NCBI GenBank assembly: GCA_964472655.1
Contig: CAYYLQ010000002.1
Span: 66,295 to 130,294 of the forward strand
Source: an uncultured Nitrospirales bacterium
GTDB lineage: Bacteria; Nitrospirota; Nitrospiria; Nitrospirales; NS-4
Direction: 5' to 3'
Length of the DNA stretch: 64,000 nt
In this document: positions 1-64,000 of the stretch, in pieces
Layout of the letters: the number at the start of each line of letters is the position of its first letter
Position numbering within the stretch: the stretch's first letter is position 1
The notes under the pieces: generated by a model
What the model saw: only the letters and a program-made list of their open reading frames with translations
What the model was told of the DNA's origin: nothing
Databases searched by the model: none
Program-made: the position numbers and the translations under genes

Positions 1-287
1 AAAGCCAGAACATCTTCGCGATGATTGTTCCGGGCGTCCTCGTCGGAATTCCTCTCGGCGCCTATCTCATTCGACAACTCGACGCCGAGACATTTCGCCG
101 CATCTGCATGAGCTTTGACGCTTGGGTTGTGGGATTCGGGCTCTCCCGGGTGTTGATCGATCTGAAATTGTTGCCCAGCCCGTGGGCGTACAGCGTGATG
201 GCGTTGGCGATTGTCGTGGACAGCTATCTGCTTTACGTCTTTTTCACGACGCGAAGACCGGTTGCACTTCAGGAAAATGGACCGTGA
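1..287 (+). CDS. C-terminal fragment of a polytopic membrane protein, possibly a TauE/SafE-type anion exporter (gene starts left of the window)
   Basis: The frame is open from the window edge. Hydrophobic helices (VPGVLVGIPLGAYLIRQL, WVVGFGLSRVLIDL, AYSVMALAIVVDSYLLYVFF) are present. The family call is by eye only. Confidence 0.45.
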   Translation, partial: SQNIFAMIVPGVLVGIPLGAYLIRQLDAETFRRICMSFDAWVVGFGLSRVLIDLKLLPSPWAYSVMALAIVVDSYLLYVFFTTRRPVALQENGP

Positions 288-342
288 ATTTTTGTTTGCT
301 ATAATGTTTAGTAAGTCAGGTTATTTAAAGAACAATTGGAGG

Positions 343-1869
343 ATGGCCATGCGGAACAGGGTATTCGCAATAATGCTGACAATTGGTTTAGGGATCTTCG
401 CCGCAGCTGGACCGGCGACCGCGGCGGATCCGGCGCTGAATCTGTTGTTGAAAAAGGGCGTGATCACACAGCAGGAGTACGACCAAGCGCTCAAGGAAAC
501 CGCGCAGGCCGCTCCCGCACCGCCTGCCAAGGCAGAGCCGCCTGCCCAGGCCCCAGCGGAACCGGAAATCCCGGCCAAGGCGATCGCCGTAGCCAAGGAT
601 GCCGACGGCGATAACACCGTAGACCTCGGCAAGGGCATCAAGTTCGGCTACGACCGGGGGCTCTACACGCAGTTCAAGGACAAGTTCCGGCTCAAGATCC
701 GGATTCGGATCCAGCCTCGGTTCACCGATAGCCGTTTCAACTCGGCGTACAGCACGATTGGGGATGCAAAGAATTATCCCGGCGTCTCTTCGGCGGGCGT
801 CATCTCGGCCACGCAACATGGCGAAAATCTGGCTTTCTTCGGCGTGCATCGCACTCGGCTGGTGTTCGAAGGGTTCGCCTTCAGCCCGGACATTAATTAC
901 TTCGTGCAGTTCCGGAACGACACGGCCGATGCCTCAAATCAATTGGGAGGCTCGCGTTCGACGACCCAGCTCTACGATGCCTACCTGACCTTCAAGCAGA
1001 TCCCCTGGGCGAATCTCCGCTTCGGCCAGTACCGCACGCACTTCGGCCGACAGGAATTCCAAAGCTCGGCGTTCATGCAGTTTGTGGATCGGGGTTTTGT
1101 CGCCGAGGCATTTGTGCCGAACGTCATTGATCGCCGCGATCAGGGCGTCACGATTTTCAGCGACCAGGAGAAATATCCCGTCAATTATGCCTTCGGCGTG
1201 TTCAACGGCGTCGGCATTGGCCTGAACAGGCTAGGCCTGAGCACGCCGAGCAACGCCAATGAATTGATGTATGTCGGTCGGATCACGGCGGACATCCTCG
1301 GCAAGCCCGGATATCCGGAAGGAGACCTGGCCAATTCCCAGACTCCCCAATTGGCGGTCGGTGCAAGTTACGGATACAACGGAGGTCTTCAGACGAACAC
1401 CACCGGCGTCGGCAGCAACAACCAAGTCTCCACGGCGATCGCATCGTTGGGCAATGGGCGGTTGCTCAACCAAGGTGTGGTGGATATCGGGACGGGGGGC
1501 CTCGATTTCATCGTGAAATACAGGGGGCTGTCCCTTCAGGCAGAGGGTTTCGTTCGAAACGTCGATACCCATGACCATTCCAAACGCATCGGGAATGCGA
1601 CAGGCTATTACGTCCAGACGGGGTACTTCCTCATCCCGTCGAAGTTCGAAGTGGTGGGACGGTACGGCGTGATGGACCCGGATACGCACCTCGGACACGA
1701 CTTGATCACGTCAGCCGTGGGCGGGTTGAACTGGTATCTCAACGGCCACGAACACAAATTACAGTTTGATTACGGCGTGATCACCACCCGCCTGGGCGGC
1801 GCGGATGTCGGCGGCAACGTCTCGTTGATCGAGAACCGGGCACGGCTACAGTACACGATCGTGTTCTAG
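343..1869 (+). CDS. Outer-membrane porin, phosphate-selective porin O/P-like
   Basis: ORF 211..1869 trimmed to ATG 343, which follows GGAGG (338-342). Signal peptide MAMRNRVFAIMLTIGLGIFAAAGPATA. The body is beta-rich and ends in an aromatic residue (LQYTIVF), as in OM beta-barrels. Confidence 0.7.
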   Translation: MAMRNRVFAIMLTIGLGIFAAAGPATAADPALNLLLKKGVITQQEYDQALKETAQAAPAPPAKAEPPAQAPAEPEIPAKAIAVAKDADGDNTVDLGKGIKFGYDRGLYTQFKDKFRLKIRIRIQPRFTDSRFNSAYSTIGDAKNYPGVSSAGVISATQHGENLAFFGVHRTRLVFEGFAFSPDINYFVQFRNDTADASNQLGGSRSTTQLYDAYLTFKQIPWANLRFGQYRTHFGRQEFQSSAFMQFVDRGFVAEAFVPNVIDRRDQGVTIFSDQEKYPVNYAFGVFNGVGIGLNRLGLSTPSNANELMYVGRITADILGKPGYPEGDLANSQTPQLAVGASYGYNGGLQTNTTGVGSNNQVSTAIASLGNGRLLNQGVVDIGTGGLDFIVKYRGLSLQAEGFVRNVDTHDHSKRIGNATGYYVQTGYFLIPSKFEVVGRYGVMDPDTHLGHDLITSAVGGLNWYLNGHEHKLQFDYGVITTRLGGADVGGNVSLIENRARLQYTIVF

Positions 1870-1985
1870 GCGGCGTAAGGCCCATCAGGCTGTGTTTTTA
1901 TTTGCAATTGCCCACAAGATATGGTATTTCTCCCGCCTAGGGTAACGCCTCTCAGGTGCTTACCTCAATAAGAGATAAGGGGCAT

Positions 1986-4900
1986 ATGTACCTTAAGCAT
2001 CTCGAATTGCGGGGGTTTAAGTCTTTTGTCGACGCGCGGCTGACCTTGCAGCCGGGTATCACGGCCGTGGTCGGACCGAACGGAACGGGCAAAAGCAACA
2101 TCCTCGATGCGGTCCTCTGGGTCTTGGGCGAACAGAGTACCAAAACCTTGCGGAGCGAACGGATGGAGGACGTCATTTTCAACGGCACCGAGTCCCGCCA
2201 GCCGTTGGGAATGGGCGAGGTTTCGCTGATTCTGGGCGACGTCGATGGAAAGTCCGCGCCCGGCAACGGCAACGGCAATGGAAATGGCAATGGGAACGGC
2301 AACGGTGACGGTGAAGCCGCTACGCTTCCGCATGCGCTAGGGGAATGTCAGGAAGTGATGCTCACGCGGCGGCTGCACCGTGACGGGGTGAGCGAGTATT
2401 TCATCAACAAGATACCATGCCGTTTGAAGGACATCCGCGGGCTTCTGCTGGACACCCGCGCCGGCAGCAAGGGCCATACGGTCATCGAGCAGGGGCGGAT
2501 CGATCGCGTGCTGAAGGCCACGCCCATCGAGCGCCGCGAGCTTATCGAAGAGACGGCCGGCATCGTCCGCTACAAAAAACAGAAGGCCGAGGCGCTGCGG
2601 AAGCTGGAGGCCACGAGCCAGAACCTACTGCGTGTCCGCGATGTCGTCAACGAGGTCAAACGTCAGCTCGGCTCGCTAGAGCGCCAGGCGCGGGCGGCCG
2701 AACAGTATCAAGCGCTTCGGCAGGAAGTCCGTAAGCTCGAACTCACCATCCTCGTCCACGACTACCGCGGCTTGCTTCACGAGCGCGAGGAGTCTGATCG
2801 GACCCTGAGCGATCTGGCCGTTCGCGAGAGCGCCGAGTCCGCCGCGGCTGCCCGCCTGGCCACAGAAGTCGAAACGCTCCATCTCGGCGTGACAGAGGGC
2901 GAGACCGCGCTGACCGGGTTGCGCGATCAGGTCGCCCAGGCAGAGACGCGACTGGCGCAGGCCGGCGCCGCTATCGAGTTGCTGGCCCAGCGGGCGGCGC
3001 TGCTCGACGAGCAGCGGGTGCGCGTGCAGGCCGATGTCGAGCACGTTCGTCGGGAGCAGAAGGAGGCGGGCGCGATCCTCGCCCCGCTGCGGTCCCGCAT
3101 CGCACAATTGACCAAAGACTTTTCCAAGCGGTCCGGCGTTGTCGCACAATCCGAAGCGACGCTGACGGAGGCCACGCAGCGTCATCGCGATGCCCAGGCT
3201 GCGCTCGAAACCGCGCGCGTTGCTGTCATGGAGCGGGTGATGGCCGCCACAGCTTCCGGCAATCGTCTGGCCAGCGATCAGGCCCGAGCCGCGGAGTTCC
3301 GGCGGCGGGCCGAGGGCGTAGAGAAAGAACGACTCCAAGCCGTTTCCTCACTGGAAGCGGCCCAGACAGGACTGGCGGCCTCCGTCAAGCGCTGCCGCCA
3401 ACTGGAAACGAATATGGCTACGGCCCGCGGCGCGCGCGCTGATCTCGTTGACGCGCTGGCCTGCCTCAAGAGTCAGCTGGCGGAGGCCGAGCAGCGGCTC
3501 GCCCGCATGCAGGAAGAGAAAGCCGTGTCGGCTGCCCGGCACAAGGTCCTTCAAGCGGTCAGCCGTGACGCGGTTGAGGACGATCCCGCGTCGTTTCTCA
3601 AGGAGACCGTCGCGCAGGTGCTTGCCGTTCCCGCCGAATACGAGCCGGCCATCGAAACGGTCTTGGGCCATCGGTTGACGGGCGTGCTCGTCGAAGGGCC
3701 GGCGGAAGCCGTCCGCGTACTGCGCGCGCTTGCGGCGAAGGGCGCGGCCGGCGGGACCTTCATTCCGAAACACCCGCGGGTGTTCGGCGCGCGCGTGACC
3801 GCGAAGCTCGAGGGAGTTGGCGTGGTCGGCCTGGCGCGGGACGTGGTGACACCGCGCAAGGGCTACGACGAGTTGGTGAGCCATCTCCTAGCCGGCGTGG
3901 TGATCGTTGAGACGCTGGACCAGGCTGTTGCTCTGTGGAAGGGCATGACGGAGTCCAAACAGGCGCTCCTGGTGACACCGAAAGGTGAAGTGGTTGCGCC
4001 GGATGGGATCGTCAGTGCGGGCGCGCCGGGCCCCTCCGCCGGCGCAATGGGCCGCGAGCGCGAATTGAAGGCATTGACCGCACGGATGAAGGAACTTGAG
4101 AAGGAGGTGCCTGCGGTGCAGGCGAGCAAGGACAAGCTCAGCGCGACGTTGGCTGCGGAGACGGCTCGCTTGGAGTCGCTGGATGGGGAGATCCGCACGA
4201 TAGAAATGGCGCTGGTCGGCGAGCGCAAGGACGAGCAACGAGGCGAGCAGGAGGTCGCGCGATGGAATCAGGCGATCGCGCTGTTCCAGACCGAGCGTGA
4301 AGGAGCCGAGGCTGAGCTGGCTGCCTTGGCCGTTTCTGAGAAAACGCTGCGCGACGATCGCCAACGAGGGGAGAAGGAGCGGGCGGCTGCGGAGCAGGCC
4401 GTACTGCTGCGGCAAAAGGCGGTCGCGACCTCGCAGGCTGAACTGGAACGGCAGCAGGCAGCAACGGCGGAGGTTCGTGCGGACGCGGCGGGGTGGCAGG
4501 AACGGCTTGAGCAGGCCAAGGCTGAACTGGCGCGCGTGGAGAGCGCGTCAGCCCTTCGTGAGACAAGGATCAAGGAATTGGAAGCAGAATTGGTGCGGTT
4601 GAAGGATGCGAGCGCTACTGCCGTCGCTGAACGGAAGCAGACCGACAAAAGCGTGCCGGCCATGGAAGCGGCCATCAAGGAGTCCCGCCAGCGCTTGGTG
4701 AAAGCGCAAGAAGCGCAGACCGGCCGGGTCACCAAGTCTCGTGCGCTGGAAGCAGACTGGAATCGGACGCGGCATTTGCTCGATGAACTTCACAAGCGGC
4801 AGGAGGCGATTCGCCTGCGGCGCGTGGAGGCCCAGACCCGCCTGGAAGGATTCGATGCGAGCCTGACCGGAACCTACGCCGTCACGTTCGAGCAGGCCGT

Positions 4901-5594
4901 CGCCGAAGCCGGGAAGTCTGCCGGTGATGAGTTGGAAACGATCAAGGAGACTCTGGCGCAGAAGCGCCGGCGGCTATCCGAATTGGGGCCGGTCAATGTG
5001 ATGGCCATCGACGAACACCGGGAACTGGAAGAACGCCTGCGGTTCCTGACCGCGCAGGAGGAGGATCTCACGCAGTCCATCGCGTCGTTGAAGTCCATCA
5101 TCACCCGCATCAACCGCACGACGAAGCGGCTCTTCATGGAAACCTTCGAGAACTTGCAGGCCAAGTTCAGCGAGACGTTCCGGACGTTCTTCGACGGCGG
5201 CCGCGCCGAACTGATTCTGGTGGAGGATGAAGAGTCCACCGAACCGGGCGTGGATATCGTGGCCCAGCCTCCGGGGAAGCGTCTGAAGAATATCTCCATG
5301 CTGTCGGGCGGAGAGCGGGCGCTGACGGCGATGGCGCTCATCTTCGCCAGCTTCCTGATCCGGCCGACGCCATTCTGCGTGCTGGACGAGATCGATGCGC
5401 CTTTGGACGAGGAAAACACTCTGCGGTTTACCCGGGTCATCCGGGAGTTGGCCGCCCGGACTCAGTTCATTGTCATCACGCACAGCAAGCAGACGATGGA
5501 AATGGCCGATGCGCTCTACGGCGTCACCATGGAAGAAGCCGGAGTTTCTGCCTTGGTCTCCGTCCGCCTGAACAAGCTGCTTGCTCCCGCCTAG
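1986..5594 (+). CDS. smc: Chromosome partition protein SMC
   Basis: Walker [10 protein letters not shown]. Very long Ala/Glu/Arg/Leu-rich coiled-coil arms with a central hinge ([22 protein letters not shown]). C-terminal LSGGE signature and Walker [13 protein letters not shown]. Start placed at ATG 1986 ([14 protein letters not shown]) after AAGGGG. Confidence 0.95.
2262..2312 (+). repeat. In-frame (GGN-AAY)7 hexanucleotide repeat encoding (Gly-Asn)7-Gly-Asp-Gly inside the SMC head domain
   Basis: Sequence ggcaac ggcaac ggcaat ggaaat ggcaat gggaac ggcaac ggtgac ggt translates to [17 protein letters not shown]. Codon usage inside the repeat is heterogeneous. Confidence 0.9.
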
Positions 5595-5655
5595 GGGATC
5601 CTTCCTCCGAGCGCGAAAGTCCATGAAATTCCAGCTTGTTTCACGGTTTGGGCGC

Positions 5656-5686
5656 TTGACACTTAGTGGCCCGTTTGCGGTATACT
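5656..5686 (+). promoter_or_regulatory. Sigma70-like promoter candidate upstream of shc
   Basis: TTGACA (5656-5661) and TATACT (5681-5686) lie in the 172-nt smc-shc intergenic region. The spacer is 19 nt, which is longer than optimal. Confidence 0.35.
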
Positions 5687-5766
5687 CGCAAACTAATGCG
5701 CCCCCAATGGTCCTTCCTTCATGCCATTAGGCGGACGAGCCAATTCGGCGTAGCCCAAAGGACATC

Positions 5767-7932
5767 ATGAAGCGGTTACTCGGCCTTCTGACCAATTGGT
5801 CTGAGAGGATTCTGTCGGCGGCGCCTGCGCGCGTGCAGCAGCAGGCCAGGCAGAAGGCCGGCCGGCTCCTGCGCCTCGTGGGCGGTGATCCCGGCACGGT
5901 GATGGCTTCCCCTGTCCCCGCGCGGGGTCAAGAGCCCAGCCAGGCCTCGAGCCAAGCGGCGGCTCAGAAGGGCCCATCGATCGAGGAGGCCCTCAAGCGG
6001 GGCCAGCAGTGGCTGCTCTCCCAGCAGGCCGAAGCAGGGTACTGGGTCCATGAACTGGAAGCCGATACGACGCTGACTGCGGAGTACCTCATGCTCCGCC
6101 GATTCCTCGGCCTCGTGGACAAGGAGAAAGAACGAAAGGCCGTCCGCTACCTAATCGACGCGCAGTTGTCGGAAGGCGGATGGCCGATCTATTTCGGCGG
6201 GCCCGCGGAGATCAGCGCGTCGGTGAAGGCCTACTTTGCACTCAAGCTCTCCGGTGTCTCTCCCGACGAACCCTTCATGCGGAAGGCCCGCGCGGCGATT
6301 CTGAACATCGGCGGGGTCGTCCGGGCGAACGTCTTTACCAAGATCACGCTGGCACTCTTCGATCAATACGACTGGCGCGGCATTCCGACGATGCCGGTCG
6401 AATTGGCCTTCCTGCCGCCGAACAGCGTGTTCAGCCTCTACGATCTCTCTTACTGGTCGCGAGCCGTGCTGACTCCGCTGCTGATCATTTTCCATGACAA
6501 GCCCCTGTGCCGTATCCCTGAAGAGCAGGGGATCAATGAGCTCTGGTGCGTCCCGCGGAGTCAGATGGACTTTCGGCATGCGCCGCCTTTTCTCAGGGAC
6601 CGGTTCTGGTTTACCTGGAAGAATTTCTTCATTACGCTGGATCGCTGTTTGCGCATTTATGAGCGCATGATCCCCGAGGGGCTGAGCAGAAAAGCCGTCG
6701 AACGCGCCGCTGCTTGGATGATCGAGCGGATGGAGGGAGAGGGCGGGCTCGGCGCCATCTATCCGGCGATGGCCAATTCGGTCGTGGCGCTGCGGTGCCT
6801 GGGCCGTTCTGTGGATGATCCCCTCTTGCGCAGGGCTCTCGGCGAGATCGAGGCGCTGGAAGTACACGACGGGGACGCGATGCATCTGCAGCCGTGCTTC
6901 TCGCCGATTTGGGATACGCCGCTGACGATCAACAGCCTGATCGAGAGCGGCCTGCCGCAGGACCATCCCGCGCTCATCCGGGCCGCACGCTGGGTTGTGA
7001 CGAAGCAGTGCCGGAAGGTCGGCGACTGGATCGTCTCGTCGCCCAAGGCTTCGCCGGGCGGGTGGTACTTCCAGTTCGAGAATGAATTCTATCCGGACAA
7101 CGACGACACGGCGGTCGTGATCATTGCCCTGTCGAAGCTCGCCATGCCGGAGGCGGACGTCCAACGCGCCGCCATGCAGCGCGGGATCCGATGGACGCTG
7201 GCGATGCAGGGGAGCGACGGCGGGTGGGGGGCGTACGACAAGGACAACAACAAGCTGTTCCTGAACCAGATCCCCTTTGCCGATCATAAGGCGCTGCTCG
7301 ATCCCAGCACGGCCGATCTGGCCGGGCGCGAATTGGAGATGCTGGGAGCGCTGGGCTATGACCTGAGTCATCCGGCGGCGGTGCGCGCGATCCGGTTCCT
7401 CCGGAAGAACCAGGAGGCCGATGGATCGTGGTACGGCCGCTGGGGCGTTAATTACGTCTATGGGACCTGGTCCGTGCTCGCCGGCTTGAAGGCGATCGGC
7501 GAGGACATGCAGGCCGAATACGTCCGCCGGGCGGTGACATGGCTGGTGTCGAAGCAGAACCCGGACGGCGGATGGGGCGAGTCCTGTCTCTCGTACGCGG
7601 AGGCCGGCGCGCATGGCGTGGGGGAGAGCACGCCTTCCCAGACCGCATGGGCGCTCCTCGGACTGTTGTGCGCCGGCGAGGTGGAGACGATCAGCGTGGT
7701 GCGGGGCGTCAACTATCTCCTGCGACGTCAGGCCCCCCAAGGGTTCTGGCCTGAACGCATGCACACCGGCACGGGCTTCCCGCGCGTGTTCTACCTCCGC
7801 TACCACGGCTACAGCCATTTCTTTTCCCTGTGGGCCTTGTCCATGTACCGGTCGCTCAAAGCGCGCGGGCGCACCCGCGCGGACGAGATCCGAGAGCAGA
7901 ACCGGCAAGCCGGGCGGTTCCGTCTCGCGTAA
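5767..7932 (+). CDS. shc: Squalene-hopene cyclase
   Basis: Catalytic DxDDTA motif (YPDNDDTAVVIIAL). Repeated QW-type motifs (QNPDGGWGE, QGSDGGWGAY, QEADGSWYGRWG). ATG 5767 is preceded by AAAGGA. About 70 N-terminal residues precede the region that aligns by eye with characterised SHCs, so ATG 5902 is an alternative start. Confidence 0.95.
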   Translation: MKRLLGLLTNWSERILSAAPARVQQQARQKAGRLLRLVGGDPGTVMASPVPARGQEPSQASSQAAAQKGPSIEEALKRGQQWLLSQQAEAGYWVHELEADTTLTAEYLMLRRFLGLVDKEKERKAVRYLIDAQLSEGGWPIYFGGPAEISASVKAYFALKLSGVSPDEPFMRKARAAILNIGGVVRANVFTKITLALFDQYDWRGIPTMPVELAFLPPNSVFSLYDLSYWSRAVLTPLLIIFHDKPLCRIPEEQGINELWCVPRSQMDFRHAPPFLRDRFWFTWKNFFITLDRCLRIYERMIPEGLSRKAVERAAAWMIERMEGEGGLGAIYPAMANSVVALRCLGRSVDDPLLRRALGEIEALEVHDGDAMHLQPCFSPIWDTPLTINSLIESGLPQDHPALIRAARWVVTKQCRKVGDWIVSSPKASPGGWYFQFENEFYPDNDDTAVVIIALSKLAMPEADVQRAAMQRGIRWTLAMQGSDGGWGAYDKDNNKLFLNQIPFADHKALLDPSTADLAGRELEMLGALGYDLSHPAAVRAIRFLRKNQEADGSWYGRWGVNYVYGTWSVLAGLKAIGEDMQAEYVRRAVTWLVSKQNPDGGWGESCLSYAEAGAHGVGESTPSQTAWALLGLLCAGEVETISVVRGVNYLLRRQAPQGFWPERMHTGTGFPRVFYLRYHGYSHFFSLWALSMYRSLKARGRTRADEIREQNRQAGRFRLA

Positions 7933-7938
7933 TGAGCG

Positions 7939-8706
7939 ATGCGACGCGTCGCCATCTTGGCCGCTTCCGGACGCGAGTTGGCGCTCATACGCGGGGTGTT
8001 TGGTGTCGGCTGGAATACCCGGAGGGGGCGTCTCGGCCCATTCTGGCATGAAGTCGGACGGACGGAAGAGATCGAAGTGCATCTGATCAGGACCGGCGTC
8101 GGCCGGGAGCGCGCGCGGGAAGCCAGTGAAACGGCGGTGTCCGCATTCGCCCCGGATGCGCTGATCTCGACGGGGTACGCGGGATCCTTGGGTGTCGCGA
8201 ATATCGGCGAGGTCATTCTCGGCACCAAGATTTTCGATTGGACCAAGGAACGAACAGGCCAGGGCATCCAGACCGATCCGGCGCTGCTCGACCGCGCGCG
8301 CGAGGCCGCTCGCGATGCGCGGATTGCCTGGACGCAAGGGCCGGTTGTCACGGTGGAACACGTGGTGTGGCGGGCCAGCGAGAAGCAGGCGCTCGGGGAA
8401 GTCAGCGGCGCTGTTGCGGTGGACATGGAGAGCGCCGCCATCGCCAAAGTAGCGGCCTCCGCCGGTATCCCGTTTCTGTTGGTCCGCGCGATCTCCGATC
8501 GTGTCCAAGACGACCTGCCGATGGACTTCAACCTCTGGTTCGCGCCGTTCGGGTCCCTGCGGTGTGTTCTGCTGATTCTGAAAAGCCCGTCGATTGTGCG
8601 GGGGCTCTATGAGATGAAACGCCATGCGGACCAGGCTTCCGAAAGCCTGCAGCGGTTCTTTTCCAAGTTGGTGGCGGAGATGCCTATGATTGCAGGAGCG
8701 CACTGA
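7939..8706 (+). CDS. hpnG: Hopanoid-associated nucleosidase/phosphorylase (PNP/MTA-nucleosidase fold), HpnG-like
   Basis: PNP_UDP-type motifs AVAVDMESAAIA and FLLVRAISD. The start is 6 nt after the shc stop. Confidence 0.75.
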   Translation: MRRVAILAASGRELALIRGVFGVGWNTRRGRLGPFWHEVGRTEEIEVHLIRTGVGRERAREASETAVSAFAPDALISTGYAGSLGVANIGEVILGTKIFDWTKERTGQGIQTDPALLDRAREAARDARIAWTQGPVVTVEHVVWRASEKQALGEVSGAVAVDMESAAIAKVAASAGIPFLLVRAISDRVQDDLPMDFNLWFAPFGSLRCVLLILKSPSIVRGLYEMKRHADQASESLQRFFSKLVAEMPMIAGAH

Positions 8707-9479
8707 TGGTGACCGCCGCTGTTGCCGGATTCGGCCGGAACACCCTGTGGATCGTCGGCGAGATGGGCCGCATGATGATCTTCTTGATCGGCACGGTCGC
8801 GTGGATGGTGCGTCCGCCCTTTCGTTTCATGCAGATCCTGAAGCAGGTCCATTTCATCGGCGTGAAATCCCTCTTTGTGATCGTGCTGACGGGCGCCTTC
8901 ACCGGTATGGTGTTGGGGCTGCAGGGCTATTACTCGCTCCGGAAATTCGGCGCAGAGGGGTGGCTGGGCTCGGCGGTGGCGCTGAGCATCATCAGGGAGC
9001 TGGGGCCGGTGTTGTCGGCCCTCATGGTGACAGGACGCGCGGGTTCCGCCATGACGGCGGAGATCGGCATCATGCGCATCACCGAACAGATTGACGCCCT
9101 CGACACGATGGCGGTTAATCCCATGCAGTACCTGATTGCGCCCAAGGTGCTGGCCAGCGTGTTCATCATGCCGATGCTCTGCTCGATCTTCGATATCATC
9201 GGCATCTACGGCGGTTATCTGGTCGGAGTTGAGCTGCTGGGCGTGAGCTCGGGCGCCTATACCAGCTCGATGGAGTCCAGCGTGGAGTGGAAGGACGTCT
9301 ACGGAGGGTTTCTCAAGGCCGTCAGCTTCGGCGTGATCGTCTCCTGGGTCTGTACTTATAAGGGCTATCATACGACGATGAGCGCGGAGGGATTGGGAAC
9401 GGCCACCACGGAGGCGGTCGTGCTCTCTTCCGTCCTCATCCTCATCTGGGACTATTTCGTGACCTCGGTGTTGATGTGA
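8706..9479 (+). CDS. mlaE: MlaE-family ABC transporter permease
   Basis: Polytopic protein with MlaE-type conserved block ELGPVLSALMVTGRAGSAMTAEIGIMRITEQIDAL. The ATG overlaps the hpnG stop (TGATG). Confidence 0.85.
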   Translation: MVTAAVAGFGRNTLWIVGEMGRMMIFLIGTVAWMVRPPFRFMQILKQVHFIGVKSLFVIVLTGAFTGMVLGLQGYYSLRKFGAEGWLGSAVALSIIRELGPVLSALMVTGRAGSAMTAEIGIMRITEQIDALDTMAVNPMQYLIAPKVLASVFIMPMLCSIFDIIGIYGGYLVGVELLGVSSGAYTSSMESSVEWKDVYGGFLKAVSFGVIVSWVCTYKGYHTTMSAEGLGTATTEAVVLSSVLILIWDYFVTSVLM

Positions 9480-10270
9480 AGGGAGGGGGGGCATCCACAC
9501 CCGTGATTCGTCTTGTAGGAGTGGAGAAGGCCTTGGGCGGGCAGCCGGTCCTGACGGGCGTGAATCTGGAGATTCCCCGGGGAAAGGTGACCACGGTCAT
9601 CGGCAAGAGCGGGGGCGGGAAAAGCGTCCTGCTCAAGCACATGATCGGGCTTCTCAGGCCGGACCGGGGGCAGGTGCTGGTGGACGAAACCGACATCGCG
9701 CGACTCAGCGCGCGCAATCTGAACGAGGTCCGCAAGAAGTTCGCCATGCTGTTCCAGGGCGCGGCGCTGTTCGATTCGCTCACCGTCTTTGAGAACGTCG
9801 CCTTTCCCCTGCGCGAGAAGACGAAGCTCAGGGCGGTGGAGGTCGAACACAAAGTCCTCGAGATGTTGGAGGCCGTCGGGCTCACGGGCATGGGGCATAA
9901 GTTTCCCGCTGAACTCAGCGGCGGCATGCGCAAGAGGGCGGGGCTGGCGCGCGCGCTCGTGATGGGGCCGGAGATCATTCTCTTCGACGAGCCGACCACG
10001 GGGCTCGATCCGCTCCTGGCGCGTACGATCCACGACCTGATCCTCGAGACCCAGCGGCGGTTCGGGTTCACGGCCGTCATGGTGAGCCACGAAATCCCTG
10101 AAATCTTCGGGATCTCGGATTACGTGGCGATGCTGTTGGACGGGGTGATCGCCGAGATGGCGCCGCCGGAGCAGTTTCAGCGCACGAGGCATCCCGGCGT
10201 GCGGGAATTCATTAACCTTGGCCCGAGGTCAGAGACCGTCTCCTCCGGGGCCGGCAGGGAGATTCGATGA
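9476..10270 (+). CDS. mlaF: MlaF-family ABC transporter ATPase
   Basis: Walker A GKSGGGKS, signature LSGGMRKR, Walker B ILFDEPTTGLD. GTG 9476 overlaps the mlaE stop. GTG 9503 is an alternative start. Confidence 0.9.
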   Translation: MKGGGASTPVIRLVGVEKALGGQPVLTGVNLEIPRGKVTTVIGKSGGGKSVLLKHMIGLLRPDRGQVLVDETDIARLSARNLNEVRKKFAMLFQGAALFDSLTVFENVAFPLREKTKLRAVEVEHKVLEMLEAVGLTGMGHKFPAELSGGMRKRAGLARALVMGPEIILFDEPTTGLDPLLARTIHDLILETQRRFGFTAVMVSHEIPEIFGISDYVAMLLDGVIAEMAPPEQFQRTRHPGVREFINLGPRSETVSSGAGREIR

Positions 10271-10716
10271 CTATGAACGACACCAAATTGGAGCTCGTCG
10301 TCGGGGTCTTTGTGCTGGTCGGGATCACGGCCCTGACATATCTTGCGGTCAAGCTCGGGAAACTTGAGGTGATCGGCGGCAACCAGTATGAGATACAGGC
10401 GGAGTTTGATTCAGTGGCCGGGCTCAAGACGGGCGCGACGGTCGAGATTGCCGGCGTGCAGGTCGGCCAGGTGAAGAAGATCGGACTGAAGGGGGACCGT
10501 GCGGTGGTGCTCTTTACGCTGACGCCGGGCGTGAAGCTGTACGGCGATGCCATCGCTTCGGTCAAGACCCGCGGTCTGATCGGCGACAAGTACCTCTCGC
10601 TCTCGCCGGGCGGGTCGCAGAAGGAATTGCCGCCGGGCGCACAAATCCGCGATACCGAGTCCGGAGTCGACCTGGAATCGTTGATCGGAGAATTCATTCA
10701 TGGAAACGTCAAGTAG
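10267..10716 (+). CDS. mlaD: MlaD-family MCE-domain protein (membrane-anchored, periplasmic)
   Basis: N-terminal TM segment (LELVVGVFVLVGITALTYLAV) followed by a single MCE-like domain (AEFDSVAGLKTGATVEIAGVQVGQVKKI). ATGA overlap with mlaF. Confidence 0.8.
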   Translation: MTMNDTKLELVVGVFVLVGITALTYLAVKLGKLEVIGGNQYEIQAEFDSVAGLKTGATVEIAGVQVGQVKKIGLKGDRAVVLFTLTPGVKLYGDAIASVKTRGLIGDKYLSLSPGGSQKELPPGAQIRDTESGVDLESLIGEFIHGNVK

Positions 10717-10738
10717 AACCGCGGAGGAGACAAAGGTG

Positions 10739-11395
10739 ATGCGACGTCGTGCAAACAGGCTGGCGGTTGTCCTGGCCGGCAGCTTGATCGGCGGGGCTAT
10801 CGGGGGGATGACGGCGACGGCGTGGGCAGGGCCTTCGACCGATGCTATCAAGAAGTCCGTTGACGAGGTGATCCGCATCCTGGAAGACCCGGCGTGGAAG
10901 AAACCGGAAAAAAAGGAAGAGCGCCGCAAGCTGCTGGAACAGACCATCGCCCAACGGTTCAATTTTACCGAAATGGCGAAGCGGAGTCTGGGGGCTGAAT
11001 GGGCCAAGCGGACGCCGGAGGAGCAAAAGGAATTCGCGGCCAATTTCCAGACCTTGCTGGCCAATACGTACATCGGACGGATCGAGGCCTACTCAGGCGA
11101 GAAGGTGCAGTACCTCAAGGAAATGAGTGACGGTGAGTTCGCGGAAGTCTATACGCATGTCGACACCGGCAAGTCCGTGGTCGACATCAATTACCGACTT
11201 CAGAAAAATTCCGAGGACTGGCGCGTCTACGATGTGGTGGTGGAAGGCACCAGCCTGGTCCAGAATTACCGCGAGCAGTTCAAGAGAATCCTCCGCAAGG
11301 ATTCATTTGCGGGACTGTCCAAGCAACTTCGGGATAAGTCGGCCAACATACGCGCTCCTGCTCCGGACGGCAGCGACACGGCCAAAGGTCGATGA
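10739..11395 (+). CDS. mlaC: MlaC/Ttg2D-like periplasmic lipid-binding protein
   Basis: ATG 10739 follows GGAGGAG (10723-10729). Signal peptide MRRRANRLAVVLAGSLIGGAIGGMTATAWA. MlaC-like blocks (FNFTEMAKRSLG, FQTLLANTYI, WRVYDVVVEGTSLVQNYREQF). The ORF track starts at 10700. Confidence 0.7.
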   Translation: MRRRANRLAVVLAGSLIGGAIGGMTATAWAGPSTDAIKKSVDEVIRILEDPAWKKPEKKEERRKLLEQTIAQRFNFTEMAKRSLGAEWAKRTPEEQKEFAANFQTLLANTYIGRIEAYSGEKVQYLKEMSDGEFAEVYTHVDTGKSVVDINYRLQKNSEDWRVYDVVVEGTSLVQNYREQFKRILRKDSFAGLSKQLRDKSANIRAPAPDGSDTAKGR

Positions 11396-11401
11396 GCTCT
11401 G

Positions 11402-12610
11402 GTGACACTTTTTCTTCGCGTTGTTGGTGTTGCCTCAGCCTATGCGTTCGGATTGTTTCTTGCCCCGTTGCCGGAGGCGCGTGCCGAGGAGCAGTCCTAT
11501 TTCGTGATCCCGGCCGTCGCGGCGTCGAAGAACGACGGCGTGGACGTGGGGGTGATCGTCCCCTATGTCTTTGCGGACGACGAGGGCCGCGTGACCCAGA
11601 TCGTCGCGCCGATGTATATTCACAATGAATTTGTGGGCTCACGCGGGACAATCAACATCTTTCAGTATCCGGAGCGCGGGGAACAATACAAGCTCATTGC
11701 GTCGTTCACGGAGAAGATTGAGCGCAAATTCCTGCTCGACTACCAGAATCTCTTTCTGGAGCAAGGGCGGTACAGCCTGGAAGGAAACGTCGGGTTTTTC
11801 AAAAATGCGACGGCGCGGTTTTTCGGGATCGGCCCTCAGACCTCTGTAGCGCAAGAAACCAACTATACTGACCGCGAACTCCTGGGGCATATCACGGGCG
11901 GGCTCTATGTCGGACCCGGCCGGCGGGTGCTGTTCACTGAACGGCTGCGGAATGTAGATGTACAGGTGGGTGCGGTGCACAATCTCCCTTTTACCCAAGC
12001 GGTGTTTCCGACGATCAAAGGGACGGGCGGGGCGACGGTATGGGGCCACAAGCTGGCGTTCCTCGACGATACGCGGGACGACACGCTGACGCCCACGATC
12101 GGGACCTACTTTACAATGTTCGCGGAACTGGCGCAGACCCTGACGGCCGACACGAAAACCATCTTCAGCCGGTACGGGTTCGACTATCGGATGCTGCTGC
12201 CGAATCAGACCAAGGAGTACACTTTTGTGGTCCGGGCAAAATTGGAGGCCACGGTCGGCGGCGCTGAAATTCCGTTCTTCGAACGGAGCAGTCTGGGCGG
12301 CCAGAACTCGCTGCGCGGATTTGGCGTGGGCCGTTTTGTCGACAACCATGCCCTTGTTCTGAACGTCGAGGAGCGGATCCAGTTGTTTCATCTGAAGGTC
12401 TTTGGCACCGTCGCCGAAGTGGAGACGGCGCCCTTCCTCGACGTCGGCAAGGTGACAAATACATTCCGGTACCGGGCCTTCTCCCAGTACGAGGCCAACC
12501 CCGGCATCGGGTTTCGGGCAATCGCACGTCCCAATGTCGTGGGACGGGTGGATTTTGCAAACGGTAACGAAGGGCAAACCGTGTTTGCGGGACTGGACTT
12601 TCCCTTCTGA
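11402..12610 (+). CDS. Omp85-family outer-membrane beta-barrel without recognisable POTRA domains
   Basis: Signal peptide ending EARA. Bacterial-surface-antigen type C-terminal barrel motifs (FFERSSLGGQNSLRGFGVGRF). Terminal Phe (GLDFPF). Confidence 0.65.
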   Translation: MTLFLRVVGVASAYAFGLFLAPLPEARAEEQSYFVIPAVAASKNDGVDVGVIVPYVFADDEGRVTQIVAPMYIHNEFVGSRGTINIFQYPERGEQYKLIASFTEKIERKFLLDYQNLFLEQGRYSLEGNVGFFKNATARFFGIGPQTSVAQETNYTDRELLGHITGGLYVGPGRRVLFTERLRNVDVQVGAVHNLPFTQAVFPTIKGTGGATVWGHKLAFLDDTRDDTLTPTIGTYFTMFAELAQTLTADTKTIFSRYGFDYRMLLPNQTKEYTFVVRAKLEATVGGAEIPFFERSSLGGQNSLRGFGVGRFVDNHALVLNVEERIQLFHLKVFGTVAEVETAPFLDVGKVTNTFRYRAFSQYEANPGIGFRAIARPNVVGRVDFANGNEGQTVFAGLDFPF

Positions 12611-12624
12611 CGCATGAGGCGATA

Positions 12625-13677
12625 TTGAACGATCAGCAGAAGGGAGGGGGCCGGCCGGGTGCCCCGTGGTTCGTGCTGGGCGTGCTCACGGTCGTGCTCT
12701 TTCTGGGGCAGTCGACAGGGACCGCCGCCGCTGAAGTTTTCATCGGCCAGGGCCTCGTGCCAGTCCGAAACTACCAGCCCCTCCAGGGGCTGTCGTTGCA
12801 GATGCCGGGAGAGTCGGCGATTCCGTTGAAAAAGGGCGAACTCAGTCTACGCGCCGATTTTGCCGAAACGAGCACCATCCTGCATGAGGTGACTCCCGTC
12901 GCGAATGGCGTGCTGAAGTTCGGCCAGCTCCGTTCCGCCATTGACGTCCGGTATGGAACCGCCATGGAGAACGTGGAGGTGGGACTCGAGATCGCGTCGG
13001 TGTATCGCCATTCGACCGGACTGGACGGGCTGATCCTGGCGGTAGAGAGTTTCTTTGATAGGAGAGCCCCCGCTCGGAAGCAACTCAAGAATTCCGGTTT
13101 CGTCTACGTGCTCAACCGAAACGGACAGACTCTGCTCAATGGGCCGAACGACGCCTATGGGCTCACCGATGCTGTTTTGCACGCTAAAGGCCTGATGGTC
13201 GATGAAGGGCAGTACGCTCCGGCAGTGTCCCTGCGGCTGGCTCTGAATGTGCCGATGGGTGACCGGAGCCGTGCGTTCGGGACCCGTGTTGCGGATCTGG
13301 GCGTCGGATTGGCGCTCCAAAAGACCGTCTGGAATCGGGTGGTCCTCTATGTCAACGTCAATGAAATCCTGCCGACCGGGCAGTATTTGGGGGTAGGGCT
13401 TCGAAGCTATTTCACGTCGATCACGGGCGTGGAGTTCATGGTGACGCCGCAGTTCTCGATCACGGGACAGTTTGACTATTACCAGTCGCCGTTCGGCAAC
13501 ACGGGACTCAAGCTTTTGGATAACGGAGTCACCGAAGCCGTCTTGGCCTTCGGCTACCGTTTCACGCCGACTCTCCTCTGGCAGATCTACGGCGTAGAGA
13601 ACCTCGATTTTATCAGGGATTCCGCCGCAGATTTTACGCTTGCGACGGTGCTGACCTATCGAATTCCTCCGAGGTAG
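12625..13677 (+). CDS. Putative outer-membrane beta-barrel protein of unknown function (DUF3187-like, tentative)
   Basis: TTG start after GAGG. Signal peptide (WFVLGVLTVVLFLGQSTGTAAA). Alternating beta-strand pattern through to the C-terminus. It is the last gene of the shc operon. Confidence 0.45.
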   Translation: MNDQQKGGGRPGAPWFVLGVLTVVLFLGQSTGTAAAEVFIGQGLVPVRNYQPLQGLSLQMPGESAIPLKKGELSLRADFAETSTILHEVTPVANGVLKFGQLRSAIDVRYGTAMENVEVGLEIASVYRHSTGLDGLILAVESFFDRRAPARKQLKNSGFVYVLNRNGQTLLNGPNDAYGLTDAVLHAKGLMVDEGQYAPAVSLRLALNVPMGDRSRAFGTRVADLGVGLALQKTVWNRVVLYVNVNEILPTGQYLGVGLRSYFTSITGVEFMVTPQFSITGQFDYYQSPFGNTGLKLLDNGVTEAVLAFGYRFTPTLLWQIYGVENLDFIRDSAADFTLATVLTYRIPPR

Positions 13678-13690
13678 GAGATGGGAATTC

Positions 13691-13719
13691 TTGACACGCA
13701 CGTGTGGCTGTGTGAAAAT
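13691..13719 (+). promoter_or_regulatory. Sigma70-like promoter candidate upstream of dxs
   Basis: TTGACA (13691-13696), a 17-nt spacer, then GAAAAT (13714-13719) preceded by TGT, which resembles an extended -10. Confidence 0.35.
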
Positions 13720-13793
13720 AACCTGGTTTTTCGTGCAGTTTTCCCATCACAGCAAGAGAAGACGTTGCACGCAGTCACCAAGAGGCCGATGAC

Positions 13794-15692
13794 ATGTCCC
13801 TTTTGAAGACGATCAACAGCCCGGCCGATTTGAAACGGGTGCCGGTCGAGCAACTTCCAGCACTGGCTGAGGAGATCCGTGAGCAGATCATCTCAGTGAC
13901 GTCGGCCGTGGGCGGGCATCTGTCGTCCAACCTCGGTGTGGTCGAGCTCACCCTGGCGTTGCATTACCTGCTGGACACGCCCAAAGACAAGATCGTCTGG
14001 GATACCAGCAATCAGGCATACGCCCACAAGCTCCTGACCGGCCGGCGCGAGCTGTTCCGCACGCTCCGCCAGTACGGCGGGGTCAGCGGCTTCTGCAAGC
14101 GAGAGGAGAGCATCTACGATACGTTCAACGCGGGCCATGCCGGAACCGGCGTCTCAGCGGCGATGGGGATGGCAGTGGCGCGAGACTTGGCGGAACAGCA
14201 CCATAAAGTCGTGTGCGTAGTGGGCGATGGGGCGATGACGTCCGGCATGACCCTGGAGGCCATGCAGCACGCGGGCGGTCTGCGCAAGGACCTGCTGGTC
14301 ATTCTCAACGACAATCAGATGTCCATCTCCAAGAACGTCGGCTCGCTCTCGGCCTATCTGAACCGCACGTTCACCGGCGAATTTATGACCCATATGAAGG
14401 CAGAGGCCAAGCATCTCATCCAGGCGATCCCACAGGTGGGCGGTCAGATCAGTCGGATGGCGCACCGCGCCGAGGAGCTGGCGAAAGGCCTGATCCTGCC
14501 GGGCGTCCTATTCGAGGAACTGGGCTTCCGGTATGTCGGTCCGATCGACGGGCACAGCTTCGAGCAGTTGCTGCCGACCCTGGAGAACGTGCTCAAATTA
14601 CAGGGGCCGACGCTGTTCCACGTGATTACGAAGAAGGGGCTCGGCTACGAGCCCGCCATGAAGGATCCGGTCTGGTTCCATGCCTGCTCGGCGTTCGTGC
14701 GTGAGACGGGGCAGCCCGCTACGAAAAGCGCGAAGCCGTCCTACACCGCGGTGGCGATCAACACCCTCTGCCGGCTGGCGCGTGAAGACAAACGCATCGT
14801 CGCGATCACGGCGGCTATGTGCGACGGCACGGGCCTGAACGCCTTCGCCAAGCAGTTCCCAGACCGCTTCCACGACGTCGGCATCGCAGAGCAGCACGCG
14901 CTGACTTTTGCCGCGGGCCTTGCGACGCAAGGCGTCCGGCCGGTGGTGGCGATGTACTCCACGTTCCTGCAGCGGGCGTTTGACCAAGTCGTGCACGACG
15001 TGGCGACACAGAACCTGCCGGTCTCCATTTTCATCGACCGGGGCGGGCTGGTGGCCGAGGACGGCACGACGCACCACGGCGCGTTCGATTACGCCTTTCT
15101 CCGGCACGTGCCGAACATGGTGGTGATGGCGCCGAAGGATGAGAACGAGCTCCAGCACATGGTCAAGACATGCCTGAGCCACGAAGGCCCGGCCTCCGTC
15201 CGGTACTCCCGCGGGAGCGCCTGGGGCGTACCTATGGACCCTGAGCCGAAGGCCCTGCCGCTCGGGCGGGGCGAGCTGTTGCGCGAAGGGCATGACGTGG
15301 CCCTCGTCGCAATCGGGATTACAGTGCTCCCCGCGTTGCGGGCTGCCGAACGGCTGGCGGAGGAAGGCATCTCGGCCGCCGTCGTAAACGCCCGCTTCGT
15401 CAAGCCGCTCGATCATGCGCTGATCGCGCGGGTCGCCGGCCGGGTGAAGTGCCTTGTGACGGTGGAGGAAGGCTGCCGCATGGGCGGCTTCGGGTCCGCG
15501 GTATTGGAATCGTTGTCGGAGCAGGGCATCGGCCCCCTGTTGACGAAGGTGATGGGCCTGCCCGATAAATACATCGAGCAGGGGCCACAAGATCTGCTGC
15601 GCGTGCAGTACGGGTTGACGGCGGACGGGATCTACGAAGAGACGAAGGACTTGCTGGCCAAGGCCGATTTTCAGGTCGAGGAACGGTTCTGA
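13794..15692 (+). CDS. dxs: 1-deoxy-D-xylulose-5-phosphate synthase
   Basis: Typical N-terminus MSLLKTINSPADLK. TPP-binding motif GDGAMTSGMTLEAM...LNDNQMSIS. Transketolase-like pyrimidine-binding and C-terminal domains. Confidence 0.95.
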   Translation: MSLLKTINSPADLKRVPVEQLPALAEEIREQIISVTSAVGGHLSSNLGVVELTLALHYLLDTPKDKIVWDTSNQAYAHKLLTGRRELFRTLRQYGGVSGFCKREESIYDTFNAGHAGTGVSAAMGMAVARDLAEQHHKVVCVVGDGAMTSGMTLEAMQHAGGLRKDLLVILNDNQMSISKNVGSLSAYLNRTFTGEFMTHMKAEAKHLIQAIPQVGGQISRMAHRAEELAKGLILPGVLFEELGFRYVGPIDGHSFEQLLPTLENVLKLQGPTLFHVITKKGLGYEPAMKDPVWFHACSAFVRETGQPATKSAKPSYTAVAINTLCRLAREDKRIVAITAAMCDGTGLNAFAKQFPDRFHDVGIAEQHALTFAAGLATQGVRPVVAMYSTFLQRAFDQVVHDVATQNLPVSIFIDRGGLVAEDGTTHHGAFDYAFLRHVPNMVVMAPKDENELQHMVKTCLSHEGPASVRYSRGSAWGVPMDPEPKALPLGRGELLREGHDVALVAIGITVLPALRAAERLAEEGISAAVVNARFVKPLDHALIARVAGRVKCLVTVEEGCRMGGFGSAVLESLSEQGIGPLLTKVMGLPDKYIEQGPQDLLRVQYGLTADGIYEETKDLLAKADFQVEERF

Positions 15693-15694
15693 GC

Positions 15695-16870
15695 ATGTTC
15701 ATCAAGCGGCGCAAGACGAAGCAGATCCGCGTGGGCCAGGTGCCCATCGGCGGGGGCGCGCCGGTGGTGGTCCAGTCCATGACGACGCCGGACACGGCTG
15801 ACGTCAAAGCCACGGTCGAGCAGATCCATCAGCTGGAGCAGGTCGGGTGCGAGATCGTCCGGGTGACGGTGAACACGCCGGAGGCCGCGAAGGCGCTCCC
15901 GGCCATCAGAAAACAGACTGTGGTGCCGCTCATCGCCGACATTCACTTCGACCACCGGCTGGCGCTCAAGGCCGCGGAGGTCGTGGACTGTGTGCGCATC
16001 AATCCCGGCAACATCGGGGCCTGGTGGAAGGTGGAAGAAGTGGTGAAGGCCGTGCGGGAACGGAACATCCCCCTGCGGATCGGCGTCAACGGCGGCTCAC
16101 TCGAACGGGAACTGCTGACGAAGTACGGCTATCCGACGGCCGAGGCGCTGGCGGAGTCGGCGCTCAACGCCGTACACGCGATCGAGGACATCGGCTTCAC
16201 GAACATGAAGGTGTCGCTCAAGGCGTCGGACGTGCCCTTGATGGTGGATGCGTACCGGCTCTTTGCCCTGCAATCGGACTACCCCCTGCACCTGGGCGTG
16301 ACGGAGGCCGGCACGCTGCTGACCGGTTCGATCAAGTCCTCGGTTGGTATCGGCCTGCTGCTGGCCGACGGCATCGGGGACACGATCCGCGTGTCGCTGG
16401 CGGCCGATCCGGTGGAGGAAGTCAAGGTCGGGTTCGAGGTTCTCAAGGCGCTCGAATTGCGGCACCGCGGGGTCAACGTCATCGCCTGTCCGACGTGCGG
16501 GCGGGTGGAGATTGACGTGGTCAAGCTCGCCAATGAGATCGAGAAACGGGTGGGGCATATCCGGGTTCCGTTGACGGTGTCGGTGCTGGGCTGCGTCGTG
16601 AACGGGATCGGCGAAGGCAAGGAGGCCGACATCGGCATCGCCGGCGGCGAGGGCCAAGGGGGTCATGGCATTCTCTTCAAAGAGGGGAAGCTGATCCGGA
16701 AGGTCAAGTCGGAAGATCTGATGGAGACGTTGCTCGCCGAAATCGAGATCATGGCCAAGGAGCGGGAAGCCGGCGGCGCGGAAGACAAAGACAACGGGCA
16801 CGGCCACGGCGGTGCTCAGGGTGATGCGGCGACTCCCGCGAAGAAGGAAATTCCGGTCCTCAAGGTCTGA
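15695..16870 (+). CDS. ispG: 4-hydroxy-3-methylbut-2-enyl diphosphate synthase (GcpE)
   Basis: GcpE-type sequence throughout (VQSMTTPDT, RVTVNTPEAA, RINPGNIG). Cluster cysteines CPTCGR and GCVVNGIGE. Starts 2 nt after the dxs stop. Carries a roughly 35-aa Gly/His/Asp-rich C-terminal tail. Confidence 0.95.
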   Translation: MFIKRRKTKQIRVGQVPIGGGAPVVVQSMTTPDTADVKATVEQIHQLEQVGCEIVRVTVNTPEAAKALPAIRKQTVVPLIADIHFDHRLALKAAEVVDCVRINPGNIGAWWKVEEVVKAVRERNIPLRIGVNGGSLERELLTKYGYPTAEALAESALNAVHAIEDIGFTNMKVSLKASDVPLMVDAYRLFALQSDYPLHLGVTEAGTLLTGSIKSSVGIGLLLADGIGDTIRVSLAADPVEEVKVGFEVLKALELRHRGVNVIACPTCGRVEIDVVKLANEIEKRVGHIRVPLTVSVLGCVVNGIGEGKEADIGIAGGEGQGGHGILFKEGKLIRKVKSEDLMETLLAEIEIMAKEREAGGAEDKDNGHGHGGAQGDAATPAKKEIPVLKV

Positions 16871-16926
16871 TCGCGACTTGCCCGTCTTGTGCCGGTGTCG
16901 GCACTCCGTTTATAATCCCTCGCGAA

Positions 16927-17002
16927 GGCGCCGTACCCAAGTGGTTAAGGGAGCAGTCTGCAAAACTGCGATGCAGCGGTTCGACCCCGCTCGGCGCCTC
17001 CA
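16927..17002 (+). tRNA. tRNA-Cys (anticodon GCA), CCA encoded
   Basis: Hand-folded cloverleaf. Acceptor GGCGCCG/CGGCGCC. Anticodon stem GCAGT/ACTGC with loop CTGCAAA. T-arm AGCGG-TTCGACC-CCGCT. Discriminator T followed by CCA. Confidence 0.9.
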
Positions 17003-17047
17003 AGCCCGCCTTCGAAATTTTCGCCGCGAACCATTTTTTCTCGGAGG

Positions 17048-17326
17048 CTAACCCGAGGTTGTTTTCGCATCAGACTCCGAGAGGCGATGACAAATCAAAT
17101 CTAAGACATCTGCGAAGGTTTGGAGCTTCTTCATGTCGGCATCTAGAATTGTAAGGCCGAACTCATCCTCTATGCCCATTGCCAGCTCGACGGCATCGAG
17201 CGAATCCAGCGCCAGGTCGTCGACGAGACGATCCGTGGGCTTGATCACTTCCTTCTTCACCCCGGTCTTCTCGATCAAGATTTTCTTTAAACGTTCTCGT
17301 ATATTTTCCAGATCCATCCAAGCCAA
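17048..17326 (-). CDS. Acyl carrier protein (dedicated, second-copy type)
   Basis: Phosphopantetheine attachment motif LALDSLDAVEL. Size of 92 aa. Confidence 0.85.
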   Translation of the reverse strand: MAWMDLENIRERLKKILIEKTGVKKEVIKPTDRLVDDLALDSLDAVELAMGIEDEFGLTILDADMKKLQTFADVLDLICHRLSESDAKTTSG

Positions 17327-17380
17327 CTCCTTGCCGAAGCGTTAATCTTCAAGCATTCTAATCAAGAAAGCCGAAAAGGG

Positions 17381-18628
17381 TCAAGCGGATACCCTGCGTA
17401 GCGCAAGAACTGCGTTCGTACCGCCAAACGCAAAAGCGTTGACCAGGGCCGTCCGCACATCGGTACGTCGAGCGGTGTTAGGAATGTAATCAAGATCGCA
17501 TTCCGGGTCATGGTGTTCATAATTGATGGTGGGGGGCAAGCTTTGGTCGCGCAGCGCCATGATCGTCGCGATGGTCGCCAACGCCCCTGAAGCTCCGAGC
17601 GTATGCCCGATCATGGACTTGATTGAGCTCACCGCCAGTTTCGAAACATGGGGGCCGAAAACCTGCTTGATAGCTTTTGTCTCTCTTGCATCATTGAACG
17701 GAGTGGAGGTGCCGTGGGCGCTGATGTAATCGATGTCGCCGGGATGGAAACCGGCATCGGACAGCACCAAAGCCAAGCAACGAGTAGCGCCATCGGCGTC
17801 TGGCGCGGGGGTTGTGGAATGGTAGGCGTCAGCCGTCATCGCGTACCCGCAGAGTTCGGCGTAGATGCGGGCCCCACGGGCAAGGGCATGGTCTCGTTCC
17901 TCCAAGATGACGACCCCGGACCCTTCGCCCAGCACGAAGCCGTCCCGCTGCGCATCAAAGGGACGGCTGGCATGCTGGGGGGCTTCGTTCCGTGACGAAA
18001 GTGCCCGCATCGAGTCAAAGCCCCAGAGGACAAGCGGCGTAACGATGGCCTCGCTTCCCCCGGCCAGCATGATGTCGGCATCGCCGCGCTGAATTAGCCG
18101 GAAGGCATCGCCAATGGCATGACTCCCGGCAGCGCAGGCGGTGCTGGGAGAGGTATTCGGTCCTTTCGCGCCATACCGCATCGAAATCCATCCCGCGGCC
18201 ATGTTGGGGATGATCGCCGGGATCATATACGGCACCGCTCTGCCGGCTCCATATTGCGATAGGATGCTCTGGGCTTCCATGAGCTTCGGCACTCCTCCCA
18301 TTGCCGTGCCAATACTCGTCCCTGTCCGGTCAGCGGTCCCTCCGGACAAGACGAGCGAAGCATCGCGCATGGCTTCTTCGGTTGCCGCCAGGGCGTATTG
18401 AATAAAGAGGTCCGTCCGGAGAACGTCCTTCTTTTCCATAAACGCCAGAGGATCGAAATTCGGGACTTGCGCGGCGATTTGCGTTCTATGTTGGTGGGGG
18501 TCGAATCGCGTAATCCGGCCGACTCCGGAACGTCCTTCCGTGAGGCCTTGCCAAAATCTTCTGACCCCTGCACCCAGTGGTGTGACCGCGCCCATCCCTG
18601 TTACAACGACGCGTTGCCTAGCCATCAC
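17381..18628 (-). CDS. Beta-ketoacyl-ACP synthase II-like (FabF family)
   Basis: Cys-His-His triad contexts are present (PSTACAAGSHAIG, ADAYHSTTP, ISAHGTSTPFND). C-terminal GFGGTNA-type motif (FAFGGTNAVL). Confidence 0.9.
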   Translation of the reverse strand: MMARQRVVVTGMGAVTPLGAGVRRFWQGLTEGRSGVGRITRFDPHQHRTQIAAQVPNFDPLAFMEKKDVLRTDLFIQYALAATEEAMRDASLVLSGGTADRTGTSIGTAMGGVPKLMEAQSILSQYGAGRAVPYMIPAIIPNMAAGWISMRYGAKGPNTSPSTACAAGSHAIGDAFRLIQRGDADIMLAGGSEAIVTPLVLWGFDSMRALSSRNEAPQHASRPFDAQRDGFVLGEGSGVVILEERDHALARGARIYAELCGYAMTADAYHSTTPAPDADGATRCLALVLSDAGFHPGDIDYISAHGTSTPFNDARETKAIKQVFGPHVSKLAVSSIKSMIGHTLGASGALATIATIMALRDQSLPPTINYEHHDPECDLDYIPNTARRTDVRTALVNAFAFGGTNAVLALRRVSA

Positions 18629-18675
18629 TTTCCCCCAATAAGCGTTGGATGGCGGTCAGTCGCAGACGAGTTCTA

Positions 18676-19677
18676 TTATAACAGGGAGTCGGCGGAATGG
18701 TGATTGCGCAGTGTAGGCTTTTCCTTGGGCAACTGGGCGCCGAAAAACTCGGCCAACGCTGCCACCACTGAGTGCCTCTGCTTATCGACCGTAATCACGT
18801 GGTAGCAGTCTTCTAAGAGGACCAACCGTTTCTCCCTGGAGGAGATTTCGTCATGGACGATCTGGGCATTGCGTGGGCTGGAAAGGTCATCCTCCAGGGC
18901 TTGGAGAATGACGGTGGGTGCGGTGACGGCTCGCAACCGGCTGCGAACGCGTGTGATGAGCCGATCGAGATCGGTGAACGTTTTCAATGGAAATACCGGG
19001 TAGCCTATCGTTGCCGCCGAAGAGGCTGAAATCCCGTTATTCCCGGCATGGTTGGTCCAACGTGTCCAATGGGCGCGCAGCCACTCCCGCAGCAACGTGA
19101 GCATACTATAAGACTGCTGCATACGAGCCTGGAGTTGCTCGTCCTTGATTCCGAAGGGAGGCCCATCGACGTGAAAGAAGAAAGATTGCAAGGGACGGGG
19201 GATCCATTTCATGGCCAATGGCAGGATTGCGTGTGTCCAGGGAGTATTCCACCCATCGTAGATGAATGTCGGGGAAAGGACCCCGACGCCATTAATACCC
19301 ACGAAGGCTGAGGCTTCCAGGGCCAGGAGTCCACCTGCGCTGAGACCGGCCACAAAGATATAGTCGTAGCGATCCCGCGCAAAGGCAAGTTGCGCCTTGA
19401 TATGTTCCAGCCAGTCATGGTCATTGGTCTTCAGAAGGTCTCTGAGCCGCGTGCCGTGGCCTGGCAGCGTCGTTGCGTAGACGTCCCATCGATGGCGCGC
19501 CAGTCCCCGGCCCAGGTAGCGCATCTCGGTCGGTGTGCCGGTCACACCGTGGATCAGGTACACCAAGACCTTCGAACCGTTCTCAAAGGCCAGGTCGGTG
19601 CTCCGGCGACCGACCATGCCATCGAGCAGGCTCGGCGGTTTGGCAGGGTTCTGGCTGAGGTTTAGTGTTTCGTGCAT
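18676..19677 (-). CDS. Alpha/beta-fold hydrolase (esterase, lipase or thioesterase-like)
   Basis: Oxyanion-type LIHGVTGTP. Nucleophile elbow GLSAGG. Candidate acid and His residues (LEDDLS, CYHVITVD). Confidence 0.75.
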   Translation of the reverse strand: MHETLNLSQNPAKPPSLLDGMVGRRSTDLAFENGSKVLVYLIHGVTGTPTEMRYLGRGLARHRWDVYATTLPGHGTRLRDLLKTNDHDWLEHIKAQLAFARDRYDYIFVAGLSAGGLLALEASAFVGINGVGVLSPTFIYDGWNTPWTHAILPLAMKWIPRPLQSFFFHVDGPPFGIKDEQLQARMQQSYSMLTLLREWLRAHWTRWTNHAGNNGISASSAATIGYPVFPLKTFTDLDRLITRVRSRLRAVTAPTVILQALEDDLSSPRNAQIVHDEISSREKRLVLLEDCYHVITVDKQRHSVVAALAEFFGAQLPKEKPTLRNHHSADSLL

Positions 19678-21056
19678 TGGGTAAATAGATAATCCAGCAA
19701 CTCGATCCCCAGATCGATCTCCTCTCGGGTGATGTCCAGGGACGGCGCCAGGGTGAAGACGTTCTTGTAGTATCCCCCGATGTCCAGCACCAGTCCCATC
19801 GGGCCGCGGGACGTGGGAATTCTCCCGGCCAGGCCGGCTTCAAAGATGCGGTCCGTCAAGGCCTTGTCCGGGGTAAACCGGTCGGGTTGCGTCACTTCGA
19901 TGCGCAGGGCCAGCCCCAAGCCGGAAACGTCGCCGATGACGGCGTGACGTTTCTTGAGTTCTTCGAGTCTTTGCAGAAAATAGGCCCCCGATGCGGCCAC
20001 TTTTTCCTGATAGCGCTGCTGGTCAATCCACTGGAGCGTGGCCCATGCCGCGGCGGTCCCCAGCGGATTGGAGGAAAACGTGGAATGGGTCGACCCCGGA
20101 GGAAACTGCTCAGGCGAGATGAGCGATTCCTCTGCCCACAGGCCCGAGATAGGATTTAATCCATTCGTCATTGCCTTGCCGAACACGACGATGCGCGGCT
20201 TTATGCCGAAGTGCTCCATGGCCCAGAATTTCCCGGTCCTGAAAAATGCCATCTGGATTTCGTCATCCACCAGGAGAATTTTGCGTTCATCCAGGATCTT
20301 CTGGAGTCGCGTAAAATACTCCGGCGGCGGCACGATGTACCCGCCCGTGGCCTGCACCGGCTCCACGTAGAAGGCGACGAATTCCGGCTCCTCCGCCCTC
20401 GAATCCCAGAACGAGTTGTACTCCGTCTCAAACAAGCGCTCGACTTGATTGACGCAATAATAGTCGCAGGTTTCCAGCTTCTTTCCGTACGGGCAGCGGT
20501 AACAGTACGGGAAGGGGACGAAGTGCGCGCGGTTGGAAAAATGGCCGAAGCGGCGGCGATACCGGTAGCTGGACGTGATCTCCGATGCGCCGAGCGTCCG
20601 GCCATGGTACCCGCCCGTAAACGCCATGAAGAGGCTTTTCCCGGTGGCGTTGCGCACAAGTTTCATGGAGTCCTCGATCGCCTGTGCTCCGCCGACATTG
20701 AACTGCACGCGCCCCTCGAGGCCGAACGCGCGCAGACACTCCGTCGCCAGTCGTTCGGCGACCAAGACCTTTTCTTCGTGGAGATACTGGCAGGCCAACT
20801 GAGGCAACCGGTCAAGCTGCACTTTCAAGGCCTCGATGATGGTTTTGTTCCGATAGCCGAAGTTGACGGCGGAGTACCACATTTGAAGGTCGAGGTAGGG
20901 CCTGTCATCCCGGTCATACAGAAAACTCCCCTCGCAGCTCTGAAAAAACTTGGGCGATGGTGAGTAGTGGACCGTATCGCCATGCGAGCAATACTGGGCT
21001 TCCTTCTTGCGGAGAACATCTTCGCTCATCAGACGCCGCTTCTCAGGAGGATTCAT
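19662..21056 (-). CDS. Class III PLP-dependent aminotransferase
   Basis: Class III blocks (FTGGYHGRT, LLVDDEIQMAFFRTGKFWA) and PLP lysine context VVFGKAMTNG. Start placed at ATG 21056, which forms an ATGA overlap with the upstream HAD gene stop. The longer ORF to 21269 would overlap that gene. Confidence 0.85.
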   Translation of the reverse strand: MNPPEKRRLMSEDVLRKKEAQYCSHGDTVHYSPSPKFFQSCEGSFLYDRDDRPYLDLQMWYSAVNFGYRNKTIIEALKVQLDRLPQLACQYLHEEKVLVAERLATECLRAFGLEGRVQFNVGGAQAIEDSMKLVRNATGKSLFMAFTGGYHGRTLGASEITSSYRYRRRFGHFSNRAHFVPFPYCYRCPYGKKLETCDYYCVNQVERLFETEYNSFWDSRAEEPEFVAFYVEPVQATGGYIVPPPEYFTRLQKILDERKILLVDDEIQMAFFRTGKFWAMEHFGIKPRIVVFGKAMTNGLNPISGLWAEESLISPEQFPPGSTHSTFSSNPLGTAAAWATLQWIDQQRYQEKVAASGAYFLQRLEELKKRHAVIGDVSGLGLALRIEVTQPDRFTPDKALTDRIFEAGLAGRIPTSRGPMGLVLDIGGYYKNVFTLAPSLDITREEIDLGIELLDYLFTQCTKH

Positions 21057-21763
21057 GTCGCCGTATCTTTCCCGTGAAAGATTTGTTCGGTAACTTGCGT
21101 GAGGGTCTCGAACGGTTCGCACGCGATTCCCTGGAGCTTGCACCAGTCTCGAAGGTTCCCCTTGGCAAAGACCTTGCCAGCTTTCGCCGAGACACACCGG
21201 TCGGATTGACCGTCTCCGATGTACACGGACCTGGGGGACGAAAGTCCGGAAGGCACGGCCAGCGCGCACTTACATGTGGCGGCTCCACTCTCACACCCTG
21301 ATACAGCACACGGGAAACTGAGTGAGGGCCGTCCGTCTAGGGCCCAGCTCAGGTGACTCGCAAACACGGGGATGTGCGACAGACCGTGTCGAGACAGCAC
21401 CGTCTTGATAAACAGGTCGATGCCGTCACTCACGATCGTAAGGCGTGTGCCGTGCTCGGCGCATCGCTGGTCAAGAGAAAAAATTCCTTCGTCTATGGGG
21501 AGATCGGCCACAAACTGGACAAGCGTTGCCTCATCTGCCCGGATCAGCTCCACTTGCCGCGCAAGACATTCCTGGCTGTTGATCTCTCCCTTTTGCCATT
21601 GCTGCTCCCACTCTCGGAATGCAGGAAGCGCAAAGGCCTCAAGGACAGCATCGGTGATATCGACTTCGGTTATCGTCCCATCGAAATCACAGTAAACTTC
21701 CGCCGGAGGTAGCCAACCACGCGCGGGGAGTTCCTCGCGGCATCCGACCGATTTCGTTAACAA
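21053..21763 (-). CDS. HAD-IB family phosphatase, MtnX-like (2-hydroxy-3-keto-5-methylthiopentenyl-1-phosphate phosphatase-like)
   Basis: HAD motif I DFDGTIT, motif II TIVSDG, motif IV YIGDGQSDRC. Cys-rich insert CAVSGCESGAATCKC occupies the same position as the Cys cluster of MtnX as I recall its sequence. TTG start. Confidence 0.7.
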   Translation of the reverse strand: MLTKSVGCREELPARGWLPPAEVYCDFDGTITEVDITDAVLEAFALPAFREWEQQWQKGEINSQECLARQVELIRADEATLVQFVADLPIDEGIFSLDQRCAEHGTRLTIVSDGIDLFIKTVLSRHGLSHIPVFASHLSWALDGRPSLSFPCAVSGCESGAATCKCALAVPSGLSSPRSVYIGDGQSDRCVSAKAGKVFAKGNLRDWCKLQGIACEPFETLTQVTEQIFHGKDTAT

Positions 21764-21926
21764 ACGTGCCCTCCCGAATAGGGGTGAAAATGGATGGATA
21801 GTGACTTCAAAGGGTGGTATTTAAACACGAAATCCTTCCCAAAATCCAGCTTTTTCACAATTCTGCAACCCCATGCACGAGGATTCTCAAGCCCGCTAGC
21901 TCGATCCCGCCGCTGTTGCCCCTTAT

Positions 21927-22385
21927 TCATTCAGCCGTACGGGGGAGCAGTTCAAGATCGACCGTTCCCAATGCTCCGGTAATATTGACGGCATAGGGGA
22001 ATCGCGCCTGGAGGTCGGCAAACGCCTTCCGGCTGCCCTTGGTTTCCAGATGCGCCATCACGATTTTCACGCCGCGCGGCCGCATGGCGTGGTTCACCGC
22101 CTCGAACACGTACCACCAGCCGTCCGCCGCGTACTTGTCCTTTATGATGATCCGGGCGAAGGAAATGGTCGCCTCGTAGGCGTTGCTCGCCCGATCGAAA
22201 TGGACGGCGAACAAGGCTTCGGGCCGGCCGTTGTGGCTGACAGTGTAGTACACGCGCTCCTGCGGGACGAACATCGTAGGCGCGGAGGCGTATTCCGGCA
22301 GAAACGCAGTCTTAAAGTTGGGAAAGACATTCTTCATGCGGTCGGCATAGTCTGTCGCGTCGCTTCCGGTAATTGCGTTGACCAT
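21927..22385 (-). CDS. Hypothetical protein (152 aa), no family recognised
   Basis: ATG-initiated ORF with a plausible amino-acid composition. It is divergent from the XRE regulator gene. No motif was recognised. Confidence 0.4.
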   Translation of the reverse strand: MVNAITGSDATDYADRMKNVFPNFKTAFLPEYASAPTMFVPQERVYYTVSHNGRPEALFAVHFDRASNAYEATISFARIIIKDKYAADGWWYVFEAVNHAMRPRGVKIVMAHLETKGSRKAFADLQARFPYAVNITGALGTVDLELLPRTAE

Positions 22386-22460
22386 GGCAGGACCTCAATA
22401 CCTCCTCTTGCTTCGTATCACCGGGTTGCTCCCGCCATATTAAATCAGTATCATCCCGCC

Positions 22461-22922
22461 ATGTCTATTGCCGCCAACATTCAAGCGTGGCGCCTGTCCA
22501 AGAAGCAGTCCATCGCGGCGGTGGCCCAGCGGGCGGGGCTGGCGGCGGAGTCGCTGGAGGCCATCGAAGCCGGCGAAGTTGATCCGTCCGCCTCGGCATT
22601 GGAGAATCTCGCGTCGGCCCTCGGGATTCCTGCCGCCTGGCTCCATGGCGATCCCGAGCACTTGGAGCGCCTGCTGGATGCCGACGAACGGACGGAATCA
22701 GCGCGGACGAGGGCGGTCGATCCGGTTACCGAGCGGGTGCTCCTCGGGTCGCGGGAGGAGTTCGAGCTCTACGTGCTGCTGACTTCCATCTTGATGTCCA
22801 GCGATCCCAAACTGCGGCTGGCGGTGGAAGCCAGCCTTCGCAGTCTTGCCAAACAGGCCAAGCAGCCGACCGTCCCGTGGCAATCCCGGCCGCCGGGACA
22901 TTTTGAGCCGCCTTCCGACTAA
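22461..22922 (+). CDS. XRE-family helix-turn-helix transcriptional regulator
   Basis: N-terminal HTH (IQAWRLSKKQSIAAVAQRAGLAAESLEAIEAGEVDPSASALENLASALGIPAAWL). ORF 22050..22922 trimmed to ATG 22461, because the upstream part is antisense to the 152-aa gene. Confidence 0.7.
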   Translation: MSIAANIQAWRLSKKQSIAAVAQRAGLAAESLEAIEAGEVDPSASALENLASALGIPAAWLHGDPEHLERLLDADERTESARTRAVDPVTERVLLGSREEFELYVLLTSILMSSDPKLRLAVEASLRSLAKQAKQPTVPWQSRPPGHFEPPSD

Positions 22923-22933
22923 GAGAGACTTAT

Positions 22934-23275
22934 TCAGACATGCGTGACGGCCCAGAGCAGGGCCGCGCGGCAGATCGCGAGCGGCGCCGTGTCGGCGCAG
23001 AGCACGACTTTATTGAGCAGCTTGGTGTTGAGCACGCAGTACCAGCACTCGGTGCCCTCGGGGTAGCCCAGCGAGGCGAGGTTCTGGTGCTTGTGCTTGA
23101 AGTGCGGCGCGCCGAAATAAACCCCGTCTTTGCGGATCATGGTCTCGACGACGGTCCAGGCCGCCGCGATGTCGGTGGAGTAGGGAGGAATGGGATCGCG
23201 CGTGAGCCCCACGACCTTCTCTGCGATCAAGGCGTCCAGTTCCGGGCTGGCCGGCACGGTCTTGGGATCCACCAT
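22934..23275 (-). CDS. Small conserved hypothetical protein, phage 'ABA sandwich'-like (tentative)
   Basis: Sequence LDALIAEKVVGL...PPYSTDIAAAWTVVETM resembles, by recollection, a small domain common in phage and prophage genes. Start trimmed to ATG 23275 so that it does not overlap hpnH. Confidence 0.45.
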   Translation of the reverse strand: MVDPKTVPASPELDALIAEKVVGLTRDPIPPYSTDIAAAWTVVETMIRKDGVYFGAPHFKHKHQNLASLGYPEGTECWYCVLNTKLLNKVVLCADTAPLAICRAALLWAVTHV

Positions 23276-23360
23276 AGGAGCCAGAGTGTAGCATACCTCC
23301 GTACGGGTTCCGAGCGGCCGGCATTGACGCTGCTGCCTGCGTGATGATAGAGTCCTCCCT

Positions 23361-24377
23361 ATGGCCGTGCCTGTCTCCCAGATGTTCACTGTCACTAAGT
23401 ACGTGTTGACCCAGAAGCTCAAAGGGGTCAAACGCTATCCGCTCGTCCTGATGCTGGAACCACTCTTTCGCTGCAATCTTGCCTGTGCGGGCTGCGGCAA
23501 GATCCAGTATCCCGATCATGTCCTGGACAAGCGTCTGACGCCGGAACAGTGCTGGGCGGCCGCCGAGGAATGCGGCGCGCCGATCGTGAGCATTCCGGGC
23601 GGGGAGCCGCTCATCCATCCTGAGATGCCGGCGATCGTGAAAGGACTGGTCGATCGGAAGAAGTACGTCTATCTTTGCACCAACGCCATCTTATTGGAGC
23701 GCAAGCTCGACGAGTACCAGCCGTCGCAATACCTGACATTCAGCATTCACATGGACGGCTTGCAGGCAGAGCACGACCTGGCGGTCTGTCGGGACGGCGT
23801 GTACGACGTCGCCGTCAAAGCGATCAAGGCGGCGCTCACGCGAGGGTTCCGGGTCACCACGAACACGACGCTCTTCGACGACGCCGATCCCGCGCGCGTC
23901 CGGAAGTTCTTCGATGCCATGATGGAGTTGGGCGTCGAAGGCATGATGATTTCTCCGGGGTACAGCTACGAGAAGGCGCCCGACCAAAAGAACTTCCTCA
24001 AGCGGCAGCGGACGCGCGAGCTTTTTTCGCGGATTCTCCACCGGCCCAAGACCGGCTGGCGGTTCAATCAGTCCCCGCTCTTCCTCGACTTCCTCATGGG
24101 CAAGGTGGACTACCAATGCACGCCCTGGGGCAATCCGACCTACAACATCTTCGGCTGGCAGAAGCCCTGTTACCTGCTCCAGGACGGCTATGTGGCGAGT
24201 TTCAGGGAACTCATGGACCAGACCGCCTGGGACAGCTACGGAACCGGACGTAACGAGAAATGCGCCGATTGCATGGTGCATTGCGGATATGAAGCGTCCG
24301 CCGTGGACGATACGTTCGGCTCGCTGCGGGGGTTCGGCCGATCGGTCGTGGCGACGCTGATGCCGACCGCCCGGTAG
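23361..24377 (+). CDS. hpnH: Radical-SAM adenosylhopane synthase HpnH-like
   Basis: CxxxCxxC motif CNLACAGC near the N-terminus. HpnH-like blocks (VSIPGGEPLIHPE, YLCTNAILL, RVTTNTTLF). C-terminal Cys pair (CADCMVHCGYE). Confidence 0.85.
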   Translation: MAVPVSQMFTVTKYVLTQKLKGVKRYPLVLMLEPLFRCNLACAGCGKIQYPDHVLDKRLTPEQCWAAAEECGAPIVSIPGGEPLIHPEMPAIVKGLVDRKKYVYLCTNAILLERKLDEYQPSQYLTFSIHMDGLQAEHDLAVCRDGVYDVAVKAIKAALTRGFRVTTNTTLFDDADPARVRKFFDAMMELGVEGMMISPGYSYEKAPDQKNFLKRQRTRELFSRILHRPKTGWRFNQSPLFLDFLMGKVDYQCTPWGNPTYNIFGWQKPCYLLQDGYVASFRELMDQTAWDSYGTGRNEKCADCMVHCGYEASAVDDTFGSLRGFGRSVVATLMPTAR

Positions 24378-24387
24378 CCCGCGAGTC

Positions 24388-24777
24388 GTGACTGCCGATA
24401 AATCTCCCTCCTCGGAATTGCGCAATCTTCAAGGTCGGGTCTTCCAGCCGGCTGATGACGGCGAGCGGCGTCAGGCCGTGGAGATTGCGTTCGACTATCG
24501 CGGTGACGTGACGCTGGAGCTGGTCTCCGGCGAGACGATCACGGGGTACATCTTCAACCGGAACGACTCGGCCTCCCCCCCTGTCCTCCAGCTTTTTCCC
24601 AAGGACCAGCCCGGCACCAGGGCGATCCCTTACGCCGACATCGTGACGATCGCTTTTACCGGCGAAGACACCGCCTCAGGGAATTCCTGGGAAGCCTGGG
24701 TGAAGAAGAAAGAATCGGAACGTAAGGCGGAAGCTGACCGTATCAAGGCCGAGGCGCAGGCCCGCGGGCACCTATAA
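24388..24777 (+). CDS. Hypothetical protein (129 aa) with Lys/Glu-rich C-terminal tail
   Basis: GTG start 10 nt after the hpnH stop. No motif recognised. Tail sequence KKKESERKAEADRIKAEAQARG. Confidence 0.45.
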   Translation: MTADKSPSSELRNLQGRVFQPADDGERRQAVEIAFDYRGDVTLELVSGETITGYIFNRNDSASPPVLQLFPKDQPGTRAIPYADIVTIAFTGEDTASGNSWEAWVKKKESERKAEADRIKAEAQARGHL

Positions 24778-24870
24778 ACCGGACGTCCAAGACCGCAAGT
24801 TATTCTTTGAATTTGAGCGCTTAGCAGCTGTTCTGACAGCGCAGGAATTTATTGACAAAGGTGGACACCT

Positions 24871-25506
24871 ATGTTAGATAGGCCGCACTTTGGCTGGGCT
24901 GTTCGGGACATTTTGAACTTGCCGGAAGGGAGACCGTCGTGGGGTCGCGCGGCGGTCTTTTTCGGTCTGGTCGGCCTGATCTGCTGGTCGGAAGCGCTGG
25001 TTCCCGGTGCGGCTTGGGCGACTCACGAAATGGATCACCGGTTCACCATTTCGGGGCGTGTGCGGGATCAAGGCGGCAAACCGATCGGGGATGTCAGGGT
25101 CCATGCGAGGAACCTGCGTGACCAGACGGTTGATCCTGTCACCGGCTACGCGGATGGGTCCGGATTTTATAAGCTGGTCCTTCACCTGCACAACCAGAAT
25201 GCAGGGGACCCCATTCAAATTTCGGTCAAAGACGAACGATCGGGGCTGGACGAAGTCAAGAAAGTCCGGGCTGAGTTTGACCCGACCGACCGGCACACCG
25301 AGCGTCAGGCAAAGGTGGATTTCGGGCCGGAATCGGAACAGTCGGCGGGTGGTTCAGGAGGAGTCGTTGGGACGGAGGACGCATCGAAGCTCTGGCTCTA
25401 TGGAGCGGGAGGAGTCCTCGTTGCGGCGGCAATCGGCGTGGCGGTGGTGCACGCTCGACACCGGCGGGCCGCCGTGCCAGCCAAACGGCGCGGGAAGAAA
25501 CGTTGA
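24871..25506 (+). CDS. Secreted or membrane-anchored protein with a carboxypeptidase-regulatory-like beta-sandwich (tentative)
   Basis: Signal-like segment AAVFFGLVGLICWSEALVPGAAWA. ISGRVRDQGGKPIGDVRVHA is typical of CarboxypepD_reg-like folds. C-terminal TM plus a basic tail. A TTGACA-17-TAGATA promoter candidate (24852-24880) overlaps ATG 24871, so the true start may be TTG 24913 or 24919. Confidence 0.45.
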   Translation: MLDRPHFGWAVRDILNLPEGRPSWGRAAVFFGLVGLICWSEALVPGAAWATHEMDHRFTISGRVRDQGGKPIGDVRVHARNLRDQTVDPVTGYADGSGFYKLVLHLHNQNAGDPIQISVKDERSGLDEVKKVRAEFDPTDRHTERQAKVDFGPESEQSAGGSGGVVGTEDASKLWLYGAGGVLVAAAIGVAVVHARHRRAAVPAKRRGKKR

Positions 25507-25531
25507 GCGATTGAGCGCACGGTACGACTTA

Positions 25532-25579
25532 GACGCTGTTGCCGTCGGGAGCAGGTTCCCCCGGTGAAGCGTCTTTTTT
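25532..25579 (+). terminator. Rho-independent terminator candidate
   Basis: Outer stem GACGCT (25532-25537) pairs with AGCGTC (25568-25573). The inner pairing is GC-rich and imperfect. The hairpin is followed by TTTTTT (25574-25579). Confidence 0.45.
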
Positions 25580-25620
25580 ATGCGGGGAATCCGGAGATGG
25601 GAAAGGAGTTGGGAGCGATT

Positions 25621-26178
25621 ATGAAAATTACACGCTTGCTTGGATTGTTGATCATCGGCGGTGTGGCATTTCTTGCGGCCGGTTGCGCGGAAGAGCAGGA
25701 GAGTACGGGGCCGCCTCCGCCCGCGCCGCCCGAATACGCCGACAAGCACATGCCGGCCGGGTGGTGGGCCGATGAGAAAATCATCGCTGAGGGCAAGGAG
25801 ATTTTCGAAGGCGTCAAGAATATCGATGTGAATTGCTCCTCGTGCCACGGCAAGGACGGCAAGCCGGTCAAGGCCGGCGCGCGGGACTTCCGCAAGGGCG
25901 AGCGGATGAAGCTCTACTCCGACAGCGTCTGGTTCTGGCGAATTTCCGAAGGGGTGCCGAACACCAAGATGAAAGCCTGGAAGAGCAAGCTCAGCGAAGA
26001 AGACCGCTGGAAAGCCATGGCCTATGAGCGGACCTTCGGATTGAAGGGGCTGGGTTACGACGTGGCCGCCAAGGACTGGGTTCCGGTCGATCAGTTAGGT
26101 AAAGCAAAACCGGCGGCCGGCGACGGCAAGGCTCCGGCGGCGACGCCCGTGAAGGACGACAAGAAAAAAGGGAAGTAA
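25621..26178 (+). CDS. Monoheme c-type cytochrome, lipoprotein
   Basis: ATG 25621. Lipobox LAAGC. Single CxxCH (CSSCH) with a distal Met candidate (PNTKMKAW). Lys-rich tail. Confidence 0.8.
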   Translation: MKITRLLGLLIIGGVAFLAAGCAEEQESTGPPPPAPPEYADKHMPAGWWADEKIIAEGKEIFEGVKNIDVNCSSCHGKDGKPVKAGARDFRKGERMKLYSDSVWFWRISEGVPNTKMKAWKSKLSEEDRWKAMAYERTFGLKGLGYDVAAKDWVPVDQLGKAKPAAGDGKAPAATPVKDDKKKGK

Positions 26179-26210
26179 GCGCGGTCAATCAGTAAGGGAG
26201 CGGGGAAAGC

Positions 26211-27959
26211 ATGAGGACCTGGCAACGCAGCCTTCTTCTTGTACTGGGGCTTTTGTTAGTGGGAACGGCGGCCTATGCGCAACTCCCTGACCCCAAGCCG
26301 CATGAATTCCCCATCGGAGGAAACCGCGCCGCCGTCTGGGTCGTGGCCCAGCTGCACATCCTGTTCGCAGCGTTCATTCTCGGCGCGCCGATCTTCGTGG
26401 TCGTCAGCGAGATCATCGGATGGAAGAACCGCGACGGGCGCTACGAACGGCTGGCGAAGGAAGTCATCAAGGTCACGGTGATCCTCTACAGCATGACTGC
26501 GCTGACGGGCGGTCTCTTCATTTTCGTGCTGCTCGCTACCTATCCGCAGTTGACGGGCTGGCTGATCACCCACTTCTTCGACGTCTTCGCCATCTGGTAC
26601 CCGCTGCTCTTCATTGCGGAGACAATCGTCCTCTACCTCTATTGGTATACCTGGGACGCGTTGCAGGGGCCGCTCAAGCTCCGTCATATCGCGCTTGGGG
26701 TCCTGCTGAACGTGATCGGGCTGGCGACGCTCATTGTGATTGATGGCCCCACTGCGTTCATGAATACCCCGGTGAAATCCGCGGAGGGGCTGGACCTCAG
26801 AACTTTCATCGAAACCACGGCCACGCTGTGGGACAAGATGAACAATTTCAGCTGGTGGCCCCTAAACATCCACCGGACGGTCGGCAACGTGGTCTTCGGC
26901 GGGTTCATCACCGGCCTGATCGCCGCCTACATGTACATGGCCGCCAAAACAGAAGAGGAACGGGCCTTTTACGACTGGTTCGGGTTTGTGGGCAATCTGA
27001 TCGGCGTCGGCGCGCTGTTGTTGCTGCCCTTCGCCGGCTACCTGCTGGCCTACGAGCTCTGCGACTACGATGCCTCCATCTGTCCCTACATGATGGCCGA
27101 TCAGCTGTCCATGTTTTTCGAGATGCAGGGGGCGATGGTCGGGCTGATTTTCCTGGCGAGCAACTATTACATCTGGCTCAGCATGAAGCGGATCGAAGGG
27201 CTGGAACAGATCCGGATGAGGACCACCACACTGGTCCTTATGGCAAGCATCCCGGTCGTCTTCATGTTGATCTGGACCAAGTGGCCGATACCGGACATCA
27301 TGGCGCTCATTGTCCCGGCCTGCTGGGTCGCGGCGTTCCTGATCGCCGGAAAGTTTCTCATGTGGACGGTCCCGGCGCAGACGTTGGTCAGAGTGGCGTT
27401 CTTGATGGTGATCGTCGGCAACGCGATCTGGATGACGCCGCACGCCTTTGTGGCCACGCAGGCCTTGGCGCCCGATGACGGCTCGTTGAGCCTGCCGCAC
27501 GGCGAGCTCAGTCTGGGGTTCGTCACGGTGGATTGGGGCATGCTGGCGCTTATGCCTGCGAAGAACGCGGCGGCCTTCACCCTCGTCTTCGTCACGATCT
27601 GCAACTACATCCTGTACAACCGGGCCCTGAGTCGGGGGCGGATCGTTTGGGGCAAGATCGATTTCGTGTCCCAATTCGTGCTCGTCTTCCTGGCCTTCAG
27701 CGCAATCTGGACGATGGGCCTGATGGGGGCGGTCCGCGAACTGACCCGGAAATACTTCCACGTGTTCAACCTCCAGTACGATTTCACACCGGAGTCCTTC
27801 ACGCCGACCCTTGCATACTCCAGTTGGGTGATCACCGGAGTCACGCTGACGTTCTACATCGTCGTGAGTTTCGCGATCGTCCTGACGCTACGAACCGGGA
27901 AGGATAAGGCTCATGCCGAGGCGTCGAAAGCGGTCCCGGCCGCCGTGGGCGCAAAGTAA
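26211..27959 (+). CDS. Cytochrome bd-like oxidase subunit I homolog (CydA-like), paralog 1
   Basis: CydA-like landmarks: His in VAQLHILFAAF (compare CydA H19), Glu block FIAETIVLYLYWYTW (compare CydA FFLESTF..FGW), His in NIHRTVGNV (compare H186), and WMTPHAF. It also has an N-terminal signal-like segment and extra C-terminal hydrophobic segments. No cydB is adjacent. Confidence 0.8.
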   Translation: MRTWQRSLLLVLGLLLVGTAAYAQLPDPKPHEFPIGGNRAAVWVVAQLHILFAAFILGAPIFVVVSEIIGWKNRDGRYERLAKEVIKVTVILYSMTALTGGLFIFVLLATYPQLTGWLITHFFDVFAIWYPLLFIAETIVLYLYWYTWDALQGPLKLRHIALGVLLNVIGLATLIVIDGPTAFMNTPVKSAEGLDLRTFIETTATLWDKMNNFSWWPLNIHRTVGNVVFGGFITGLIAAYMYMAAKTEEERAFYDWFGFVGNLIGVGALLLLPFAGYLLAYELCDYDASICPYMMADQLSMFFEMQGAMVGLIFLASNYYIWLSMKRIEGLEQIRMRTTTLVLMASIPVVFMLIWTKWPIPDIMALIVPACWVAAFLIAGKFLMWTVPAQTLVRVAFLMVIVGNAIWMTPHAFVATQALAPDDGSLSLPHGELSLGFVTVDWGMLALMPAKNAAAFTLVFVTICNYILYNRALSRGRIVWGKIDFVSQFVLVFLAFSAIWTMGLMGAVRELTRKYFHVFNLQYDFTPESFTPTLAYSSWVITGVTLTFYIVVSFAIVLTLRTGKDKAHAEASKAVPAAVGAK

Positions 27960-27968
27960 GGGGGAGCC

Positions 27969-28796
27969 ATGGCTGGGGAACGAAGCTTCATCGGAATCCT
28001 GATCAAGCGCCTCTTCCTGGGTGGAGTCGCGGCGGTCGTCCTGTTCCTTTTAGGTCGTTTCGTCTTCCACTTCCCCCTCGTGTTTCAGGTCATGTTCGTT
28101 CTCTACGCAGGGCTGGGCACACTCGTTTTTATCCTTCTGGATGCTCCTGCCGTGTCGCCGTTCAGCGGCGTGAAGGCCTTGGTGGCCCTGGTGGCTTTCT
28201 ACGCGGTGATCTCGGGAGCCTTCATCGCCGGCGCCAACTTCCTGCCGCAGTACGATCCCACGGTCGAAAAAGGGAAGATCGACAAGATCGTGAAGCCGAA
28301 GCTGGCGGCGACCGACAAAGGCAAGATGGATGAACTGCTGAAGCGCAGCGTGGAGCTGAACGCCCAGAGCCAGGCCATCATGAAGCGGCTGGAGGCTCTG
28401 GGCGGCGCGGACAAGCTCAAGGCGGTCGGAGGCGACAAAGGCGGCGGCGGGGCTTCGCCCAAAGCGGCGGCCGGCGATCTGGTCGCGATCGGCAAGGAGC
28501 AGTACGACCTGCAGGAGTGCTACAACTGCCACAAGATCGGCGGCAAAGGCTCGGTCAAGAAGCGCGGTCCGATTCTGGACAACATTGGCAGCCTTATGAA
28601 GCCCGAGGAGATGAAGGAAAAATTGCTGAACCCCCGCGCGTGGATGGCCGATGGATTCGAGAAGGAATACAACAAGAAACTCATGCCGGATAAGTACAAG
28701 GAGCTGATGTCGGACCAGGAGATCGACGCCCTGGTGGCGTATCTGGCCACTTTGAAGGACGCGTCGGTCCAGACTCCCAAACCCATCAAGAAGTAA
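27969..28796 (+). CDS. Membrane-anchored monoheme c-type cytochrome
   Basis: Three N-terminal hydrophobic helices, a linker, then CYNCH with a class I cytochrome c-like C-terminus (DQEIDALVAYLATL). Confidence 0.8.
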   Translation: MAGERSFIGILIKRLFLGGVAAVVLFLLGRFVFHFPLVFQVMFVLYAGLGTLVFILLDAPAVSPFSGVKALVALVAFYAVISGAFIAGANFLPQYDPTVEKGKIDKIVKPKLAATDKGKMDELLKRSVELNAQSQAIMKRLEALGGADKLKAVGGDKGGGGASPKAAAGDLVAIGKEQYDLQECYNCHKIGGKGSVKKRGPILDNIGSLMKPEEMKEKLLNPRAWMADGFEKEYNKKLMPDKYKELMSDQEIDALVAYLATLKDASVQTPKPIKK

Positions 28797-28818
28797 ACGA
28801 GCGCCGGGTACGATCTTC

Positions 28819-29754
28819 ATGGCCAGCGTGCAACCAAAGATCAAATCGAAAGTCCGTTGCCTTGACGGCGAGATCGGAGAAATCGTTCACGTCATTGCCG
28901 ACCCCATCTCGCTCGAAGTCAGCCACATCGTCGTCCGCGCGAACGGAACCCAGCGGCAGGTGCCGGCCAGCTCGATCGCCGTGGTGCGGGACGATGCGGT
29001 CGAGCTGCTCTGCAGCGCGTCCCAGGTGGCGGGCTTTCCTGAACACAAGCCGGAAGACTTCCTGACGTCGAAACAGGTCGAGATCCCGCATCTCGAGAAC
29101 CGCATTCACGTCGACCCCGGCGAGTTGCTCGTGCCCTTTCCGGCGCTTGAGAAGAGCTGCGCCCGGCGGAATTTCTTCGCGGGCTTCATCCATGTCATCG
29201 GCGCGCTCATCGCTCTCCCGCTCGTGTGGCCCGTCCTCCGCTTCATCATGAAGCCCATGTACGCCCCGTACGACAACCACTGGATCAAGATCGGGAACGT
29301 GAGCAAGATCAAGACCGACGACATCGGGGTGCAGTTTATCTTCAAGAAGTCCTTCAAAGACTCGGTGTTGGAACGCGAAGAGGACAAGAACCATTGGGTC
29401 ATCAAGGCCACCCCCGAGGTGCTCAAGAAGATTTATCAGCATGGCGACATGGCCTTTTATGACGAGAAGGGCGACGTCGTGTGGGTCAACAAGCAAACGA
29501 TTCCTTACGTCGCATTTGCGGGCAAGTGCCCCCATCTCGGCTGCGGCTACAAGTGGCGCTCGCATAAAACACGCGGGCAGGTGTTTCTCTGTCCGTGCCA
29601 TCTCAGTATTTACGACGCCGCCGGGACCGTGTTGGACGGGCCGGCCCCGCGTCCTCTGGACGTGCTGCCGATCAAAGTCTCTGCAACGGGGGACATCGAA
29701 GTCATCGACATTGAGTACAAAGCGGGGAAGAAAGAGCAGGTTCGCATCCTTTAG
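28819..29754 (+). CDS. Rieske [2Fe-2S] protein with a long N-terminal cytoplasmic extension
   Basis: Rieske boxes CPHLGC (from nt 29527) and CPCH (29590-29601). TM helix FFAGFIHVIGALIALPLVWPV is preceded by ARRNFF, a twin-arginine-like motif. About 115 aa precede that motif. Confidence 0.9.
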   Translation: MASVQPKIKSKVRCLDGEIGEIVHVIADPISLEVSHIVVRANGTQRQVPASSIAVVRDDAVELLCSASQVAGFPEHKPEDFLTSKQVEIPHLENRIHVDPGELLVPFPALEKSCARRNFFAGFIHVIGALIALPLVWPVLRFIMKPMYAPYDNHWIKIGNVSKIKTDDIGVQFIFKKSFKDSVLEREEDKNHWVIKATPEVLKKIYQHGDMAFYDEKGDVVWVNKQTIPYVAFAGKCPHLGCGYKWRSHKTRGQVFLCPCHLSIYDAAGTVLDGPAPRPLDVLPIKVSATGDIEVIDIEYKAGKKEQVRIL

Positions 29755-30840
29755 ATGAATACGCTGTTGCAAAAGGTCTACGATTTCGTCGACGAGCGGA
29801 TAGACCTGAAGACGCTCGAGGCGAAGATGATGAAGGAGCCGATCAAGGGCGGCTCCCGCTGGGCTTACGTCTTCGGCTCGGTCCTGCTGTTCATCTTCAT
29901 CATGCAGGCCGTGACCGGCGTCCTGCTGATGTTCTACTACATCCCCAGCGCCGACCATGCGTACGCCAGCACCCAGTTCATCATTCACGAGGTGGACTAC
30001 GGCTGGTTCATTCTCAGCTATCACTTCTGGGGCTCGTCGGCCATGGTCGTCATGGTCTTTGCCCACATGTCGCAGGTCTTTCTCTGGGGCGCCTACAAGA
30101 CGCCCCGCGAGATGATCTGGCTGATCGGCCTGGGGCTCTTCGGCATCGTGATGGCCTTCGGCTTCACCGGCTATCTCCTGCCGTGGGATCAGCGCGCCTA
30201 CTGGGCCACGACCGTCGGCGTCGAGATCATGGACAAGACACCCGTTGTGGGCGACTTTTTGGCCCGGTTCCTCAAAGGCGGCCCCACGCCCGGGCAGATG
30301 ACCTTGAGCCGGTTTTTCGTCATCCACGTCATGATTCTGCCGGGCGCCTTGATGGGGCTCGCGGGGCTGCATCTCTTCCTCTTCCGGTCGGCTGGGCCCG
30401 CCGGCCCGTTCCGCGGCACCCCCGAGGAGCTGAAGGCCAAGACCGATTTCTTTTTCCCGCGCCAGGTGTGGAAGGACATCGTGGCCATGGCGGCGGTTTT
30501 CCTGAGCATCTGCTCGCTGGCGCTCATCGAGCCGGTGGTCCTGCTGGAAGAGGCAAAGCCCGACCCCGGCGATTACCATCCGGAGCCCGAGTGGTACTTC
30601 CTGTTCCTGTTCCAGATGCTCCGGTGGAAGGCCTTTTCGGGCGAGTTCGGCCAGTTCGTGGCAGCGACGGCGATTCCCGCCGCATTCATGCTGTTGCTGG
30701 CCGCACTGCCGTTCATCGACCGGAGCCCGGAGCGCAATATCTTTAAACGCCCGATCGCACTGTTGTCCTGGACCGTAGTCATGATCGGGATTCTGGTCCT
30801 GACCGTGTCCGCGATCCTCAACCGCGAGTTCCTCGACTGA
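29755..30840 (+). CDS. Cytochrome b (fused b6 plus subunit IV-like)
   Basis: Heme ligand pairs H-x13-H (HFWGSSAMVVMVFAH) and H-x14-H (HVMILPGALMGLAGLH). Qo-site PEWY motif (PEPEWYFLF). The ATG directly abuts the Rieske stop. Confidence 0.9.
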   Translation: MNTLLQKVYDFVDERIDLKTLEAKMMKEPIKGGSRWAYVFGSVLLFIFIMQAVTGVLLMFYYIPSADHAYASTQFIIHEVDYGWFILSYHFWGSSAMVVMVFAHMSQVFLWGAYKTPREMIWLIGLGLFGIVMAFGFTGYLLPWDQRAYWATTVGVEIMDKTPVVGDFLARFLKGGPTPGQMTLSRFFVIHVMILPGALMGLAGLHLFLFRSAGPAGPFRGTPEELKAKTDFFFPRQVWKDIVAMAAVFLSICSLALIEPVVLLEEAKPDPGDYHPEPEWYFLFLFQMLRWKAFSGEFGQFVAATAIPAAFMLLLAALPFIDRSPERNIFKRPIALLSWTVVMIGILVLTVSAILNREFLD

Positions 30841-30852
30841 CGGAGGCCGGGC

Positions 30853-31701
30853 ATGTCCCATCCCGCGACCGCCATCTCCTCCATCAAGCTGGCCTGGGCC
30901 CTGTCCTGGTCGGCCTTCTGGACGGGGTTCCCGTTCAAGCTGATCGTCGCCCTGCTGCTGCTCGCGGCGCAGATCCACCCTTGGGAGAGCGCGGGGCTCA
31001 TTGCGTTGCTCGCGCTGTCGGCACCGATCGATATCTGGGCGTTGGGCCTGACGGCCCGGACCTTCTTCCTCGAACGGCTGGGGATGGAGATTCGCGGGCC
31101 GGCGGGGATCGCGCTCTGGTGGCAGGGCGCCGTCCTTGGCGCCGTCGTGCTGGGAGCCGCCTATTTCGCGGTTGGTGCCGTCGCTGCTGTCTGCCAGAAA
31201 GCCGCGGCGGCCACATTCGTCGCGGTGAAGAAAGTCCTTCCCGTTCCCATCGCTGAGCAGATCACCATCGAATTGCTGATGTGGGCCGTGCCGGCCACGA
31301 TCGTGCTCATTGTATGTCTCCTGATCTGGCTGCAGCTCTTCGGGTGGCGGATCAAGCGTTTCCTCGTCGCTTCCGGCCAGACCAGCCCGGCCGGCTTGCA
31401 GGAGCGCGTGCGGGAATGGGACGGCTGGCGCGTGCCGGCCGATTCGATGCTGATGCTGGTGTCCTTTACCGCAGTGGCCGTGCTCTTGACCGTCGCGTTC
31501 TGGGTGCTGCTGCCGGTGACGACGCCGCACCGGCACCCGGACTATCCCCCGCCGCAGACGGACACGGCCAAGAAGACGCCCAAGCCGGAGGAGCTGTTGA
31601 AAAAAACAGATACCACCCTCGCCAAGGCCGAAGCGGTCCTGGAGTTGCTGGAAAAGGAAAAAGCCAAAGAGAAGAAAAAGCCCGCGGCCAAGGGGAAATA
31701 G
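30853..31701 (+). CDS. Polytopic membrane protein of unknown function with Lys/Glu-rich C-terminal tail
   Basis: GGAGG (30842-30846) precedes ATG 30853. Several hydrophobic helices. Tail KKTPKPEELLKKTDTTLAKAEAVLELLEKEKAKEKKKPAAKGK. No family recognised. Confidence 0.6.
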   Translation: MSHPATAISSIKLAWALSWSAFWTGFPFKLIVALLLLAAQIHPWESAGLIALLALSAPIDIWALGLTARTFFLERLGMEIRGPAGIALWWQGAVLGAVVLGAAYFAVGAVAAVCQKAAAATFVAVKKVLPVPIAEQITIELLMWAVPATIVLIVCLLIWLQLFGWRIKRFLVASGQTSPAGLQERVREWDGWRVPADSMLMLVSFTAVAVLLTVAFWVLLPVTTPHRHPDYPPPQTDTAKKTPKPEELLKKTDTTLAKAEAVLELLEKEKAKEKKKPAAKGK

Positions 31702-31715
31702 AAGGAGAGAGCGCT

Positions 31716-33548
31716 ATGGAACACATACGGAACCATAAAAATGTGTATGCCTATGCGGCGCTTTTCCTGGTGCTGGCGTTTGTGGTCGCGATGCCGGTGG
31801 GCCTGGCTTGGGCCGAGGAAGCTTCGGCGGGGGCGGCGACGGAGTATCGCGACATCCCTGGCATGGGCAGCCGGAACCTGATCTGGATCATTGCGCAGCA
31901 GCACCTGCTCCTGGCGGGGTTCGTACTGGGCGTGCCGATCTTCGCGTGGGTATGCGAGATCGTCGGCGTCAGGACCGGCGACCAGCGATACGACAAACTG
32001 GCCAAGGAATTTACCAAGCTGCTCACGTCCTCCTACGCCACGACCGCCCTCTTTGGCGGTATTCTCCTGTTCCTGCTGATCGGGCTCTATCCCAAGCTGA
32101 TGTCCTACCTCACGGACGTCTTCTTCCCCTCGTTTCTCGCGTACAGTGTCCTCTTTCTGCTGGAGACGGCGACTCTGTACCTCTACTGGTACGGGTGGGA
32201 TTCGATGCAGGGGAAGCAGAAAGGTTTGCATCTGTTCCTGGGCTTCCTGCTCAACGTCTTCGCATTCTTCATCATGATCATCCCGAACTCCTGGGCGACC
32301 TTCCAGGCCAGCCCGGTCGTGATCGCGGAAGGCAGCATGTGGTCCAAGGCATGGGCGGCGACGTGGAATCCGACCTGGTGGCCGGTGAACGTCCACCGCC
32401 TGATCGCCAACGTCGTGCTGGGCGGCTACATCTGCGGCGCGTACGCGGGGCTCAAGTACTTGATGGCGCAGAACGCGGAAGAGCGCGTGCATTACGACTG
32501 GATGGGGTACGTCGGGAACTTCATCGGCGTGTTCGGCCTGCTGCCGCTGCCCTTCGCCGGCTACTGGCTGATGCGGGAGATCTACCAGTACAACCAGCAG
32601 ATGGGCATCACCCTCATGGGCGGGTTCCTCTCCTGGCTGTTCATCCTGCAGGCCATGCTGATCGGGATTTTATTCGTCGGCTCGAACTATTACTTCTGGC
32701 TGGGGATCATGCATCGGATTCCCGGGTCCGAAGCCAAGTACCGGCGGCCGATCCTGACGATGCTGGTCATCCTGCTCGTGTGTCTGGGGGTCTGGATGAC
32801 CCCGCATTCCCTGGTCGCGAGCCTGGAAGAGGCGCGGAAGATGGGCGGCACCCACCATCCCCTGCTGGGCGTCTTCGGCGTCATGTCCGCGAAGATGACC
32901 GTGGCGAATCTCATGATCCTGGTAACCTTTATGAGCTTCATCATGTACTGGCGGGCCGGCAAGGTGGAGACCGCCGGGTGGGCGAAGGCGGCCAAGGCCG
33001 GCCAGGGCGTGATCCTTGGAATTGCCGTGATCGTCGTCGTCGTGCTGGGTGTGTGGGGCTATTTCGTGCCGGCCATCACGCGGATCAACTATTTTTCCAC
33101 GACCCAGGTGCTGGTCGTGCTCTTCGTTCTGCTGACCATTACGCCCTTGACGGGGCTCCTGATGAAGAGCGCCAAGACGACCACCGAGATGGTGTGGGGC
33201 GTCATGCCGCCGCGATCGGCGTATGCCCTTGTGCTCAACGCGGTCATGGTCATCCTGCTCATGACCCTCATGGGCTATGCGCGGTCGTCGTCGCGGGTCC
33301 ACTGGCACGTGTACGGAGTGATGCAGGACACCTCGCAATATGCCTATTCGCCTGCGCTCGGCTACGCCGCCGCCTTCATGGCCCTGAACACGTTCATGTT
33401 CTGCATGCTGGTCGCGTTCATTTTCTGGGTCGCCTCCCTGGGTGGCGAGAAGAAAGGCGGCGCTCCGGACAAGGCGGCCGCGAAAGCAAAGGGCGCCGCG
33501 TCGCCGGCCGTCGGGACGGCTCCCGCAGCGGCGACCGGCCGTCGCTAG
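31716..33548 (+). CDS. Cytochrome bd-like oxidase subunit I homolog (CydA-like), paralog 2
   Basis: ORF 31281..33548 trimmed to ATG 31716, which follows AGGAGAGA. It shares the CydA-like landmarks of paralog 1 (AQQHLLL, FLLETATLYLYWYGW, NVHRLIANV, WMTPHS). It also has extra His motifs: THHP (32853-32858) and VHWHV (33300-33308). About 13 hydrophobic segments follow the signal-like N-terminus, counted by eye. Confidence 0.8.
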   Translation: MEHIRNHKNVYAYAALFLVLAFVVAMPVGLAWAEEASAGAATEYRDIPGMGSRNLIWIIAQQHLLLAGFVLGVPIFAWVCEIVGVRTGDQRYDKLAKEFTKLLTSSYATTALFGGILLFLLIGLYPKLMSYLTDVFFPSFLAYSVLFLLETATLYLYWYGWDSMQGKQKGLHLFLGFLLNVFAFFIMIIPNSWATFQASPVVIAEGSMWSKAWAATWNPTWWPVNVHRLIANVVLGGYICGAYAGLKYLMAQNAEERVHYDWMGYVGNFIGVFGLLPLPFAGYWLMREIYQYNQQMGITLMGGFLSWLFILQAMLIGILFVGSNYYFWLGIMHRIPGSEAKYRRPILTMLVILLVCLGVWMTPHSLVASLEEARKMGGTHHPLLGVFGVMSAKMTVANLMILVTFMSFIMYWRAGKVETAGWAKAAKAGQGVILGIAVIVVVVLGVWGYFVPAITRINYFSTTQVLVVLFVLLTITPLTGLLMKSAKTTTEMVWGVMPPRSAYALVLNAVMVILLMTLMGYARSSSRVHWHVYGVMQDTSQYAYSPALGYAAAFMALNTFMFCMLVAFIFWVASLGGEKKGGAPDKAAAKAKGAASPAVGTAPAAATGRR

Positions 33549-33560
33549 GGGTTGGTGTCC

Positions 33561-34148
33561 ATGACTGAAGTCCAACTGTTGCAAGCGATTGGGATGGGCG
33601 TGGTCGGTCTGGGGGGGGCGATCCTCCTCTTTGTGCAAGCCCGCTTCGTCCGCGTGGTCGCCTTCGTGCTGATCGTGCTAGGGGGCTTTGCGTTGGTCGC
33701 CCTGGGGGTTCCCCAAATGGCCTCGTTGCCGCCCGCCGTGGAAAAATTCGACGTGGCGTCCATCAAGGAGAAGAAGGACCTGGCGGCGATCGGCCAGAAG
33801 ATCTTCTTCGGCAAGGGCCAGTGCGCGCTGTGTCATACGATCGGCAGCAGCGAGGGCCGGTGTCCTGACCTCAAGGGCGTCGGGTCCAAGCTGACGCGCG
33901 AATTCATTTACGAAAGCCTGACCCAACCCCAGGCGTACGTCTATAAGGACTACGAGCACGTCGGCCAGGCCAAGTTCTTCCCCGCCAAGATGCCTTACAT
34001 CAACAAGAAACCGATCGGCTTGAGCAACAACGAGATCCTCGCGGTCATCGCCTTCCTGCAGAATATGTCGGGTGAGCCGGTGACCATCGAATTGTCCGAG
34101 ATTGAGGCGCCCAGTTCCGTAAGCGCGGAGAGGAGGAAAGGCCTATGA
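33561..34148 (+). CDS. Membrane-anchored monoheme c-type cytochrome
   Basis: Two N-terminal hydrophobic helices, then CALCH. The C-terminus resembles a class I cytochrome c (ILAVIAFLQNM). TTG 33552 and GTG 33555 are alternative starts. Confidence 0.75.
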   Translation: MTEVQLLQAIGMGVVGLGGAILLFVQARFVRVVAFVLIVLGGFALVALGVPQMASLPPAVEKFDVASIKEKKDLAAIGQKIFFGKGQCALCHTIGSSEGRCPDLKGVGSKLTREFIYESLTQPQAYVYKDYEHVGQAKFFPAKMPYINKKPIGLSNNEILAVIAFLQNMSGEPVTIELSEIEAPSSVSAERRKGL

Positions 34149-34867
34149 GAGGGTCCTCACTGGCGATCAAGGGGGCCATTCTGCTGGCGGCGGTGTTCGC
34201 GGTGCTGAAGTTCATCCTGCCGCTCTTTACCGCGCCCTTGCCCATGAGTCTCATCTGGCTGTATTTGTTTTTGGCCACCGTCGGCATCGTCGTGTACGGC
34301 ACGCTCAGTGGCGAGTCCACGGAGCAATTGATGGGTCCCATCTTCCGGTTTCTAAGCGGGGAAGGGTTGAACGGGGTGGCCCGATATGCCCGTCTCACGG
34401 TCCTGGTGCTGTTCCCGCTCCTCGTGGGCTGGGAAACTTACAGCGGCCTCGTGCCCAGCAGCCAGCCGCCCGCCGAGAACCGGACCATCCACCCGGCGCC
34501 TCCCGGAGAGTTCGTGGGGCTGTCCAATCCCCTGCCCAACACGCCGGAGAATGTGATGATGGGAAAGGGGCTCTATTCCGCCTTCTGTTCGCCCTGCCAC
34601 GGCGCGAAGTTCAACGGCAACGGTCCGGCCTCCGACGGGTTCAACCCGCCGCCGGCCAACTTCTCCGATCCCGGCACCATCGCCATGCTCCAGGAGTCCT
34701 ACCTGTTCTGGCGCATCAAAAAGGGCGGGGTGGGGCTGTCGGTCGAGGGCCATCCGTGGAAATCGGCCATGCCGCGCTGGGAAGTGGAACTGCCCGACGA
34801 CTGGATATGGAAGATCATCATGGCGGAATATGCCGGAGCCGGGCAGAAGCCCAGGACGTGGGAGTAA
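34145..34867 (+). CDS. Membrane-anchored monoheme c-type cytochrome
   Basis: ATGA overlap with the upstream gene. Three hydrophobic helices, then CSPCH with distal Met candidates (KSAMPRW). Confidence 0.8.
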   Translation: MRGSSLAIKGAILLAAVFAVLKFILPLFTAPLPMSLIWLYLFLATVGIVVYGTLSGESTEQLMGPIFRFLSGEGLNGVARYARLTVLVLFPLLVGWETYSGLVPSSQPPAENRTIHPAPPGEFVGLSNPLPNTPENVMMGKGLYSAFCSPCHGAKFNGNGPASDGFNPPPANFSDPGTIAMLQESYLFWRIKKGGVGLSVEGHPWKSAMPRWEVELPDDWIWKIIMAEYAGAGQKPRTWE

Positions 34868-34870
34868 GCG

Positions 34871-35821
34871 ATGAGAACGGTTCCATCACGATACGGGATG
34901 GTGGCTCTCTTGGCCGTTGCGGCGGGCCTGCTGTGGGTCGCGTCGGCGCTCTCGCAAGAGACCGTCGTCGTTCGCGCGAAGCTGATCCAAGGCGAGGTGC
35001 CGACGGATCCGTCCGCGTCGATCTGGGGCACGATCCCGGCGACCGAGTTCCCGATGTCACCCCAGGTCCATTGGCAGAAACGCATCGGGTCGGTGACGGT
35101 CAAGTCCATCAAGGTGCGGGCCGTCCATAACAATAAGCAGATCTCGTTCCTCGTCGAATACGCGGATCCGACCCAGGACCCGGCCGACGCCGCGGCGCTG
35201 GAGTTCATGGTGGGCGACAAGAAGGCCCACTTTGCCCACGGACAGCCCATGGGGCAGGTGGAAGGCGGGCCGGTCAACATCTGGTACTGGCGAAACGACG
35301 CGCCGGCGGCTCTGGACATGAGCGCGCAGGGCTTCGGGACGCTGAAGAAGCAGGCTCAGCAGGACGTTCAGGCGAAAGGCGTCTGGAAAGACGAGAAGAC
35401 CAAGATCAAGTTCAAGGAACGCAAGCTGAATCCCCGCAAGGGCGACAAAGGCGAGGTGCTCAAGGATCCGAAGACGGGCGATCCGCTCTTTGATGAAGAG
35501 ACGAAGGTGGTCGAACAGGACGTAAGCGGCGTGTGGCGCATTGTGTTTACCCGCGCGCTGACCACCACCGACAAGGAGGACGTCCAGATTCAGACAGGGA
35601 CGTTCCCAAACGTCGCCTTCGCGGTGTGGGACGGCAAGAAGCTGGAGAGTGGCGATCTGAAGGAGTCGGGCTCGCAAAAGGCTATCACGTCCTGGTGGTA
35701 CATCAACGCGGAGCCGCCGCCGGATTATTCGATTTATTTGTACGGCCTCATGGCGGTCGTGCTGGCCGCGGGGGTGGAGTTCGTCATCATCCGGAAGGTG
35801 AAGAAGGGGCAGCCGGCGTGA
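34871..35821 (+). CDS. EB_dh-type (ethylbenzene dehydrogenase gamma-like) heme-b binding protein with C-terminal membrane anchor, NxrC-like
   Basis: Signal peptide (GMVALLAVAAGLLWVASALS). The soluble domain resembles, by eye, the gamma subunits of type II DMSO-reductase-family enzymes (WGTIPATEFPMSPQVHW, NIWYWRND, VAFAVWDG). C-terminal TM IYLYGLMAVVLAAGVEFVII followed by a basic tail. Confidence 0.6.
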   Translation: MRTVPSRYGMVALLAVAAGLLWVASALSQETVVVRAKLIQGEVPTDPSASIWGTIPATEFPMSPQVHWQKRIGSVTVKSIKVRAVHNNKQISFLVEYADPTQDPADAAALEFMVGDKKAHFAHGQPMGQVEGGPVNIWYWRNDAPAALDMSAQGFGTLKKQAQQDVQAKGVWKDEKTKIKFKERKLNPRKGDKGEVLKDPKTGDPLFDEETKVVEQDVSGVWRIVFTRALTTTDKEDVQIQTGTFPNVAFAVWDGKKLESGDLKESGSQKAITSWWYINAEPPPDYSIYLYGLMAVVLAAGVEFVIIRKVKKGQPA

Positions 35822-36615
35822 AGGGTCAGCGCATTGCAGGAGGGGCCGCCGTCGTGACGGTGGCGGCGTTGGTCGGACTCGCCGGCTGCGGGCTGTTTCA
35901 GGACGAGCATGTGGCGAAGGGCGCGGACCTGTACGCCTATTATTGCTCCCATTGTCACGGGGAGAAAGGGAAGCCGGGCCAGGGCTTTAACTGGAAGCTC
36001 ATGCCAGATCCCAAACCCAAGGACCTGTCCAACAGGGATGAGATGAGCACCCTCAAGGACCAGGAGATCTTCGAGACCATCTCCCGCGACATGAAGGACA
36101 CGACCCCCCAGGTCGGCGACAAGATCGGCGACGACGAGTTCGCCGTTCCGACGATGCCGACGTTCAAGTACACGCTGTCGGAGGAGGAACTCTGGTCGCT
36201 GGTGGCCTTCGTGCGGACGCTCCACGGGACAAAGATAGAGAAGAAGGACTTCGCCGCGCTGAAGAAGGAGCGGCCAAAGGGTTCGCCGATCGCTAAGCCG
36301 ACGGTCACGGCGACGCCGGCCGAAGAGTCCAAGCTGGCGGCGCGCGGCAAGCAGCTCTATTTGAATAAGTACGGCTGCAATGCCTGCCACAAGGTGGGAG
36401 ACACCGGCGGCGAGGTCGGCCCGCCTTTGGACCGGGCGGGGTTCCGCCTGAACGGCCACTGGGTCTATCGGTGGATCAAATACCCGCAGATTATGAAGCC
36501 CCACACCAAGATGCCGAATCTCGGCGTGAGCGACGACGATGCCAAGGCCCTCATGTTCTACCTGAAGACCTTGAACGCGCCGCCGCCGGACAAGCCGCTG
36601 CCGGCTTCGTCCTAA
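35818..36615 (+). CDS. Diheme c-type cytochrome, lipoprotein
   Basis: GTG 35818 overlaps the upstream stop (GTGA) and follows AAGAAGGGG. Lipobox LAGC. Two CxxCH motifs (CSHCH, CNACH). The ORF track extends upstream to 35533 inside the previous gene. Confidence 0.8.
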   Translation: MKGQRIAGGAAVVTVAALVGLAGCGLFQDEHVAKGADLYAYYCSHCHGEKGKPGQGFNWKLMPDPKPKDLSNRDEMSTLKDQEIFETISRDMKDTTPQVGDKIGDDEFAVPTMPTFKYTLSEEELWSLVAFVRTLHGTKIEKKDFAALKKERPKGSPIAKPTVTATPAEESKLAARGKQLYLNKYGCNACHKVGDTGGEVGPPLDRAGFRLNGHWVYRWIKYPQIMKPHTKMPNLGVSDDDAKALMFYLKTLNAPPPDKPLPASS

Positions 36616-36622
36616 GCCGCGC

Positions 36623-37501
36623 CTACCTGAGCAAGACCCCGCTCCAGATGCCCGCGAGGATCAGCGCGCCGATCCCGACGTGCTGCTTGAACAAGACGGA
36701 GGCTTGAGCCTGCGACACCCCGCGTCTAAGCTGTCGTGCCTGGGCGACGAAGAGTCCCACAGCCAGCGCCAGCGAGAGGTAAAACGGAAGCGCGAGGCGT
36801 ATCGCCGCGCCGACGAATGCCAGGATTGCCGCCATGGCGAGCAGCGCGCCGCCCACGGCGATCCAGCACCACTCTCCAAAAAAGATGGCCGAGGAACGCA
36901 CGCCGACCCGCCGGTCGTCCTCGATGTCCTGCAGAGCATAGATCGTATCGTACCCGACGGCCCAGCAGACGGTCGCTGCGAAGAGGCCGAACGCCGGCCA
37001 GCCGATCTCGTTCCGCACCGCAGACCAGGCCATGACAGCGCCCCAGCCGAACGCGATGCCGAGGATGGCCTGCGGGAGCGGCATGACTCGCTTCGCGAGC
37101 GGGTAGAGGACGGCCAGGAGCAGGGCGACGGGCGCCAGCGCAATGGTGAATTGGTTGAGTAGGGAGACCAGGCCGGCGGCGGCGGCAATCAGCAACGCGA
37201 AGATTCCCAATGCGGCGTGGGGATGCAGACGTCCCGATGCGAGCGGGCGCTCGCAGGTCCGCTGAACTTGGCGGTCCAGGTCGCGATCCCACCAGTCGTT
37301 GATGACGACGCCGGCGCTCCGCATGACGAAGACGCCCGTGATGAAAATTGCGACGAGCGTGAGCGGCGGACGCCCCTCGCCGGCGAGCGTCAGCGCCCAC
37401 AACGTCGGCAACAGCAGCAAGAACGATCCCGTTTGGTTGCGGAGTCGGATGAGGTCGGCCAGAGTGGACCAGGAGAGCGGCGAACCTCCGAAAACGGCCA
37501 T
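36623..37501 (-). CDS. ubiA: 4-hydroxybenzoate polyprenyltransferase-like UbiA-family prenyltransferase
   Basis: First Asp-rich motif NDWWDRDLDRQVQRTCERPLASG matches UbiA (NDxxDRxxDxxxxRTxxRPLxSG). Second motif YALQDIEDD. Polytopic protein. Confidence 0.8.
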   Translation of the reverse strand: MAVFGGSPLSWSTLADLIRLRNQTGSFLLLLPTLWALTLAGEGRPPLTLVAIFITGVFVMRSAGVVINDWWDRDLDRQVQRTCERPLASGRLHPHAALGIFALLIAAAAGLVSLLNQFTIALAPVALLLAVLYPLAKRVMPLPQAILGIAFGWGAVMAWSAVRNEIGWPAFGLFAATVCWAVGYDTIYALQDIEDDRRVGVRSSAIFFGEWCWIAVGGALLAMAAILAFVGAAIRLALPFYLSLALAVGLFVAQARQLRRGVSQAQASVLFKQHVGIGALILAGIWSGVLLR

Positions 37502-37560
37502 GCGCGACGGTACCGAATCGGGTTAGGGGTGTCAAGGGCGCGTCCGGACGTCTTCTGTCA

Positions 37561-37589
37561 TTGCGCTTGCCGTCCGTTTCTTGTATAAG
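37561..37589 (+). promoter_or_regulatory. Sigma70-like promoter candidate upstream of the caspase-fold gene
   Basis: TTGCGC (37561-37566), a 17-nt spacer, then TATAAG (37584-37589). Confidence 0.3.
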
Positions 37590-37645
37590 ACACAGACGAA
37601 ACCACTCGGCCGGCGCCCGCCGTCAATCTCAGGAGACCTGGAGTC

Positions 37646-39514
37646 ATGTCCTTCCGCGTTCCGGCCCTCCGGCCTCTGATAAGCCTCGTCGTCCTGCTGG
37701 CGGCGCTGGCGGGTTTCGGGTGCGGACAGAAGCTCGTTTTCCCCCGGTTGGAATTCAAATCCGACGAGCCCCAAATACCCAGCATCCCACTGACCGTCCG
37801 TCTCGACATTCCCGACGCGTTCAAACAGACCCAGCTGTTTTACAAGGATTCGTGCGGCGTGTCCCAGGGCATTCCCTTGGGTGAGCGTCTCGCCGAGCAA
37901 GTGAAGGCCGATGCGGCCGGCGTCTTTGAAAAGACCTTTGTGGGCGGCCCGAAGGATCCCGCCGACGCCGTCCTGAGCGCCGCGATCGAGACCAGCGAAC
38001 TTACCCTGAACATTCCGCGCCGTGAGCCCAACGAGTACAAGATGACTGTCTTGGTGCGCTTGCGGATCACGATGACCGATTCCGAGGGCAGGTCGCTGTT
38101 CAACGGCGCGGTCAAGGGCGAAGGGAAATGGAACGTGACCACCGACGGGATTGAATGCACGGTGCGAGGGCTGATGCTGCCTGTGACGGAGGCGCTGGAA
38201 AAGCTTTCGGATCGGACCGTCGAGGAACTGGCCCAATCGGTCAAGGTCCGCGACTGGGCCATGCGGCTGCAGACTCGCAAGGAAATGACGGCCGGCGGCG
38301 TCCAGGCGCCGCCGGCCGGGGCCGGCGATCCTCCCACGCTGAGCTTCCGTGCGTCGCTCGAAGACGAGAACCGCAACCAGATCCTCAACGCGGGTGAGAA
38401 GGTCGTCGTCCGGGTGGAAGTGGCCAACAGCGGTCCGGGCGTGGCGCGAGGAGTGACGGTCGTCCTGTCCGGAACCCCGGATCTGGTGAAGGAATTCACC
38501 AACCCCACGCTGCTCGGTGATCTCCAGCCGGGCGAGAAGAAACAGGCAGTCATTACATCGCTCCTGCCGGCGTCCCTCTCTGATCAACAGGCGGAGCTGC
38601 AGGTGCAGGTGACCGAGGCCGGCGGATTCGGGCCGCCGACTCAGAAACGGTTCGCCGCGTCGGTGAAGTCGAAGGAAGGGTCAGTCGAGACGGTCGAAGT
38701 CCCGTCCAGCGACGTGGACCAGATCCCCCCGCGGGCGTCGGGGTTCGATCGGCGCACCTCCTATGCCGTCGTGGTGGGGATCGGAGGGTACCGCGAGGAA
38801 GGTGTCCCCAAGCTGAAGTACGCCAAGCGCGATGCCGAAGTGGTCGCCAAGCACCTGATGGCGCTGGCGGGGTATGCCCCCGAGAACGTGCGGGTCTTGA
38901 CGAACGAGCGGGCGCTGCTGGTGGATCTCCAGGAAACTTTTGAAGACTGGCTTCCCCGAATGGCCGCGTCGTCTGGCGTCGTGTTCGTCTATCTGGTCGG
39001 CAACGCCGTCCTCAATCCGGAAAACGGCACGATCGTCCTGATGCCCTATGAGGGCCGTCAGGACCAGGCCCGCCGGGGCTACTCTCTGAAGCGGCTGCAG
39101 GAGGTACTGGCGCGCTTGCCCTCCAAACTGAACCTGGTCTTTGCCGACCTCTCGTTTCCGGCCGATAAGACGGGGGCCAGCCCGCGGCCCATTCTGTGGA
39201 ACGCCGGCGGGCCTGATGGGAAAAACCGTACCATCATCGTCGGATCGTCCTCAACGAACGGTCCCAGCCTGTCATTCGATGCGGGGCAGCACGGACTGTT
39301 CACGTATCACTTCCTCAAGGCCGTTCGCGGGCAGGCCGATACCGACAATAACGGCTGGGTGGACGTGGGCGAGATCGTCGCCTATCTCCGGGAGCAGGTG
39401 GCCAAGGGGGCTGTGGCGCTCAAACGGGAACAGGTGCCGGTGGTCAGTCCCGATGTTGCGCCGGACGGCCCGATCGGCACGTATCCGGTCAGCAAAGCCA
39501 AACGGCGGGGTTGA
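37646..39514 (+). CDS. Lipoprotein with a C-terminal caspase-fold (peptidase C14-like) domain lacking the canonical His/Cys dyad
   Basis: Lipobox LAGFGC. The middle region resembles a CARDB-like beta-sandwich (GEKVVVRVEVANSGPGVARGVTVVLSG). C14-like blocks are present (YAVVVGIGGYR...LKYAKRDAEVVAKHL, HGLFTYHFLKAVRGQADTDNNGWVDVGEIVAYL). GHG is replaced by VGNAV (N at 39002-39004). DxC is replaced by ADLS (S at 39152-39154). Confidence 0.7.
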   Translation: MSFRVPALRPLISLVVLLAALAGFGCGQKLVFPRLEFKSDEPQIPSIPLTVRLDIPDAFKQTQLFYKDSCGVSQGIPLGERLAEQVKADAAGVFEKTFVGGPKDPADAVLSAAIETSELTLNIPRREPNEYKMTVLVRLRITMTDSEGRSLFNGAVKGEGKWNVTTDGIECTVRGLMLPVTEALEKLSDRTVEELAQSVKVRDWAMRLQTRKEMTAGGVQAPPAGAGDPPTLSFRASLEDENRNQILNAGEKVVVRVEVANSGPGVARGVTVVLSGTPDLVKEFTNPTLLGDLQPGEKKQAVITSLLPASLSDQQAELQVQVTEAGGFGPPTQKRFAASVKSKEGSVETVEVPSSDVDQIPPRASGFDRRTSYAVVVGIGGYREEGVPKLKYAKRDAEVVAKHLMALAGYAPENVRVLTNERALLVDLQETFEDWLPRMAASSGVVFVYLVGNAVLNPENGTIVLMPYEGRQDQARRGYSLKRLQEVLARLPSKLNLVFADLSFPADKTGASPRPILWNAGGPDGKNRTIIVGSSSTNGPSLSFDAGQHGLFTYHFLKAVRGQADTDNNGWVDVGEIVAYLREQVAKGAVALKREQVPVVSPDVAPDGPIGTYPVSKAKRRG

Positions 39515-39549
39515 AATCGCCTGGGGGCCCCTGTTAGAGTTTGCCCCGG

Positions 39550-39624
39550 GCCGGCGTAGCTCAGTGGTAGAGCAGCTGATTCGTAATCAGCAGGTCGGTG
39601 GTTCGATCCCACTCGCCGGCTCCA
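39550..39624 (+). tRNA. tRNA-Thr (anticodon CGT), CCA encoded
   Basis: Hand-folded cloverleaf. Acceptor GCCGGCG/CGCCGGC. D-arm GCTCAGTGGTAGAGC. Anticodon stem GCTGA/TCAGC with loop TTCGTAA. T-loop GGTTCGATCC. Discriminator T followed by CCA. Confidence 0.9.
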
Positions 39625-39635
39625 GTGAGGTTTTC

Positions 39636-40109
39636 ATGCCCATCAACCAAGCGCTCGCCACGATTCCATTTTTCGCTGACTTGACCGACCATGAGCGGGA
39701 ACTGCTGGGCCCGCTGTGCGGCATCCGGGAGGGGAGGGAAGGAGACCATCTCATTATCGAAGGCGCCCCGGTCGAGCACATCTTCTGCCTGCTGTCCGGC
39801 AAGGTGGGGGTCTACAAGAAAGACAAGGAAGGGAAGAAGGTCTTGATCGCGTCGCTCGGCAAGGGCTTTATCTTCGGCGAGATGTCATTTTTGGACGGCG
39901 GACCCGCCTCTGCGACGGTCAAGGCGGGGTTGCCCTTTCAAGTGTTGACCATCAATCAAGGCGCCTTGCATCGGTTGCTCGAAAACCAGCCGAAGCTCGG
40001 GCACAAAATACTCAAGGCCATGGCCCACCTGACCAGCCTTCGCTTGAGACAGGCTGATGATATGCTGGCCGGATTTCCCGGCACCTCCCGCGACCTTACG
40101 GTCGCCTGA
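39636..40109 (+). CDS. Stand-alone cyclic-nucleotide-binding domain protein
   Basis: CAP_ED-type sequence (FFADLTDHERELL, GDHLIIEGAPVEHIFCLLSGKV, GFIFGEMSFLDGGPASATVKA). No DNA-binding or other output domain. ORF 39141..40109 trimmed to ATG 39636, which follows GAGG. Confidence 0.8.
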   Translation: MPINQALATIPFFADLTDHERELLGPLCGIREGREGDHLIIEGAPVEHIFCLLSGKVGVYKKDKEGKKVLIASLGKGFIFGEMSFLDGGPASATVKAGLPFQVLTINQGALHRLLENQPKLGHKILKAMAHLTSLRLRQADDMLAGFPGTSRDLTVA

Positions 40110-40147
40110 CCAAAGCCATCTTTTCCCACGAGCGTCGGCTCAGGCCG

Positions 40148-40495
40148 CTACGGTTTCTTGCCTCTCGGCGGCTTCGCCGGCTTTGGTTGGTATGTTTCTT
40201 TTTCTTTCTCCACCAGGACCCTCTTGGTAGCCTCCAACTGCAGTGACAGCGCCGTCATCTCCTGGCTCGTCTTCTGAAACTTGGCCTCCAAGTCCTTCAG
40301 CTCCTGCTGGACACGCTTCAGTTCACCCGAAAGCTTTGCCACATTATTTTGTGCGGTCTGCACGGCTTGCTTGGAGGTTTGACGCTCGGCGTCGAGCTTG
40401 TTATAGGCCTCGCGGAGCGCGCCATATTCGTCCAACGACACGCATCCCCAGAGCGCTGGCGCGACAAGCAGGAAGAGGAGGATGACTCGAAGCAT
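40148..40495 (-). CDS. Coiled-coil lipoprotein of unknown function
   Basis: Start at ATG 40495 gives MLRVILLFLLVAPALWGC (lipobox). The rest is heptad-like (AERQTSKQAVQTAQNNVAKLSGELKRVQQELKDLEAKFQK). Confidence 0.5.
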   Translation of the reverse strand: MLRVILLFLLVAPALWGCVSLDEYGALREAYNKLDAERQTSKQAVQTAQNNVAKLSGELKRVQQELKDLEAKFQKTSQEMTALSLQLEATKRVLVEKEKETYQPKPAKPPRGKKP

Positions 40496-40758
40496 GGGCA
40501 CCTTCCGAGGGAGTATCCTATACGTAATTCGTCCAGGAAACAAACAAGCGGTGGCTCCACGGAACATCGGCTCGTATTACGACAGAATGGTTCGGTCTGG
40601 CTGTCAATTACACGACGGACATCCGCATTTCAGGCGGACATCCACCTCGAATAGGGTTGCCGTTTGATCGTCATGATCGTCGAACTATCTCAAATATTTC
40701 GCCTTTTCGATTGGCATTGTCTGTGCTCACAGGTATTGACAGGAAAGGGGGTGAGTCT

Positions 40759-40935
40759 ATGAAAACCGTACTCGCAGCACTGTTCGCGGTGATGATCGGC
40801 CTTACGTTTGTTGGATCCACCTTCGCGCAGGCGACACCAGCGGCCCCGGCGGCGGCTGAGAAGAAGGATGACAAGAAAGCGGCGAAGGCCGAGAAGAAAG
40901 CAGCGAAGAAGGCCAAGAAGGAAGAGAAGAAATAA
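40759..40935 (+). CDS. Small secreted Lys/Ala-rich protein (58 aa)
   Basis: AAAGGGGG precedes ATG 40759. Signal peptide MKTVLAALFAVMIGLTFVGSTFA. The mature part is almost entirely A/K/E/P. A strong terminator follows. Confidence 0.45.
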   Translation: MKTVLAALFAVMIGLTFVGSTFAQATPAAPAAAEKKDDKKAAKAEKKAAKKAKKEEKK

Positions 40936-40966
40936 CGTTTCTTCCTTAGCATGCACGACAAGACAA

Positions 40967-41007
40967 AGGCCGACAGGGTCTCCACCCTGTCGGCCTTCTG
41001 TCGTTTT
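40967..41007. terminator. Rho-independent terminator between convergent genes
   Basis: A perfect 13-bp stem AGGCCGACAGGGT/ACCCTGTCGGCCT with loop CTCC, followed by TCTGTCGTTTT on the plus strand and TTTGTCTTG on the minus strand. Confidence 0.65.
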
Positions 41008-42430
41008 ACGGCTCATTTGCCAGCGTCCAGATTAGCGACAGCGTGTAGCGCGTGACCGAAGCGAGCAGGTCAGGATTGATCTTGTCGGGGGTGTCGGCCG
41101 GCTGATGGAAGTCCGGATGCGGTCCTGAAGTGACGATCGTCGCCGTGGGGATGCCGGCCTCGGCGAACGGTACGTGATCGCCGCCTGGGAACAGTCCGAA
41201 CAGTTCGAGCTTCTCACTCATGGCGACCTTTTCCGCGGCCGCCTGCGCGACGGACTTCTCGATCTTTGAGAGGCCCACTGTGATTTTGCCGTTCCCCACC
41301 CCCGCGTGATCCACGTTGACCATGGCCTTGACGCTCTTCAGGGGGAAGGCCGGATTCGAAACGTAGAAGCGGGACCCCAGCAACCCCTGTTCTTCGCCCG
41401 CAAAGGAGAGAAACAGGATGCTGCGCTTGGGCCTGATCCCGGTCGTGGAGAGGACGCGAGCGATCCCGAGCAGGATGGCCGTGCCGGACGCGTTATCGTC
41501 TGCGCCGGGAAACAGCAGCCCTCCCTGTATGCCGAAATGGTCATGGTGCGCCCCGAGGATGATGGTCTCTTTGCCGAGTTCGGTGTCAGAGCCGGGCCAG
41601 AAGGCAAGGAGGTTGGAGGCGGTCGCGTTGAAGAAGCGAGGCCGCATTTCTAGAGTGATTCTGACCCCGGTTTCCAACGATCGGGCGGTGAGGACCTGGT
41701 TCATATCTTCCTGGAATGCGCGCAGATTACGTCCTGCCGGCTTCAGGATGGTATCGGCCACTGATGGGTCGAGCCACAATCCCGGCAGGGCCTCTATGAA
41801 CACTCCTTCATAGAGCAGCAATGGCTTCGTGGTCATACCTCTGCGTTGGTCGTAGGGGCCGAGGAGAGGACCCGTCACGGTCAAATAGGCAACAGCCCCT
41901 TTGGCACGGGCGGTGTTGACCTTGTCTCCATGAGTCAGGTGTCCGGCAAAGCCCTTGGGCTGACCCCGCAGGAACAGCACGACTTTTCCCGACACAGACA
42001 GTCCGGCATACTCGTCCAGTCCCTGGCTCGGCGCACTGATCCCGTACCCGACGAATATGACAGAAGCGGAAATTTTTTCGGCCGACGCGGTGTTTACAAT
42101 CGGAAGAAAATCCCGGCCCAGGTGAAGCGACAGGGATTGCTCTGTAAGCTGGATCTCAGCATGGGCCGGTGTATCAGTTCGTACTGTTCTCAAAGGGAAC
42201 GACTGCAACCTCGCGTCTGATAACCCGCTTTTGACATATGCGACGGCTGCGTCACCACCGGGCGTCCCGGATTGCCGGCCCTCGAGGCGCGCCAAATCCT
42301 GCACCGTCTTCATGAGCTGATCCTGGGCGATCTGCGTGATCAGCCGTGTGAAGTCGTCTGGTTCGGCGGCAAAGGCCGGAGTCTGGAGAATCGTCAGTGC
42401 GACGAGCGGCAGAACCGCGAGGCGAGGCAT
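41006..42430 (-). CDS. M28-family aminopeptidase with PA domain, secreted
   Basis: Signal peptide MPRLAVLPLVALTILQTPAFA. Zinc-ligand contexts LGAHHDHFG and PGADDNASGTAILL. Confidence 0.85.
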   Translation of the reverse strand: MPRLAVLPLVALTILQTPAFAAEPDDFTRLITQIAQDQLMKTVQDLARLEGRQSGTPGGDAAVAYVKSGLSDARLQSFPLRTVRTDTPAHAEIQLTEQSLSLHLGRDFLPIVNTASAEKISASVIFVGYGISAPSQGLDEYAGLSVSGKVVLFLRGQPKGFAGHLTHGDKVNTARAKGAVAYLTVTGPLLGPYDQRRGMTTKPLLLYEGVFIEALPGLWLDPSVADTILKPAGRNLRAFQEDMNQVLTARSLETGVRITLEMRPRFFNATASNLLAFWPGSDTELGKETIILGAHHDHFGIQGGLLFPGADDNASGTAILLGIARVLSTTGIRPKRSILFLSFAGEEQGLLGSRFYVSNPAFPLKSVKAMVNVDHAGVGNGKITVGLSKIEKSVAQAAAEKVAMSEKLELFGLFPGGDHVPFAEAGIPTATIVTSGPHPDFHQPADTPDKINPDLLASVTRYTLSLIWTLANEP

Positions 42431-42658
42431 GGGGCATAATTATAGCACGTGGCTTGCAAGGGCCTTGTCCAGTCGTATTTTGTCGATCTTTCTTCTTGCA
42501 TTCTTTTCCGTCCTTCTGTAGAGTCAGCCGCGTTTGGCCGCTTCCAGAGGGCCTCTGAAGAAGGTACCCCCAGTTGGCGATGGGCCTTACAAATCTCCAG
42601 CACCAGGCATACAGACTCAGACACGCGACGTTTCATTCCAGGTTGTGAGGAATTGAAC

Positions 42659-43531
42659 GTGGAGCGTGTTGTTGACGTCAAGCCGCAGCCCCAGTCGCTT
42701 GATTATCTGTCGGTATCCTTGTTCTCCTTGATCGCGGCCGGCGCGCTCGTAGCCGTCCCGACTTTCGGATACCTCGTCGGCTATACCTGGCTGGACTGGG
42801 TCTTGACGATCATCCTCTACTATGTCTCAGGCATGGGCATTACCGTCGGCTATCACCGCCTGCTTTCCCATCGGAGCTTCGACTGCCGGCCCTGGGTCAA
42901 GGTCGCTCTGTTGGTTGCAGGGGGGTGGGCGCTGGAAAATTCAGCTCTCAAGTGGTGCGCGGACCATATCCGACATCACGCCCGGTGCGACAAGGAGGAA
43001 GACCCTTATAACGCCCAGCGTGGGTTTTGGCACAGCCACCTGCTGTGGGTCTTCTATAAGAGCGATCCGCGTTTGAACGAAAAATACGAAAGCCTGCTCC
43101 GCAAGGATCCCATCGTCATGTGGCAGCATCGCTACTATGCGCCCATCGTCCTGTCCGGTCTGGCGTTCCCGTTTCTGGCGGGATATCTCTACGGCGGCTG
43201 GCTGAGCGGCCTGGGATGTTTTCTCCTGGCCGGCGTGGCCCGTATGTTCCTCGTCCTCAATTCGACCTTCTGCATCAATTCGGTCTGTCACCTTTGGGGC
43301 GATCAGCCGCATACGGTAGCCGATTCGAGCCGGGACAATTGGGTTATCTCTCTGCTGACTTTCGGCGAGGGCTACCACAATTACCACCATGCGCATCAAC
43401 GGGATTATCGGAACGGGCCGCGCTGGTACAATTTCGATCCTTCCAAGTGGTTCATCTTCTGTCTGTCTCTGACGGGCATGGTGTCGAATCTCTGCCGGAT
43501 TCAGCCTGAACGGGTCCGGTATCAGGCGTAG
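42659..43531 (+). CDS. Membrane fatty-acid desaturase (delta-9 acyl-lipid/acyl-CoA type)
   Basis: Three His boxes HRLLSH, HIRHH and HNYHH. GTG 42659 follows GAGGAA at an 8-nt spacing. The ORF track starts at 42449. Confidence 0.85.
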   Translation: MERVVDVKPQPQSLDYLSVSLFSLIAAGALVAVPTFGYLVGYTWLDWVLTIILYYVSGMGITVGYHRLLSHRSFDCRPWVKVALLVAGGWALENSALKWCADHIRHHARCDKEEDPYNAQRGFWHSHLLWVFYKSDPRLNEKYESLLRKDPIVMWQHRYYAPIVLSGLAFPFLAGYLYGGWLSGLGCFLLAGVARMFLVLNSTFCINSVCHLWGDQPHTVADSSRDNWVISLLTFGEGYHNYHHAHQRDYRNGPRWYNFDPSKWFIFCLSLTGMVSNLCRIQPERVRYQA

Positions 43532-43651
43532 TCGTGGTTCATGAAATGAGCGTATCACGCGATTAACCCGGGAAGATCCCGTTGGGATCGGGGCGAAGTT
43601 TAACGGATCAACGAACCGCGCGACGGTTCAACAGGGTGAAAGGAGTCGTGT

Positions 43652-43939
43652 ATGGCGAAAGCGATGACGAAGTCTCAGACGGCAGAGCACTTGGCCAGCA
43701 AGGTGGGGGTCACGAAGAAAGCGGCGGGCGAGTTTCTTGACCATCTCGCCGCGCTTGCCCACAAGGAGGCCAAGAACACCTTCACGTTGCCGGGTATCGG
43801 CAAACTCGTGTTGGTGAACCGGAAGGCCCGCATGGGGCGCAATCCGCAGACCGGCGAGGCGATCAAGATTCCGGCGAAGCGGGTGGTGAAGTTCCGGGTG
43901 GCGAAAGCCTGCAAAGACTCGGTGCTGGGGAAGAAATAA
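43652..43939 (+). CDS. HU/IHF-family DNA-binding protein
   Basis: Beta-arm motif RKARMGRNPQTGEAIKIPAKRVVKFR. Size of 95 aa. AGGAG precedes the ATG. Confidence 0.9.
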   Translation: MAKAMTKSQTAEHLASKVGVTKKAAGEFLDHLAALAHKEAKNTFTLPGIGKLVLVNRKARMGRNPQTGEAIKIPAKRVVKFRVAKACKDSVLGKK

Positions 43940-43963
43940 CACATTACTTCCGAAGTGATGCGT

Positions 43964-44006
43964 GAGGAGGGCCGTCCGGGATTGCCGGGCGGCCCTCCTT
44001 TATTTT
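43964..44006 (+). terminator. Rho-independent terminator after the HU gene
   Basis: GC-rich hairpin AGGAGGGCCGTCCGG...CCGGGCGGCCCTCCT followed by TTATTTTT. Confidence 0.65.
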
Positions 44007-44020
44007 TCCGAGAGCAGCGG

Positions 44021-44371
44021 TTAGAGCAGGATCTTGACGTTTTCCGGAGGGCGTCCCAGAACGGCCTTGTCGTCTTTCTCGATGATCGGGCGTTGGATCA
44101 GTTCGGGATAGACCACCATGAGCCGGATCAATTCCTCGTCGCTCGGTTCCTTCTCGTCCAATTGCAGCTTCTTGTACGCTTCCTCGTTGGTGCGGAGCAG
44201 TTGACGGGCAGTGATACCCAGTTTCTGGATTAGTCTGCGGAGTGTTGCCGTGGACAACGGAGTCGCGAAATAGTCGATGGTTTCAAATTTCGCCTTGGCT
44301 TCGCGCAAGAGGGTCAGCACTTGTCGGCACGTCGAGCAGCTCGGCTTTTGATAGACTGTCAGCTTCTCCAT
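44021..44371 (-). CDS. ArsC/Spx-family thiol-redox protein
   Basis: N-terminal YQKPSCSTCRQ (CxxC) and C-terminal LIQRPII block, typical of the ArsC/Spx/YffB family. Size of 116 aa. Confidence 0.8.
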   Translation of the reverse strand: MEKLTVYQKPSCSTCRQVLTLLREAKAKFETIDYFATPLSTATLRRLIQKLGITARQLLRTNEEAYKKLQLDEKEPSDEELIRLMVVYPELIQRPIIEKDDKAVLGRPPENVKILL

Positions 44372-44474
44372 AAAGATCGGCCCTCTCGTCGCGGTAGGTG
44401 TAGCAATGGAGGAGACGGGTTGTCAAGCGCGGGCGGGAACGATGAAAGGCGCCGGTTCCGGTAAACTAGACGGC

Positions 44475-44504
44475 TTGACCGCTTTCGGGAGCGGGTGGTA
44501 TAGA
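44475..44504 (+). promoter_or_regulatory. Promoter candidate that would produce a leaderless or near-leaderless mRNA
   Basis: TTGACC (44475-44480), an 18-nt spacer, then TATAGA (44499-44504). The ATG of the downstream ORF is at 44512, about where the TSS would fall. Confidence 0.3.
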
Positions 44505-44511
44505 TAGCGCC

Positions 44512-44892
44512 ATGCCAGGCGCGGAAGAAGGCCCGTTCGCACAAGCGGCCGGTTTCGCGGTCGCTACGCCGGAGGCGCGGAACCTCCGCGATCTCCGGCA
44601 TCGCCGGTACGGGCAGCCCGTCTATGTATCTTCGGATCAGGTCCTGTCGCGGAAAGGGCAGGTCGGTACCTGGGAGAAGTTCAACGTCCGACTGGCGGTC
44701 ATTAAGTTTGCGGATAACGTGCTTTTGGGGTACGACCCCGCGGATCTGCTCCTCCCGACCCGCTATGAGGACGGCAAGCCGGTGTTCGAAACACGCATCT
44801 GCGAGCTTTGCCGGGCGGCGTTCGCCCTGACGCAGCAGGAAGTGGACGAGAAGAAGGAACCCACCCGCTGCGTCGACTGCCGGGATTCTTAG
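44512..44892 (+). CDS. Hypothetical protein with C-terminal CxxC...CxxC zinc-ribbon-like motif
   Basis: ICELCRAAF...TRCVDCRDS at the C-terminus. No family recognised. It overlaps the convergent M48 gene by 4 nt. Confidence 0.4.
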   Translation: MPGAEEGPFAQAAGFAVATPEARNLRDLRHRRYGQPVYVSSDQVLSRKGQVGTWEKFNVRLAVIKFADNVLLGYDPADLLLPTRYEDGKPVFETRICELCRAAFALTQQEVDEKKEPTRCVDCRDS

Positions 44893-45767
44893 AGCTTCCC
44901 CCGCAGCCTTGTAAAACGGTCTTCCAGCATCACACCGGTAGGTTTGAGCGCCTGCGCCTGGATGACTGCCTGGACCGACCCGATGCGGGTGGAGAAGTTA
45001 GGGTGGGTTTTGAAGAAGGCGCGGTCGTCGCCCTTCAACACGCGTAAGCGGTTCAGGAGCGTGACGTACGCGGTCGGATCGTAGCCGACGCGGGCTGCGA
45101 ACACGTCGCCGAGATTATCGGCTTCGATCTCCTTTTCCTGGTCCAGCCCCTCATCCAAGAGTTTCTTGACGGCCGCATCGATCACTTTTTTGAAAGCATC
45201 TGGATTCTGGTTGGCATAGGCGAGCCCGGCCTCGCTGACGCCGGCCAGGCGCTTGCTGCGCTGGATCACGTCGAGGATGTGCTTCTGGCTGACATGAGCG
45301 ATCTCATGGCCGAGCACGGCGGCCAGCTCGGCCTCGTTATGGATCTGTTTGAGGAGTCCACGCGTGATGAAAATATAGCCCGCCGGCGCGGCGAAGGCGT
45401 TGATCGAGTCATGGTTCAGCACGGCGAAGTGGTAGGGGATATCCGGCCGGTCGCACGTCAGGGCAACGGCGCGGCCTGCCAGATTCATGTAGTGCGTCAG
45501 TTCGGGCTGGTCGTACAGGCCGCCGTAGCGGGCGATGACCTGAAGCGCGATCGCGGCGCCGATGGCCTGTTCTTCCTCGTAGCTGATCGGCAGGAGCCCG
45601 CTGACCAGTGTGCCGGTGCCGTGAATGACATGGGCGAGCCGTTCATCCCCAGACTGCCGCGCGGCGTCCTCGGCGGCCCGTTGGATCTCCGCGCATCCGC
45701 TCCATGCGACGGCAATGATCGCCAGCGCGAGGAGCAGTCCGATCGAGCGAAGCCGGTTACTTCGCAT
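44889..45767 (-). CDS. M48-family zinc metalloprotease lipoprotein
   Basis: Lipobox AWSGC. HEXXH motif (LGHEIAHVSQKH) with a downstream Glu (EKEIEADN). Confidence 0.85.
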   Translation of the reverse strand: MRSNRLRSIGLLLALAIIAVAWSGCAEIQRAAEDAARQSGDERLAHVIHGTGTLVSGLLPISYEEEQAIGAAIALQVIARYGGLYDQPELTHYMNLAGRAVALTCDRPDIPYHFAVLNHDSINAFAAPAGYIFITRGLLKQIHNEAELAAVLGHEIAHVSQKHILDVIQRSKRLAGVSEAGLAYANQNPDAFKKVIDAAVKKLLDEGLDQEKEIEADNLGDVFAARVGYDPTAYVTLLNRLRVLKGDDRAFFKTHPNFSTRIGSVQAVIQAQALKPTGVMLEDRFTRLRGKL

Positions 45768-46260
45768 ATTCCCCGAGCCTTCCTTCCTTCAGGAAATCTT
45801 CGACTTCTTGGTCGCTCATCCGGTAGGCCGCCATGCGGTCCACCGCGTCACGGTCTCGCTGGGTGATGCCGGCCCGATTAGCGTAACCTTCCGAAGCCTT
45901 GTCCAGCCCGCGGGCACCGGCCGTGGCCGTCACGTCGCTGGCCTCGGTTCGTCGAAAGCTCTTGCCGAGCCGGGCCAGATCATCGTCGCCGCTGCCGGCG
46001 GGCTTGGTGGCTGTTGTCTTGCCGGCGAAGACCCAGCCTTTCGTGCCGCCGCTGGTTTGCACTTCCAGCCAGGCGCCGTCCTTCCGCAGCACCTCCAGGG
46101 CGTCGCCGAACTTCAAGTCGGCCACCACGGAGTCCAGCGATGTCTTGCCGGCGCGCAATTTCACGGTCTTGGCTTGGACGTACACGGTTTCCGCCAGCGC
46201 CGCACCGGCGAACAGACCCAAGCCGATCAAGAGGGCAACAGTAAAGAACGGTCGCTTCAT
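45757..46260 (-). CDS. Secreted bacterial SH3-domain protein
   Basis: ATG 46260 follows AAGGGGGA. Signal peptide MKRPFFTVALLIGLGLFAGAALA. SH3b-like segment VYVQAKTVKLRAGKTSLDSVVADLKFGDALEVLRKDGAWLEVQTSGGTKGWV. Confidence 0.6.
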   Translation of the reverse strand: MKRPFFTVALLIGLGLFAGAALAETVYVQAKTVKLRAGKTSLDSVVADLKFGDALEVLRKDGAWLEVQTSGGTKGWVFAGKTTATKPAGSGDDDLARLGKSFRRTEASDVTATAGARGLDKASEGYANRAGITQRDRDAVDRMAAYRMSDQEVEDFLKEGRLGEYAK

Positions 46261-46276
46261 GCGCGTCCCCCTTTGC

Positions 46277-48322
46277 TCACTTGGATTTGAGGACATAGAC
46301 CCCGTCCCAATCGGGCGGGGGCGGGCTTTGAAGATATTCTTCGGCGCGATGTAGATAGACCCTGGACGGTCCATCGGCAGGGTCCAAGGCCAGCGCGGCC
46401 TGAAACCGGTCCTTGGCCGCGGCGAAGTCCCGCCGTTTATAGGCGGCCAGCCCCTCCAGGTACAGGGCCACCACGCGTTGTTTCTCGGTCGGCAACTCAC
46501 CCTTGCGGGCCAGGAGTTCGTGCACGACCACCGGCTCCAGTTTTCCCTTCACCCGCAGCATGTCCACTTCACGGGCCTCGATATCGGGCTTGGCCAATTC
46601 ATACGTCCGCGGTCCCAGGAGGATGAGCGTGTCGTAGAATTTGTTGGCTCCTTCGAGACGGGACGCCAGGTTGACGCTGTCGCCCATGACAGTATACTCC
46701 ATCCGCACCTGCGACCCGACGTTCCCCACGACCAGCGGGCCGGAGTTGATCCCGATCCGTGCGATGACCTCCGGGTGCCCCTGGGCCTTCCACTCCTTCC
46801 TCAGACGGACGAGGGCGGATTGATTCTTCAGCGCGGCGTAGCAGGCCAGCGTTGCGTGGTTGGGTTCGCCGCGCGGCGCGCCGAAGATCGCCATGATGCC
46901 GTCGCCCAGGTATTTATTCACGTTGCCGCGGTGCCGGAGAATGATGTCCGTCATGGCGGTGAGATACTGGTTGAGCAGGACGACCAGGTCCTCAGGATCC
47001 AGCTTTTCCGAGATGGTCGTGAAGCCGGCCACGTCCGAGAAGAAGATAGTCAGTTCCTTTTTTTCGCCGCCCAGTTTGATGCCTGCCGGATTGCGCATGA
47101 TCTCGTCCACGACTTCGGCGGCCATGTATTTGTCGAAGACGGCCCGCAGGACCCGCCGCTGCCGGCCCTCGGTGAGATACTCCACGGTAGCGGAGACGGC
47201 GTAGGTCAACGCTAATGCGCTCTCAGGAAAGACCAGCTCCATCCAGACGCCGTGGCCTTTAAAGGCATGCACGACGAGGCCGTAGTACGCAGCGGCCAGA
47301 ACGGCAATGGAGAGAAAGATGAGCGCCTGGCGCTGAACCAGCACAAAGGCCCAGGCGGTGCCGAGGCAGAGCGCCAGTGCGCTCGCGATGAATAGCCAGT
47401 ACGGCGCCGGCTGCATGGCCTGCCCGCGTAGGAGATTGTCGAGCGCGGTCATGTGGATCAGGACGCCGGGTGTGAAGGGGGACAGCGGGGTGACACGCAG
47501 GTCGTAGGTGCCGGCGGCGGTTGCGGCCACAAAGACGATCTTGTCTTTGAAGAGCGAGGGATCGAGCAGCGGTTTCCGGCCGGCCTGTCGATCCGTATAG
47601 GACCGAAGAATCGCGCCGATCGAATAGGCGGGGTAGGTCTTCTGTTCCAGCGCGCCGTGCCAGTCGAGCACGAGGTCGCCTTGCCGGGTCAGGGGCACTG
47701 TCATCGAGCCCAGCCGAAGGGTATGCCCGTCTACCACCACCCCTTCGGCGCCTAGGAGGTACCGGGCTGCGGCCGTGGCCAATTGGGGGCGAGCGGCTTG
47801 GGCCGTCTGGATCAGTGGAGGGAGGCGGCGTGTCGTTCCGTCCTCATCGGGCGTCAGATTGATATGGCCGAGACCGCGCGCGGCCTCGGCCAGGGGTGTG
47901 ATGGGCAACTTCAAGCCTTCGCTCTGGAGGAGAAACGGGAAAAACACGTTGCCTGCCGCGCGCACTTCCTTTGCGAAGACAGTGTCAAATTCCGGGTCGT
48001 TTTCGTCCGGCTCGAGAAACAGGATGTCGAAGACTATAGCCTTGGCTCCTGCCTCATGCAGGTACTTCACGATGTAGCCGAAGCGGTCGCGCGGCCAGGG
48101 CCAACGGCCGAAGGCGGCGAGGCTGTCCTCGTCCACGGCTGCCAGGACGATGCCCTTATCGGCTTTCGTCGGGTCGGCGTACTGGTGGTACCGGTGATCC
48201 AGCGATTTCAGTTCGGCGACGGCGAGGATACCCGAGGAATGAACGGCGACCGTCAGGGCGAACACGGCGAGGCCAACGGCCGTGGCCAAGAGCCGCTTCT
48301 TGGACAATTTGGAATCCTGCAT
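46277..48322 (-). CDS. CHASE2-sensor class III adenylate cyclase with C-terminal TPR
   Basis: N-terminal TM, then a periplasmic CHASE2-like region (GILAVAELKSLDHRY...IVFDILFLEPD), then a TM block. Cyclase motifs FFSDVAGFT, LGDGIMAIFGAP and MGDSVNLASRLE. The Lys/Asp specificity pair suggests ATP as substrate. Confidence 0.85.
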   Translation of the reverse strand: MQDSKLSKKRLLATAVGLAVFALTVAVHSSGILAVAELKSLDHRYHQYADPTKADKGIVLAAVDEDSLAAFGRWPWPRDRFGYIVKYLHEAGAKAIVFDILFLEPDENDPEFDTVFAKEVRAAGNVFFPFLLQSEGLKLPITPLAEAARGLGHINLTPDEDGTTRRLPPLIQTAQAARPQLATAAARYLLGAEGVVVDGHTLRLGSMTVPLTRQGDLVLDWHGALEQKTYPAYSIGAILRSYTDRQAGRKPLLDPSLFKDKIVFVAATAAGTYDLRVTPLSPFTPGVLIHMTALDNLLRGQAMQPAPYWLFIASALALCLGTAWAFVLVQRQALIFLSIAVLAAAYYGLVVHAFKGHGVWMELVFPESALALTYAVSATVEYLTEGRQRRVLRAVFDKYMAAEVVDEIMRNPAGIKLGGEKKELTIFFSDVAGFTTISEKLDPEDLVVLLNQYLTAMTDIILRHRGNVNKYLGDGIMAIFGAPRGEPNHATLACYAALKNQSALVRLRKEWKAQGHPEVIARIGINSGPLVVGNVGSQVRMEYTVMGDSVNLASRLEGANKFYDTLILLGPRTYELAKPDIEAREVDMLRVKGKLEPVVVHELLARKGELPTEKQRVVALYLEGLAAYKRRDFAAAKDRFQAALALDPADGPSRVYLHRAEEYLQSPPPPDWDGVYVLKSK

Positions 48323-48493
48323 CGGCGATTAGTATGGCGTACAGTCTGTTCCCTTGCAAGACAAGGCCGTGCCGTGCTTTTCTCATGCTGCGCGGCCTGA
48401 CTGACAGTTCAAGTCCTTCGTCCTTGTGCCTTCTTCCTGTCTGGATTACAATCGGCCTCGGTTCAGGAGCAACCCCCAGAACGGAGACGACCT

Positions 48494-50011
48494 GTGAAAT
48501 CGAAACGAGGTTCCAAACCGCCGATCAAGGCAGGCAAGGGCAAAGCGAAGATCATCTACTTGACGAGGAGACCGCCGGGCAAAACGTCGGGTGGAGCTTC
48601 GCGGCTCGAGCGCGACACGATGGGGGAGCTGGAAGTGCCAGCCGACGCCTACTACGGTGTCCAGACCGCGCGGGCGATCGAGAACTTTCCGATCAGTCCA
48701 TTGCGGCTGCCGCGGCCCATGATCCGGGCGCTGGGCTTGATCAAGTGGGCGGCGGCCAGGGTGAATACGGAGTTGGGGTTCCTCGACCCCAAGCTCGCCA
48801 AGGCGGTCCGCCAGGCGGCCCAGGAAGTGATCGACGGCCGGATGGACGACCAGTTCCCGGTAGACATCTTTCAGACGGGGTCAGGGACGTCGTCCAACAT
48901 GAACGTCAATGAAGTGATCGCGAACCGAGCGGCCGAACTGTTGGGCGGGAAGCCGGGCGGCAAGCTCGTGCACCCGAACGATCATGTGAACATGGGGCAG
49001 TCCAGTAACGACGTCATCCCTTCCGCGATCCACCTCGCGGCATTGGAGCAGATCGACAAAGCGCTGGTTCCGGCTCTCAAGCGGCTCTATACGGCCCTGG
49101 CGGCCAAGGCCAAGGAGTTCGACCCCATCGTTAAGATCGGGCGCACGCACTTGCAGGATGCGACGCCCATCCGGCTCGGCCAGGAGTTCTCAGGCTACGC
49201 CCGGCAGATCGAGCTGGGTATCCAGCGGATCGAGCGGGCGCGTCCCTCGCTCGGCGAACTGGCGCTGGGCGGGACGGCCGTGGGAACGGGCCTCAACGCG
49301 CATCCCGAATTCGCCCTGCGCGTGATCGGCCTGTTGGCGCGGGAAACGAAGTGCCCCGTGAAGGAAGCGCGCAATCACTTTGAGGCGCAGGCCGCCCAGG
49401 ACGCCCTGGTCGAGGCCAGCGGGGCGCTCAAGACCGTCGCGGTCAGCTTGATGAAGATCGCGAACGACCTGCGGTGGCTGGGGTCGGGCCCGCGCTGCGG
49501 GCTCGCGGAGATCCTTCTGCCGGAAACCCAGCCCGGTTCGTCCATTATGCCGGGCAAGGTGAATCCCGTCATCGCCGAATCCGTCATGATGGTTTCCGCA
49601 CAGGTCATCGGCAACGATGCAGCCATTACCGTCGCCGGGCAGACTGGCAACTTCGAGTTGCTCGTGATGCTGCCGGTCATGGCGCACAACATCCTGCAAT
49701 CCATCTCCTTGCTGGCGCGTGCCGCCGAGAATTTTGCGGCTCGGTGCGTGGAGGGGATTGCGGCCGATCAAGAACGATGCCGCGCTGGCATCGAACAGAG
49801 CCTCGCCATGTGCACGGCCCTCGCGCCTGAGATCGGGTACGAAGCCGCGGCCCAGATTGCCAAAGAAGCTTACAAGACCGGCAAGACCGTTCGCGAGGTG
49901 GCATTGCTGAGAAAGGTTCTGCCGGAGTCCCGCCTCAATCATCTCCTAGACCCCTGGCGCATGACCGAACCGGGCCTGACGGGCGGCAAACCGGGCGGCG
50001 CAGGCGGCTAA
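48494..50011 (+). CDS. Class II fumarate hydratase / aspartate ammonia-lyase family enzyme (fumarase-like core)
   Basis: Signature GSSIMPGKVNP. FQTGSGTSSNMNVNEVIANRA and HPNDHVNMGQSSNDV resemble FumC, while VPADAYYGVQTARAIENFPIS resembles AspA. GTG 48494 follows GGAG and adds a roughly 35-aa basic N-terminal extension, so the start is uncertain. Confidence 0.85.
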   Translation: MKSKRGSKPPIKAGKGKAKIIYLTRRPPGKTSGGASRLERDTMGELEVPADAYYGVQTARAIENFPISPLRLPRPMIRALGLIKWAAARVNTELGFLDPKLAKAVRQAAQEVIDGRMDDQFPVDIFQTGSGTSSNMNVNEVIANRAAELLGGKPGGKLVHPNDHVNMGQSSNDVIPSAIHLAALEQIDKALVPALKRLYTALAAKAKEFDPIVKIGRTHLQDATPIRLGQEFSGYARQIELGIQRIERARPSLGELALGGTAVGTGLNAHPEFALRVIGLLARETKCPVKEARNHFEAQAAQDALVEASGALKTVAVSLMKIANDLRWLGSGPRCGLAEILLPETQPGSSIMPGKVNPVIAESVMMVSAQVIGNDAAITVAGQTGNFELLVMLPVMAHNILQSISLLARAAENFAARCVEGIAADQERCRAGIEQSLAMCTALAPEIGYEAAAQIAKEAYKTGKTVREVALLRKVLPESRLNHLLDPWRMTEPGLTGGKPGGAGG

Positions 50012-50097
50012 GCCGTTTTGACATTTCGCTTGAAATTATGCTAGCTTCGGCGCTTATTTTTGCCTAAGGAGAAGGGTCGTAGAGGACGCATCCACTG

Positions 50098-51471
50098 ATG
50101 AGCGCGAAGCATGTGATCATCGTCGTCGGAGCCGGCCCGGCCGGTCTCTCCGTCGCCAACCTGATGTCCAAGCAGGGGCACGAAGTCGTGGTGCTCAATC
50201 GGGATATCAAGTTCGGCGGGCTTGCCGAGTACGGCATTTTCCCCAACAAGCACAAGCTGCGCGGCGGGTTGCGGAAGGGGTACTGGGAGATTCTGACCCG
50301 TCCCAACGTTCATTACTTCGGCAACGTGATGGTAGGCAACGGCTATCACCTGACCGTCGAAGAGTTGCGCGCGCTCGAGCCGAGCGCGCTGGTGTTCTCA
50401 ACCGGCGCCCAGGGCACAAAAACCATCGGTGTGGAAGGGGACATGGCCAAGGGGGTCTATCACGCCAAGGACTGCGTCTATCACTTCAATCTACTGCCTG
50501 GCTTCGGCACCCGGCCGTTCGAGATGGGCCAGCGTGTGGCGGTCATCGGCATCGGGGACGTGATGGTGGATATCGCGCATTGGCTCTCGCGCCGCCGGCG
50601 CGTGGCGGAAGTCCATGTGATCGTCCGTCGGGGCCCGGCCGAACGGAAGTACAATCCCAAGGAAATCCGCGCCGTCTGCGCGCACATCGATCAGGAGTCC
50701 CTTGAAAAGGAATTCGCCCGGGTCGCCTCGCGCATGGAGGCCGTGGGGCAATCGCCGGACAAGGTGCTGGCCGACATGCGGGCGGAGTTCACGAAGTGCG
50801 AGCCCCTGGAGAGCCCAACCCGCATGCACTTCCATTTCCTGTCCTCGCCGAAGCGGATCCTGACCGACGCGCACAATCAAGTTACAGGCCTGGAGCTTGA
50901 AGACACCAGGCTGGAAGTCAAAGGCGCGGACACCGCGGCGGCGGGCATGAAGACGACGTATGCCCTGCCGTGCGACAGCGTCGTTTTCGCCGTCGGCGAC
51001 CGGGTGGACGAGAAGGTGGGCCTTCCTTATAAAGGCGGGGTCTTCATCACGAACCCGAACCGGACGCAGAACGATCCCGATGACAGCCTCTTCCAGGCGT
51101 ACGAGGAAGCAGCCGGCGCTGTCATTCCTGGGGTCTTCCTCAGCGGGTGGGCGCGCAAGGCGAGCGAAGGGCTGGTCGGCGTTGCCAAGCGTGACGGGGA
51201 GTGGTGCAGCGAGGTCGTGACGCGCTACCTGGCGACCAAGGAGCCGCTGTCCTCCGAGGGGGCCTCACGGAAGCTCCGGCAACTGGAAACCCTCCTGAAA
51301 AGCCGGCAGCCGGATCTCGTTCGAGCCGACGAGCTCATGGTCTTGAGCGAGATGGAGAAACAGGAAGGCCAGCGCCGCGACATCGAAGAGTTCAAGTTTC
51401 CCACCAATGAGGAAATGCTGGCCGTGATCCGCAAGAACAAGGCGGGCGTGAAAACCCCGGCGTCCCGCTAG
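50098..51471 (+). CDS. FprA/adrenodoxin-reductase-like NADPH:ferredoxin oxidoreductase
   Basis: FAD-binding GxGxxG (VGAGPAGLS). Second dinucleotide fold (VAVIGIGDVMVDIA). RRGP block. GWARKASEGLVGVAKRD resembles the GWIKRGPTGVIGTNKKD block of FprA. Confidence 0.75.
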   Translation: MSAKHVIIVVGAGPAGLSVANLMSKQGHEVVVLNRDIKFGGLAEYGIFPNKHKLRGGLRKGYWEILTRPNVHYFGNVMVGNGYHLTVEELRALEPSALVFSTGAQGTKTIGVEGDMAKGVYHAKDCVYHFNLLPGFGTRPFEMGQRVAVIGIGDVMVDIAHWLSRRRRVAEVHVIVRRGPAERKYNPKEIRAVCAHIDQESLEKEFARVASRMEAVGQSPDKVLADMRAEFTKCEPLESPTRMHFHFLSSPKRILTDAHNQVTGLELEDTRLEVKGADTAAAGMKTTYALPCDSVVFAVGDRVDEKVGLPYKGGVFITNPNRTQNDPDDSLFQAYEEAAGAVIPGVFLSGWARKASEGLVGVAKRDGEWCSEVVTRYLATKEPLSSEGASRKLRQLETLLKSRQPDLVRADELMVLSEMEKQEGQRRDIEEFKFPTNEEMLAVIRKNKAGVKTPASR

Positions 51472-52319
51472 CTCTCTCCCCACTTCAGTTTCTTGCTGAG
51501 CATATCGTAGTAGGAGCGGTCGGGAAATCGGATCAGGCGGGTCTTATTCTCCGAGGCCCGGATCTCGACCCTGTCGCCCGGCTGCAGCGCAATGCCGACC
51601 TGCCCGTCAAAGGTGGCGGTCGCCCCCTGGTCCCTGCTGACCAGGACGACTTCGACGAGGACGTCTTGCGGAATCACGATGGGCCGGTTGGTGAGGGTGT
51701 GGGGGCAGATGGGCGTGAGGATTAGCGCGTGGACCGACGGGTTCAGGATAGGCCCGCCTGCGGCCATGGAATAGGCCGTAGAGCCTGTCGGGGTCGAGAC
51801 GATCAGGCCGTCCCCCCGCAGGCGCGTGACGAACTGTCCGTTGATCGAGATCTCCAGCTGCACCATGTGAGACGCACCCTTGCCGACCACGGCGTCGTTG
51901 AGGGCTGAGGCCGCGATGACCTCTTCCCCCCGCCGGACGACCCGCGAGCGCAGCATGAGGCGCTCCTCTTCCGCGAAGGCCCGGGAGAAGACGTGCTCCA
52001 GGGCCGTGAAGGCCTCGTCGCGCGTCACCGCAGTGAGGAACCCTAGGCCGCCGGCGTTGACCCCCAGGATCGGAATGGGCCTGCCTTCCACCAGCCGGGC
52101 GGCGGCCAGCATGGTGCCGTCCCCTCCCAGCACCACCAGCATGTCGGCAAGCGTGGCGATGTCTTTCTTCGGATACGAGGCCGTCTCTCCCGCGAGCGCG
52201 GCGGTGGGCGGATCGAGCATCGGCTCTTTGCCGCGGGCCCGCAGCCAGGGCGCAAGCTCCTTCAGGAGAGCCTGGGCGTCCGGCGACTCGGATTTGACAA
52301 TGATACCGATGCGTTTCAT
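51468..52319 (-). CDS. nadK: NAD kinase
   Basis: GGDGT motif (VVLGGDGTML), the NDAVV block and the TPTGSTAYSMAAGGPI block. Confidence 0.9.
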   Translation of the reverse strand: MKRIGIIVKSESPDAQALLKELAPWLRARGKEPMLDPPTAALAGETASYPKKDIATLADMLVVLGGDGTMLAAARLVEGRPIPILGVNAGGLGFLTAVTRDEAFTALEHVFSRAFAEEERLMLRSRVVRRGEEVIAASALNDAVVGKGASHMVQLEISINGQFVTRLRGDGLIVSTPTGSTAYSMAAGGPILNPSVHALILTPICPHTLTNRPIVIPQDVLVEVVLVSRDQGATATFDGQVGIALQPGDRVEIRASENKTRLIRFPDRSYYDMLSKKLKWGES

Positions 52320-52441
52320 GCGCGCATTCTATCGGTGCCCATGAGGGGTTGTCAACGAAACATGTCGTAACATTACCTACGTTGGCTCGATCTCGGCAAT
52401 TCTGATCGGTTTTTAGACGGTCGCTGTTACGACGCTGTCGC

Positions 52442-52470
52442 TTGACAGTGAGCCAAACGCTGGTTAGAAT
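52442..52470 (+). promoter_or_regulatory. Sigma70-like promoter candidate upstream of clpC
   Basis: TTGACA (52442-52447), a 17-nt spacer, then TAGAAT (52465-52470), located 70 nt upstream of the clpC ATG. Confidence 0.45.
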
Positions 52471-52540
52471 AACGATCAAGAATTCTCCGCTAATGGCCGA
52501 CAAACCGTAGAGGTGCCCGACCAGCCGGGGAGGAGACCGA

Positions 52541-54967
<2,427 letters not shown>

Positions 54968-54980
54968 TCCCACGGCATTC

Positions 54981-56003
54981 TTGCCAACAAGTCTTCCGCT
55001 GATTCTCGGAATCGAAACGTCCTGCGACGAGACTGCGGCCGCGGTCGCCGGATCCGATGCCGGCGTTCTGGCGGAGGTCGTGCGGTCGCAGATCGAGACC
55101 CATGCCCGCTTCGGCGGCGTGGTGCCCGAGCTGGCCGGGCGCCGCCACATCGAGTCCATCGACTTGGTGGCGCGGGAAGCCCTTGCGCGGGCGGGTGTCG
55201 GCGTGCGTGATCTCAGCGCGGTCGCGGTGACCGGCGGGCCCGGGCTGATCGGCGCGCTGCTGGTCGGCGTGGCGTACGGCAAGGCGCTGGCGTATTCCCT
55301 GGGCATCCCGCTGATTCCCGTCAATCATCTGGAAGGCCATCTGAGCGCGGCCTGGCTCGGCGCCACCCGTGTGACTCCTCCGTTTGTCGCGCTGATCGCA
55401 TCGGGCGGGCACACGAACCTCTATTGCGTGAAAGCGTGGGACGAGACGGAGCTACTCGGACGGACGATGGATGATGCGGCCGGCGAGGCCTTTGACAAGG
55501 CCGCCAAGATGCTGGGGTTGGGCTATCCCGGCGGCCCCGTGATCGATCGGCTGGCGCGGGAAGGGAACCCGGGCAAGGTGCCGTTCCCTCGTCCCTATCC
55601 CACCTGTGAAGACCTCAATTTTAGTTTCAGCGGGATCAAAACCGCCTTGCTGTACTACCTGCGTGACCGCGAAGCCGCGGGGCGTTCCTGGCATGTGCCA
55701 GACGTCGCGGCGGGATTCCAGCAGGCCATTGTTGACGTGCTTGTGGAGAAGACTCTCGCCGCCGTCCGTCGAGTGGGGGTGCGCGATGTGGTGGTCACCG
55801 GCGGCGTGGCTGCTAACTCGCAGTTGCGGACCCTCTTCGAAACGCGCGGGCAAGAAACGGACATTGCGGTCCACATTCCGCCGTTCCACTACTGCACGGA
55901 CAACGGGGCCATGATCGCCGTTGCCGGCGCCCGGCTTTTCCCGAGCGGCCGCGCGGCGACGCTGGAATTCGAGCCTCAGGCGGATTGGGCCATCGGGGTC
56001 TGA
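54981..56003 (+). CDS. tsaD: tRNA N6-adenosine threonylcarbamoyltransferase
   Basis: ILGIETSCDETAAAV N-terminus. Metal-binding VNHLEGHL. TTG 54981 chosen as the start because the track start at 54936 lies inside clpC. Confidence 0.9.
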   Translation: MPTSLPLILGIETSCDETAAAVAGSDAGVLAEVVRSQIETHARFGGVVPELAGRRHIESIDLVAREALARAGVGVRDLSAVAVTGGPGLIGALLVGVAYGKALAYSLGIPLIPVNHLEGHLSAAWLGATRVTPPFVALIASGGHTNLYCVKAWDETELLGRTMDDAAGEAFDKAAKMLGLGYPGGPVIDRLAREGNPGKVPFPRPYPTCEDLNFSFSGIKTALLYYLRDREAAGRSWHVPDVAAGFQQAIVDVLVEKTLAAVRRVGVRDVVVTGGVAANSQLRTLFETRGQETDIAVHIPPFHYCTDNGAMIAVAGARLFPSGRAATLEFEPQADWAIGV

Positions 56004-56079
56004 CGGGAGTACTGCGATTCCCTCGGCACACGGCAATCTGACAGGTCTCAAGCCCAATCAACTGCGCCGGCTGGAGCAC

Positions 56080-57663
56080 GTGTATCGCCGGCGGGTGCCG
56101 GAAGACGCGATCATTTCCTGGGAACTCGCCCGCTTTTGCACCGGCCTATCGCATGAGATCGGCCGCCAGATCGGGGTGCTGATCAACCGGCGCGGGGCCG
56201 TTGAGGACGTGATCGTCGGCAACGACCGCGAAGTCGTACTGCCGGATCTGTCGGGGTATCGCCTGGGGCGGCGATCGCTGCGCGGTCTCCGGCTGGTCCA
56301 CACGCATCTTCGCGACGAGCCGCTGAGCCAGGACGACCTGACCGATCTGGCGCTCCTGCGGCTCGACCTAATGGCCGCCGTCGGCGTCAAAGGCGACGGC
56401 CAGCCTGGGCACCTGTACGCCGCGAACATCCTGCCTCCCAATCAAGCCGGCAAACCTTATGAAGTCTGGAAACCCGTCGCCCTGCAGGAGTGCGACGTGC
56501 GCCTGGGGGAATTTCTAAACGCTCTCGAAGAAGAATTGAGCCGCACCAGGCCCGCGCATCTGGTGAACGACTTCCAGGAGCAGGCCATTTTGGTCAGCGT
56601 CTCCAGACAGCACCTGGCCGATCAGGAAGAGTCGCTTGTGGAGCTGGCGGAGCTCGCGCGCTCGGCGGGCCTGGTGGTTCTGGACCAGGTTGTCCAGCGG
56701 CCGCAGGCGATTCATTCCAAGTATCTGCTGGGCAGCGGCAAGCTCAAGGAGGTGGTGATCAAAGCGCTTCAGCACGGGGTGGACTTCCTCGTCTTCGACC
56801 AGGACCTCACGCCGGCCCAGGCGACCGCGATCGCGGAGGTCACGGAGCTGAAGGTCATTGACCGGACGCAACTGATCCTCGATATCTTCAGCCGGCGGGC
56901 CCACAGCCGGGAGGGGAAGATTCAGGTCGAGCTGGCCCAGTTGCGCTATCTCCTGCCGCGTCTCACGGGACACGGGACGGCGATGTCGAGGCTAGCGGGC
57001 GGCATCGGGGGGCGCGGCCCGGGCGAGACGAAACTGGAAGTGGATCGCCGGCGGGTACGGGATCGGATCACGCATCTCGAAAAACAGATCGAGGCGCTGG
57101 CCAGGAATCGCGCCCAGCAACGGGCCCGTCGGCTACGCCGAGACGTCCCGATCATCTCGATCGTCGGCTACACGAACGCGGGAAAATCCACGTTGCTGAA
57201 TGTTCTGACCCGCAGCCGGGTCACGGCGCACGATCGCCTCTTCGACACCTTGGATACTGCCAGCCGCCGGTTGCGGTTCCCGGCGGAGCGGGAGGCGGTC
57301 GTGACCGACACGGTCGGGTTCCTTCGGAATCTCCCCGAGGAGCTGATGGGCGCGTTTCGCGCCACGCTCGAGGAACTGCACGATGCCGATCTGCTACTCC
57401 ATGTCGCCGATATCAGCAATCCGAACCTGGAGCAGCAGGTGGCGGTGGTGGAGGGGATTCTCCGGGAGCTGGGCCTTGAGCGAGTGCCCCGCGTGCTGGC
57501 CTTGAACAAGGCTGATCGGGTCGATCCGGCCCAGGCATCCATCCTCAGCGCGCGGCTGGGCGGGTTGGCAGTTGCGGCCGTGCGACCGGAGACGCTGATT
57601 CCGCTTTTGGAAGCGGTCGAAAAGCGGCTCTGGAGTTTGACCCGAGCCGGCCTTCCCTGCTAA
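56080..57663 (+). CDS. hflX: GTPase HflX with an additional N-terminal region
   Basis: G1 GYTNAGKST, G3 DTVGF, G4 NKAD. HflX N-domain (AILVSV...GSGKLKEV). The start is uncertain: GTG 56080 is the first in-frame canonical start after the tsaD stop. Confidence 0.8.
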   Translation: MYRRRVPEDAIISWELARFCTGLSHEIGRQIGVLINRRGAVEDVIVGNDREVVLPDLSGYRLGRRSLRGLRLVHTHLRDEPLSQDDLTDLALLRLDLMAAVGVKGDGQPGHLYAANILPPNQAGKPYEVWKPVALQECDVRLGEFLNALEEELSRTRPAHLVNDFQEQAILVSVSRQHLADQEESLVELAELARSAGLVVLDQVVQRPQAIHSKYLLGSGKLKEVVIKALQHGVDFLVFDQDLTPAQATAIAEVTELKVIDRTQLILDIFSRRAHSREGKIQVELAQLRYLLPRLTGHGTAMSRLAGGIGGRGPGETKLEVDRRRVRDRITHLEKQIEALARNRAQQRARRLRRDVPIISIVGYTNAGKSTLLNVLTRSRVTAHDRLFDTLDTASRRLRFPAEREAVVTDTVGFLRNLPEELMGAFRATLEELHDADLLLHVADISNPNLEQQVAVVEGILRELGLERVPRVLALNKADRVDPAQASILSARLGGLAVAAVRPETLIPLLEAVEKRLWSLTRAGLPC

Positions 57664-57686
57664 CATACCCCATTCTTTTCAAGGCG

Positions 57687-58328
57687 ATGGGTCGCTCCGT
57701 AGACATGGCGAGCCGGCTCCTAAAGCTGCTTGATGAGGAAATCCCGAACCCGAAGGTGGCTCTCCACTATAAGACTCCGTTCCAACTGCTGGTGGCCACG
57801 ATCCTGTCGGCCCAGTGCACGGATGAGCGGGTGAACCGGGTGACTTCGGGATTGTTTGTCCGGTATCGGACGGCTCAAGACTATGCGAACGCCGATCCGT
57901 CCGTTCTTGAGAAGGAAATTCGCGCGACGGGGTTCTATAAGGCGAAAGCCAGGAGTCTCATCCGTTGTGGGCAGGCCTTGGTTAGCCGGTTCGCTGGGCA
58001 GGTGCCGGGGACGATGGAAGAGCTGGTCACCCTGCCCGGCGTGGGGCGTAAGACGGCCAACGTCGTGCTCGGCAATTGTTTCGGGGTGCCCTCGGTGGTC
58101 GTCGACACGCACGTGAAGCGCGTCACCCGGCGACTGGGGCTGGTGGACACGGAAGACCCCGAGAAGATCGAGCGTGCGTTGCAGCGCGCGTTGCCGAAGG
58201 CCTCCTGGACGAGGGGCTCGCACCAGCTGCTGTTGCACGGGCGGCATATCTGCCGGGCGCGCGCGCCTCAGTGCCATGAATGCCGGCTGTATGCGCTGTG
58301 CCCCTGGGAAGGGAAACGCCCGACATGA
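57687..58328 (+). CDS. nth: Endonuclease III
   Basis: HhH-GPD motif (LVTLPGVGRKTANVVL). C-terminal Cx6Cx2Cx5C 4Fe-4S motif (CRARAPQCHECRLYALC). Confidence 0.9.
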   Translation: MGRSVDMASRLLKLLDEEIPNPKVALHYKTPFQLLVATILSAQCTDERVNRVTSGLFVRYRTAQDYANADPSVLEKEIRATGFYKAKARSLIRCGQALVSRFAGQVPGTMEELVTLPGVGRKTANVVLGNCFGVPSVVVDTHVKRVTRRLGLVDTEDPEKIERALQRALPKASWTRGSHQLLLHGRHICRARAPQCHECRLYALCPWEGKRPT

Positions 58329-59218
58329 TCAGGAGCATGACCGGGTATGGCCGGGCCGAAGGCCGCCATAAGAGCACGCCGATCACCGCGGAAGTCCGGT
58401 CGGTGAATCATCGCCATAGCGAGGTCGTGGCGAAGTTGCCCCGCGTCTTGCAGGCCCATGAAGACCGGATCCGCAACTTGATCCAGTCCCACGTGGCCCG
58501 CGGACGGGTGGACGTGACGGTGAACTTCAGCGGCGAGCGGGACCCCGGACGGGGGCTTGTTCTGGACAGGGCGTTGGCACGCCGGTACCGCGCGCTGCTC
58601 AAGGAACTGCAGCAGGAACTCGGTCTGAAAGGGACGTTGGACGTGGCGCTGCTGGCCGGCTTTCGGGATATCATCAAGCCGGCCGAGTTGGCGCCCGAAG
58701 ATCCCGGAGCGGCGCGCGCGGCGGAAAAGGTGTTGGAGCGGGCGCTGAAGGCACTGGATCGCATGCGCCGGCATGAAGGCCGCACGCTGGAGCGGGACCT
58801 GTTGACCCGGCTGCAGGAGATCGTCGGCCATCTGCGGACGGTCCGGCTCCGGTTGCCCGACATCGTGCAGGAGCGACAGGCGCGGTTGCAGGAACGGGTC
58901 AATCGGTTGCTGGAGAACTCGGGTGGAGGAAAGGACGGGGTGGACCAGAGCCGGGTTGCGCAGGAAGTGGCGTTGCTGGCCGATCGGAGCGACGTGAGCG
59001 AGGAACTGACCAGGCTGGACAGCCATCTGGACCAGTTCAGGAATTTCCTTCACAAGTCGGAGCCGGTGGGACGCAGCTTGGACTTCCTGCTGCAGGAGAT
59101 GAACCGGGAAGTCAACACGATCGGCTCGAAGATCGGCGACACGGCCGTGACGCAGGAGATCGTCGCGCTGAAGGCGGAATTCGAGAAGATCCGCGAGCAG
59201 GTGCAGAATGTCGAGTAG
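58325..59218 (+). CDS. yicC: YicC-family protein
   Basis: N-terminus MIRSMTGYGRAEG. C-terminal EMNREVNTIGSK block. ATGA overlap with nth. Confidence 0.85.
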   Translation: MIRSMTGYGRAEGRHKSTPITAEVRSVNHRHSEVVAKLPRVLQAHEDRIRNLIQSHVARGRVDVTVNFSGERDPGRGLVLDRALARRYRALLKELQQELGLKGTLDVALLAGFRDIIKPAELAPEDPGAARAAEKVLERALKALDRMRRHEGRTLERDLLTRLQEIVGHLRTVRLRLPDIVQERQARLQERVNRLLENSGGGKDGVDQSRVAQEVALLADRSDVSEELTRLDSHLDQFRNFLHKSEPVGRSLDFLLQEMNREVNTIGSKIGDTAVTQEIVALKAEFEKIREQVQNVE

Positions 59219-59858
59219 AAGCGTGCCCGACAGACGCCGCCATGGGACGCTCTTCGTCGTGTCGGCTCCTTCCGGCGCCGGCAAGACCTCTCTTTGCCAT
59301 GAGCTCGTCGCACGCCTGCCGGACTTGCGCTATTCAGTCTCGTGTACCACGCGTAAGCCTCGTCCGGGCGAGATGGAATCCCGCGATTATCACTTTGTGG
59401 ATGAAGCGGCGTTTCGGGGGATGATCAAGGAGGGCGCGTTTCTGGAGTGGGCCGAGGTCTACGGAAACCTTTACGGGACGCCTCGGGCGCCCATTCGGGA
59501 GTGGATCGTGCAGGGGGTCGATGTCCTGCTCGACATCGATACCCAAGGGGCATTGCAGATACGGCGGCATGAGCCGGAGGCGGTTTCGATCTACGTCCTG
59601 CCGCCGTCCCTGGAAGTGCTCCGCCATCGCCTGGAGGATCGCAAAGGAGATTCCCCCGAAGAAATCGCCAGAAGGTTGAAAAAGGCGAAGGACGAAGTGA
59701 AGCATTATCATGATTATATGCATGTTATTATCAATGATGACTTTAAGTTTTCAGTTCGTCAGCTTGAGGCGATTGTGCTGGCCGAGCGTACGAGGACGGC
59801 CGTGCTGGACCTGTCGATGCTGGAAGGGGACCTATTGGGGAATGAGGGGGGATGTTAA
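59208..59858 (+). CDS. gmk: Guanylate kinase
   Basis: P-loop SAPSGAGKTS, then TTRKPRPGE and YHFV blocks. Confidence 0.9.
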   Translation: MSSRSVPDRRRHGTLFVVSAPSGAGKTSLCHELVARLPDLRYSVSCTTRKPRPGEMESRDYHFVDEAAFRGMIKEGAFLEWAEVYGNLYGTPRAPIREWIVQGVDVLLDIDTQGALQIRRHEPEAVSIYVLPPSLEVLRHRLEDRKGDSPEEIARRLKKAKDEVKHYHDYMHVIINDDFKFSVRQLEAIVLAERTRTAVLDLSMLEGDLLGNEGGC

Positions 59859-60221
59859 ATGGACGCATTGTCGCTGTTGCCGGATTATGAGAAGGTGCCC
59901 GTTGAGTCGCGGAGCCGTTTGGTCATTATCACGGCCCAGCGGGCTCGGCAGTTGATGCAGGGCGCCCGTCCTGCACTGCCGACCAGGCACGCCAAGCCCA
60001 CGACGATCGCGCTGGAGGAAATGCTCAAGGGCAAAATTGAATTCCTCGTCGGCAAAGAGGCTCGCCAAGCCATGAAGGAGGCCCGCAAGCAGCGCGAACG
60101 CGAGCTTGAGAAGCTGACCATGGCCCAGGTCGCGGGCGCGGACGCCGCCGAGATCAAGAAAGACCTGAGCGTCGTCGTGGACGACTCTCCCAAGCCGGTG
60201 GAGGCGAGTGAAGACGACTGA
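59859..60221 (+). CDS. rpoZ: DNA-directed RNA polymerase subunit omega
   Basis: SRSRLVIITAQRARQLMQGARP is the conserved RpoZ core. It lies directly after gmk, the classical gmk-rpoZ arrangement. Confidence 0.85.
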   Translation: MDALSLLPDYEKVPVESRSRLVIITAQRARQLMQGARPALPTRHAKPTTIALEEMLKGKIEFLVGKEARQAMKEARKQRERELEKLTMAQVAGADAAEIKKDLSVVVDDSPKPVEASEDD

Positions 60222-61503
60222 TCGCACTGCCCGGGCGCCGAGCGGACGTTTCCGGGAGAAAACGATCGTGCTGGGCGTGACCGGGAGCATCGCTGCCTAC
60301 AAGGCGGTGTCGCTGGCGCGGCGTCTGATGGCCGGAGGATCAGCCGTGCACGTGGTCATGACGCACACCGCGCAGCGGTTCATCACGCCGTTGACCTTTG
60401 AGGCCGTCACCGGCCACCCGGTCGGAACAGACCTTTTTGCACAGGAAAGCCAAACAGCGGGTGCGGGAGGGGCGCCTTGGGCGGGGCCCCCTCCTGCTCC
60501 GATGGTCATGCCGCACCTCGCCCTGGCGGAATCGGCTGATCTGATTGCGATCGCGCCCGCGTCGGCCCACTGTGTTGCCAAGCTGGCGCACGGGCTTGCC
60601 GACGATTTGCTCTCCACGTTGGTATTGGCGGCGGAGTGCCCGGTGGTGGTGGCGCCGGCCATGGACGGCGGTATGTGGACCCATCCGGCGGTATGCGACA
60701 ACGTATTGACGCTCAGGCGGCGCGGTGTCATCGTGCTGGAGCCTGAGGTGGGGCCGTTGGCCTCCGGCCGGGTCGGCAAGGGGCGCCTTCCGGAAGAAGA
60801 CGCGATTCTGTCGGCGATCTCGGGGGCGCTGCACCCCGTCAAGGATTTCAGAGACCGACGGGTGCTCATCACGGGCGGTCCGACGCACGAAGCGCTCGAC
60901 CCAGTCCGGTTCATCTCGAACCGCTCCTCCGGGAAAATGGGCTGGGCGCTCGCCGAAGCCGCGCGCGACCGCGGAGCCGAAGTCGTCCTGATTGCGGGCC
61001 CAACCGGCCTGCCGCCGGTTCCCAACACGACCCTTGTATCGGTCCTGACCTCAGAGGAAATGCGGAAGGAAGTGATCACCAGGTTTTCCGATGCCGATGT
61101 CCTGATCATGGCGGCGGCGGTCGCCGACTTCAGGCCCGCCCGTCCTGCCCGTGAAAAAATTCCGAAGGGGCGCGGGCCGCGTGCACTGGCGCTCGAACCG
61201 ACGGCGGATATCCTGATGGATCTGCCGCGGCGCCGGGCCGGTCAGCTCGTCGTCGGGTTTGCGGCCGAAACCGGCGATCTCGTCGCGCGCGCCCGGGCCA
61301 AGCTGCGCAGAAAGTCGCTGGACCTGATCGTGGCCAACGATGTCACGGAGCCCGGGGCCGGGTTCGGCACCGAGACGAACCGGGCGACCCTGCTCGATCG
61401 GGCGGGCCGCTGCGATGCGCTGCCGCTCATGTCCAAGCTGGAACTGGCGCACCGGATCCTTGACGCCGTCCTGGAACTCCGGACCAAAGGAGGAACCGAC
61501 TAA
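60208..61503 (+). CDS. coaBC: Bifunctional phosphopantothenoylcysteine decarboxylase / phosphopantothenate-cysteine ligase
   Basis: Flavoprotein domain (LGVTGSIAAYKA) and CoaB domain (FISNRSSGKMG, AAAVADFRP). Confidence 0.9.
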   Translation: MKTTDRTARAPSGRFREKTIVLGVTGSIAAYKAVSLARRLMAGGSAVHVVMTHTAQRFITPLTFEAVTGHPVGTDLFAQESQTAGAGGAPWAGPPPAPMVMPHLALAESADLIAIAPASAHCVAKLAHGLADDLLSTLVLAAECPVVVAPAMDGGMWTHPAVCDNVLTLRRRGVIVLEPEVGPLASGRVGKGRLPEEDAILSAISGALHPVKDFRDRRVLITGGPTHEALDPVRFISNRSSGKMGWALAEAARDRGAEVVLIAGPTGLPPVPNTTLVSVLTSEEMRKEVITRFSDADVLIMAAAVADFRPARPAREKIPKGRGPRALALEPTADILMDLPRRRAGQLVVGFAAETGDLVARARAKLRRKSLDLIVANDVTEPGAGFGTETNRATLLDRAGRCDALPLMSKLELAHRILDAVLELRTKGGTD

Positions 61504-62285
61504 TGGCGGACTCAGCATCGCGCGCGTTTATGACTGAAGCCAAGGAACTTGCGGACGCGGGGCAATTCGGCAAGGCGATCGAAGTGCTCCAGCAAGGATT
61601 GAAGAAGTTTCCCAAAATGGTGAGCGCCCGGGTGCTGCTCGGGGAAATCTATCAAACCTCGGGGGAGCTCGCGTTGGCGCGCGTCGAACTGGAGCAAGTC
61701 ATCAAGACCACGCCGGACAATTTCGCCGCCCATCGCCACCTGGCGAAGGTGTATCTGGAACTGGGAGACAAGCATGCGGCGGCCAAGGCCTGCGAAACCG
61801 TGCTCCAGGCCAATCCCAAGGATCGGGAGATGAAGGACTTGCTTGAGGAATTGCTGAAAGAGCCCGCCGGGGAAAAGCCCCAAGAAGGACACAAGGCGGC
61901 GGCAAAGAAAGCGAAAGGGAAGGATGCGCCGGCGCCCGCCGAACGGCCCGACACGCTCCGTCTTTCAAAGTCTCCTGTCGACGAGCCGGAGCCGCCGGCG
62001 CCCGCCGACAAAGAGATTTCATTCTCCATGGAAGGCTCGAAGGAGGAGACCGACAGCGAGACCCTGGCGGAGCTCTACATCACGCAGGGGCATCGCGACA
62101 AGGGCCTTGAGGTCTACCGCCGTCTTGCCGAAAAGGATCCCGACAACATGACGCTGCACGAGCGGATCATGGCATTGGAAGAAGGAGAAGCATCGCAAGA
62201 GACGCCGGCCCAGGCCTCGCGCAAGGCCCGCATTCGCCGCCTGGAAGGATGGCTCTCCGTGATCCGGGAGCGGCGCCGGTCGTGA
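61503..62285 (+). CDS. TPR-repeat protein
   Basis: TPR-like helical repeats at both ends, separated by a Pro/Ala/Lys/Glu-rich linker. Its start and stop overlap the neighbouring genes (TAATG and GTGA). Confidence 0.6.
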
Positions 62286-62737
62286 ACGTGCTCGTCCTCC
62301 ACGGCCCGAACCTCAACCTGTTGGGCACTCGTGAAACAGACGTCTACGGTACGGTCACGCTGGATAAAATCAACGGAGAGGTGGAGTCTCTGGCACGGGA
62401 ACTCGGCGTGGCCGTCACGATTCGCCAGTCGAACGGCGAGGGCGAACTGGTGGAATGGATCCAGAACGCCCGGGGCCGGTACGACGCGCTCGTGATCAAT
62501 CCCGGCGCGTATACCCACACGAGCGTCGCCCTGCGGGACGCCGTGGCGGGGGTCGGGATTCCGACCATCGAGGTGCATCTGTCCAACATCTACCGCCGCG
62601 AGGAATTCCGCCAGCATTCCTATGTCGCCGGCGTGGCGGTCGGCCAGATCTCGGGCTTCGGCGCGGACAGCTACGCGTTGGGACTGAGGGCCGCCGTCGC
62701 GCATCTGCGGGCGCAGCAGGCGACAATCAAAAAGTAG
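62282..62737 (+). CDS. aroQ: Type II 3-dehydroquinate dehydratase
   Basis: [29 protein letters not shown] and IEVHLSNI motifs. GTG 62282. Confidence 0.9.
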
Positions 62738-62770
62738 CAGACGTGAACCAGGAGAAGGAGAGACGCACAC

Positions 62771-63328
62771 GTGATTTCAACGTCGGAATTTCGCAATGGC
62801 GCGAAACTCGAACTGGACGGGGAGCCGTTCACGATCATCGAGTTTCAGCACGTCAAGCCGGGCAAAGGCGGGGCCTTTGTACGGACCAAATTGAAGAGCC
62901 TCAGATCGGGCAACGTCATCGAGCGGACGTACCGGTCGGGAGAAAAACTGCCGTCGCCCGATCTGGACGAGCGGGAGATGACCTTTCTCTACGTGGAAGG
63001 CAAGCAGTACACCTTCATGGACACGACGACCTACGAGCAGTTGACGTTCAGCCGGGATCATCTGGGCGACGGATGGGACCTACTCAAGGAAAACATGACC
63101 GTCAAGCTGTTGCTCCATAAGGGGGAGCCGATCGGCATGGAACTGCCGGTGTTCGTCGAGCTCAAGGTCGTCAAGACCGACCCGGGCGTGCGCGGGGATA
63201 CGGCTTCCGGCGGATCGAAGCCCGCCACGCTCGAAAGCGGGGCGACCATCAAGGTGCCGCTCTATCTTGACGAGGGCGTGGTGGTCAAAGTCGATAGCCG
63301 TACCCGCGAATACGTGGAACGAGCCTGA
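62771..63328 (+). CDS. efp: Elongation factor P
   Basis: FRNGAKLELDGEPF...KPGKGGAFVRTKLK with the conserved modified-Lys loop. Three-domain length of 185 aa. Confidence 0.95.
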   Translation: MISTSEFRNGAKLELDGEPFTIIEFQHVKPGKGGAFVRTKLKSLRSGNVIERTYRSGEKLPSPDLDEREMTFLYVEGKQYTFMDTTTYEQLTFSRDHLGDGWDLLKENMTVKLLLHKGEPIGMELPVFVELKVVKTDPGVRGDTASGGSKPATLESGATIKVPLYLDEGVVVKVDSRTREYVERA

Positions 63329-63849
63329 TGAAGGGCCGCACCTCCAAGCCCGCCAAGAAAGCGGCGAAGCCGGAACCGAAGCCGCGCCCGGACGCCCTGG
63401 TGGAACCGAAGGTCCTGCACGATCTGATCGCGGTCTTCCAGAACGCGAATGTGAGCGATCTCGAAGTGGAACGGAACGGGCTCCGCATCCGGCTGCGGCG
63501 GGAGGGGGCGGGGGCTCCGCTCGCTCCGGTCGAGGTATCTGTCCCGGGTCCGGGCTCGACGGAGGCGCCGCCGGCCGAGCAGCCGACCGAAGGGCTGGTC
63601 ACGATGCGCTCGCCCATCGTGGGCACCTTCTACCGGTCGGCCTCTCCCTATGCCGAGTCCTACGTGGAAGAAGGCGCGTATGTGAAGAAGGGCCAGGTGC
63701 TCTGCATCGTCGAGGCGATGAAGCTGATGAACGAAATCGAGTCCGAGGTGGACGGGCGCGTGGTCAAGATCCTGATGGAGAACGCCAAGCCGGTCGAATA
63801 CGGTGAGCCGCTCTTTCTCATCGAGCCGGGTGCGCAGCCGGAGGGCTGA
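63328..63849 (+). CDS. accB: Acetyl-CoA carboxylase biotin carboxyl carrier protein
   Basis: Biotinyl-lysine motif EAMKLMNEI. Pro/Ala-rich linker. Confidence 0.9.
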   Translation: MKGRTSKPAKKAAKPEPKPRPDALVEPKVLHDLIAVFQNANVSDLEVERNGLRIRLRREGAGAPLAPVEVSVPGPGSTEAPPAEQPTEGLVTMRSPIVGTFYRSASPYAESYVEEGAYVKKGQVLCIVEAMKLMNEIESEVDGRVVKILMENAKPVEYGEPLFLIEPGAQPEG

Positions 63850-63852
63850 AGG

Positions 63853-64000
63853 GTGTTCAAGAAAATCCTCATCGCCAACCGCGGCGAGATCGCGGTGCGG
63901 GTCATCCGGGCCTGCAAGGAGCTCGGCATCCGCAGCGTGGCCGTCCATTCGGAGGTCGACAAGGACTCCGTCCATGTGCGGCTCGCGGACGAGCACCTGT
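63853..64000 (+). CDS. accC: Acetyl-CoA carboxylase biotin carboxylase, N-terminal fragment (continues right of the window)
   Basis: My own translation from GTG 63853 gives [47 protein letters not shown], the classical AccC N-terminus. Confidence 0.9.

Follow-up and report, generated by a model that had tools for sequence, protein, structure and literature searches.

A conserved Nitrospirales gene cluster joins hopanoid-synthesis genes to a variant Mla-type lipid transporter and outer-membrane beta-barrels

Organisation and conservation of the locus

The window, a 64-kb stretch of DNA from a bacterium of the nitrite-oxidising Nitrospirales, carries between positions 5767 and 13677 eight plus-strand genes that follow one another nearly without gaps: shc, an hpnG-like gene, mlaE, mlaF, mlaD, an mlaC-like gene and two genes for outer-membrane barrels, one of the Omp85 superfamily (Omp85L) and one of the DUF3187 family (Table 1). 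When re-read from the sequence, the junctions bear out the original prediction of co-directional genes with almost no intergenic space, all at the predicted positions and with gaps ranging from -4 to 22 nt. Six nucleotides separate shc from the hpnG-like gene, which overlaps mlaE by 1 nt (TGATG), and 4-nt overlaps join mlaE to mlaF (GTGA) and mlaF to mlaD (ATGA). The longest open reading frame of the mlaC-like gene opens at 10700; its favoured start is the ATG at 10739, 22 nt beyond mlaD, which has GGAGGAG upstream and gives a protein of the same length as its homologues. The Omp85L gene follows after 6 nt, and the DUF3187 gene after a further 14 nt.

Table 1. Position and supporting matches of the features at the locus
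Feature	Position	Strand	Evidence
Promoter-like block upstream of shc	5656..5686	+	TTGACA (5656-5661), 19-nt spacer, TATACT (5681-5686)
shc, squalene-hopene cyclase, 721 aa	5767..7932	+	TIGR01507 760 bits (cutoff 431); PF13243, PF13249
hpnG-like nucleoside phosphorylase/nucleosidase, 255 aa	7939..8706	+	PF01048 (PNP_UDP_1) 92.8 bits
mlaE, MCE/Mla ABC transporter permease, 257 aa	8706..9479	+	PF02405 281 bits; TIGR00056 262 bits (cutoff 212)
mlaF, ABC ATPase, 264 aa	9476..10270	+	PF00005 (ABC_tran)
mlaD, short single-MCE-domain protein, 149 aa	10267..10716	+	TIGR04430 141.5 bits (cutoff 135); PF02470
mlaC-like periplasmic lipid carrier, 218 aa	10739..11395	+	PF05494 161 bits
Omp85L, POTRA-less Omp85-superfamily outer-membrane barrel, 402 aa	11402..12610	+	PF01103 58.9 bits
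DUF3187 outer-membrane beta-barrel, 350 aa	12625..13677	+	PF11383 44.1 bits
Promoter-like site upstream of dxs	13691..13719	+	TTGACA, 17 nt, TG-GAAAAT; 10/12 positions match
dxs and ispG (MEP pathway, isoprenoid precursors)	13794..16870	+	TIGR00204 823 bits; NF001540 498 bits
hpnH, radical-SAM adenosylhopane synthase	23361..24377	+	PF04055 and PF11946 (DUF3463)

Also in agreement with the original prediction, a promoter candidate lies upstream of shc and the next one before dxs. In six Nitrospirales relatives both hexamers of the first are unchanged amid variable flanking sequence, and the context of the shc start codon is likewise conserved among relatives. This block is absent from the output of our consensus promoter scan because its spacer exceeds the 16-18 nt that the scan allows. 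The second site lies in the 116-nt gap between the DUF3187 gene and dxs and, judged by its sequence, is the predicted start of the next transcription unit; a gap of approximately 170-220 nt before dxs is conserved across loci. By this arrangement, the genes from shc to the DUF3187 gene appear to behave as one conserved operon and would be co-transcribed.

The seven-gene core from shc to omp85L is found in the same order at 57 of 80 Nitrospirales species loci, far beyond what chance would produce. The other loci comprise 15 that are contig-truncated or partial, including one without omp85L, and eight stray MlaC paralogues; 14 of the contig-truncated loci are consistent with a colinear core. Identity across the order falls no lower than approximately 48% for MlaC, 42% for Omp85L and approximately 40% for the DUF3187 protein. 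The linkage is not unique to this genome, as the original prediction had allowed it might be: it spans the order Nitrospirales, with a further linkage in Methylomirabilota described below.

Other genes for the synthesis of isoprenoids and of hopanoids, the sterol-like lipids of bacteria, belong to the same surroundings. The hpnG-like gene, always placed between shc and mlaE in Nitrospirales, has HpnG (TIGR03468) as its top NCBIfam match at 128.6 bits, under the cutoff of 187, and its product is presumed to be an adenosylhopane nucleosidase. Both dxs and ispG lie downstream of 51 of the 57 full clusters. In 33 of the 57, hpnH was also located no more than 10 kb away, as part of the same conserved neighbourhood; the 90% cluster to which its product belongs bears the name adenosyl-hopene transferase HpnH.

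Transporter and barrel proteins

The top NCBIfam match of the ATPase is MlaF (PRK11831), at 221 bits and under the equivalog cutoff. MlaD has one N-terminal transmembrane helix, visible in the translation, as its anchor, and short-type MlaD proteins are associated with an MlaC shuttle (PMC10665443). The MlaC-like protein has a Sec-type signal peptide ending ...TAWA before GP and no lipobox; in a sequence search of the PDB 2QGU ranks first, ahead of MlaC and Ttg2D chains. It scores 90 bits against the HpnM profile (TIGR03481), under the cutoff of 160, and this score is uninformative because it is equalled by proteins of a class that yielded no SHC.

The operon has no space for an mlaB. Neither hpnN-, mlaA- nor TolC-like genes were found in the 64-kb window (Pfam on candidate open reading frames of at least 200 aa; tblastn), so that the predicted absence of hpnN and mlaA holds within this window, and none of the Nitrospirales loci examined contains an MlaA. 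The further suggestion that the outer-membrane partner is not MlaA agrees with what the operon encodes where such a partner would be expected, namely Omp85L. This protein has a Sec-type signal peptide and the C-terminal residues ...GLDFPF, and scores 120 bits against NF047779, under the cutoff of 200. Its approximately 374 mature residues have space for nothing besides a barrel, as expected of a protein without POTRA domains.

The DUF3187 protein also has a Sec-type signal peptide. Its AF2 model (pLDDT 87) is a barrel of approximately 12-14 strands, with FapF and the COG4313 channel 4RL8 as nearest folds and FadL lower, and as modelled it resembles barrels that pass hydrophobic molecules. The gene is present in 28 and absent from 29 of the 57 full clusters, and in the closest relatives a PagL-family barrel with an H-x-S motif takes its place. 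It is a variable, dispensable accessory member of the operon; the two predicted barrels are both encoded here, but they are not a fixed pair.

This interchangeability of the slot after omp85L among a DUF3187 barrel, a PagL-family barrel and nothing would also suit barrels that modify lipids or handle proteins, for example by PagL-like remodelling of lipid A, by conjugation of hopanoids to lipid A or as an insertase of the Omp85 type; MlaC would then hand its lipid to the membrane itself or to a partner encoded elsewhere. In line with this, a PagL-like gene overlaps the start of shc in Methylomirabilota, and omp85L is missing from two loci (L053 and L105). We consider such roles very improbable, given that Omp85L is kept in 57 of 57 full clusters at a median of 18.5 nt after mlaC, and that related operons always encode an OEP or MlaA next to mlaC.

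Linkage in other phyla and the likely cargo

In Methylomirabilota, shc and hpn genes are also joined to mlaEFD-mlaC operons, in a layout that differs from that of Nitrospirales. Two loci (L111 and L139) read mlaEFD-OEP(TolC-like)-mlaC-hpnN-like-mlaC2-PagL-like-shc with 4-nt overlaps, and a third (L162) reads shc-mlaEFD-OEP-mlaC with hpnH, hpnG and an Omp85L homologue (38% identical, adjoining hpnG) alongside. In a rough neighbour-joining tree of MlaE and MlaF the Nitrospirales clusters group as one clade, so that their linkage counts as one evolutionary event, and the Methylomirabilota linkage falls in a second MlaEF clade. One event could mean that SMC-shc-hpnG, mlaEFDC-omp85 and dxs-ispG are simply adjacent by inheritance, without functional coupling, and an SMC gene of unrelated function does flank 56 of the 57 loci in an equally conserved position. 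We judge this very improbable: gaps of approximately 200 nt bound the unit on both sides, as against overlaps at three internal junctions and a median hpnG-to-mlaE gap of -1 nt (61 loci), the Methylomirabilota linkage has another gene order and other partners, and approximately 11 long non-Nitrospirales mla loci include 3 with shc no more than 10 kb away, far above chance.

Closest among outside relatives are the orthologous mlaEFD-OEP-mlaC operons of Thermodesulfovibrionia, a class with SHC in 0 of 20 genomes (Table S5 of 10.1101/2025.07.29.667474). Since these operons occur where no SHC was found, the transporter lineage is not intrinsically a hopanoid system, and the originally predicted dedication to hopanoids is not supported. 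The same observation fits a housekeeping Mla system, in which MlaFEDC and its Omp85-like partner would move glycerophospholipids only and keep the outer membrane asymmetric, with shc co-transcribed through co-regulation of envelope lipids. Consistent with such a role, other Nitrospirota have mla operons with MlaA; the MlaE of the window is equally similar (54-65%) to SHC-linked and unlinked systems, which do not make up one clade in the rough MlaE and MlaF tree; and the orphan MlaC genes showed no further mlaFED next to them, so this could be the cell's sole Mla system. Furthermore, the MlaC of the window is 47% identical to the Methylomirabilota copy in the Mla operon (mlaC1) and 33% to the HpnN-adjacent mlaC2, which, by analogy with HpnN-HpnM, would be the hopanoid carrier. 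The HpnN-like RND pump shares its operon with the Mla genes there, suggesting separate jobs and weakening the idea that Mla replaces HpnN. Against a housekeeping role, which we regard as a real if somewhat doubtful possibility, hpnG-to-mlaE is the tightest junction of the operon, held across approximately 60 species, and the linkage reappears in another clade and with another architecture. In addition, transporters inside lipid-biosynthesis operons usually carry that lipid, as seen for hpnN, mmpL genes and bstABC.

The locus is a real, conserved, hopanoid-coupled Mla variant, the substrate and direction of which we infer. That this operon couples hopanoid synthesis to an MCE/Mla-type transporter, with an MlaC shuttle ending in a beta-barrel rather than an MlaA lipoprotein and with hopanoids among the cargo, is our preferred reading, though we put it at even odds. 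It is favoured by the near-gapless gene order behind one conserved promoter block, kept in 57 of 80 Nitrospirales loci as regards the core, by the recurrent linkage in a second MlaEF clade, the short MlaD, the barrel-like DUF3187 model and the precedent of HpnM and HpnS, and weakened by the Thermodesulfovibrionia orthologues, by one NC10 genome in which the operon is located away from shc, by the HpnM profile score that fails to discriminate, and by the greater similarity of MlaC to mlaC1. MCE systems carry polycyclic lipids elsewhere, as Mce4 does with cholesterol. If hopanoids are carried, Shc would cyclise squalene at the inner membrane, HpnH and HpnG would extend the product to C35 hopanoids, and the carrier with its lipid would leave a presumed MlaFED complex and dock at the POTRA-less Omp85-like barrel, aided in some lineages by a DUF3187 (COG4313/FapF-like fold) or PagL-like barrel. 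The transported lipids would include hopanoids and probably phospholipids too, and the operon would build and balance a hopanoid-containing outer membrane. The shc-Mla linkage in two phyla points to an undescribed, testable tie between hopanoids and inter-membrane lipid traffic.

Comparison with known lipid transport systems

Like the MlaFEDB-MlaC-MlaA/OmpC system of E. coli, the operon encodes MlaE, MlaF, a short membrane-anchored MlaD with a single MCE domain and a soluble MlaC with a signal peptide, in the order E-F-D-C. Unlike it, the operon lacks MlaB and MlaA, encodes an Omp85 barrel free of POTRA domains, accompanied in some loci by a DUF3187 or PagL-like barrel, and opens with hopanoid enzymes. 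BstABC and the Mce4 system of mycobacteria are dedicated transporters of polycyclic isoprenoid lipids encoded beside, or co-regulated with, the metabolism of that lipid. Mce4, which has six MCE subunits, operates in a mycolate envelope and imports its substrate, is an example of steroid transport by an ABC system of the MCE type. Neither uses an MlaC or an Omp85-like barrel, unlike the operon described here, and BstA of the Methylococcus BstABC sterol transporter is an RND pump (summarised in PMC11713862).

The mlaEFD-tolC(-tamB) operons of Negativicutes, considered together with the 'ancestral MlaEFD core' (PMC10665443), are likewise non-proteobacterial, lack MlaA and MlaB and bring their own outer-membrane protein. 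However, in Veillonella MlaD is long and spans the envelope, and MlaC is missing (PMC10665443), whereas the window encodes the shuttle type, a short MlaD plus MlaC, has an Omp85-like barrel where TolC would stand and is fused to shc-hpnG; sister lineages have mlaEFD-OEP-mlaC.

The proposed Pseudomonadota HpnN-HpnM-HpnS route (TIGR03480/TIGR03481; 10.1101/2025.07.29.667474) shares with our operon an MlaC-family protein within a hopanoid cluster and the idea of a periplasmic shuttle. In that model the RND pump HpnN would be the inner-membrane engine and the MlaA-like HpnS the outer-membrane partner, as opposed to a full MlaFED ABC complex and a barrel; the MlaC of the window falls below the HpnM cutoff, and Methylomirabilota clusters hold the two systems together. 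A hopanoid route analogous to Mla, in which the MlaC-like HpnM (TIGR03481) and the MlaA-like HpnS act with HpnN, has already been proposed in a 2025 preprint (10.1101/2025.07.29.667474), so the original view that no such route had been described holds in part: the preprint makes no mention of MlaE, MlaD, Omp85 or DUF3187, and the route it puts forward is not a complete MlaFEDC system partnered by barrels.

Gene content, junctions and signals of the shc-mla operon

The eight co-directional genes that had been predicted at 5767-13677 were borne out by the ORF listing and by profile searches (see the table), and the predicted junctions match the sequence: 6 nt after shc, a 1-nt TGATG overlap into mlaE, 4-nt GTGA and ATGA overlaps into mlaF and mlaD, and gaps of 22, 6 and 14 nt thereafter. 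The first of these gaps leads to the mlaC-like start, an ATG at 10739 with GGAGGAG ahead of it. The HpnG model TIGR03468 scores 128.6 bits on the hpnG-like protein (cutoff 187), ranking above the MTA/SAH nucleosidase model, and this gene is the fastest-evolving of the operon, with a median identity of 34%. The top NCBIfam match of MlaF is PRK11831 (MlaF), whose 221 bits fall short of the equivalog cutoff of 441. MlaD carries one hydrophobic N-terminal transmembrane helix as membrane anchor. Sec signal peptides are predicted on the MlaC-like, Omp85-like and DUF3187 proteins; the MlaC-like protein has no lipobox, and its PDB sequence matches, headed by 2QGU, also include MlaC and Ttg2D.

Features in the window and, where a locus handle precedes the position, in homologous loci
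Feature	Location	Description	Evidence
shc promoter candidate	5656-5686	TTGACA-N19-TATACT	
shc	starts operon	equivalog-level match	TIGR01507, 760 bits (cutoff 431)
hpnG-like	after shc	PNP_UDP_1 protein	HpnG best match
mlaE		MlaE-family permease	PF02405, 281 bits; TIGR00056, 262 bits (cutoff 212)
mlaF	beside mlaE, 4-nt overlap	ABC ATPase	PF00005, 114 bits
mlaD		149 aa, short type, single MCE domain	TIGR04430, 141.5 bits (cutoff 135)
mlaC-like		218 aa, soluble periplasmic carrier family	PF05494, 161 bits
omp85L	11402-12610	402 aa	PF01103, 58.9 bits (cutoff 24)
DUF3187 gene	12625-13677	last of operon in window	PF11383, 44.1 bits (cutoff 24)
promoter-like site ahead of dxs	13691-13719		promoter scan
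tRNA-Cys(GCA)	16927-17002	directly past ispG	Rfam and ARAGORN
hpnH	23361-24377		
tRNA-Thr(CGT)	39550-39624	farther downstream	Rfam and ARAGORN
PagL-family barrel	L008:11875-12522 (also L009-L011, L013); L111:14119-14802; L139:7632-8309	lipid A 3-O-deacylase fold family	
HpnN-like RND pump	L111:10673-13447; L139:4231-6996		TIGR03480, 573 bits, top match, below cutoff

As predicted, a promoter candidate lies ahead of shc and the next one ahead of dxs. The consensus scanner overlooked the shc candidate because its spacer is 19 nt; both of its hexamers are invariant across six relatives, the neighbouring bases differing. No convincing terminator and no strong promoter was found inside the operon (8 terminator-like matches, 8.5 expected), and the gap before dxs is 116 nt; we infer that the genes are co-transcribed. 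The leader of about 80 nt that separates the shc start from the promoter block (5687-5766) contains stretches invariant in six relatives, for example GGCGGAC, and may be a regulatory element, with neither a riboswitch nor any other match to this leader in Rfam.

The original prediction further held that hpnN and mlaA are missing, which is the case among candidate ORFs of at least 200 aa and by tblastn. MlaA (VacJ, PF04333) had no match among the scanned window ORFs, nor did tblastn with two MlaA-like queries find one in the window or across some 85 loci of Nitrospirales. Neither the 64-kb window nor the ±10 kb around more than 70 Nitrospirales clusters contains an HpnN/MMPL RND gene, and tblastn of the window and loci with a candidate HpnN from B. 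multivorans gave no matches. Candidate window ORFs of 200 aa or more include no TolC-like gene, and the operon leaves no room for mlaB, which is not found in related operons either. The outer-membrane component encoded in the operon is a beta-barrel, not MlaA.

Between ispG/tRNA-Cys and hpnH, the window carries a minus-strand block (17381-21763) encoding a beta-ketoacyl synthase, an alpha/beta hydrolase, a 535-aa class-III aminotransferase and a HAD phosphatase, together with an HTH protein (22050-22922). Since hpnH lies about 1.5 kb or less past ispG in several relatives, the block appears to be a lipid or amino-lipid module that was inserted here, in which an HpnO-like role for the aminotransferase is possible. 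Beyond hpnH, 24871-36615 encodes cytochromes c, a cytochrome bd-like oxidase subunit, a Rieske/cytochrome b pair and an EB_dh-family haem protein, a set of the kind usual in Nitrospira respiratory chains; Pfam matches none of the ORFs at 30853-33568. The two tRNAs are the sole Rfam and ARAGORN matches in the window.

Conservation in Nitrospirales and the outer-membrane barrels

Database annotation assigns homologues of both the MlaC-like and the DUF3187 protein to Nitrospirales, Nitrospiraceae or Nitrospirota. When each GTDB species was scanned through a single genome, 581 proteins related to the MlaC-like one came up. We mapped the top 80, every one of them from Nitrospirales, the nearest being 88% identical and canonical Nitrospira species only about 50%. 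The linkage is clearly not confined to one genome: the seven genes from shc to omp85L keep their order and orientation in 57 of these 80 loci, with dxs-ispG after 51 of the 57 full clusters and SMC before 56. A further 15 loci are partial, 14 of them ending at contig edges in a manner consistent with the same order and one (L053) missing omp85L but retaining DUF3187; the remaining eight hold MlaC paralogues in unrelated contexts. These presence and absence calls depend on tblastn thresholds against MAG contigs. Three independent contig look-ups with precomputed Pfam calls gave identical gene maps.

Spacing, measured approximately over some 60 species with start codons themselves approximate in high-GC loci, has a median of 196 nt from SMC to shc, -1 nt from hpnG to mlaE (30 nt or less in 85%) and 18.5 nt from mlaC to omp85L, with about 170-220 nt between the final barrel and dxs. 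These distances show a compact unit set between two regulatory gaps. The gene maps, read through their domain assignments, likewise show a conserved unit that unites predicted hopanoid enzymes with a complete shuttle-type Mla system, in which a short MlaD paired with MlaC contrasts with the long, bridging form of MlaD (PMC10665443).

We also observed deviating loci. One Nitrospirota locus, L105:5895-16092 (SMVB01093041.1), is degenerate, having shc-hpnG, a 60-aa mlaE remnant, mlaC, a TPR protein and dxs-ispG-hpnH; mlaF, mlaD and omp85L are lost and MlaC is retained. The orphan MlaC paralogues, remote from any mlaFED, fall into two groups: five loci (L049, L059, L073, L076 and L086) with an archaeal-type SAM synthetase (PF01941) directly after the gene, as inspected in L059 and L086, and three (L077, L083 and L085) in which it follows a DegP-like protease, as inspected in L083. 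Both kinds of copy occur together in the MAG SCVQ01, one in a cluster (L053) and the other an orphan (L085).

Both of the two barrels claimed for the operon are present in the window, but they do not form a fixed pair: Omp85L is the constant outer-membrane member (57 of 57 full clusters), and DUF3187 occurs in only 28. In many Nitrospira just about 200 nt separate omp85L from dxs, three loci retain no more than DUF3187 remnants, and in the five closest relatives (L008-L011 and L013) the DUF3187 slot is occupied by a 215-aa PagL-family barrel (PF09411, 54 bits). This barrel retains the H-x-S motif, and its Methylomirabilota counterpart overlaps the shc start by 4 nt; it may be a hopanoid-tied lipid-modifying enzyme, acting for example in hopanoid-lipid A chemistry.

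Omp85L has no Pfam match to a POTRA domain and about 374 mature residues, and is thus taken to be a barrel alone, with some 60 residues between the signal peptide and the barrel match and a C-terminus ending in GLDFPF. Lacking POTRA domains, it is not BamA, TamA or TpsB proper, and the BamA model TIGR03303 gives 37.6 bits against a cutoff of 297. PF01103 assigns a C-terminal Omp85 barrel domain of the 16-stranded type, a strand number unsupported by the single-sequence AF2 model (pLDDT 32). The alignment-based AF2 model of DUF3187 (pLDDT 87, pTM 0.81) forms a barrel, with about 12-14 strands and short helices in its interior, for which Foldseek placed FapF and the COG4313 channel 4RL8 nearest and FadL at lower TM-scores. 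COG4313 and FadL proteins are channels for hydrophobic molecules, a likeness that is suggestive of such a function in DUF3187 but is not proof of it.

A second linkage in Methylomirabilota and Mla systems in hopanoid-free relatives

We then scanned metagenomes with MlaC representatives placed nearest the Nitrospirales copies by a rough neighbour-joining (NJ) tree. Most of the best 80 of 550 loci were plain mlaEFD(-OEP)-mlaC operons (OEP, TolC-like outer-membrane protein) or MlaA-containing operons, and hopanoid genes were joined to mla in three of about 11 long non-Nitrospirales loci. Two of the three, L111 and L139, share the order mlaE-mlaF-mlaD-OEP-mlaC1, HpnN-like RND pump, mlaC2, PagL-family barrel (PF09411, 53 bits) and shc, with 4-nt overlaps at hpnN/mlaC2 and PagL/shc and, in L111, divergently transcribed hpnH and hpnG upstream; the pump, which scores 299 bits for the sterol transporter BstA as well, may carry a hopanoid or a sterol-like lipid. 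The third, L162, has shc-mlaE-mlaF-mlaD-OEP-mlaC and, on the opposite strand, hpnH, hpnG and an Omp85L homologue (38% identity over 385 residues; PF01103, 65 bits). An NC10 CSP1-5 protein is in the same 90% cluster as L139 shc, and proteins named 'Methylomirabilota bacterium' are in that of L162 MlaD, which places both contigs in Methylomirabilota.

In a rough NJ tree of MlaE plus MlaF, drawn without support values, the Nitrospirales systems form one clade and the SHC-linked Methylomirabilota systems fall within the OEP-type clade, among unlinked systems. The tree thus shows no single 'hopanoid-type Mla' subfamily, and the idea that SHC-linked systems form one specialised subfamily was rejected. 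That shc is linked to mla in two distinct branches, each time with other partners, is difficult to account for unless the two are functionally connected.

The model HpnM (TIGR03481) has long been used to mark an MlaC-family gene in proteobacterial hopanoid loci, and HpnM is the top NCBIfam match of the window's MlaC-like protein, at 90.2 bits below the cutoff of 160.1. As a sign of a hopanoid carrier this match was rejected: Dissulfurispira (89.4), NC10 (93.6) and an orphan Nitrospirales paralogue (91) score the same, all below the cutoff, and they include members of the SHC-free class Thermodesulfovibrionia and unlinked loci. Adjacency to hpnN, a trait of HpnM, is likewise wanting, the gene following hpnN in Methylomirabilota being mlaC2 and not the window's orthologue.

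A search of 1.8 billion representative proteins placed the query within a large MlaC family, and a profile of representatives that each shared less than 56% identity with every fetched Nitrospirales locus retrieved proteins named Thermodesulfovibrionales, Dissulfurispira, NC10 and Nitrospirota. The order mlaE-mlaF-mlaD-OEP-mlaC occurs in Dissulfurispira thermophila, another Thermodesulfovibrionia MAG and an NC10 MAG, in no case near shc, and another Nitrospirota MAG has mlaEFD-mlaC with a divergent MlaA. Table S5 of Lawrence et al. (10.1101/2025.07.29.667474) records SHC in 0 of 20 Thermodesulfovibrionia genomes. Since this class has the operon without SHC, the transporter lineage as such is independent of hopanoids, and the proposal of a route dedicated to them is weakened.

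These relatives bear on the main rival reading, in which the genes encode a general phospholipid Mla system co-regulated with hopanoid synthesis. Beyond the orthologues in the SHC-free class, it is favoured by the side-by-side presence of HpnN and Mla in Methylomirabilota, by the identity of the window's MlaC to its orthologue mlaC1 (47%, versus 33% to the HpnN-adjacent mlaC2), and by the lack of any sign of a second mlaFED locus within the ±10 kb inspected per cluster. We consider this rival a serious one, falling short of an even chance.

Cargo and relation to known hopanoid transport

Transporters within lipid-biosynthesis operons usually carry that lipid, and MCE systems carry steroids in other settings. 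For these reasons, and because the linkage recurs, we favour hopanoids among the transported cargo, a reading to which we give about an even chance. Assembly of the products, like the cargo and the direction of transport, is what we infer. In a more speculative proposal, which we regard as rather unlikely in full, MlaFE, the short MlaD and the MlaC shuttle would form a hopanoid trafficking machine of Nitrospirales and Methylomirabilota, and the POTRA-less Omp85-family barrel would act as outer-membrane lipid gate, with DUF3187, PagL-like or TolC-like proteins as accessories; such a machine would be distinct from HpnN and would give 'no-POTRA' Omp85 proteins their first assigned function in the handling of lipids, as opposed to proteins.

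To our knowledge, the way in which hopanoids are delivered to the outer membrane has been worked out for the RND pump HpnN alone, and in no more than a few Proteobacteria. The operon ties this question to that of Mla function without MlaA, the situation in most phyla, in globally important nitrite oxidisers, and it offers clonable candidates in the 218-aa MlaC-like carrier, the 402-aa POTRA-less Omp85 barrel and the DUF3187 or PagL-like barrel. Should the cargo be hopanoids, these would have a second transport route and Omp85-type barrels a role with lipids, and there would be a bearing on where hopanoid biomarkers localise in nitrifiers; should it be phospholipids, the synthesis of hopanoids and the lipid homeostasis of the outer membrane would still be hard-wired to each other in two phyla.

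That Nitrospirales produce hopanoids and carry shc and hpnH is documented (PMC10579370). A literature search on hopanoids with Mla/Ttg2, and on Nitrospira with Mla or hpnN, found nothing further of relevance beyond Lawrence et al. (10.1101/2025.07.29.667474). The accessible parts of that study explicitly put forward HpnN-HpnM-HpnS/HpnT as a hopanoid pathway analogous to Mla, refer to Tripathi et al. on additional mlaC copies beside hopanoid genes, sample one Nitrospirales genome, and list among the neighbour families near shc an MlaC-only 'hpnM*' and no MCE or MlaE families; in those parts, supplementary text included, we found no mention of MlaE, MlaD, Mce, Omp85, DUF3187 or their InterPro ids. 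The original prediction of an undescribed route is thus anticipated in its general idea, an Mla-like hopanoid path having already been hypothesised, and keeps its novelty, as far as those parts go, in the MlaE, MlaD, Omp85 and DUF3187 components. The operon is therefore no categorically new idea, and extends the recently hypothesised Mla-analogous transport of hopanoids.

Follow-up and report, generated by a model that had tools for sequence, protein, structure and literature searches.

We tentatively read the five minus-strand ORFs at positions 17048–21763 of the window (the whole 64-kb stretch of DNA that was analysed) as an accessory module that makes an amine-containing lipid or lipid head-group, belongs to a widespread, uncharacterised gene set not dedicated to hopanoids and arrived by insertion at tRNA-Cys; we give this reading a little under an even chance. 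The ORFs form a real operon, and their number, coordinates, overlaps and motifs, as described in an earlier note on this DNA, are borne out by ORF analysis, profile matches and direct reading of the sequence:

21053–21763, minus strand, HAD-IB phosphatase, first gene of the operon (PF12710, PF06888, TIGR01489; MtnX-like subfamily, PHOSPHO1-type Pfam family)
19662–21056, minus strand, class III-fold PLP enzyme (PF00202, E = 1e-72), its start overlapping the HAD stop (ATGA)
18676–19677, minus strand, alpha/beta hydrolase (monoacylglycerol-lipase/Est30-like) with an enlarged cap (Hydrolase_4, Abhydrolase_6)
17381–18628, minus strand, FabF-type beta-ketoacyl-ACP synthase II (KAS II), accessory copy (TIGR03150, 578 bits vs 493.75)
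17048–17326, minus strand, dedicated ACP (PF00550; NF002148, 74 bits vs 71; DSLD motif)

The HAD gene starts with TTG, preceded by GGGAGGG, the PLP enzyme and hydrolase genes overlap by 16 nt, and the ACP more likely starts at the ATG at 17317; a promoter-like site upstream of the ACP (17384–17355) is overall not above chance. That the operon is accessory, lipid-related and uncharacterised, as was also claimed earlier, is supported by comparison across genomes.

The operon lies in a hopanoid cluster comprising shc, an hpnG-like gene, Mla-like genes, Omp85, DUF3187, dxs, ispG, tRNA-Cys and hpnH, of which shc and the hpnG-like gene had gone unmentioned in the earlier note:

5767–7932, shc, upstream of the block
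7939–8706, hpnG-like gene, upstream of the block
13794–15692, plus strand, dxs
15695–16870, plus strand, ispG
16927–17002, plus strand, tRNA-Cys (GCA), found by ARAGORN, its 3' end being the left boundary of the insert
17003–22944, inserted segment, as judged against the nearest block-free relative, holding the five genes and two more ORFs
21927–22385, minus strand, 152-aa hypothetical protein in the insert
22461–22922, plus strand, Xre-type HTH gene in the insert
23361–24377, plus strand, hpnH, about 60% identical to annotated HpnH

The earlier note placed the block between dxs-ispG and hpnH, and its account of the flanks needed correction: dxs, ispG and tRNA-Cys on the plus strand converge on the minus-strand block, and three small unrelated ORFs separate the HAD gene from hpnH. 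In BLASTN comparison, the window is collinear with the relative L096 up to 17002, and collinearity resumes at 22945. Block genes are absent from all 27 related ispG...hpnH contigs, which keep ispG, tRNA-Cys and hpnH as neighbours with variable filler between them, and tRNA-Cys lies between ispG and hpnH in 12/12 relatives tested. Because these contigs keep the three landmarks without the block, 17003–22944 is a 5.9-kb insertion that went into a pre-existing hopanoid cluster at the hot spot marked by the 3' end of tRNA-Cys. The third-position GC content (GC3) of the block genes is 0.66–0.72 vs 0.82–0.86 for dxs, ispG and hpnH, and L086 carries the same insert with 100% identity, as do L174/L175 at 86% nucleotide identity. 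Insertion beside a tRNA gene, and not hopanoid enzymology, is thus the reason why the block stands between dxs-ispG and hpnH.

The phosphatase has the DxDxT motif (as DFDGT) and GDGxxD. Its earlier description as MtnX-like holds at the level of the subfamily (TIGR01489, 84.2 bits, cut-off 81.55) and of the top PDB match (MtnX 2fea, E = 5e-10) and fails at both MtnX equivalog models (83.5 vs 292 bits; 60 vs 303 bits). The PLP enzyme stays far under the cut-offs of all its NCBIfam matches and represents a distinct, highly conserved, uncharacterised family, with identities of 82–89% to Nitrospira, 84% to Methylomirabilis and 58–68% to other phyla. Among 80 family members compared, Lys294 (PLP) and Asp265 are invariant, as are R165, R167 and R168 of a basic Arg-rich loop that also includes R153, and a Cys4 motif is present in 77/80. 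All 80 have Thr435 in place of the canonical carboxylate-binding Arg and Thr237 in place of the Glu of QGEGG, two residues that in class III transaminases bind the amino-acid co-substrate. Without them, the enzyme might act as a lyase, mutase or racemase instead of as a transaminase. Its Arg-rich loop could be a phosphate-binding site.

For the hydrolase, with GLSAG as nucleophile motif and bacterial monoacylglycerol lipases and carboxylesterases as PDB matches (E = 5e-29), a role as acyl-ACP off-loading enzyme or acyltransferase is proposed, although it could be a plain esterase. The Cys-His-His of the KAS is present, and its closest relatives outside the lineage (65–71% identity) lie in specialised-lipid cassettes of other Nitrospirales, where they have either a FeeM-type N-acyl synthase or a set of GT, reductase and FabA as neighbours.

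The HAD/PLP pair recurs at at least 583 tblastn-confirmed loci in hundreds of species and more than ten phyla. Neighbours were counted in the best 80 of these at least 583 loci, ranked by similarity to the query; in this most query-like set, 77/80 loci have a HAD homologue no more than 3 kb from the PLP enzyme homologue, with the hydrolase beside the pair at 33/80 and a PaaK-like ligase at 41/80, the two being mutually exclusive. Gene content across these loci thus shows a conserved core of HAD-IB phosphatase and unusual class III PLP enzyme, partnered by hydrolase or PaaK-like ligase. Also near the pair in the same 80 are an MGDG-synthase-like GT (35), KAS (30), a deacetylase (30), ACP (27), DegT (20), EamA (18), a FemAB-like GNAT (17) and an arginase-like protein (15). 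Flippase-like membrane proteins (ArnE/F-like EamA pairs, HpnL/MprF-TM-like proteins) are common neighbours, two-component regulators are frequent, and PPTase and FabA-like genes are further acyl-building neighbours elsewhere. Acyl loading is represented by KAS and ACP in the window and, in two Legionella species, by a FAAL-ACP fusion with the hydrolase at its C-terminus and no KS; the trio of HAD, PLP enzyme and hydrolase occurs without KAS/ACP in Methylomirabilis, several Nitrospira and Agrobacterium. On annotated replicons, the full Xanthomonas sacchari set (HAD, PLP enzyme, KAS, ACP, GNAT, arginase, DegT, two EamA, hydrolase) adjoins an ABC/HlyD/TolC exporter, and a Rhizobium cluster, which has a similar counterpart in Agrobacterium, further encodes a fatty-acid desaturase together with a cyclopropane-FA synthase. 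The 64-kb window contains no partner of the FemAB-like, arginase-like, DegT or EamA kinds.

It is possible, if on balance unlikely, that the module serves Nitrospiraceae to decorate the head-groups of hopanoids, adding an amine and/or acyl chain to bacteriohopanepolyols (BHPs), and uses another lipid anchor in hopanoid-free bacteria; example products would be N-acylated amino- or glucosaminyl-BHPs and amino-alcohol-conjugated BHPs. Besides the block's place within the shc...hpnH cluster of the window, three other Nitrospiraceae loci point this way, in which the trio adjoins genes passing curated hopanoid models. In Nitrospira sp. Nam74 and L010 the trio is followed by HpnI (321.6 bits vs 310), HpnK (371 vs 232.6), EamA, DegT and an epimerase; in L011, HpnJ (837 vs 578), HpnK, HpnL and one unknown gene precede it and HpnI lies farther along, the whole series sharing one strand with a sigma-54 regulator upstream of it. 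Three or four distinct hpn-adjacent arrangements thus occur among some 11 Nitrospirota/Methylomirabilota loci, against a rough estimate of about 2% for a random locus to lie this near hpn genes. N-acylated amino-BHPs and N-acylglucosaminyl-BHT exist (PMC8537080), with no assigned acyltransferase found in the literature, and no pathway is known for 35-ethenolamine-BHT (PMC12583986). Against this, PLP orthologues of 58–68% identity occur without hopanoid genes in Pyrinomonas K22 (PMC5462960), on Rhizobium plasmids (PMC12583986), both carriers having no shc, hpnH or hpnG, and in Legionella, Xanthomonas and Agrobacterium, and the enzymes' own substrates therefore cannot be hopanoids. Moreover, most Nitrospira loci (L006, L008, L009, L015, L017, L181) lack any hpn gene within a distance of 10 kb, and a tRNA hot spot of variable content accounts for the proximity of hpnH in the window. 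A hopanoid-independent reading takes the trio beside hpnI/K/J/L in the three Nitrospiraceae loci as co-localisation.

We consider it quite unlikely that the trio instead remodels or degrades phospho-amine head-groups such as phosphoethanolamine, through a PLP lyase, mutase or racemase, a PHOSPHO1-like phosphoethanolamine phosphatase and a lysolipid lipase. The missing Arg/Glu pair for a keto-acid co-substrate, the presence of racemases and of an ammonia-lyase (PbfA, 237 bits) among the class III relatives, the match of the HAD to PF06888 (PHOSPHO1/2 family), monoacylglycerol lipases as nearest solved relatives of the hydrolase, and the nearby two-component regulators are all consistent with such a role. 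However, the recurring company of KAS, ACP, FAAL-ACP, PPTase, FabA-like proteins, glycosyltransferases, flippase-like proteins and exporters argues for biosynthesis, and if lyase and phosphatase shared one phospho-amine as substrate, the two would be redundant.

The earlier note had also proposed an aminolipid pathway, which in its broad form fits the comparisons. Its strict version, in which a beta-ketoacyl-ACP from KAS would be transaminated by the class III enzyme to beta-aminoacyl-ACP and a beta-amino fatty acid set free by the hydrolase, is very unlikely because KAS is near the pair at just 30/80 loci and Legionella swaps in FAAL-ACP; the trios without KAS/ACP count against it too, and it leaves no role for the phosphatase, the near-universal partner. 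In its favour, KAS, ACP, class III enzyme and hydrolase are adjacent in the window and in several phyla, and the PLP enzyme has a basic loop to which an acidic ACP could dock. The FAAL-ACP-KS-aminotransferase systems of iturin and mycosubtilin likewise unite acyl loading, KS and class III enzyme; unlike them, the block has free-standing proteins, a dispensable KS and a phosphatase partner without counterpart there.

The other earlier proposal, that the HAD acts on phosphoribosylhopane from a phosphorolytic HpnG, an HpnO-type aminotransferase makes aminobacteriohopanetriol and KAS, ACP and hydrolase N-acylate it, is extremely improbable: the company of shc, hpnG-like gene and hpnH, the not fully assigned enzyme for onward conversion of ribosylhopane (PMC12583986), and the hpnH-ispG-dxs-aminotransferase genes of a Streptomyces hopanoid cluster speak for it, but the PLP enzyme, which has a class III fold like HpnO of the hpnI/J/K side-chain pathway, is just 26% identical to that cluster's HpnO-type aminotransferase, has a different best family profile, does not have the Arg/Glu pair found in ornithine/acetylornithine-type transaminases and, largely as the earlier note had itself foreseen for a failure of the idea, has highly conserved orthologues in organisms without shc, hpnH and hpnG; the failed MtnX equivalog models and the tRNA-Cys insertion also speak against it.

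We return to the accessory amine-lipid module. In its pathway, the PLP enzyme would aminate a small phosphorylated carbonyl (e.g. a triose phosphate) to a serinol-phosphate-type amino-alcohol phosphate, the phosphorylated nature of this substrate being suggested solely by the phosphatase partner and the putative phosphate-binding loop. KAS and ACP would make a dedicated, possibly 3-oxo, acyl-ACP, from which the hydrolase, as terminal thioesterase/acyltransferase, would pass the acyl chain to the amine; in the other cluster type the PaaK-like ligase would form the equivalent amide in an ATP-dependent manner, and the HAD would then take off the phosphate. A precedent is the HS:2 capsule glucuronamide pathway of C. 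jejuni, in which DHAP transamination (Cj1437), amide ligation (Cj1438) and HAD phosphatase action (Cj1435) follow one another (PMC11800397). The likeness, an amino-alcohol phosphate made by a PLP enzyme, amide coupling to a carboxylate and dephosphorylation last, would be one of mechanism alone, homology of the PLP enzymes being unlikely; the capsule pathway differs in using a sugar-acid carboxylate, not a fatty acyl group, and has no ACP, KAS or flippase.

As in the OlsB/OlsA ornithine lipid pathway and in FeeM-type synthases with FeeL ACP, an accessory acyl carrier would serve to N-acylate a small amine, and related KAS-ACP cassettes do stand beside FeeM-type enzymes in other Nitrospirales. 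The block differs in having no OlsB- or FeeM-type GNAT, acyl transfer presumably falling to the alpha/beta hydrolase, and in an amine apparently made in situ by PLP enzyme and phosphatase and not drawn from the amino-acid pool. Partners in other genomes resemble parts of two systems that modify envelope lipids to be cationic, the aminoacyl-PG synthase/flippase MprF and the ArnB/ArnE/ArnF aminoarabinose pathway (ArnE/F-like EamA pairs, an ArnB-like DegT aminotransferase, a GNAT of FemAB-like aminoacyl-transferase fold, MprF-TM/HpnL-like proteins, two-component regulators); all scores against Arn models are far under cut-offs, GT-C transferase and UDP-sugar dehydrogenase are absent, and the window has none of these partners. 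The product would be an N-acyl amino-alcohol-type lipid, whose elaboration and flipping would fall to partner genes located, in this genome, necessarily outside the window.

The five minus-strand genes at positions 17048–21763, which the earlier note had labelled an orphan lipid operon, were confirmed by family-profile matches and could be annotated with confidence, and the label is right. From the 5′-most gene on, the block reads:

21053–21763, minus strand: HAD-IB phosphatase (PF12710, PF06888; TIGR01489, 84.2 bits, cut-off 81.55)
19662–21056, minus strand: class III PLP enzyme (PF00202, E = 1e-72)
18676–19677, minus strand: alpha/beta hydrolase (Hydrolase_4)
17381–18628, minus strand: FabF-type KAS II with Cys-His-His (TIGR03150, 578.1 bits against 493.75)
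17048–17326, minus strand: ACP with DSL motif

The ATGA overlap of the first two genes and the 16-nt overlap between the PLP enzyme and hydrolase genes can both be read in the sequence, as can the intact KAS triad (Cys in TACAAG, His in AHGTST and GHTLGA) and the DSL motif of the ACP. In a PDB sequence search the nearest solved structures to the hydrolase were bacterial monoacylglycerol lipases and carboxylesterases. The phosphatase carries HAD catalytic motifs I–IV (DxDxT, S/T, K, GDxxxD; DFDGT, TIVSDG and GDGQSD in the sequence) and aligns with MtnX (2fea) over residues 23–232. MtnX is the 2-hydroxy-3-keto-5-methylthiopentenyl-1-phosphate phosphatase, and the assignment of the HAD protein to this function failed at the equivalog models (NF007103, 83.5 bits against 292; TIGR03333, 60 against 303.2); all that it passes is the model of a broad MtnX-like subfamily, TIGR01489. 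No methionine-salvage genes are among the recurrent neighbour families in the best 80 of at least 583 related loci. Scanning for promoters and terminators gave nothing above chance, and a search for sigma-54 promoters (TGGCAC-N5-TTGC, one mismatch allowed) gave 4 matches where 4.4 would be expected, and none of them lies upstream of the gene for the HAD protein.

The hopanoid flanks described in the earlier note are real, but it had seen only part of a longer plus-strand hopanoid and lipid-transport cluster, into which the block is set as follows:

5767–7932, plus strand: shc (42–45% identity to annotated Shc)
7939–8706, plus strand: hpnG-like gene of the MTA/SAH-nucleosidase family
following the hpnG-like gene, plus strand: MlaE-like and MlaF-like genes
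in the MlaD position, plus strand: 149-aa ORF
10700–11395, plus strand: MlaC/HpnM-like gene
ending at 16870, plus strand: Omp85-family gene, DUF3187 gene, then dxs and ispG
16927–17002, plus strand: tRNA-Cys
21927–22385, minus strand: 152-aa protein with no family match, part of the insert (17003–22944)
22461–22922, plus strand: Xre-type HTH protein, part of the insert
22934–23275, minus strand: Phage_ABA_S-domain protein, which stays beside hpnH in the closest relatives
23361–24377, plus strand: hpnH (about 60% identity to annotated HpnH), after the block and three small ORFs

This co-directional cluster spans 5767–16870 and 23361–24377, both on the plus strand, and the order Omp85-DUF3187-dxs-ispG-tRNA-hpnH is kept in more than ten related contigs. 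The layout points to a route of hopanoid export in Nitrospira that is linked to Mla-like and Omp85 proteins. Downstream of hpnH lie genes for cytochrome c, a cytochrome bd-like protein and cytochrome b, which we take to be typical of Nitrospira. Two long antisense ORFs of low GC3, one over the cytochrome b gene (28786–31536, minus strand, 916 aa, no family match) and one over shc (6151–8703, minus strand, 850 aa), are almost certainly artefacts of the high GC content. Elsewhere in the window, a protein of 622 aa whose C-terminal part is a caspase (Peptidase_C14) domain (37646–39514, plus strand) lies just upstream of tRNA-Thr (39550–39624).

A scan for hpnH relatives gave 80 related contigs, 27 of which carry ispG as well as hpnH. 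The stretch that separates these two genes ranges from 338 to 6935 nt (below 1 kb in 12 of the 27) and contains tRNA-Cys in all 12 contigs tested, and none of the five block genes is present in any of the 27. The closest block-free relative, contig L096, is collinear with the window up to 17002, the 3′ end of the tRNA, and again from 22945, with an unrelated 1.45-kb filler between the two collinear segments. GC3 is 0.66–0.72 in the block genes, against 0.82–0.86 in dxs, ispG and hpnH. In three respects the segment looks like a tRNA-associated island: it begins where the tRNA ends, close relatives lack it, and its composition deviates; no direct repeats of the tRNA-Cys end (att sites) were found, and among the ORFs of 17003–22944, all accounted for, none matches an integrase family. 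The same insertion is shared by contig L086, which is 100% identical, and by two contigs from soil (L174 and L175, 86% nucleotide identity), and so marks a small sub-lineage. More generally, the ispG/tRNA-Cys/hpnH junction is hypervariable among Nitrospira relatives, with differing contents (window 16871–23360; contigs L096–L154). Judged by these sequence features, the position of the block in this genome is the result of insertion at a tRNA-Cys hot spot, and it adjoins MEP and hopanoid genes because that hot spot lies inside a pre-existing hopanoid cluster. For annotation the lesson is that a tRNA insertion hot spot can create proximity to hpn and MEP genes.

Beyond this lineage the PLP enzyme is widespread, and its sequence is unusually well conserved. 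A species-level genome scan with tblastn confirmation gave at least 583 loci, and neighbourhoods were inspected in the best 80. Identity to the window protein is 82–89% within Nitrospira and 84% in Methylomirabilis, 62–68% in Acidobacteriota, Planctomycetia, Legionella, Magnetococcales, Parachlamydiales, Omnitrophota and Beta/Deltaproteobacteria, and 57–61% on plasmids of Rhizobium, Agrobacterium, Sinorhizobium, Phyllobacterium, Bartonella and Xanthomonas. Among the best 80 of these at least 583 loci, tblastn places an HAD homologue within 3 kb of the PLP enzyme in 77; the hydrolase is a neighbour in 33 and a PaaK/DVU_1553-like adenylating ligase in 41, and no locus has the two together. Within the same 80, a KAS lies within 10 kb in 30, and an ACP is a neighbour in 27; other recurrent neighbours are an MGDG/UgtP-like glycosyltransferase (35/80), a polysaccharide deacetylase (30/80), a DegT-type aminotransferase (20/80), an ArnE/F-like EamA protein (18/80), a FemAB-like GNAT (17/80) and an arginase-family protein (15/80). 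Two cluster types can thus be told apart, the hydrolase type being found in Nitrospira, Methylomirabilota, Thermoanaerobaculia, Proteobacteria and Parachlamydiales, and the ligase type in Blastocatellia, Terriglobia, Planctomycetia and Omnitrophota.

Compact forms of the cluster are seen on annotated replicons. Agrobacterium has HAD, PLP enzyme, arginase, EamA, hydrolase, GNAT and EamA genes with an adjoining TolC/ABC exporter, to which set Rhizobium adds a fatty-acid desaturase and a cyclopropane-fatty-acid synthase. Xanthomonas sacchari combines HAD, PLP enzyme, KAS, ACP, GNAT, arginase, DegT, two EamA and hydrolase genes, with HlyD/ABC/TolC adjoining. Two Legionella species carry, beside the HAD/PLP enzyme pair, a FAAL-ACP-hydrolase fusion whose C-terminal domain is the hydrolase:

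locus L065, 12137–15256, minus strand: FAAL-ACP-hydrolase fusion
locus L027, 12043–15078, minus strand: FAAL-ACP-hydrolase fusion, 84% identical to that of L065
locus L065, 7400–9613, minus strand: DegT enzyme with an N-terminal FemAB-like region (weakly supported)

A hydrolase-FemAB fusion suspected in a Magnetococcales locus (L047) was not confirmed by BLAST and was dropped. The 64-kb window itself holds no homologue of the FemAB-like, arginase-like, DegT, EamA, HisK or sigma-54 regulator proteins. A PDB sequence search with the FemAB-like and arginase-like partners gave no informative match, NCBIfam (June 2026) lacks a dedicated model for these two and for the PLP enzyme, and in full-text literature searches directed at the gene combination or its product no paper was found that describes the cluster.

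Close relatives of the window KAS (89–100% identity) occur on only a few contigs, in the same hydrolase-KAS-ACP order, and the next (65–71%) are Nitrospirales proteins in other accessory cassettes: KAS-ACP next to a ShlB/Omp85-type protein and a FeeM-type synthase of N-acyl amino acids that has a cNMP-binding domain (L084, 9857–13143), and radical-SAM/GT/reductase/KAS/FabA-like (ApeI-like)/ACP sets (L171–L173). Nitrospirales therefore hold several orphan specialised-lipid loci. The KAS adjoining the HAD/PLP enzyme pair in other phyla is only about 45% identical to that of the window. The latter scores as an equivalog of FabF/KAS II, but its surroundings are not those of a housekeeping fab locus (fabD-fabG-acpP-fabF), since the KAS gene precedes that of the ACP and has no fabD, fabG or fabH neighbour. 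With KAS and ACP, or FAAL-ACP, next to the phosphatase-PLP enzyme-hydrolase trio, an acyl-loading device has been recruited repeatedly, which speaks for joint action of the trio with an acyl chain carried on ACP; the place of the hydrolase in the Legionella fusion, at the position of a thioesterase domain, argues that it off-loads or transfers that chain.

We then consider the active site of the PLP enzyme, from HMMER alignments to solved relatives and an alignment of 80 family members. The PLP-binding Lys294 and Asp265 are invariant (80/80), as expected of class III. The Arg that binds the alpha-carboxylate of an amino- or keto-acid co-substrate is replaced by Thr435 in all 80 members (NVFT435LAP in the window, against Arg in 7vno (A-I-R), 9wqz (V-I-R), 9wrf (V-L-R) and 7jh3 (V-I-R)), and the Glu of QGEGG, the switch partner of the missing Arg, by Thr237 (QAT/QGT-GG), again in 80/80, so that the Arg and Glu of canonical GABA-AT/ornithine-AT-type enzymes are both lacking. 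With this pair lost, the enzyme may depend on an unusual donor or may catalyse something other than transamination. The HGRT motif keeps its R153 and is followed by a loop, S-S-Y-R-Y-R-R-R-x-G-H-F, in which R165, R167 and R168 are invariant; together with the obligate phosphatase partner, this Arg-rich loop suggests an anionic, probably phosphorylated substrate. A C-x2-C-x8-C-x3-C motif, present in 77/80 members and absent from the closest solved relative (R153, the loop and the motif lie within residues 153–201), may be a metal or Fe-S site.

As can be seen from these comparisons, the best-supported reading of the block is that of an accessory, mobile aminolipid or lipid head-group module belonging to a widespread uncharacterised family. 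The pathway we propose for it builds on the observed gene content, its conservation, the alternative partners and the fusions. The PLP enzyme would aminate a small phosphorylated carbonyl compound to an amino-alcohol phosphate, after which an amide with a fatty acyl chain would be formed by the hydrolase from acyl-ACP or, in ligase-type clusters, by the adenylating ligase instead, and the HAD phosphatase would remove the phosphate last. Such a scheme explains why the phosphatase is universal, why hydrolase and ligase exclude one another, and why suppliers of acyl-ACP have been recruited repeatedly. More speculatively, and with partners that lie outside the window, the glycosyltransferase and deacetylase, or the FemAB-like and arginase-like proteins, might add and unmask a further amine, and EamA or HpnL/MprF-TM-like proteins might flip the product. 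N-acyl serinols are known from gut bacteria, where they are made by N-acyl synthases. The proposed order of reactions is the same as that established by experiment for serinol-phosphate amidation in the Campylobacter jejuni capsule pathway, in which Cj1437 turns DHAP into serinol-P, amide formation by Cj1438 comes next and the HAD phosphatase Cj1435 completes the sequence (PMC11800397), a likeness of reaction logic alone.

In the main rival, the module of Nitrospiraceae would act on the head-groups of bacteriohopanepolyols, through its product or through its acyl transfer. Proximity to hpn genes, noted earlier for the block, does recur for the trio in some Nitrospiraceae. In Nitrospira sp. Nam74 and in L010 the trio is followed by HpnI (321.6 bits against 310), HpnK (371 against 232.6), EamA, DegT and epimerase genes. 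In L011, HpnJ (837 bits against 578), HpnK, HpnL (323 against 196) and one unknown gene precede HAD-PLP enzyme-hydrolase, all on the same strand and downstream of a sigma-54 regulator, with HpnI 6 kb further on. Counting the window lineage, there are three to four distinct hpn-near arrangements among about 11 Nitrospirota/Methylomirabilota loci with usable flanks, more than we would expect by chance (by a rough estimate about 2% per locus), which is why we retain hopanoid head-group use as the main rival; in the others (L001, L006, L008, L009, L013, L015, L017 and L181) the neighbourhood is free of hpn genes. The literature documents N-acylated amino-BHPs, N-acylglucosaminyl-BHT and ethenolamine-BHT, and no assigned biosynthetic genes for them were found in the cited papers (PMC8537080; PMC12583986).

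Two further candidates for hopanoid genes did not reach their cut-offs: flippase-like neighbours in Planctomycetes scored 147–153 bits as HpnL against 195.65 and were not counted, and a CzcA-type RND pump adjoining the trio in Nam74 scored 26 bits as HpnN against 752. A separate case of amine head-group genes adjoining a hopanoid cluster was seen on a megaplasmid of Mycetohabitans endofungorum (L180, 4215–26949), where dxs, an MMPL transporter gene, ispH, hpnH, hpnA, shc and hpnD lie directly beside phosphonolipid-type genes (CDP-alcohol phosphatidyltransferase, LPG-synthase-domain protein, cytidylyltransferase, aepX, aepY and AEP aminotransferase).

The narrower proposal of the earlier note, hopanoid side-chain maturation by an HpnO-type aminotransferase and an MtnX-like phosphatase, is not supported, as the HAD protein fails the MtnX equivalog models and the PLP enzyme fits neither by kinship nor by distribution. 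It is 26% identical over 367 aa (109 bits) to the aminotransferase of the Streptomyces fungicidicus hopanoid cluster (hpnC-D-E-shc-hpnH-ispG-dxs-aminotransferase), and the best profiles differ, being PigE and acetylornithine transaminases for the Streptomyces protein and PRK08117, PRK05769 and GABA-AT-like for that of the window. Nor is it restricted to hopanoid producers: orthologues occur in Pyrinomonas, Rhizobium, Legionella, Xanthomonas and Agrobacterium, the last three of which are not known to make hopanoids. The orthologue of Pyrinomonas methylaliphatogenes K22 is 68% identical, and this strain has neither hopanoids nor hpn genes (PMC5462960); those on Rhizobium plasmids are about 60% identical, in a genus listed as lacking shc (PMC12583986). 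The other reading of the note fits the comparisons in its broad form, that of an aminolipid module, but a strict beta-amino fatty acid pathway is unlikely, the obligate KS-aminotransferase coupling of iturin-type systems being absent (KAS in 30/80 loci; Legionella FAAL-ACP-hydrolase without KS).

A more far-reaching version of the aminolipid module, which we put forward as a long shot, would see in it an undescribed amino-alcohol (serinol-like) amide-lipid route, coupled in nitrite-oxidising Nitrospiraceae to hpnI/J/K/L so as to give N-containing or acylated composite bacteriohopanepolyols, with a PLP enzyme that forms a new class III functional class by its missing carboxylate-binding Arg, Arg-rich loop and Cys4 motif. 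If coupled to hopanoid side-chain genes in nitrite oxidisers, the module would bear on the sources of N-containing and acylated bacteriohopanepolyol biomarkers. Since Xanthomonas, Agrobacterium and Rhizobium are genetically tractable carriers, the question is directly testable. If the aminolipid reading holds, hundreds of bacterial species, among them Nitrospirota, Methylomirabilota, Acidobacteriota, Planctomycetota, Legionella, Rhizobiaceae (on plasmids), Xanthomonas, and Chlamydiae-related and magnetotactic lineages, would have in common a so far unrecognised route to an amine-bearing lipid of the membrane or outer membrane, with a PLP enzyme of atypical active site at its centre.

Follow-up and report, generated by a model that had tools for sequence, protein, structure and literature searches.

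Eleven open reading frames, g1 to g11, occupy positions 25621-36615 of the window (the whole 64,000-nucleotide stretch of DNA that was analysed), all on the + strand and in one direction. From g1 to g11 the intergenic distances are 32, 9, 22, 0, 12, 14, 12, -4, 3 and -4 nt, with a direct abutment (0 nt) of g4 and g5, an ATGA overlap of g8 and g9, and a GTGA overlap of g10 and g11. A previous sequence-only reading had described eleven co-directional genes separated by -4 to 32 nt, with an abutment and both kinds of overlap, and the ORF coordinates confirm it. This tight spacing is kept among related loci, where -4 is also the median g10/g11 distance (64 loci). Searches with Pfam and NCBIfam profiles recovered the domains listed in that reading, g6 being the one protein without a family.

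Six CxxCH motifs are encoded in total, one each in g1, g3, g8 and g9 and two in g11, and all cytochrome c domains, like the heme-b domain of g10, are predicted to be periplasmic. The first gene, g1 (25621-26178, +; ortholog of NITMOv2_0731), encodes a monoheme cytochrome c with matches to Pfam Cytochrome_CBB3/Cytochrom_C and CxxCH at residue 72. It is a probable lipoprotein with a looser lipobox (A-A-G-C22), and Cys22 and C72/C75/H76 are invariant across 50 orthologs. Three further monoheme cytochromes c are membrane-anchored, namely g3 (27969-28796, +; about three N-terminal helices, CxxCH at residue 184, ortholog of NITMOv2_0733), g8 (33561-34148, +; CxxCH at residue 88, ortholog of NITMOv2_0738) and g9 (34145-34867, +; CxxCH at residue 148, ortholog of NITMOv2_0739). 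The TM anchors previously assigned to them consist of 2-3 hydrophobic segments each. The last gene, g11 (35818-36615, +; ortholog of NITMOv2_0741), encodes a diheme cytochrome c lipoprotein (L-A-G-C24) with CxxCH at residues 43 and 187.

The complex III-like part comprises g4 (28819-29754, +) and g5 (29755-30840, +). The former is a Rieske [2Fe-2S] protein, with a Rieske Pfam match and the motifs CPHLGC and CPCH, one TM helix and a predicted cytoplasmic PRC-barrel-like N-terminal extension; residues 12-70 match DUF2171 weakly, and its ortholog NITMOv2_0734 is annotated as "modulated with PRC-barrel". The latter is a cytochrome b in which a b6-type N-terminal part is fused with a subunit-IV-like C-terminal part (Cytochrome_B, 162 bits, and Cytochrom_B_C), carrying H90-x13-H104, H191-x14-H206 and PEWY at 278. 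The next gene, g6 (30853-31701, +), encodes an orphan membrane protein of five long helices with a charged C-terminal helix. It belongs to no family in Pfam or NCBIfam, has only 322 homologs, all unnamed, and its AlphaFold model (pLDDT 80) matched no PDB fold (best E 1.2).

An EbdC/NxrC-like periplasmic heme-b protein ("alt_NxrC_1"; ortholog of NITMOv2_0740) with a signal peptide and a C-terminal TM helix is encoded by g10 (34871-35821, +). It scores 80.6 bits against EB_dh and matches 2ivf_C (E 3e-12) and Kuenenia NxrC 7b04_C (E 6e-9). Met127 aligns with EbdC Met108 and, like Lys270, is found in 71 of 72 orthologs; by alignment g10 retains the Met/Lys heme ligands of EbdC.

CydA-like proteins

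The two remaining genes encode CydA-like proteins: g2 (26211-27959, +; "bd-like_1", ortholog of NITMOv2_0732), with about 14 hydrophobic segments read as TM helices, and g7 (31716-33548, +; "bd-like_2", NIDE0901-like), a proposed terminal oxidase with 14 TM helices. For g7 the mechanical ORF start lies at 31281, and the ATG at 31716 is preferred because it agrees with the orthologs as well as with the ribosome-binding site. Orthology to NIDE0901-like proteins and matching residue patterns assign g2 to the OR-N1 and g7 to the OR-N2 subfamily, the classes given to the two proteins by Murali 2021, where ligand equivalents are tabulated. Like g2 and g7, members of both subfamilies have 14 TM helices and no Q-loop, keep the equivalents of H19, E107, H126 and H186, and carry Tyr for Glu99 (Murali, Gennis and Hemp, 2021). 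The paralogs g2 and g7 are 36% identical, compared with "up to 40%" in Murali 2021, and g7 is 81-82% identical to its N. defluvii and N. moscoviensis orthologs.

Cyt_bd_oxida_I (PF01654) detects g2 with 61 bits and g7 with 72 bits, over profile positions 3-240 of 418 only, and just the first ~5 helices can be aligned to CydA. In g7, H63, E150 and H227 align to G. thermodenitrificans/E. coli H21/H19, E108/E107 and H186, and the E. coli residues H19, E107, H126 and H186 all have invariant counterparts, a mapping that agrees with Murali Supplementary Table 6. In g2 the conserved residues are H49, E137, H159 and H221. The equivalent of E. coli Glu99 is Tyr in both paralogs (Tyr130 in g2), and that of Glu445 is Ser in the Murali 2021 table; the canonical b595/d di-heme site is thus incompletely preserved. 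These two replacements and the short CydA alignment count against the explanation favoured below.

Four additional invariant histidines, H259, H380, H381 and H529, are specific to OR-N2. The topology model of g7 has 14 TM helices with the N-terminus inside (K+R 26 inside vs 10 outside), and in it most histidines conserved in OR-N2 fall on the periplasmic side: H63, H227 and M390/M394 would lie at equal depth toward the periplasm, H364, H380, H381, H529 and H531 in periplasmic loops, and E81, H172, E150 and Y143 along the cytoplasmic half. Such an arrangement fits electron entry from the periplasm and proton uptake from the cytoplasm. The AlphaFold model of g7 has a pLDDT of 47.

The scanned ORFs of the window contain no cydB by Pfam and NCBIfam, no cydX-sized gap and no heme-copper oxidase, and for these ORFs the earlier statement that neither CydA-like gene has a cydB or cydX partner holds. 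Both proteins share with canonical cytochrome bd (CydAB with CydX/S/H) the N-terminal helices bearing the active-site His, one proton-channel Glu and the b558 His. Unlike that enzyme, they lack a CydB partner, a Q-loop and a quinol site and have lost the Glu99 and Glu445 equivalents; they have a further helix at the N-terminus, 14 helices instead of 9, and presumably take electrons from cytochrome c.

Conservation, extent and expression of the cluster

Of the 49 Nitrospirales loci with room for the whole cluster, 47 have the complete set of 11 genes in this order, an arrangement so frequent that it is far beyond chance. The closest match of the window's organism is at 95% (L004). Within the cluster, cytochrome b (g5; median identity 84%) and OR-N2 (g7; 81%) evolve most slowly, as expected of catalytic cores, and g6 most rapidly (37%).

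By sequence, the cluster is the ortholog of NITMOv2_0731-0741 of N. moscoviensis, with which the genes of NZ_CP011801 699-710 kb (locus L032) correspond one by one, and of the Nide0901 region of Ca. N. defluvii. The 11 genes, their order and their orientation are the same there, as are the flanks (HpnH and two small genes; a convergent UbiA-like gene and a caspase-like gene). The species differ, the lengths of g10 and g11 and some starts deviate slightly, and protein identity ranges from 37% (g6) to 84% (cytochrome b). This cluster was described by Mundinger 2019 (PMC6606698) as CIII_1, bd-like_1, bd-like_2/"CIV", alt_NxrC_1 and cytochromes c, and a complex III-IV supercomplex docking nitrite oxidoreductase was proposed. 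The supplement of Murali 2021 gives the contexts found here, with OR-N1 beside petABD (petA/petB-D) and OR-N2 beside cytochromes c and an EbdC homolog. The operon-level architecture, which the sequence-only reading had put forward as the new part, is therefore known and published. What is new here is the probable start of the unit at u1, the OR-N2 half standing alone in one genome, and the 14-helix topology.

The transcription unit probably starts one gene earlier, at u1 (24871-25506, +), a candidate twelfth gene for a His-rich periplasmic protein with a signal/anchor N-terminus, a predicted periplasmic beta-sandwich, and a C-terminal TM helix with a basic tail. Its match to Pfam CarboxypepD_reg is weak (E 7e-5, below cutoff), and His52, His56, His105 and His107 are invariant. 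The protein belongs to a small family of 204 cluster representatives in 1.84 billion, with the motifs retained, and u1 lies immediately 5' of g1 in all related loci that extend that far. It is grouped with the operon because it is conserved, co-directional and, judging from its N. moscoviensis ortholog, co-expressed. In published data NITMOv2_0730-0741 are expressed at 500-2077 RPKM and the two genes 5' of them at 292-331 RPKM; the u1 ortholog NITMOv2_0730 reaches 1815 RPKM, the preceding gene 292 and the g1 ortholog 2077. Co-expression of the cluster genes is taken from these papers, as data from another species that do not prove a single transcript. Canonical cydAB of N. moscoviensis reaches only 1.4-76 RPKM, which makes a borrowed CydB partner unlikely.

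Electron flow and competing readings

With moderate confidence, the cluster is explained as a conserved Nitrospirales respiratory "hub" operon of two co-transcribed modules, both working at the cytochrome c level. The observed basis is gene content, ligand conservation, topology, synteny and module separability. The second module would consist of g7-g11, that is, OR-N2, two membrane-anchored cytochromes c, the anchored EbdC/NxrC-like heme-b protein and the diheme lipoprotein. Most likely, periplasmic nitrite oxidoreductase (NxrAB and a soluble NxrC) would hand electrons to the g10 heme-b protein and the c-hemes, which would relay them to OR-N2 hemes close to its periplasmic face. There O2 would be reduced with protons from the cytoplasm, and the module would thus be a cytochrome c:O2 oxidoreductase. 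The first module, g1-g6 and perhaps u1 (cytochromes c, OR-N1, the PRC-barrel Rieske protein, the b6/subunit-IV cytochrome b and the orphan membrane protein), would connect the quinone pool with the same cytochrome c pool. On nitrite it would be mainly reversed by proton-motive force, supplying low-potential electrons for CO2 fixation.

Separability is seen in genome CP070743 (L036), which has only g7-g10 and one monoheme cytochrome c. This stand-alone form is the "TO_1" cluster of Ca. Manganitrophus (bd-like clade I, two cytochromes c, periplasmic cytochrome b), whose composition equals g7-g10; in the window, unlike there, the OR-N1/Rieske/cytochrome b module and a diheme cytochrome c belong to the same unit. 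Another related arrangement is found in the NXR clusters of Kuenenia, Nitrospina and Nitrospira, which share the EB_dh heme-b domain with Met/Lys ligands (as do EbdC, 2IVF, and Kuenenia NxrC, 7B04) and the pairing of alt-NxrC with c-cytochromes and a 14-TM bd-like protein. Unlike them, the window has no nxrAB copy, which also counts against the hub explanation, and g10 is anchored at its C-terminus and lacks fused heme-c domains. Obligate complex III-IV supercomplexes such as actinobacterial bcc-aa3, in which membrane-bound c-hemes replace a soluble carrier, offer a functional analogy only, as the putative oxidase here does not belong to the heme-copper enzymes and physical association remains a proposal.

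The different wiring suggested by the sequence-only reading agrees with the literature as far as CydB-less, Q-loop-less bd-like proteins with cytochromes c, a complex III module and an NxrC-like subunit are concerned, but "two oxidases" is not established: OR-N1 and OR-N2 have been read as one CydAA'-type enzyme, as two separate enzymes, or in a non-oxidase ACIII-like role. A single oxidase is a less probable account. OR-N1 and OR-N2 would form a CydAA'-type heterodimer with OR-N1 in the structural place of CydB, surrounded by Rieske/cytochrome b and cytochromes c as an obligate III-IV supercomplex. Such pairing has been hypothesised (PMC12342949, PMC10839748), as has the supercomplex (PMC6606698), and archaeal CydAA' is a precedent for the heterodimer. 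Moreover, the two paralogs share one operon, occur together in 48 of 49 loci with room (the frameshifted L042 copy counted) and have orthologs expressed at similar levels in N. moscoviensis. Against this, four genes stand between g2 and g7, and OR-N1 has its own H19, H126 and H186 equivalents, so it looks like a heme protein and not a heme-free scaffold; OR-N2 lacks an adjoining OR-N1 in CP070743 and often a second CydA-like gene altogether (Murali 2021).

It is improbable that the bd-like proteins serve reverse electron transport in the manner of alternative complex III, as heme membrane modules to which NXR is anchored and which pass electrons to and from quinone, with O2 reduced elsewhere. 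An ACIII-like role was proposed for a related bd-like/alt-NxrC cluster (Lucker 2013, PMC3578206) and for bd-like_3 (Mundinger 2019, PMC6606698), and the lost Glu99 and Glu445 equivalents and the extra helices in place of the Q-loop would suit it. Homologous clusters occur in strictly anaerobic anammox bacteria (PMC3578206), an observation that, with the reverse-electron-transport role proposed there, also counts against the hub explanation. However, no quinol-binding residues are retained, the operon already holds a dedicated Rieske/cytochrome b quinone module, and neither the active-site His nor the cytoplasmic proton-path residues (E107 and H126 equivalents) vary. According to the literature, most Nitrospira lack canonical heme-copper oxidases and the cultivated N. 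lenta and Ca. N. nitrosa lack any other oxidase, and canonical bd oxidases are barely expressed in aerobically grown N. moscoviensis. Finally, a previously unrecognised architecture of two independent CydB-less oxidases plus complex III is hardly credible: the gene content matches that description exactly, but the published cluster and its interpretation (PMC6606698, Murali 2021) rule out novelty, and the cluster is present in essentially every sampled Nitrospirales genome.

The hub explanation remains the preferred one. As the sequence-only reading noted, no Nitrospira bd-like protein is known to have been characterised biochemically (PMC6606698, PMC10839748, PMC12342949). For the OR-N proteins as a whole the literature offers neither biochemistry nor spectra nor structures (PMC10839748, PMC12342949), which counts against the hub explanation, and the same 2024-2025 papers describe the subunit composition and function of bd-like proteins as still untested. 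The cluster has long been regarded as a candidate for the terminal oxidase that is missing in nitrite oxidisers.

Gene content, conservation and published identity of the cluster

Eleven forward-strand genes, g1 to g11, follow one another with gaps, in order, of 32, 9, 22, 0, 12, 14, 12, -4, 3 and -4 nt, the starts having been picked to fit ribosome-binding sites and orthologs. The open reading frames and computed distances bear out the co-directional arrangement and the spacing described in the sequence-only reading, and profile searches agreed with all of its domain calls. Cytochrome c domains were found in g1 (25621-26178), g3 (27969-28796), g8 (33561-34148), g9 (34145-34867) and g11 (35818-36615), with six CxxCH motifs in total. 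The Rieske protein g4 (28819-29754) has CPHLGC at 237 and CPCH at 258, and g5 (29755-30840) comprises the N- and C-terminal domains of cytochrome b, with heme histidines H90/H104 (H-x13-H) and H191/H206 (H-x14-H) and PEWY at 278. All these motifs are at least 95% conserved among orthologs. Because both proteins score below the NCBIfam equivalog cutoffs, the pair is regarded as a divergent bc/b6f-type member. Residues 1-110 of g4 (28819-29150, forward strand) form a conserved cytoplasmic N-terminal extension with a sub-threshold match to DUF2171/PRC-barrel and no significant match in a search of PDB sequences; the ortholog in N. moscoviensis is annotated as 'modulated with PRC-barrel'. The membrane protein g6 (30853-31701) matched no family in profile searches, and its confident AlphaFold model, composed of five long helices and a charged C-terminal helix, matched no solved structure.

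The sequence-only reading had also proposed an NxrC-like subunit, and g10 (34871-35821) fits that description. It scored 80.6 bits against the Pfam EB_dh profile (cutoff 33.3), and it retains M127, equivalent to EbdC Met108, and K270, the likely lysine heme ligand as assigned by alignment to Kuenenia NxrC; either residue is conserved in 71 of 72 orthologs. Since it reached 107.5 bits against NCBIfam DMSO_red_II_gam, for which the cutoff is 169.85, and no nxrAB-like gene was present among the window ORFs scanned, g10 is best described as an 'alternative' NxrC-like protein, a name already in use (PMC6606698).

A scan with g7, using one genome per species, recovered 80 loci, all in Nitrospirota, including N. 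moscoviensis (NZ_CP011801) and Ca. N. defluvii (FP929003). When all eleven proteins were searched by tblastn, the order g1 to g11 was kept in 47 loci out of the 49 with enough sequence to show it. The spacing is conserved as well, with medians of 0 nt between Rieske and cytochrome b and -4 nt between the NxrC-like protein and the diheme cytochrome c. The flanks are syntenic, with HpnH and two small genes before the cluster and a convergent UbiA-family gene and a caspase-like gene after it. For g7 the best match was 95%, and proteins identical to g2 and g6 occur in public assemblies. Two loci depart from the common order. In the first, L036 (CP070743), the cluster consists only of g7-g10 plus a monoheme cytochrome c. 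In this 2.46-Mb genome (CP070743.1, Nitrospirota bin371) positions 9896-14626 encode OR-N2, two cytochromes c, the NxrC-like protein and the monoheme cytochrome c, and no OR-N1, Rieske or cytochrome b gene is adjacent; this composition shows that the OR-N2 half can exist as a module of its own. The second, L042, was considered as a cluster devoid of OR-N1 and rejected, as the gene is present at 4350-6321, where frameshifts break it up into two or more overlapping frames, which points to an artefact of assembly indels or to a pseudogene.

The orthologs in N. moscoviensis are NITMOv2_0731 to 0741, identified from coordinates and the supplementary tables of Mundinger 2019. In that work the region is described as complex III copy 1, 'bd-like_1', 'bd-like_2 (CIV)', 'alt_nxrC_1' and cytochromes c, all strongly transcribed, and a complex III-IV supercomplex is proposed that may dock soluble NXR (nitrite oxidoreductase) via the alternative NxrC (PMC6606698). 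Murali, Gennis and Hemp placed these proteins in 2021 in the OR-N1 and OR-N2 subfamilies, whose members have 14 helices, of which only the first four are common to CydA. The usual neighbours of OR-N1 are petA/B/D and those of OR-N2 are cytochromes c and an EbdC homolog; in some bacteria both occur in one operon. Ligand equivalents were tabulated in the same study. The Manganitrophus work named a g7-g10-type unit 'TO_1'. The gene content put forward in the sequence-only reading holds and its interpretation is partly supported; the novelty that it attached to the architecture does not hold, because both the cluster and its interpretation are in Mundinger 2019 and Murali 2021. The system keeps its biological importance, and the finding is mainly a re-discovery and a further confirmed instance, and it adds nothing essential beyond the published genome, transcriptome and phylogenomic papers.

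The CydA-like proteins g2 and g7

The genes g2 (26211-27959) and g7 (31716-33548) encode CydA-like proteins of the OR-N1 ('bd-like_1') and OR-N2 ('bd-like_2') types, respectively. This assignment was made through helices, context and paralog identity. There are 14 helices in g7 and about 14 in g2, more hydrophobic segments than in canonical CydA, as had been noticed from the sequence; the Q-loop is missing, and the two paralogs are 36% identical (up to ~40% in Murali 2021). The contexts also match, with OR-N1 beside petABD genes and OR-N2 beside cytochromes c and the EbdC homolog. Against Cyt_bd_oxida_I (PF01654, cutoff 26.2) g2 scored 61.3 and g7 72.0 bits, the match spanning only profile positions 3-240 of 418, and PDB matches were 5doq_A and 9r2g_A. 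As to the periplasmic Q-loop and quinol site, neither protein matched the profile past position 240.

Ligands were mapped by HMMER alignment to solved CydA chains and by conservation over 78 OR-N2 and 54 OR-N1 orthologs. The active-site heme ligand His19 of E. coli corresponds to H63 in g7 and H49 in g2, invariant in all 78 and 54 orthologs and aligned to H21 of G. thermodenitrificans, and the heme b558 ligand His186 corresponds to the invariant H227 and H221. Glu107 of the proton channel (g7 E150, g2 E137) and His126 (g7 H172, g2 H159) are kept, and Glu99 of the proton channel is replaced by a tyrosine invariant in both families (g7 Y143, g2 Y130); Table S6 of Murali and others gives the same outcome for Glu107 and Glu99. 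Past helix 5 there is no alignment to CydA, and this C-terminal half includes the Met393 and Glu445 regions. In g7 the conserved M390/M394, at a matching predicted membrane depth, are candidate counterparts of the heme b558 ligand Met393, for which Table S6 lists N434/M430, with Met candidates; at the position of the heme b595 ligand Glu445 the same table has Ser in both OR-N1 and OR-N2. With these His/Glu equivalents present, the idea is not refuted by a lack of heme ligands, the ground named in the sequence-only reading; judged from these alignments, the canonical three-heme site appears only partly preserved.

Other conserved residues separate the two families. H259, H380, H381 and H529 are invariant in OR-N2 only, and H364 and H531 are common to both. 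The OR-N2 pattern of H259, HH380/381 and HxH529/531 recalls heme-copper oxidases, with H259 placed on the cytoplasmic side in the topology model. No COX1 family match was obtained for g2 or g7, and no heme-copper oxidase was found among the window ORFs scanned. In g2, residues 284-305 hold the OR-N1-specific invariant C284, D285, D287, C291, D297 and E304. This cluster sits between two hydrophobic segments, as the counterpart of a periplasmic loop in the g7 model; C284 and C291 may be joined by a disulfide, or a cation may bind at the acidic patch. OR-N1 also has an invariant H121 with no counterpart in OR-N2.

In the topology model g7 has 14 helices with both termini inside, the K+R count being 26 inside versus 10 outside. 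According to this model, H63, H227 and M390/M394 would lie at similar depth toward the periplasm, H364, H380, H381, H529 and H531 in periplasmic loops, and E81, H172, E150 and Y143 in the cytoplasmic half. The signal-like N-terminus pointed out from the sequence is present, and the model recasts it as an extra helix that would let helix 1 enter the membrane from its periplasmic face. An AlphaFold prediction built on a 35-sequence alignment of OR-N2 and OR-N1 reached a mean pLDDT of 47, a low-confidence model.

Upstream genes, neighbours and transcription

The gene u1 (24871-25506, forward strand), which adjoins g1, encodes a 211-aa membrane-tethered periplasmic protein and lies directly 5' of g1 in every related locus reaching that far. 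It has a signal/anchor sequence, and its C-terminal helix bears a basic tail. His52 and His56 are invariant within x-H-E-x-D-H-R-F, right after the predicted cleavage site, as are His105 and His107 within H-L-H-N-x-N-x-G-D. The family counts 204 cluster representatives in 1.84 billion, with the motifs kept. A profile search against PDB sequences returned nothing significant (best E 1.2), and a weak carboxypeptidase-regulatory-like beta-sandwich signal was the only curated family match. The protein is a possible metal-binding accessory factor, and the operon may actually begin with its gene.

Expression in N. moscoviensis bears on this boundary. HpnH and the next gene have 331 and 292 RPKM, NITMOv2_0730, the u1 ortholog, has 1815, and NITMOv2_0731-0741 have 2077, 1166, 1264, 935, 691, no value, 816, 500, 944, 725 and 1044, respectively (Mundinger 2019, PMC6606698). 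This step fits one unit starting at the u1 ortholog, one gene 5' of the boundary drawn in the sequence-only reading. Within the window, sigma-70 predictions (1 versus 2.7 expected) and intrinsic terminators (11 versus 11) were at chance level, and matches to the sigma-54 consensus were below chance, with none 5' of the cluster. The transcription unit is consequently not definable from sequence.

Further upstream lies u2 (24388-24777, forward strand), whose 129-aa product matched no family and shows the conserved motif AFDYRGD...GYxFNR...FTGEDTA. The gene holds the same place between HpnH and u1 in 47 loci, and in N. moscoviensis expression of the ortholog is ~6-fold below that of the cluster. 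The 5' hopanoid/isoprenoid genes (5767-24377) comprise squalene-hopene cyclase (5767-7932), a PNP_UDP_1 phosphorylase-superfamily gene (7939-8706), Dxs (13794-15692), IspG (15695-16870) and HpnH (23361-24377), with Mla lipid-transport genes interspersed. On the 3' side, the convergent UbiA-family gene (36623-37501, reverse strand) terminates 7 nt past the end of g11, and 62 loci share its syntenic position. It was considered as a heme O synthase, an identity with a bearing on oxidase cofactors, and rejected, with 75.8 bits to cyoE/ctaB versus 272.8 to 4-hydroxybenzoate polyprenyltransferase; the latter score, to the octaprenyltransferase model, is just below the 275.45 cutoff, and these values indicate a quinone-biosynthesis-type prenyltransferase. 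It is followed by a 622-aa caspase (Peptidase_C14) protein (37646-39514, forward strand), conserved 3' of the cluster across Nitrospirales. The only Rfam/ARAGORN matches in the window were tRNA-Cys(GCA) at 16927-17002 and tRNA-Thr(CGT) at 39550-39624, with no riboswitch or other structured RNA near the cluster.

Proposed electron flow, alternative readings and significance

The nitrite/nitrate couple is too positive for direct quinone reduction, so that electrons would enter at the level of cytochrome c. The best-supported reading is that of a pair of co-transcribed modules sharing a cytochrome c pool. In module B (g7-g11), electrons from periplasmic NXR would pass through the membrane-anchored heme-b protein and the c-hemes to OR-N2, where O2 would be reduced with protons from the cytoplasm. 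In module A (g1-g6, perhaps with u1), Rieske/cytochrome b would link the same pool to quinone and would operate in reverse during lithoautotrophic growth; OR-N1 may act as a second oxidase that receives its electrons from complex III, or it may pair with OR-N2. Support for this modularity comes from L036 and Manganitrophus, where module B stands alone. Cytochrome b and OR-N2 have median identities of 84% and 81%, against 37% for g6, and this slow evolution marks them as the catalytic cores.

Alternatively, OR-N1 and OR-N2 could form a single CydAA'-type heterodimer. Genomic studies of Nitrospinota (2024) and Nitrospirales (2025) suggest that the two constitute a putative CydAA'-type cytochrome c oxidase (PMC10839748, PMC12342949), and both genes share the conserved cluster; the L036 locus carries OR-N2 with no OR-N1 beside it. 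The bd-like proteins may instead have a non-oxidase, ACIII-like role, a reading to be set beside the partly preserved heme site on one side and the invariant heme histidines on the other. That they borrow a canonical CydB is argued against by the low expression of cydAB in N. moscoviensis, 1.4-76 RPKM versus 816-1166 for the bd-like genes (PMC6606698 tables). In the DNA itself, the claim that cydB and cydX are missing holds within the window ORFs scanned, where no Cyt_bd_oxida_II gene was found, and gaps of at most 32 nt leave no room for cydX.

A further reading, of low probability, is that OR-N2 is a convergent heme-plus-metal (CuB-like) O2 reductase on a bd scaffold, with u1 as its dedicated periplasmic metal-delivery/assembly factor. 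The candidate extra metal site would be formed by the OR-N2-specific H380, H381 and H529 in predicted periplasmic loops, beside the shared H364 and H531; u1 has four invariant histidines, a membrane tether and a N. moscoviensis ortholog co-expressed with the cluster. As cited in PMC6606698, Lucker 2010 already presented bd-like_2 (Nide0901) as a new kind of terminal oxidase that has heme b as well as copper sites. Going by that citation, the CuB idea dates back to Lucker et al. 2010, and the link to u1 is its sole new element. If true, the cluster would be a 12-gene self-contained nitrite-to-oxygen supercomplex operon.

The present analysis contributes a probable 12th gene, module separability and the predicted sidedness of conserved residues. 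Literature searches found no study that characterised the Nitrospira oxidase structurally or biochemically. According to the cited papers, most Nitrospira lack a heme-copper oxidase, which has made O2 reduction and energy conservation an issue since 2010, and the cluster is the leading candidate to resolve it. Among nitrite oxidisers Nitrospira dominate in soils, waters and wastewater plants, and an account of this candidate oxidase would explain how much energy this key guild of the nitrogen cycle gains and what affinity it has for oxygen.
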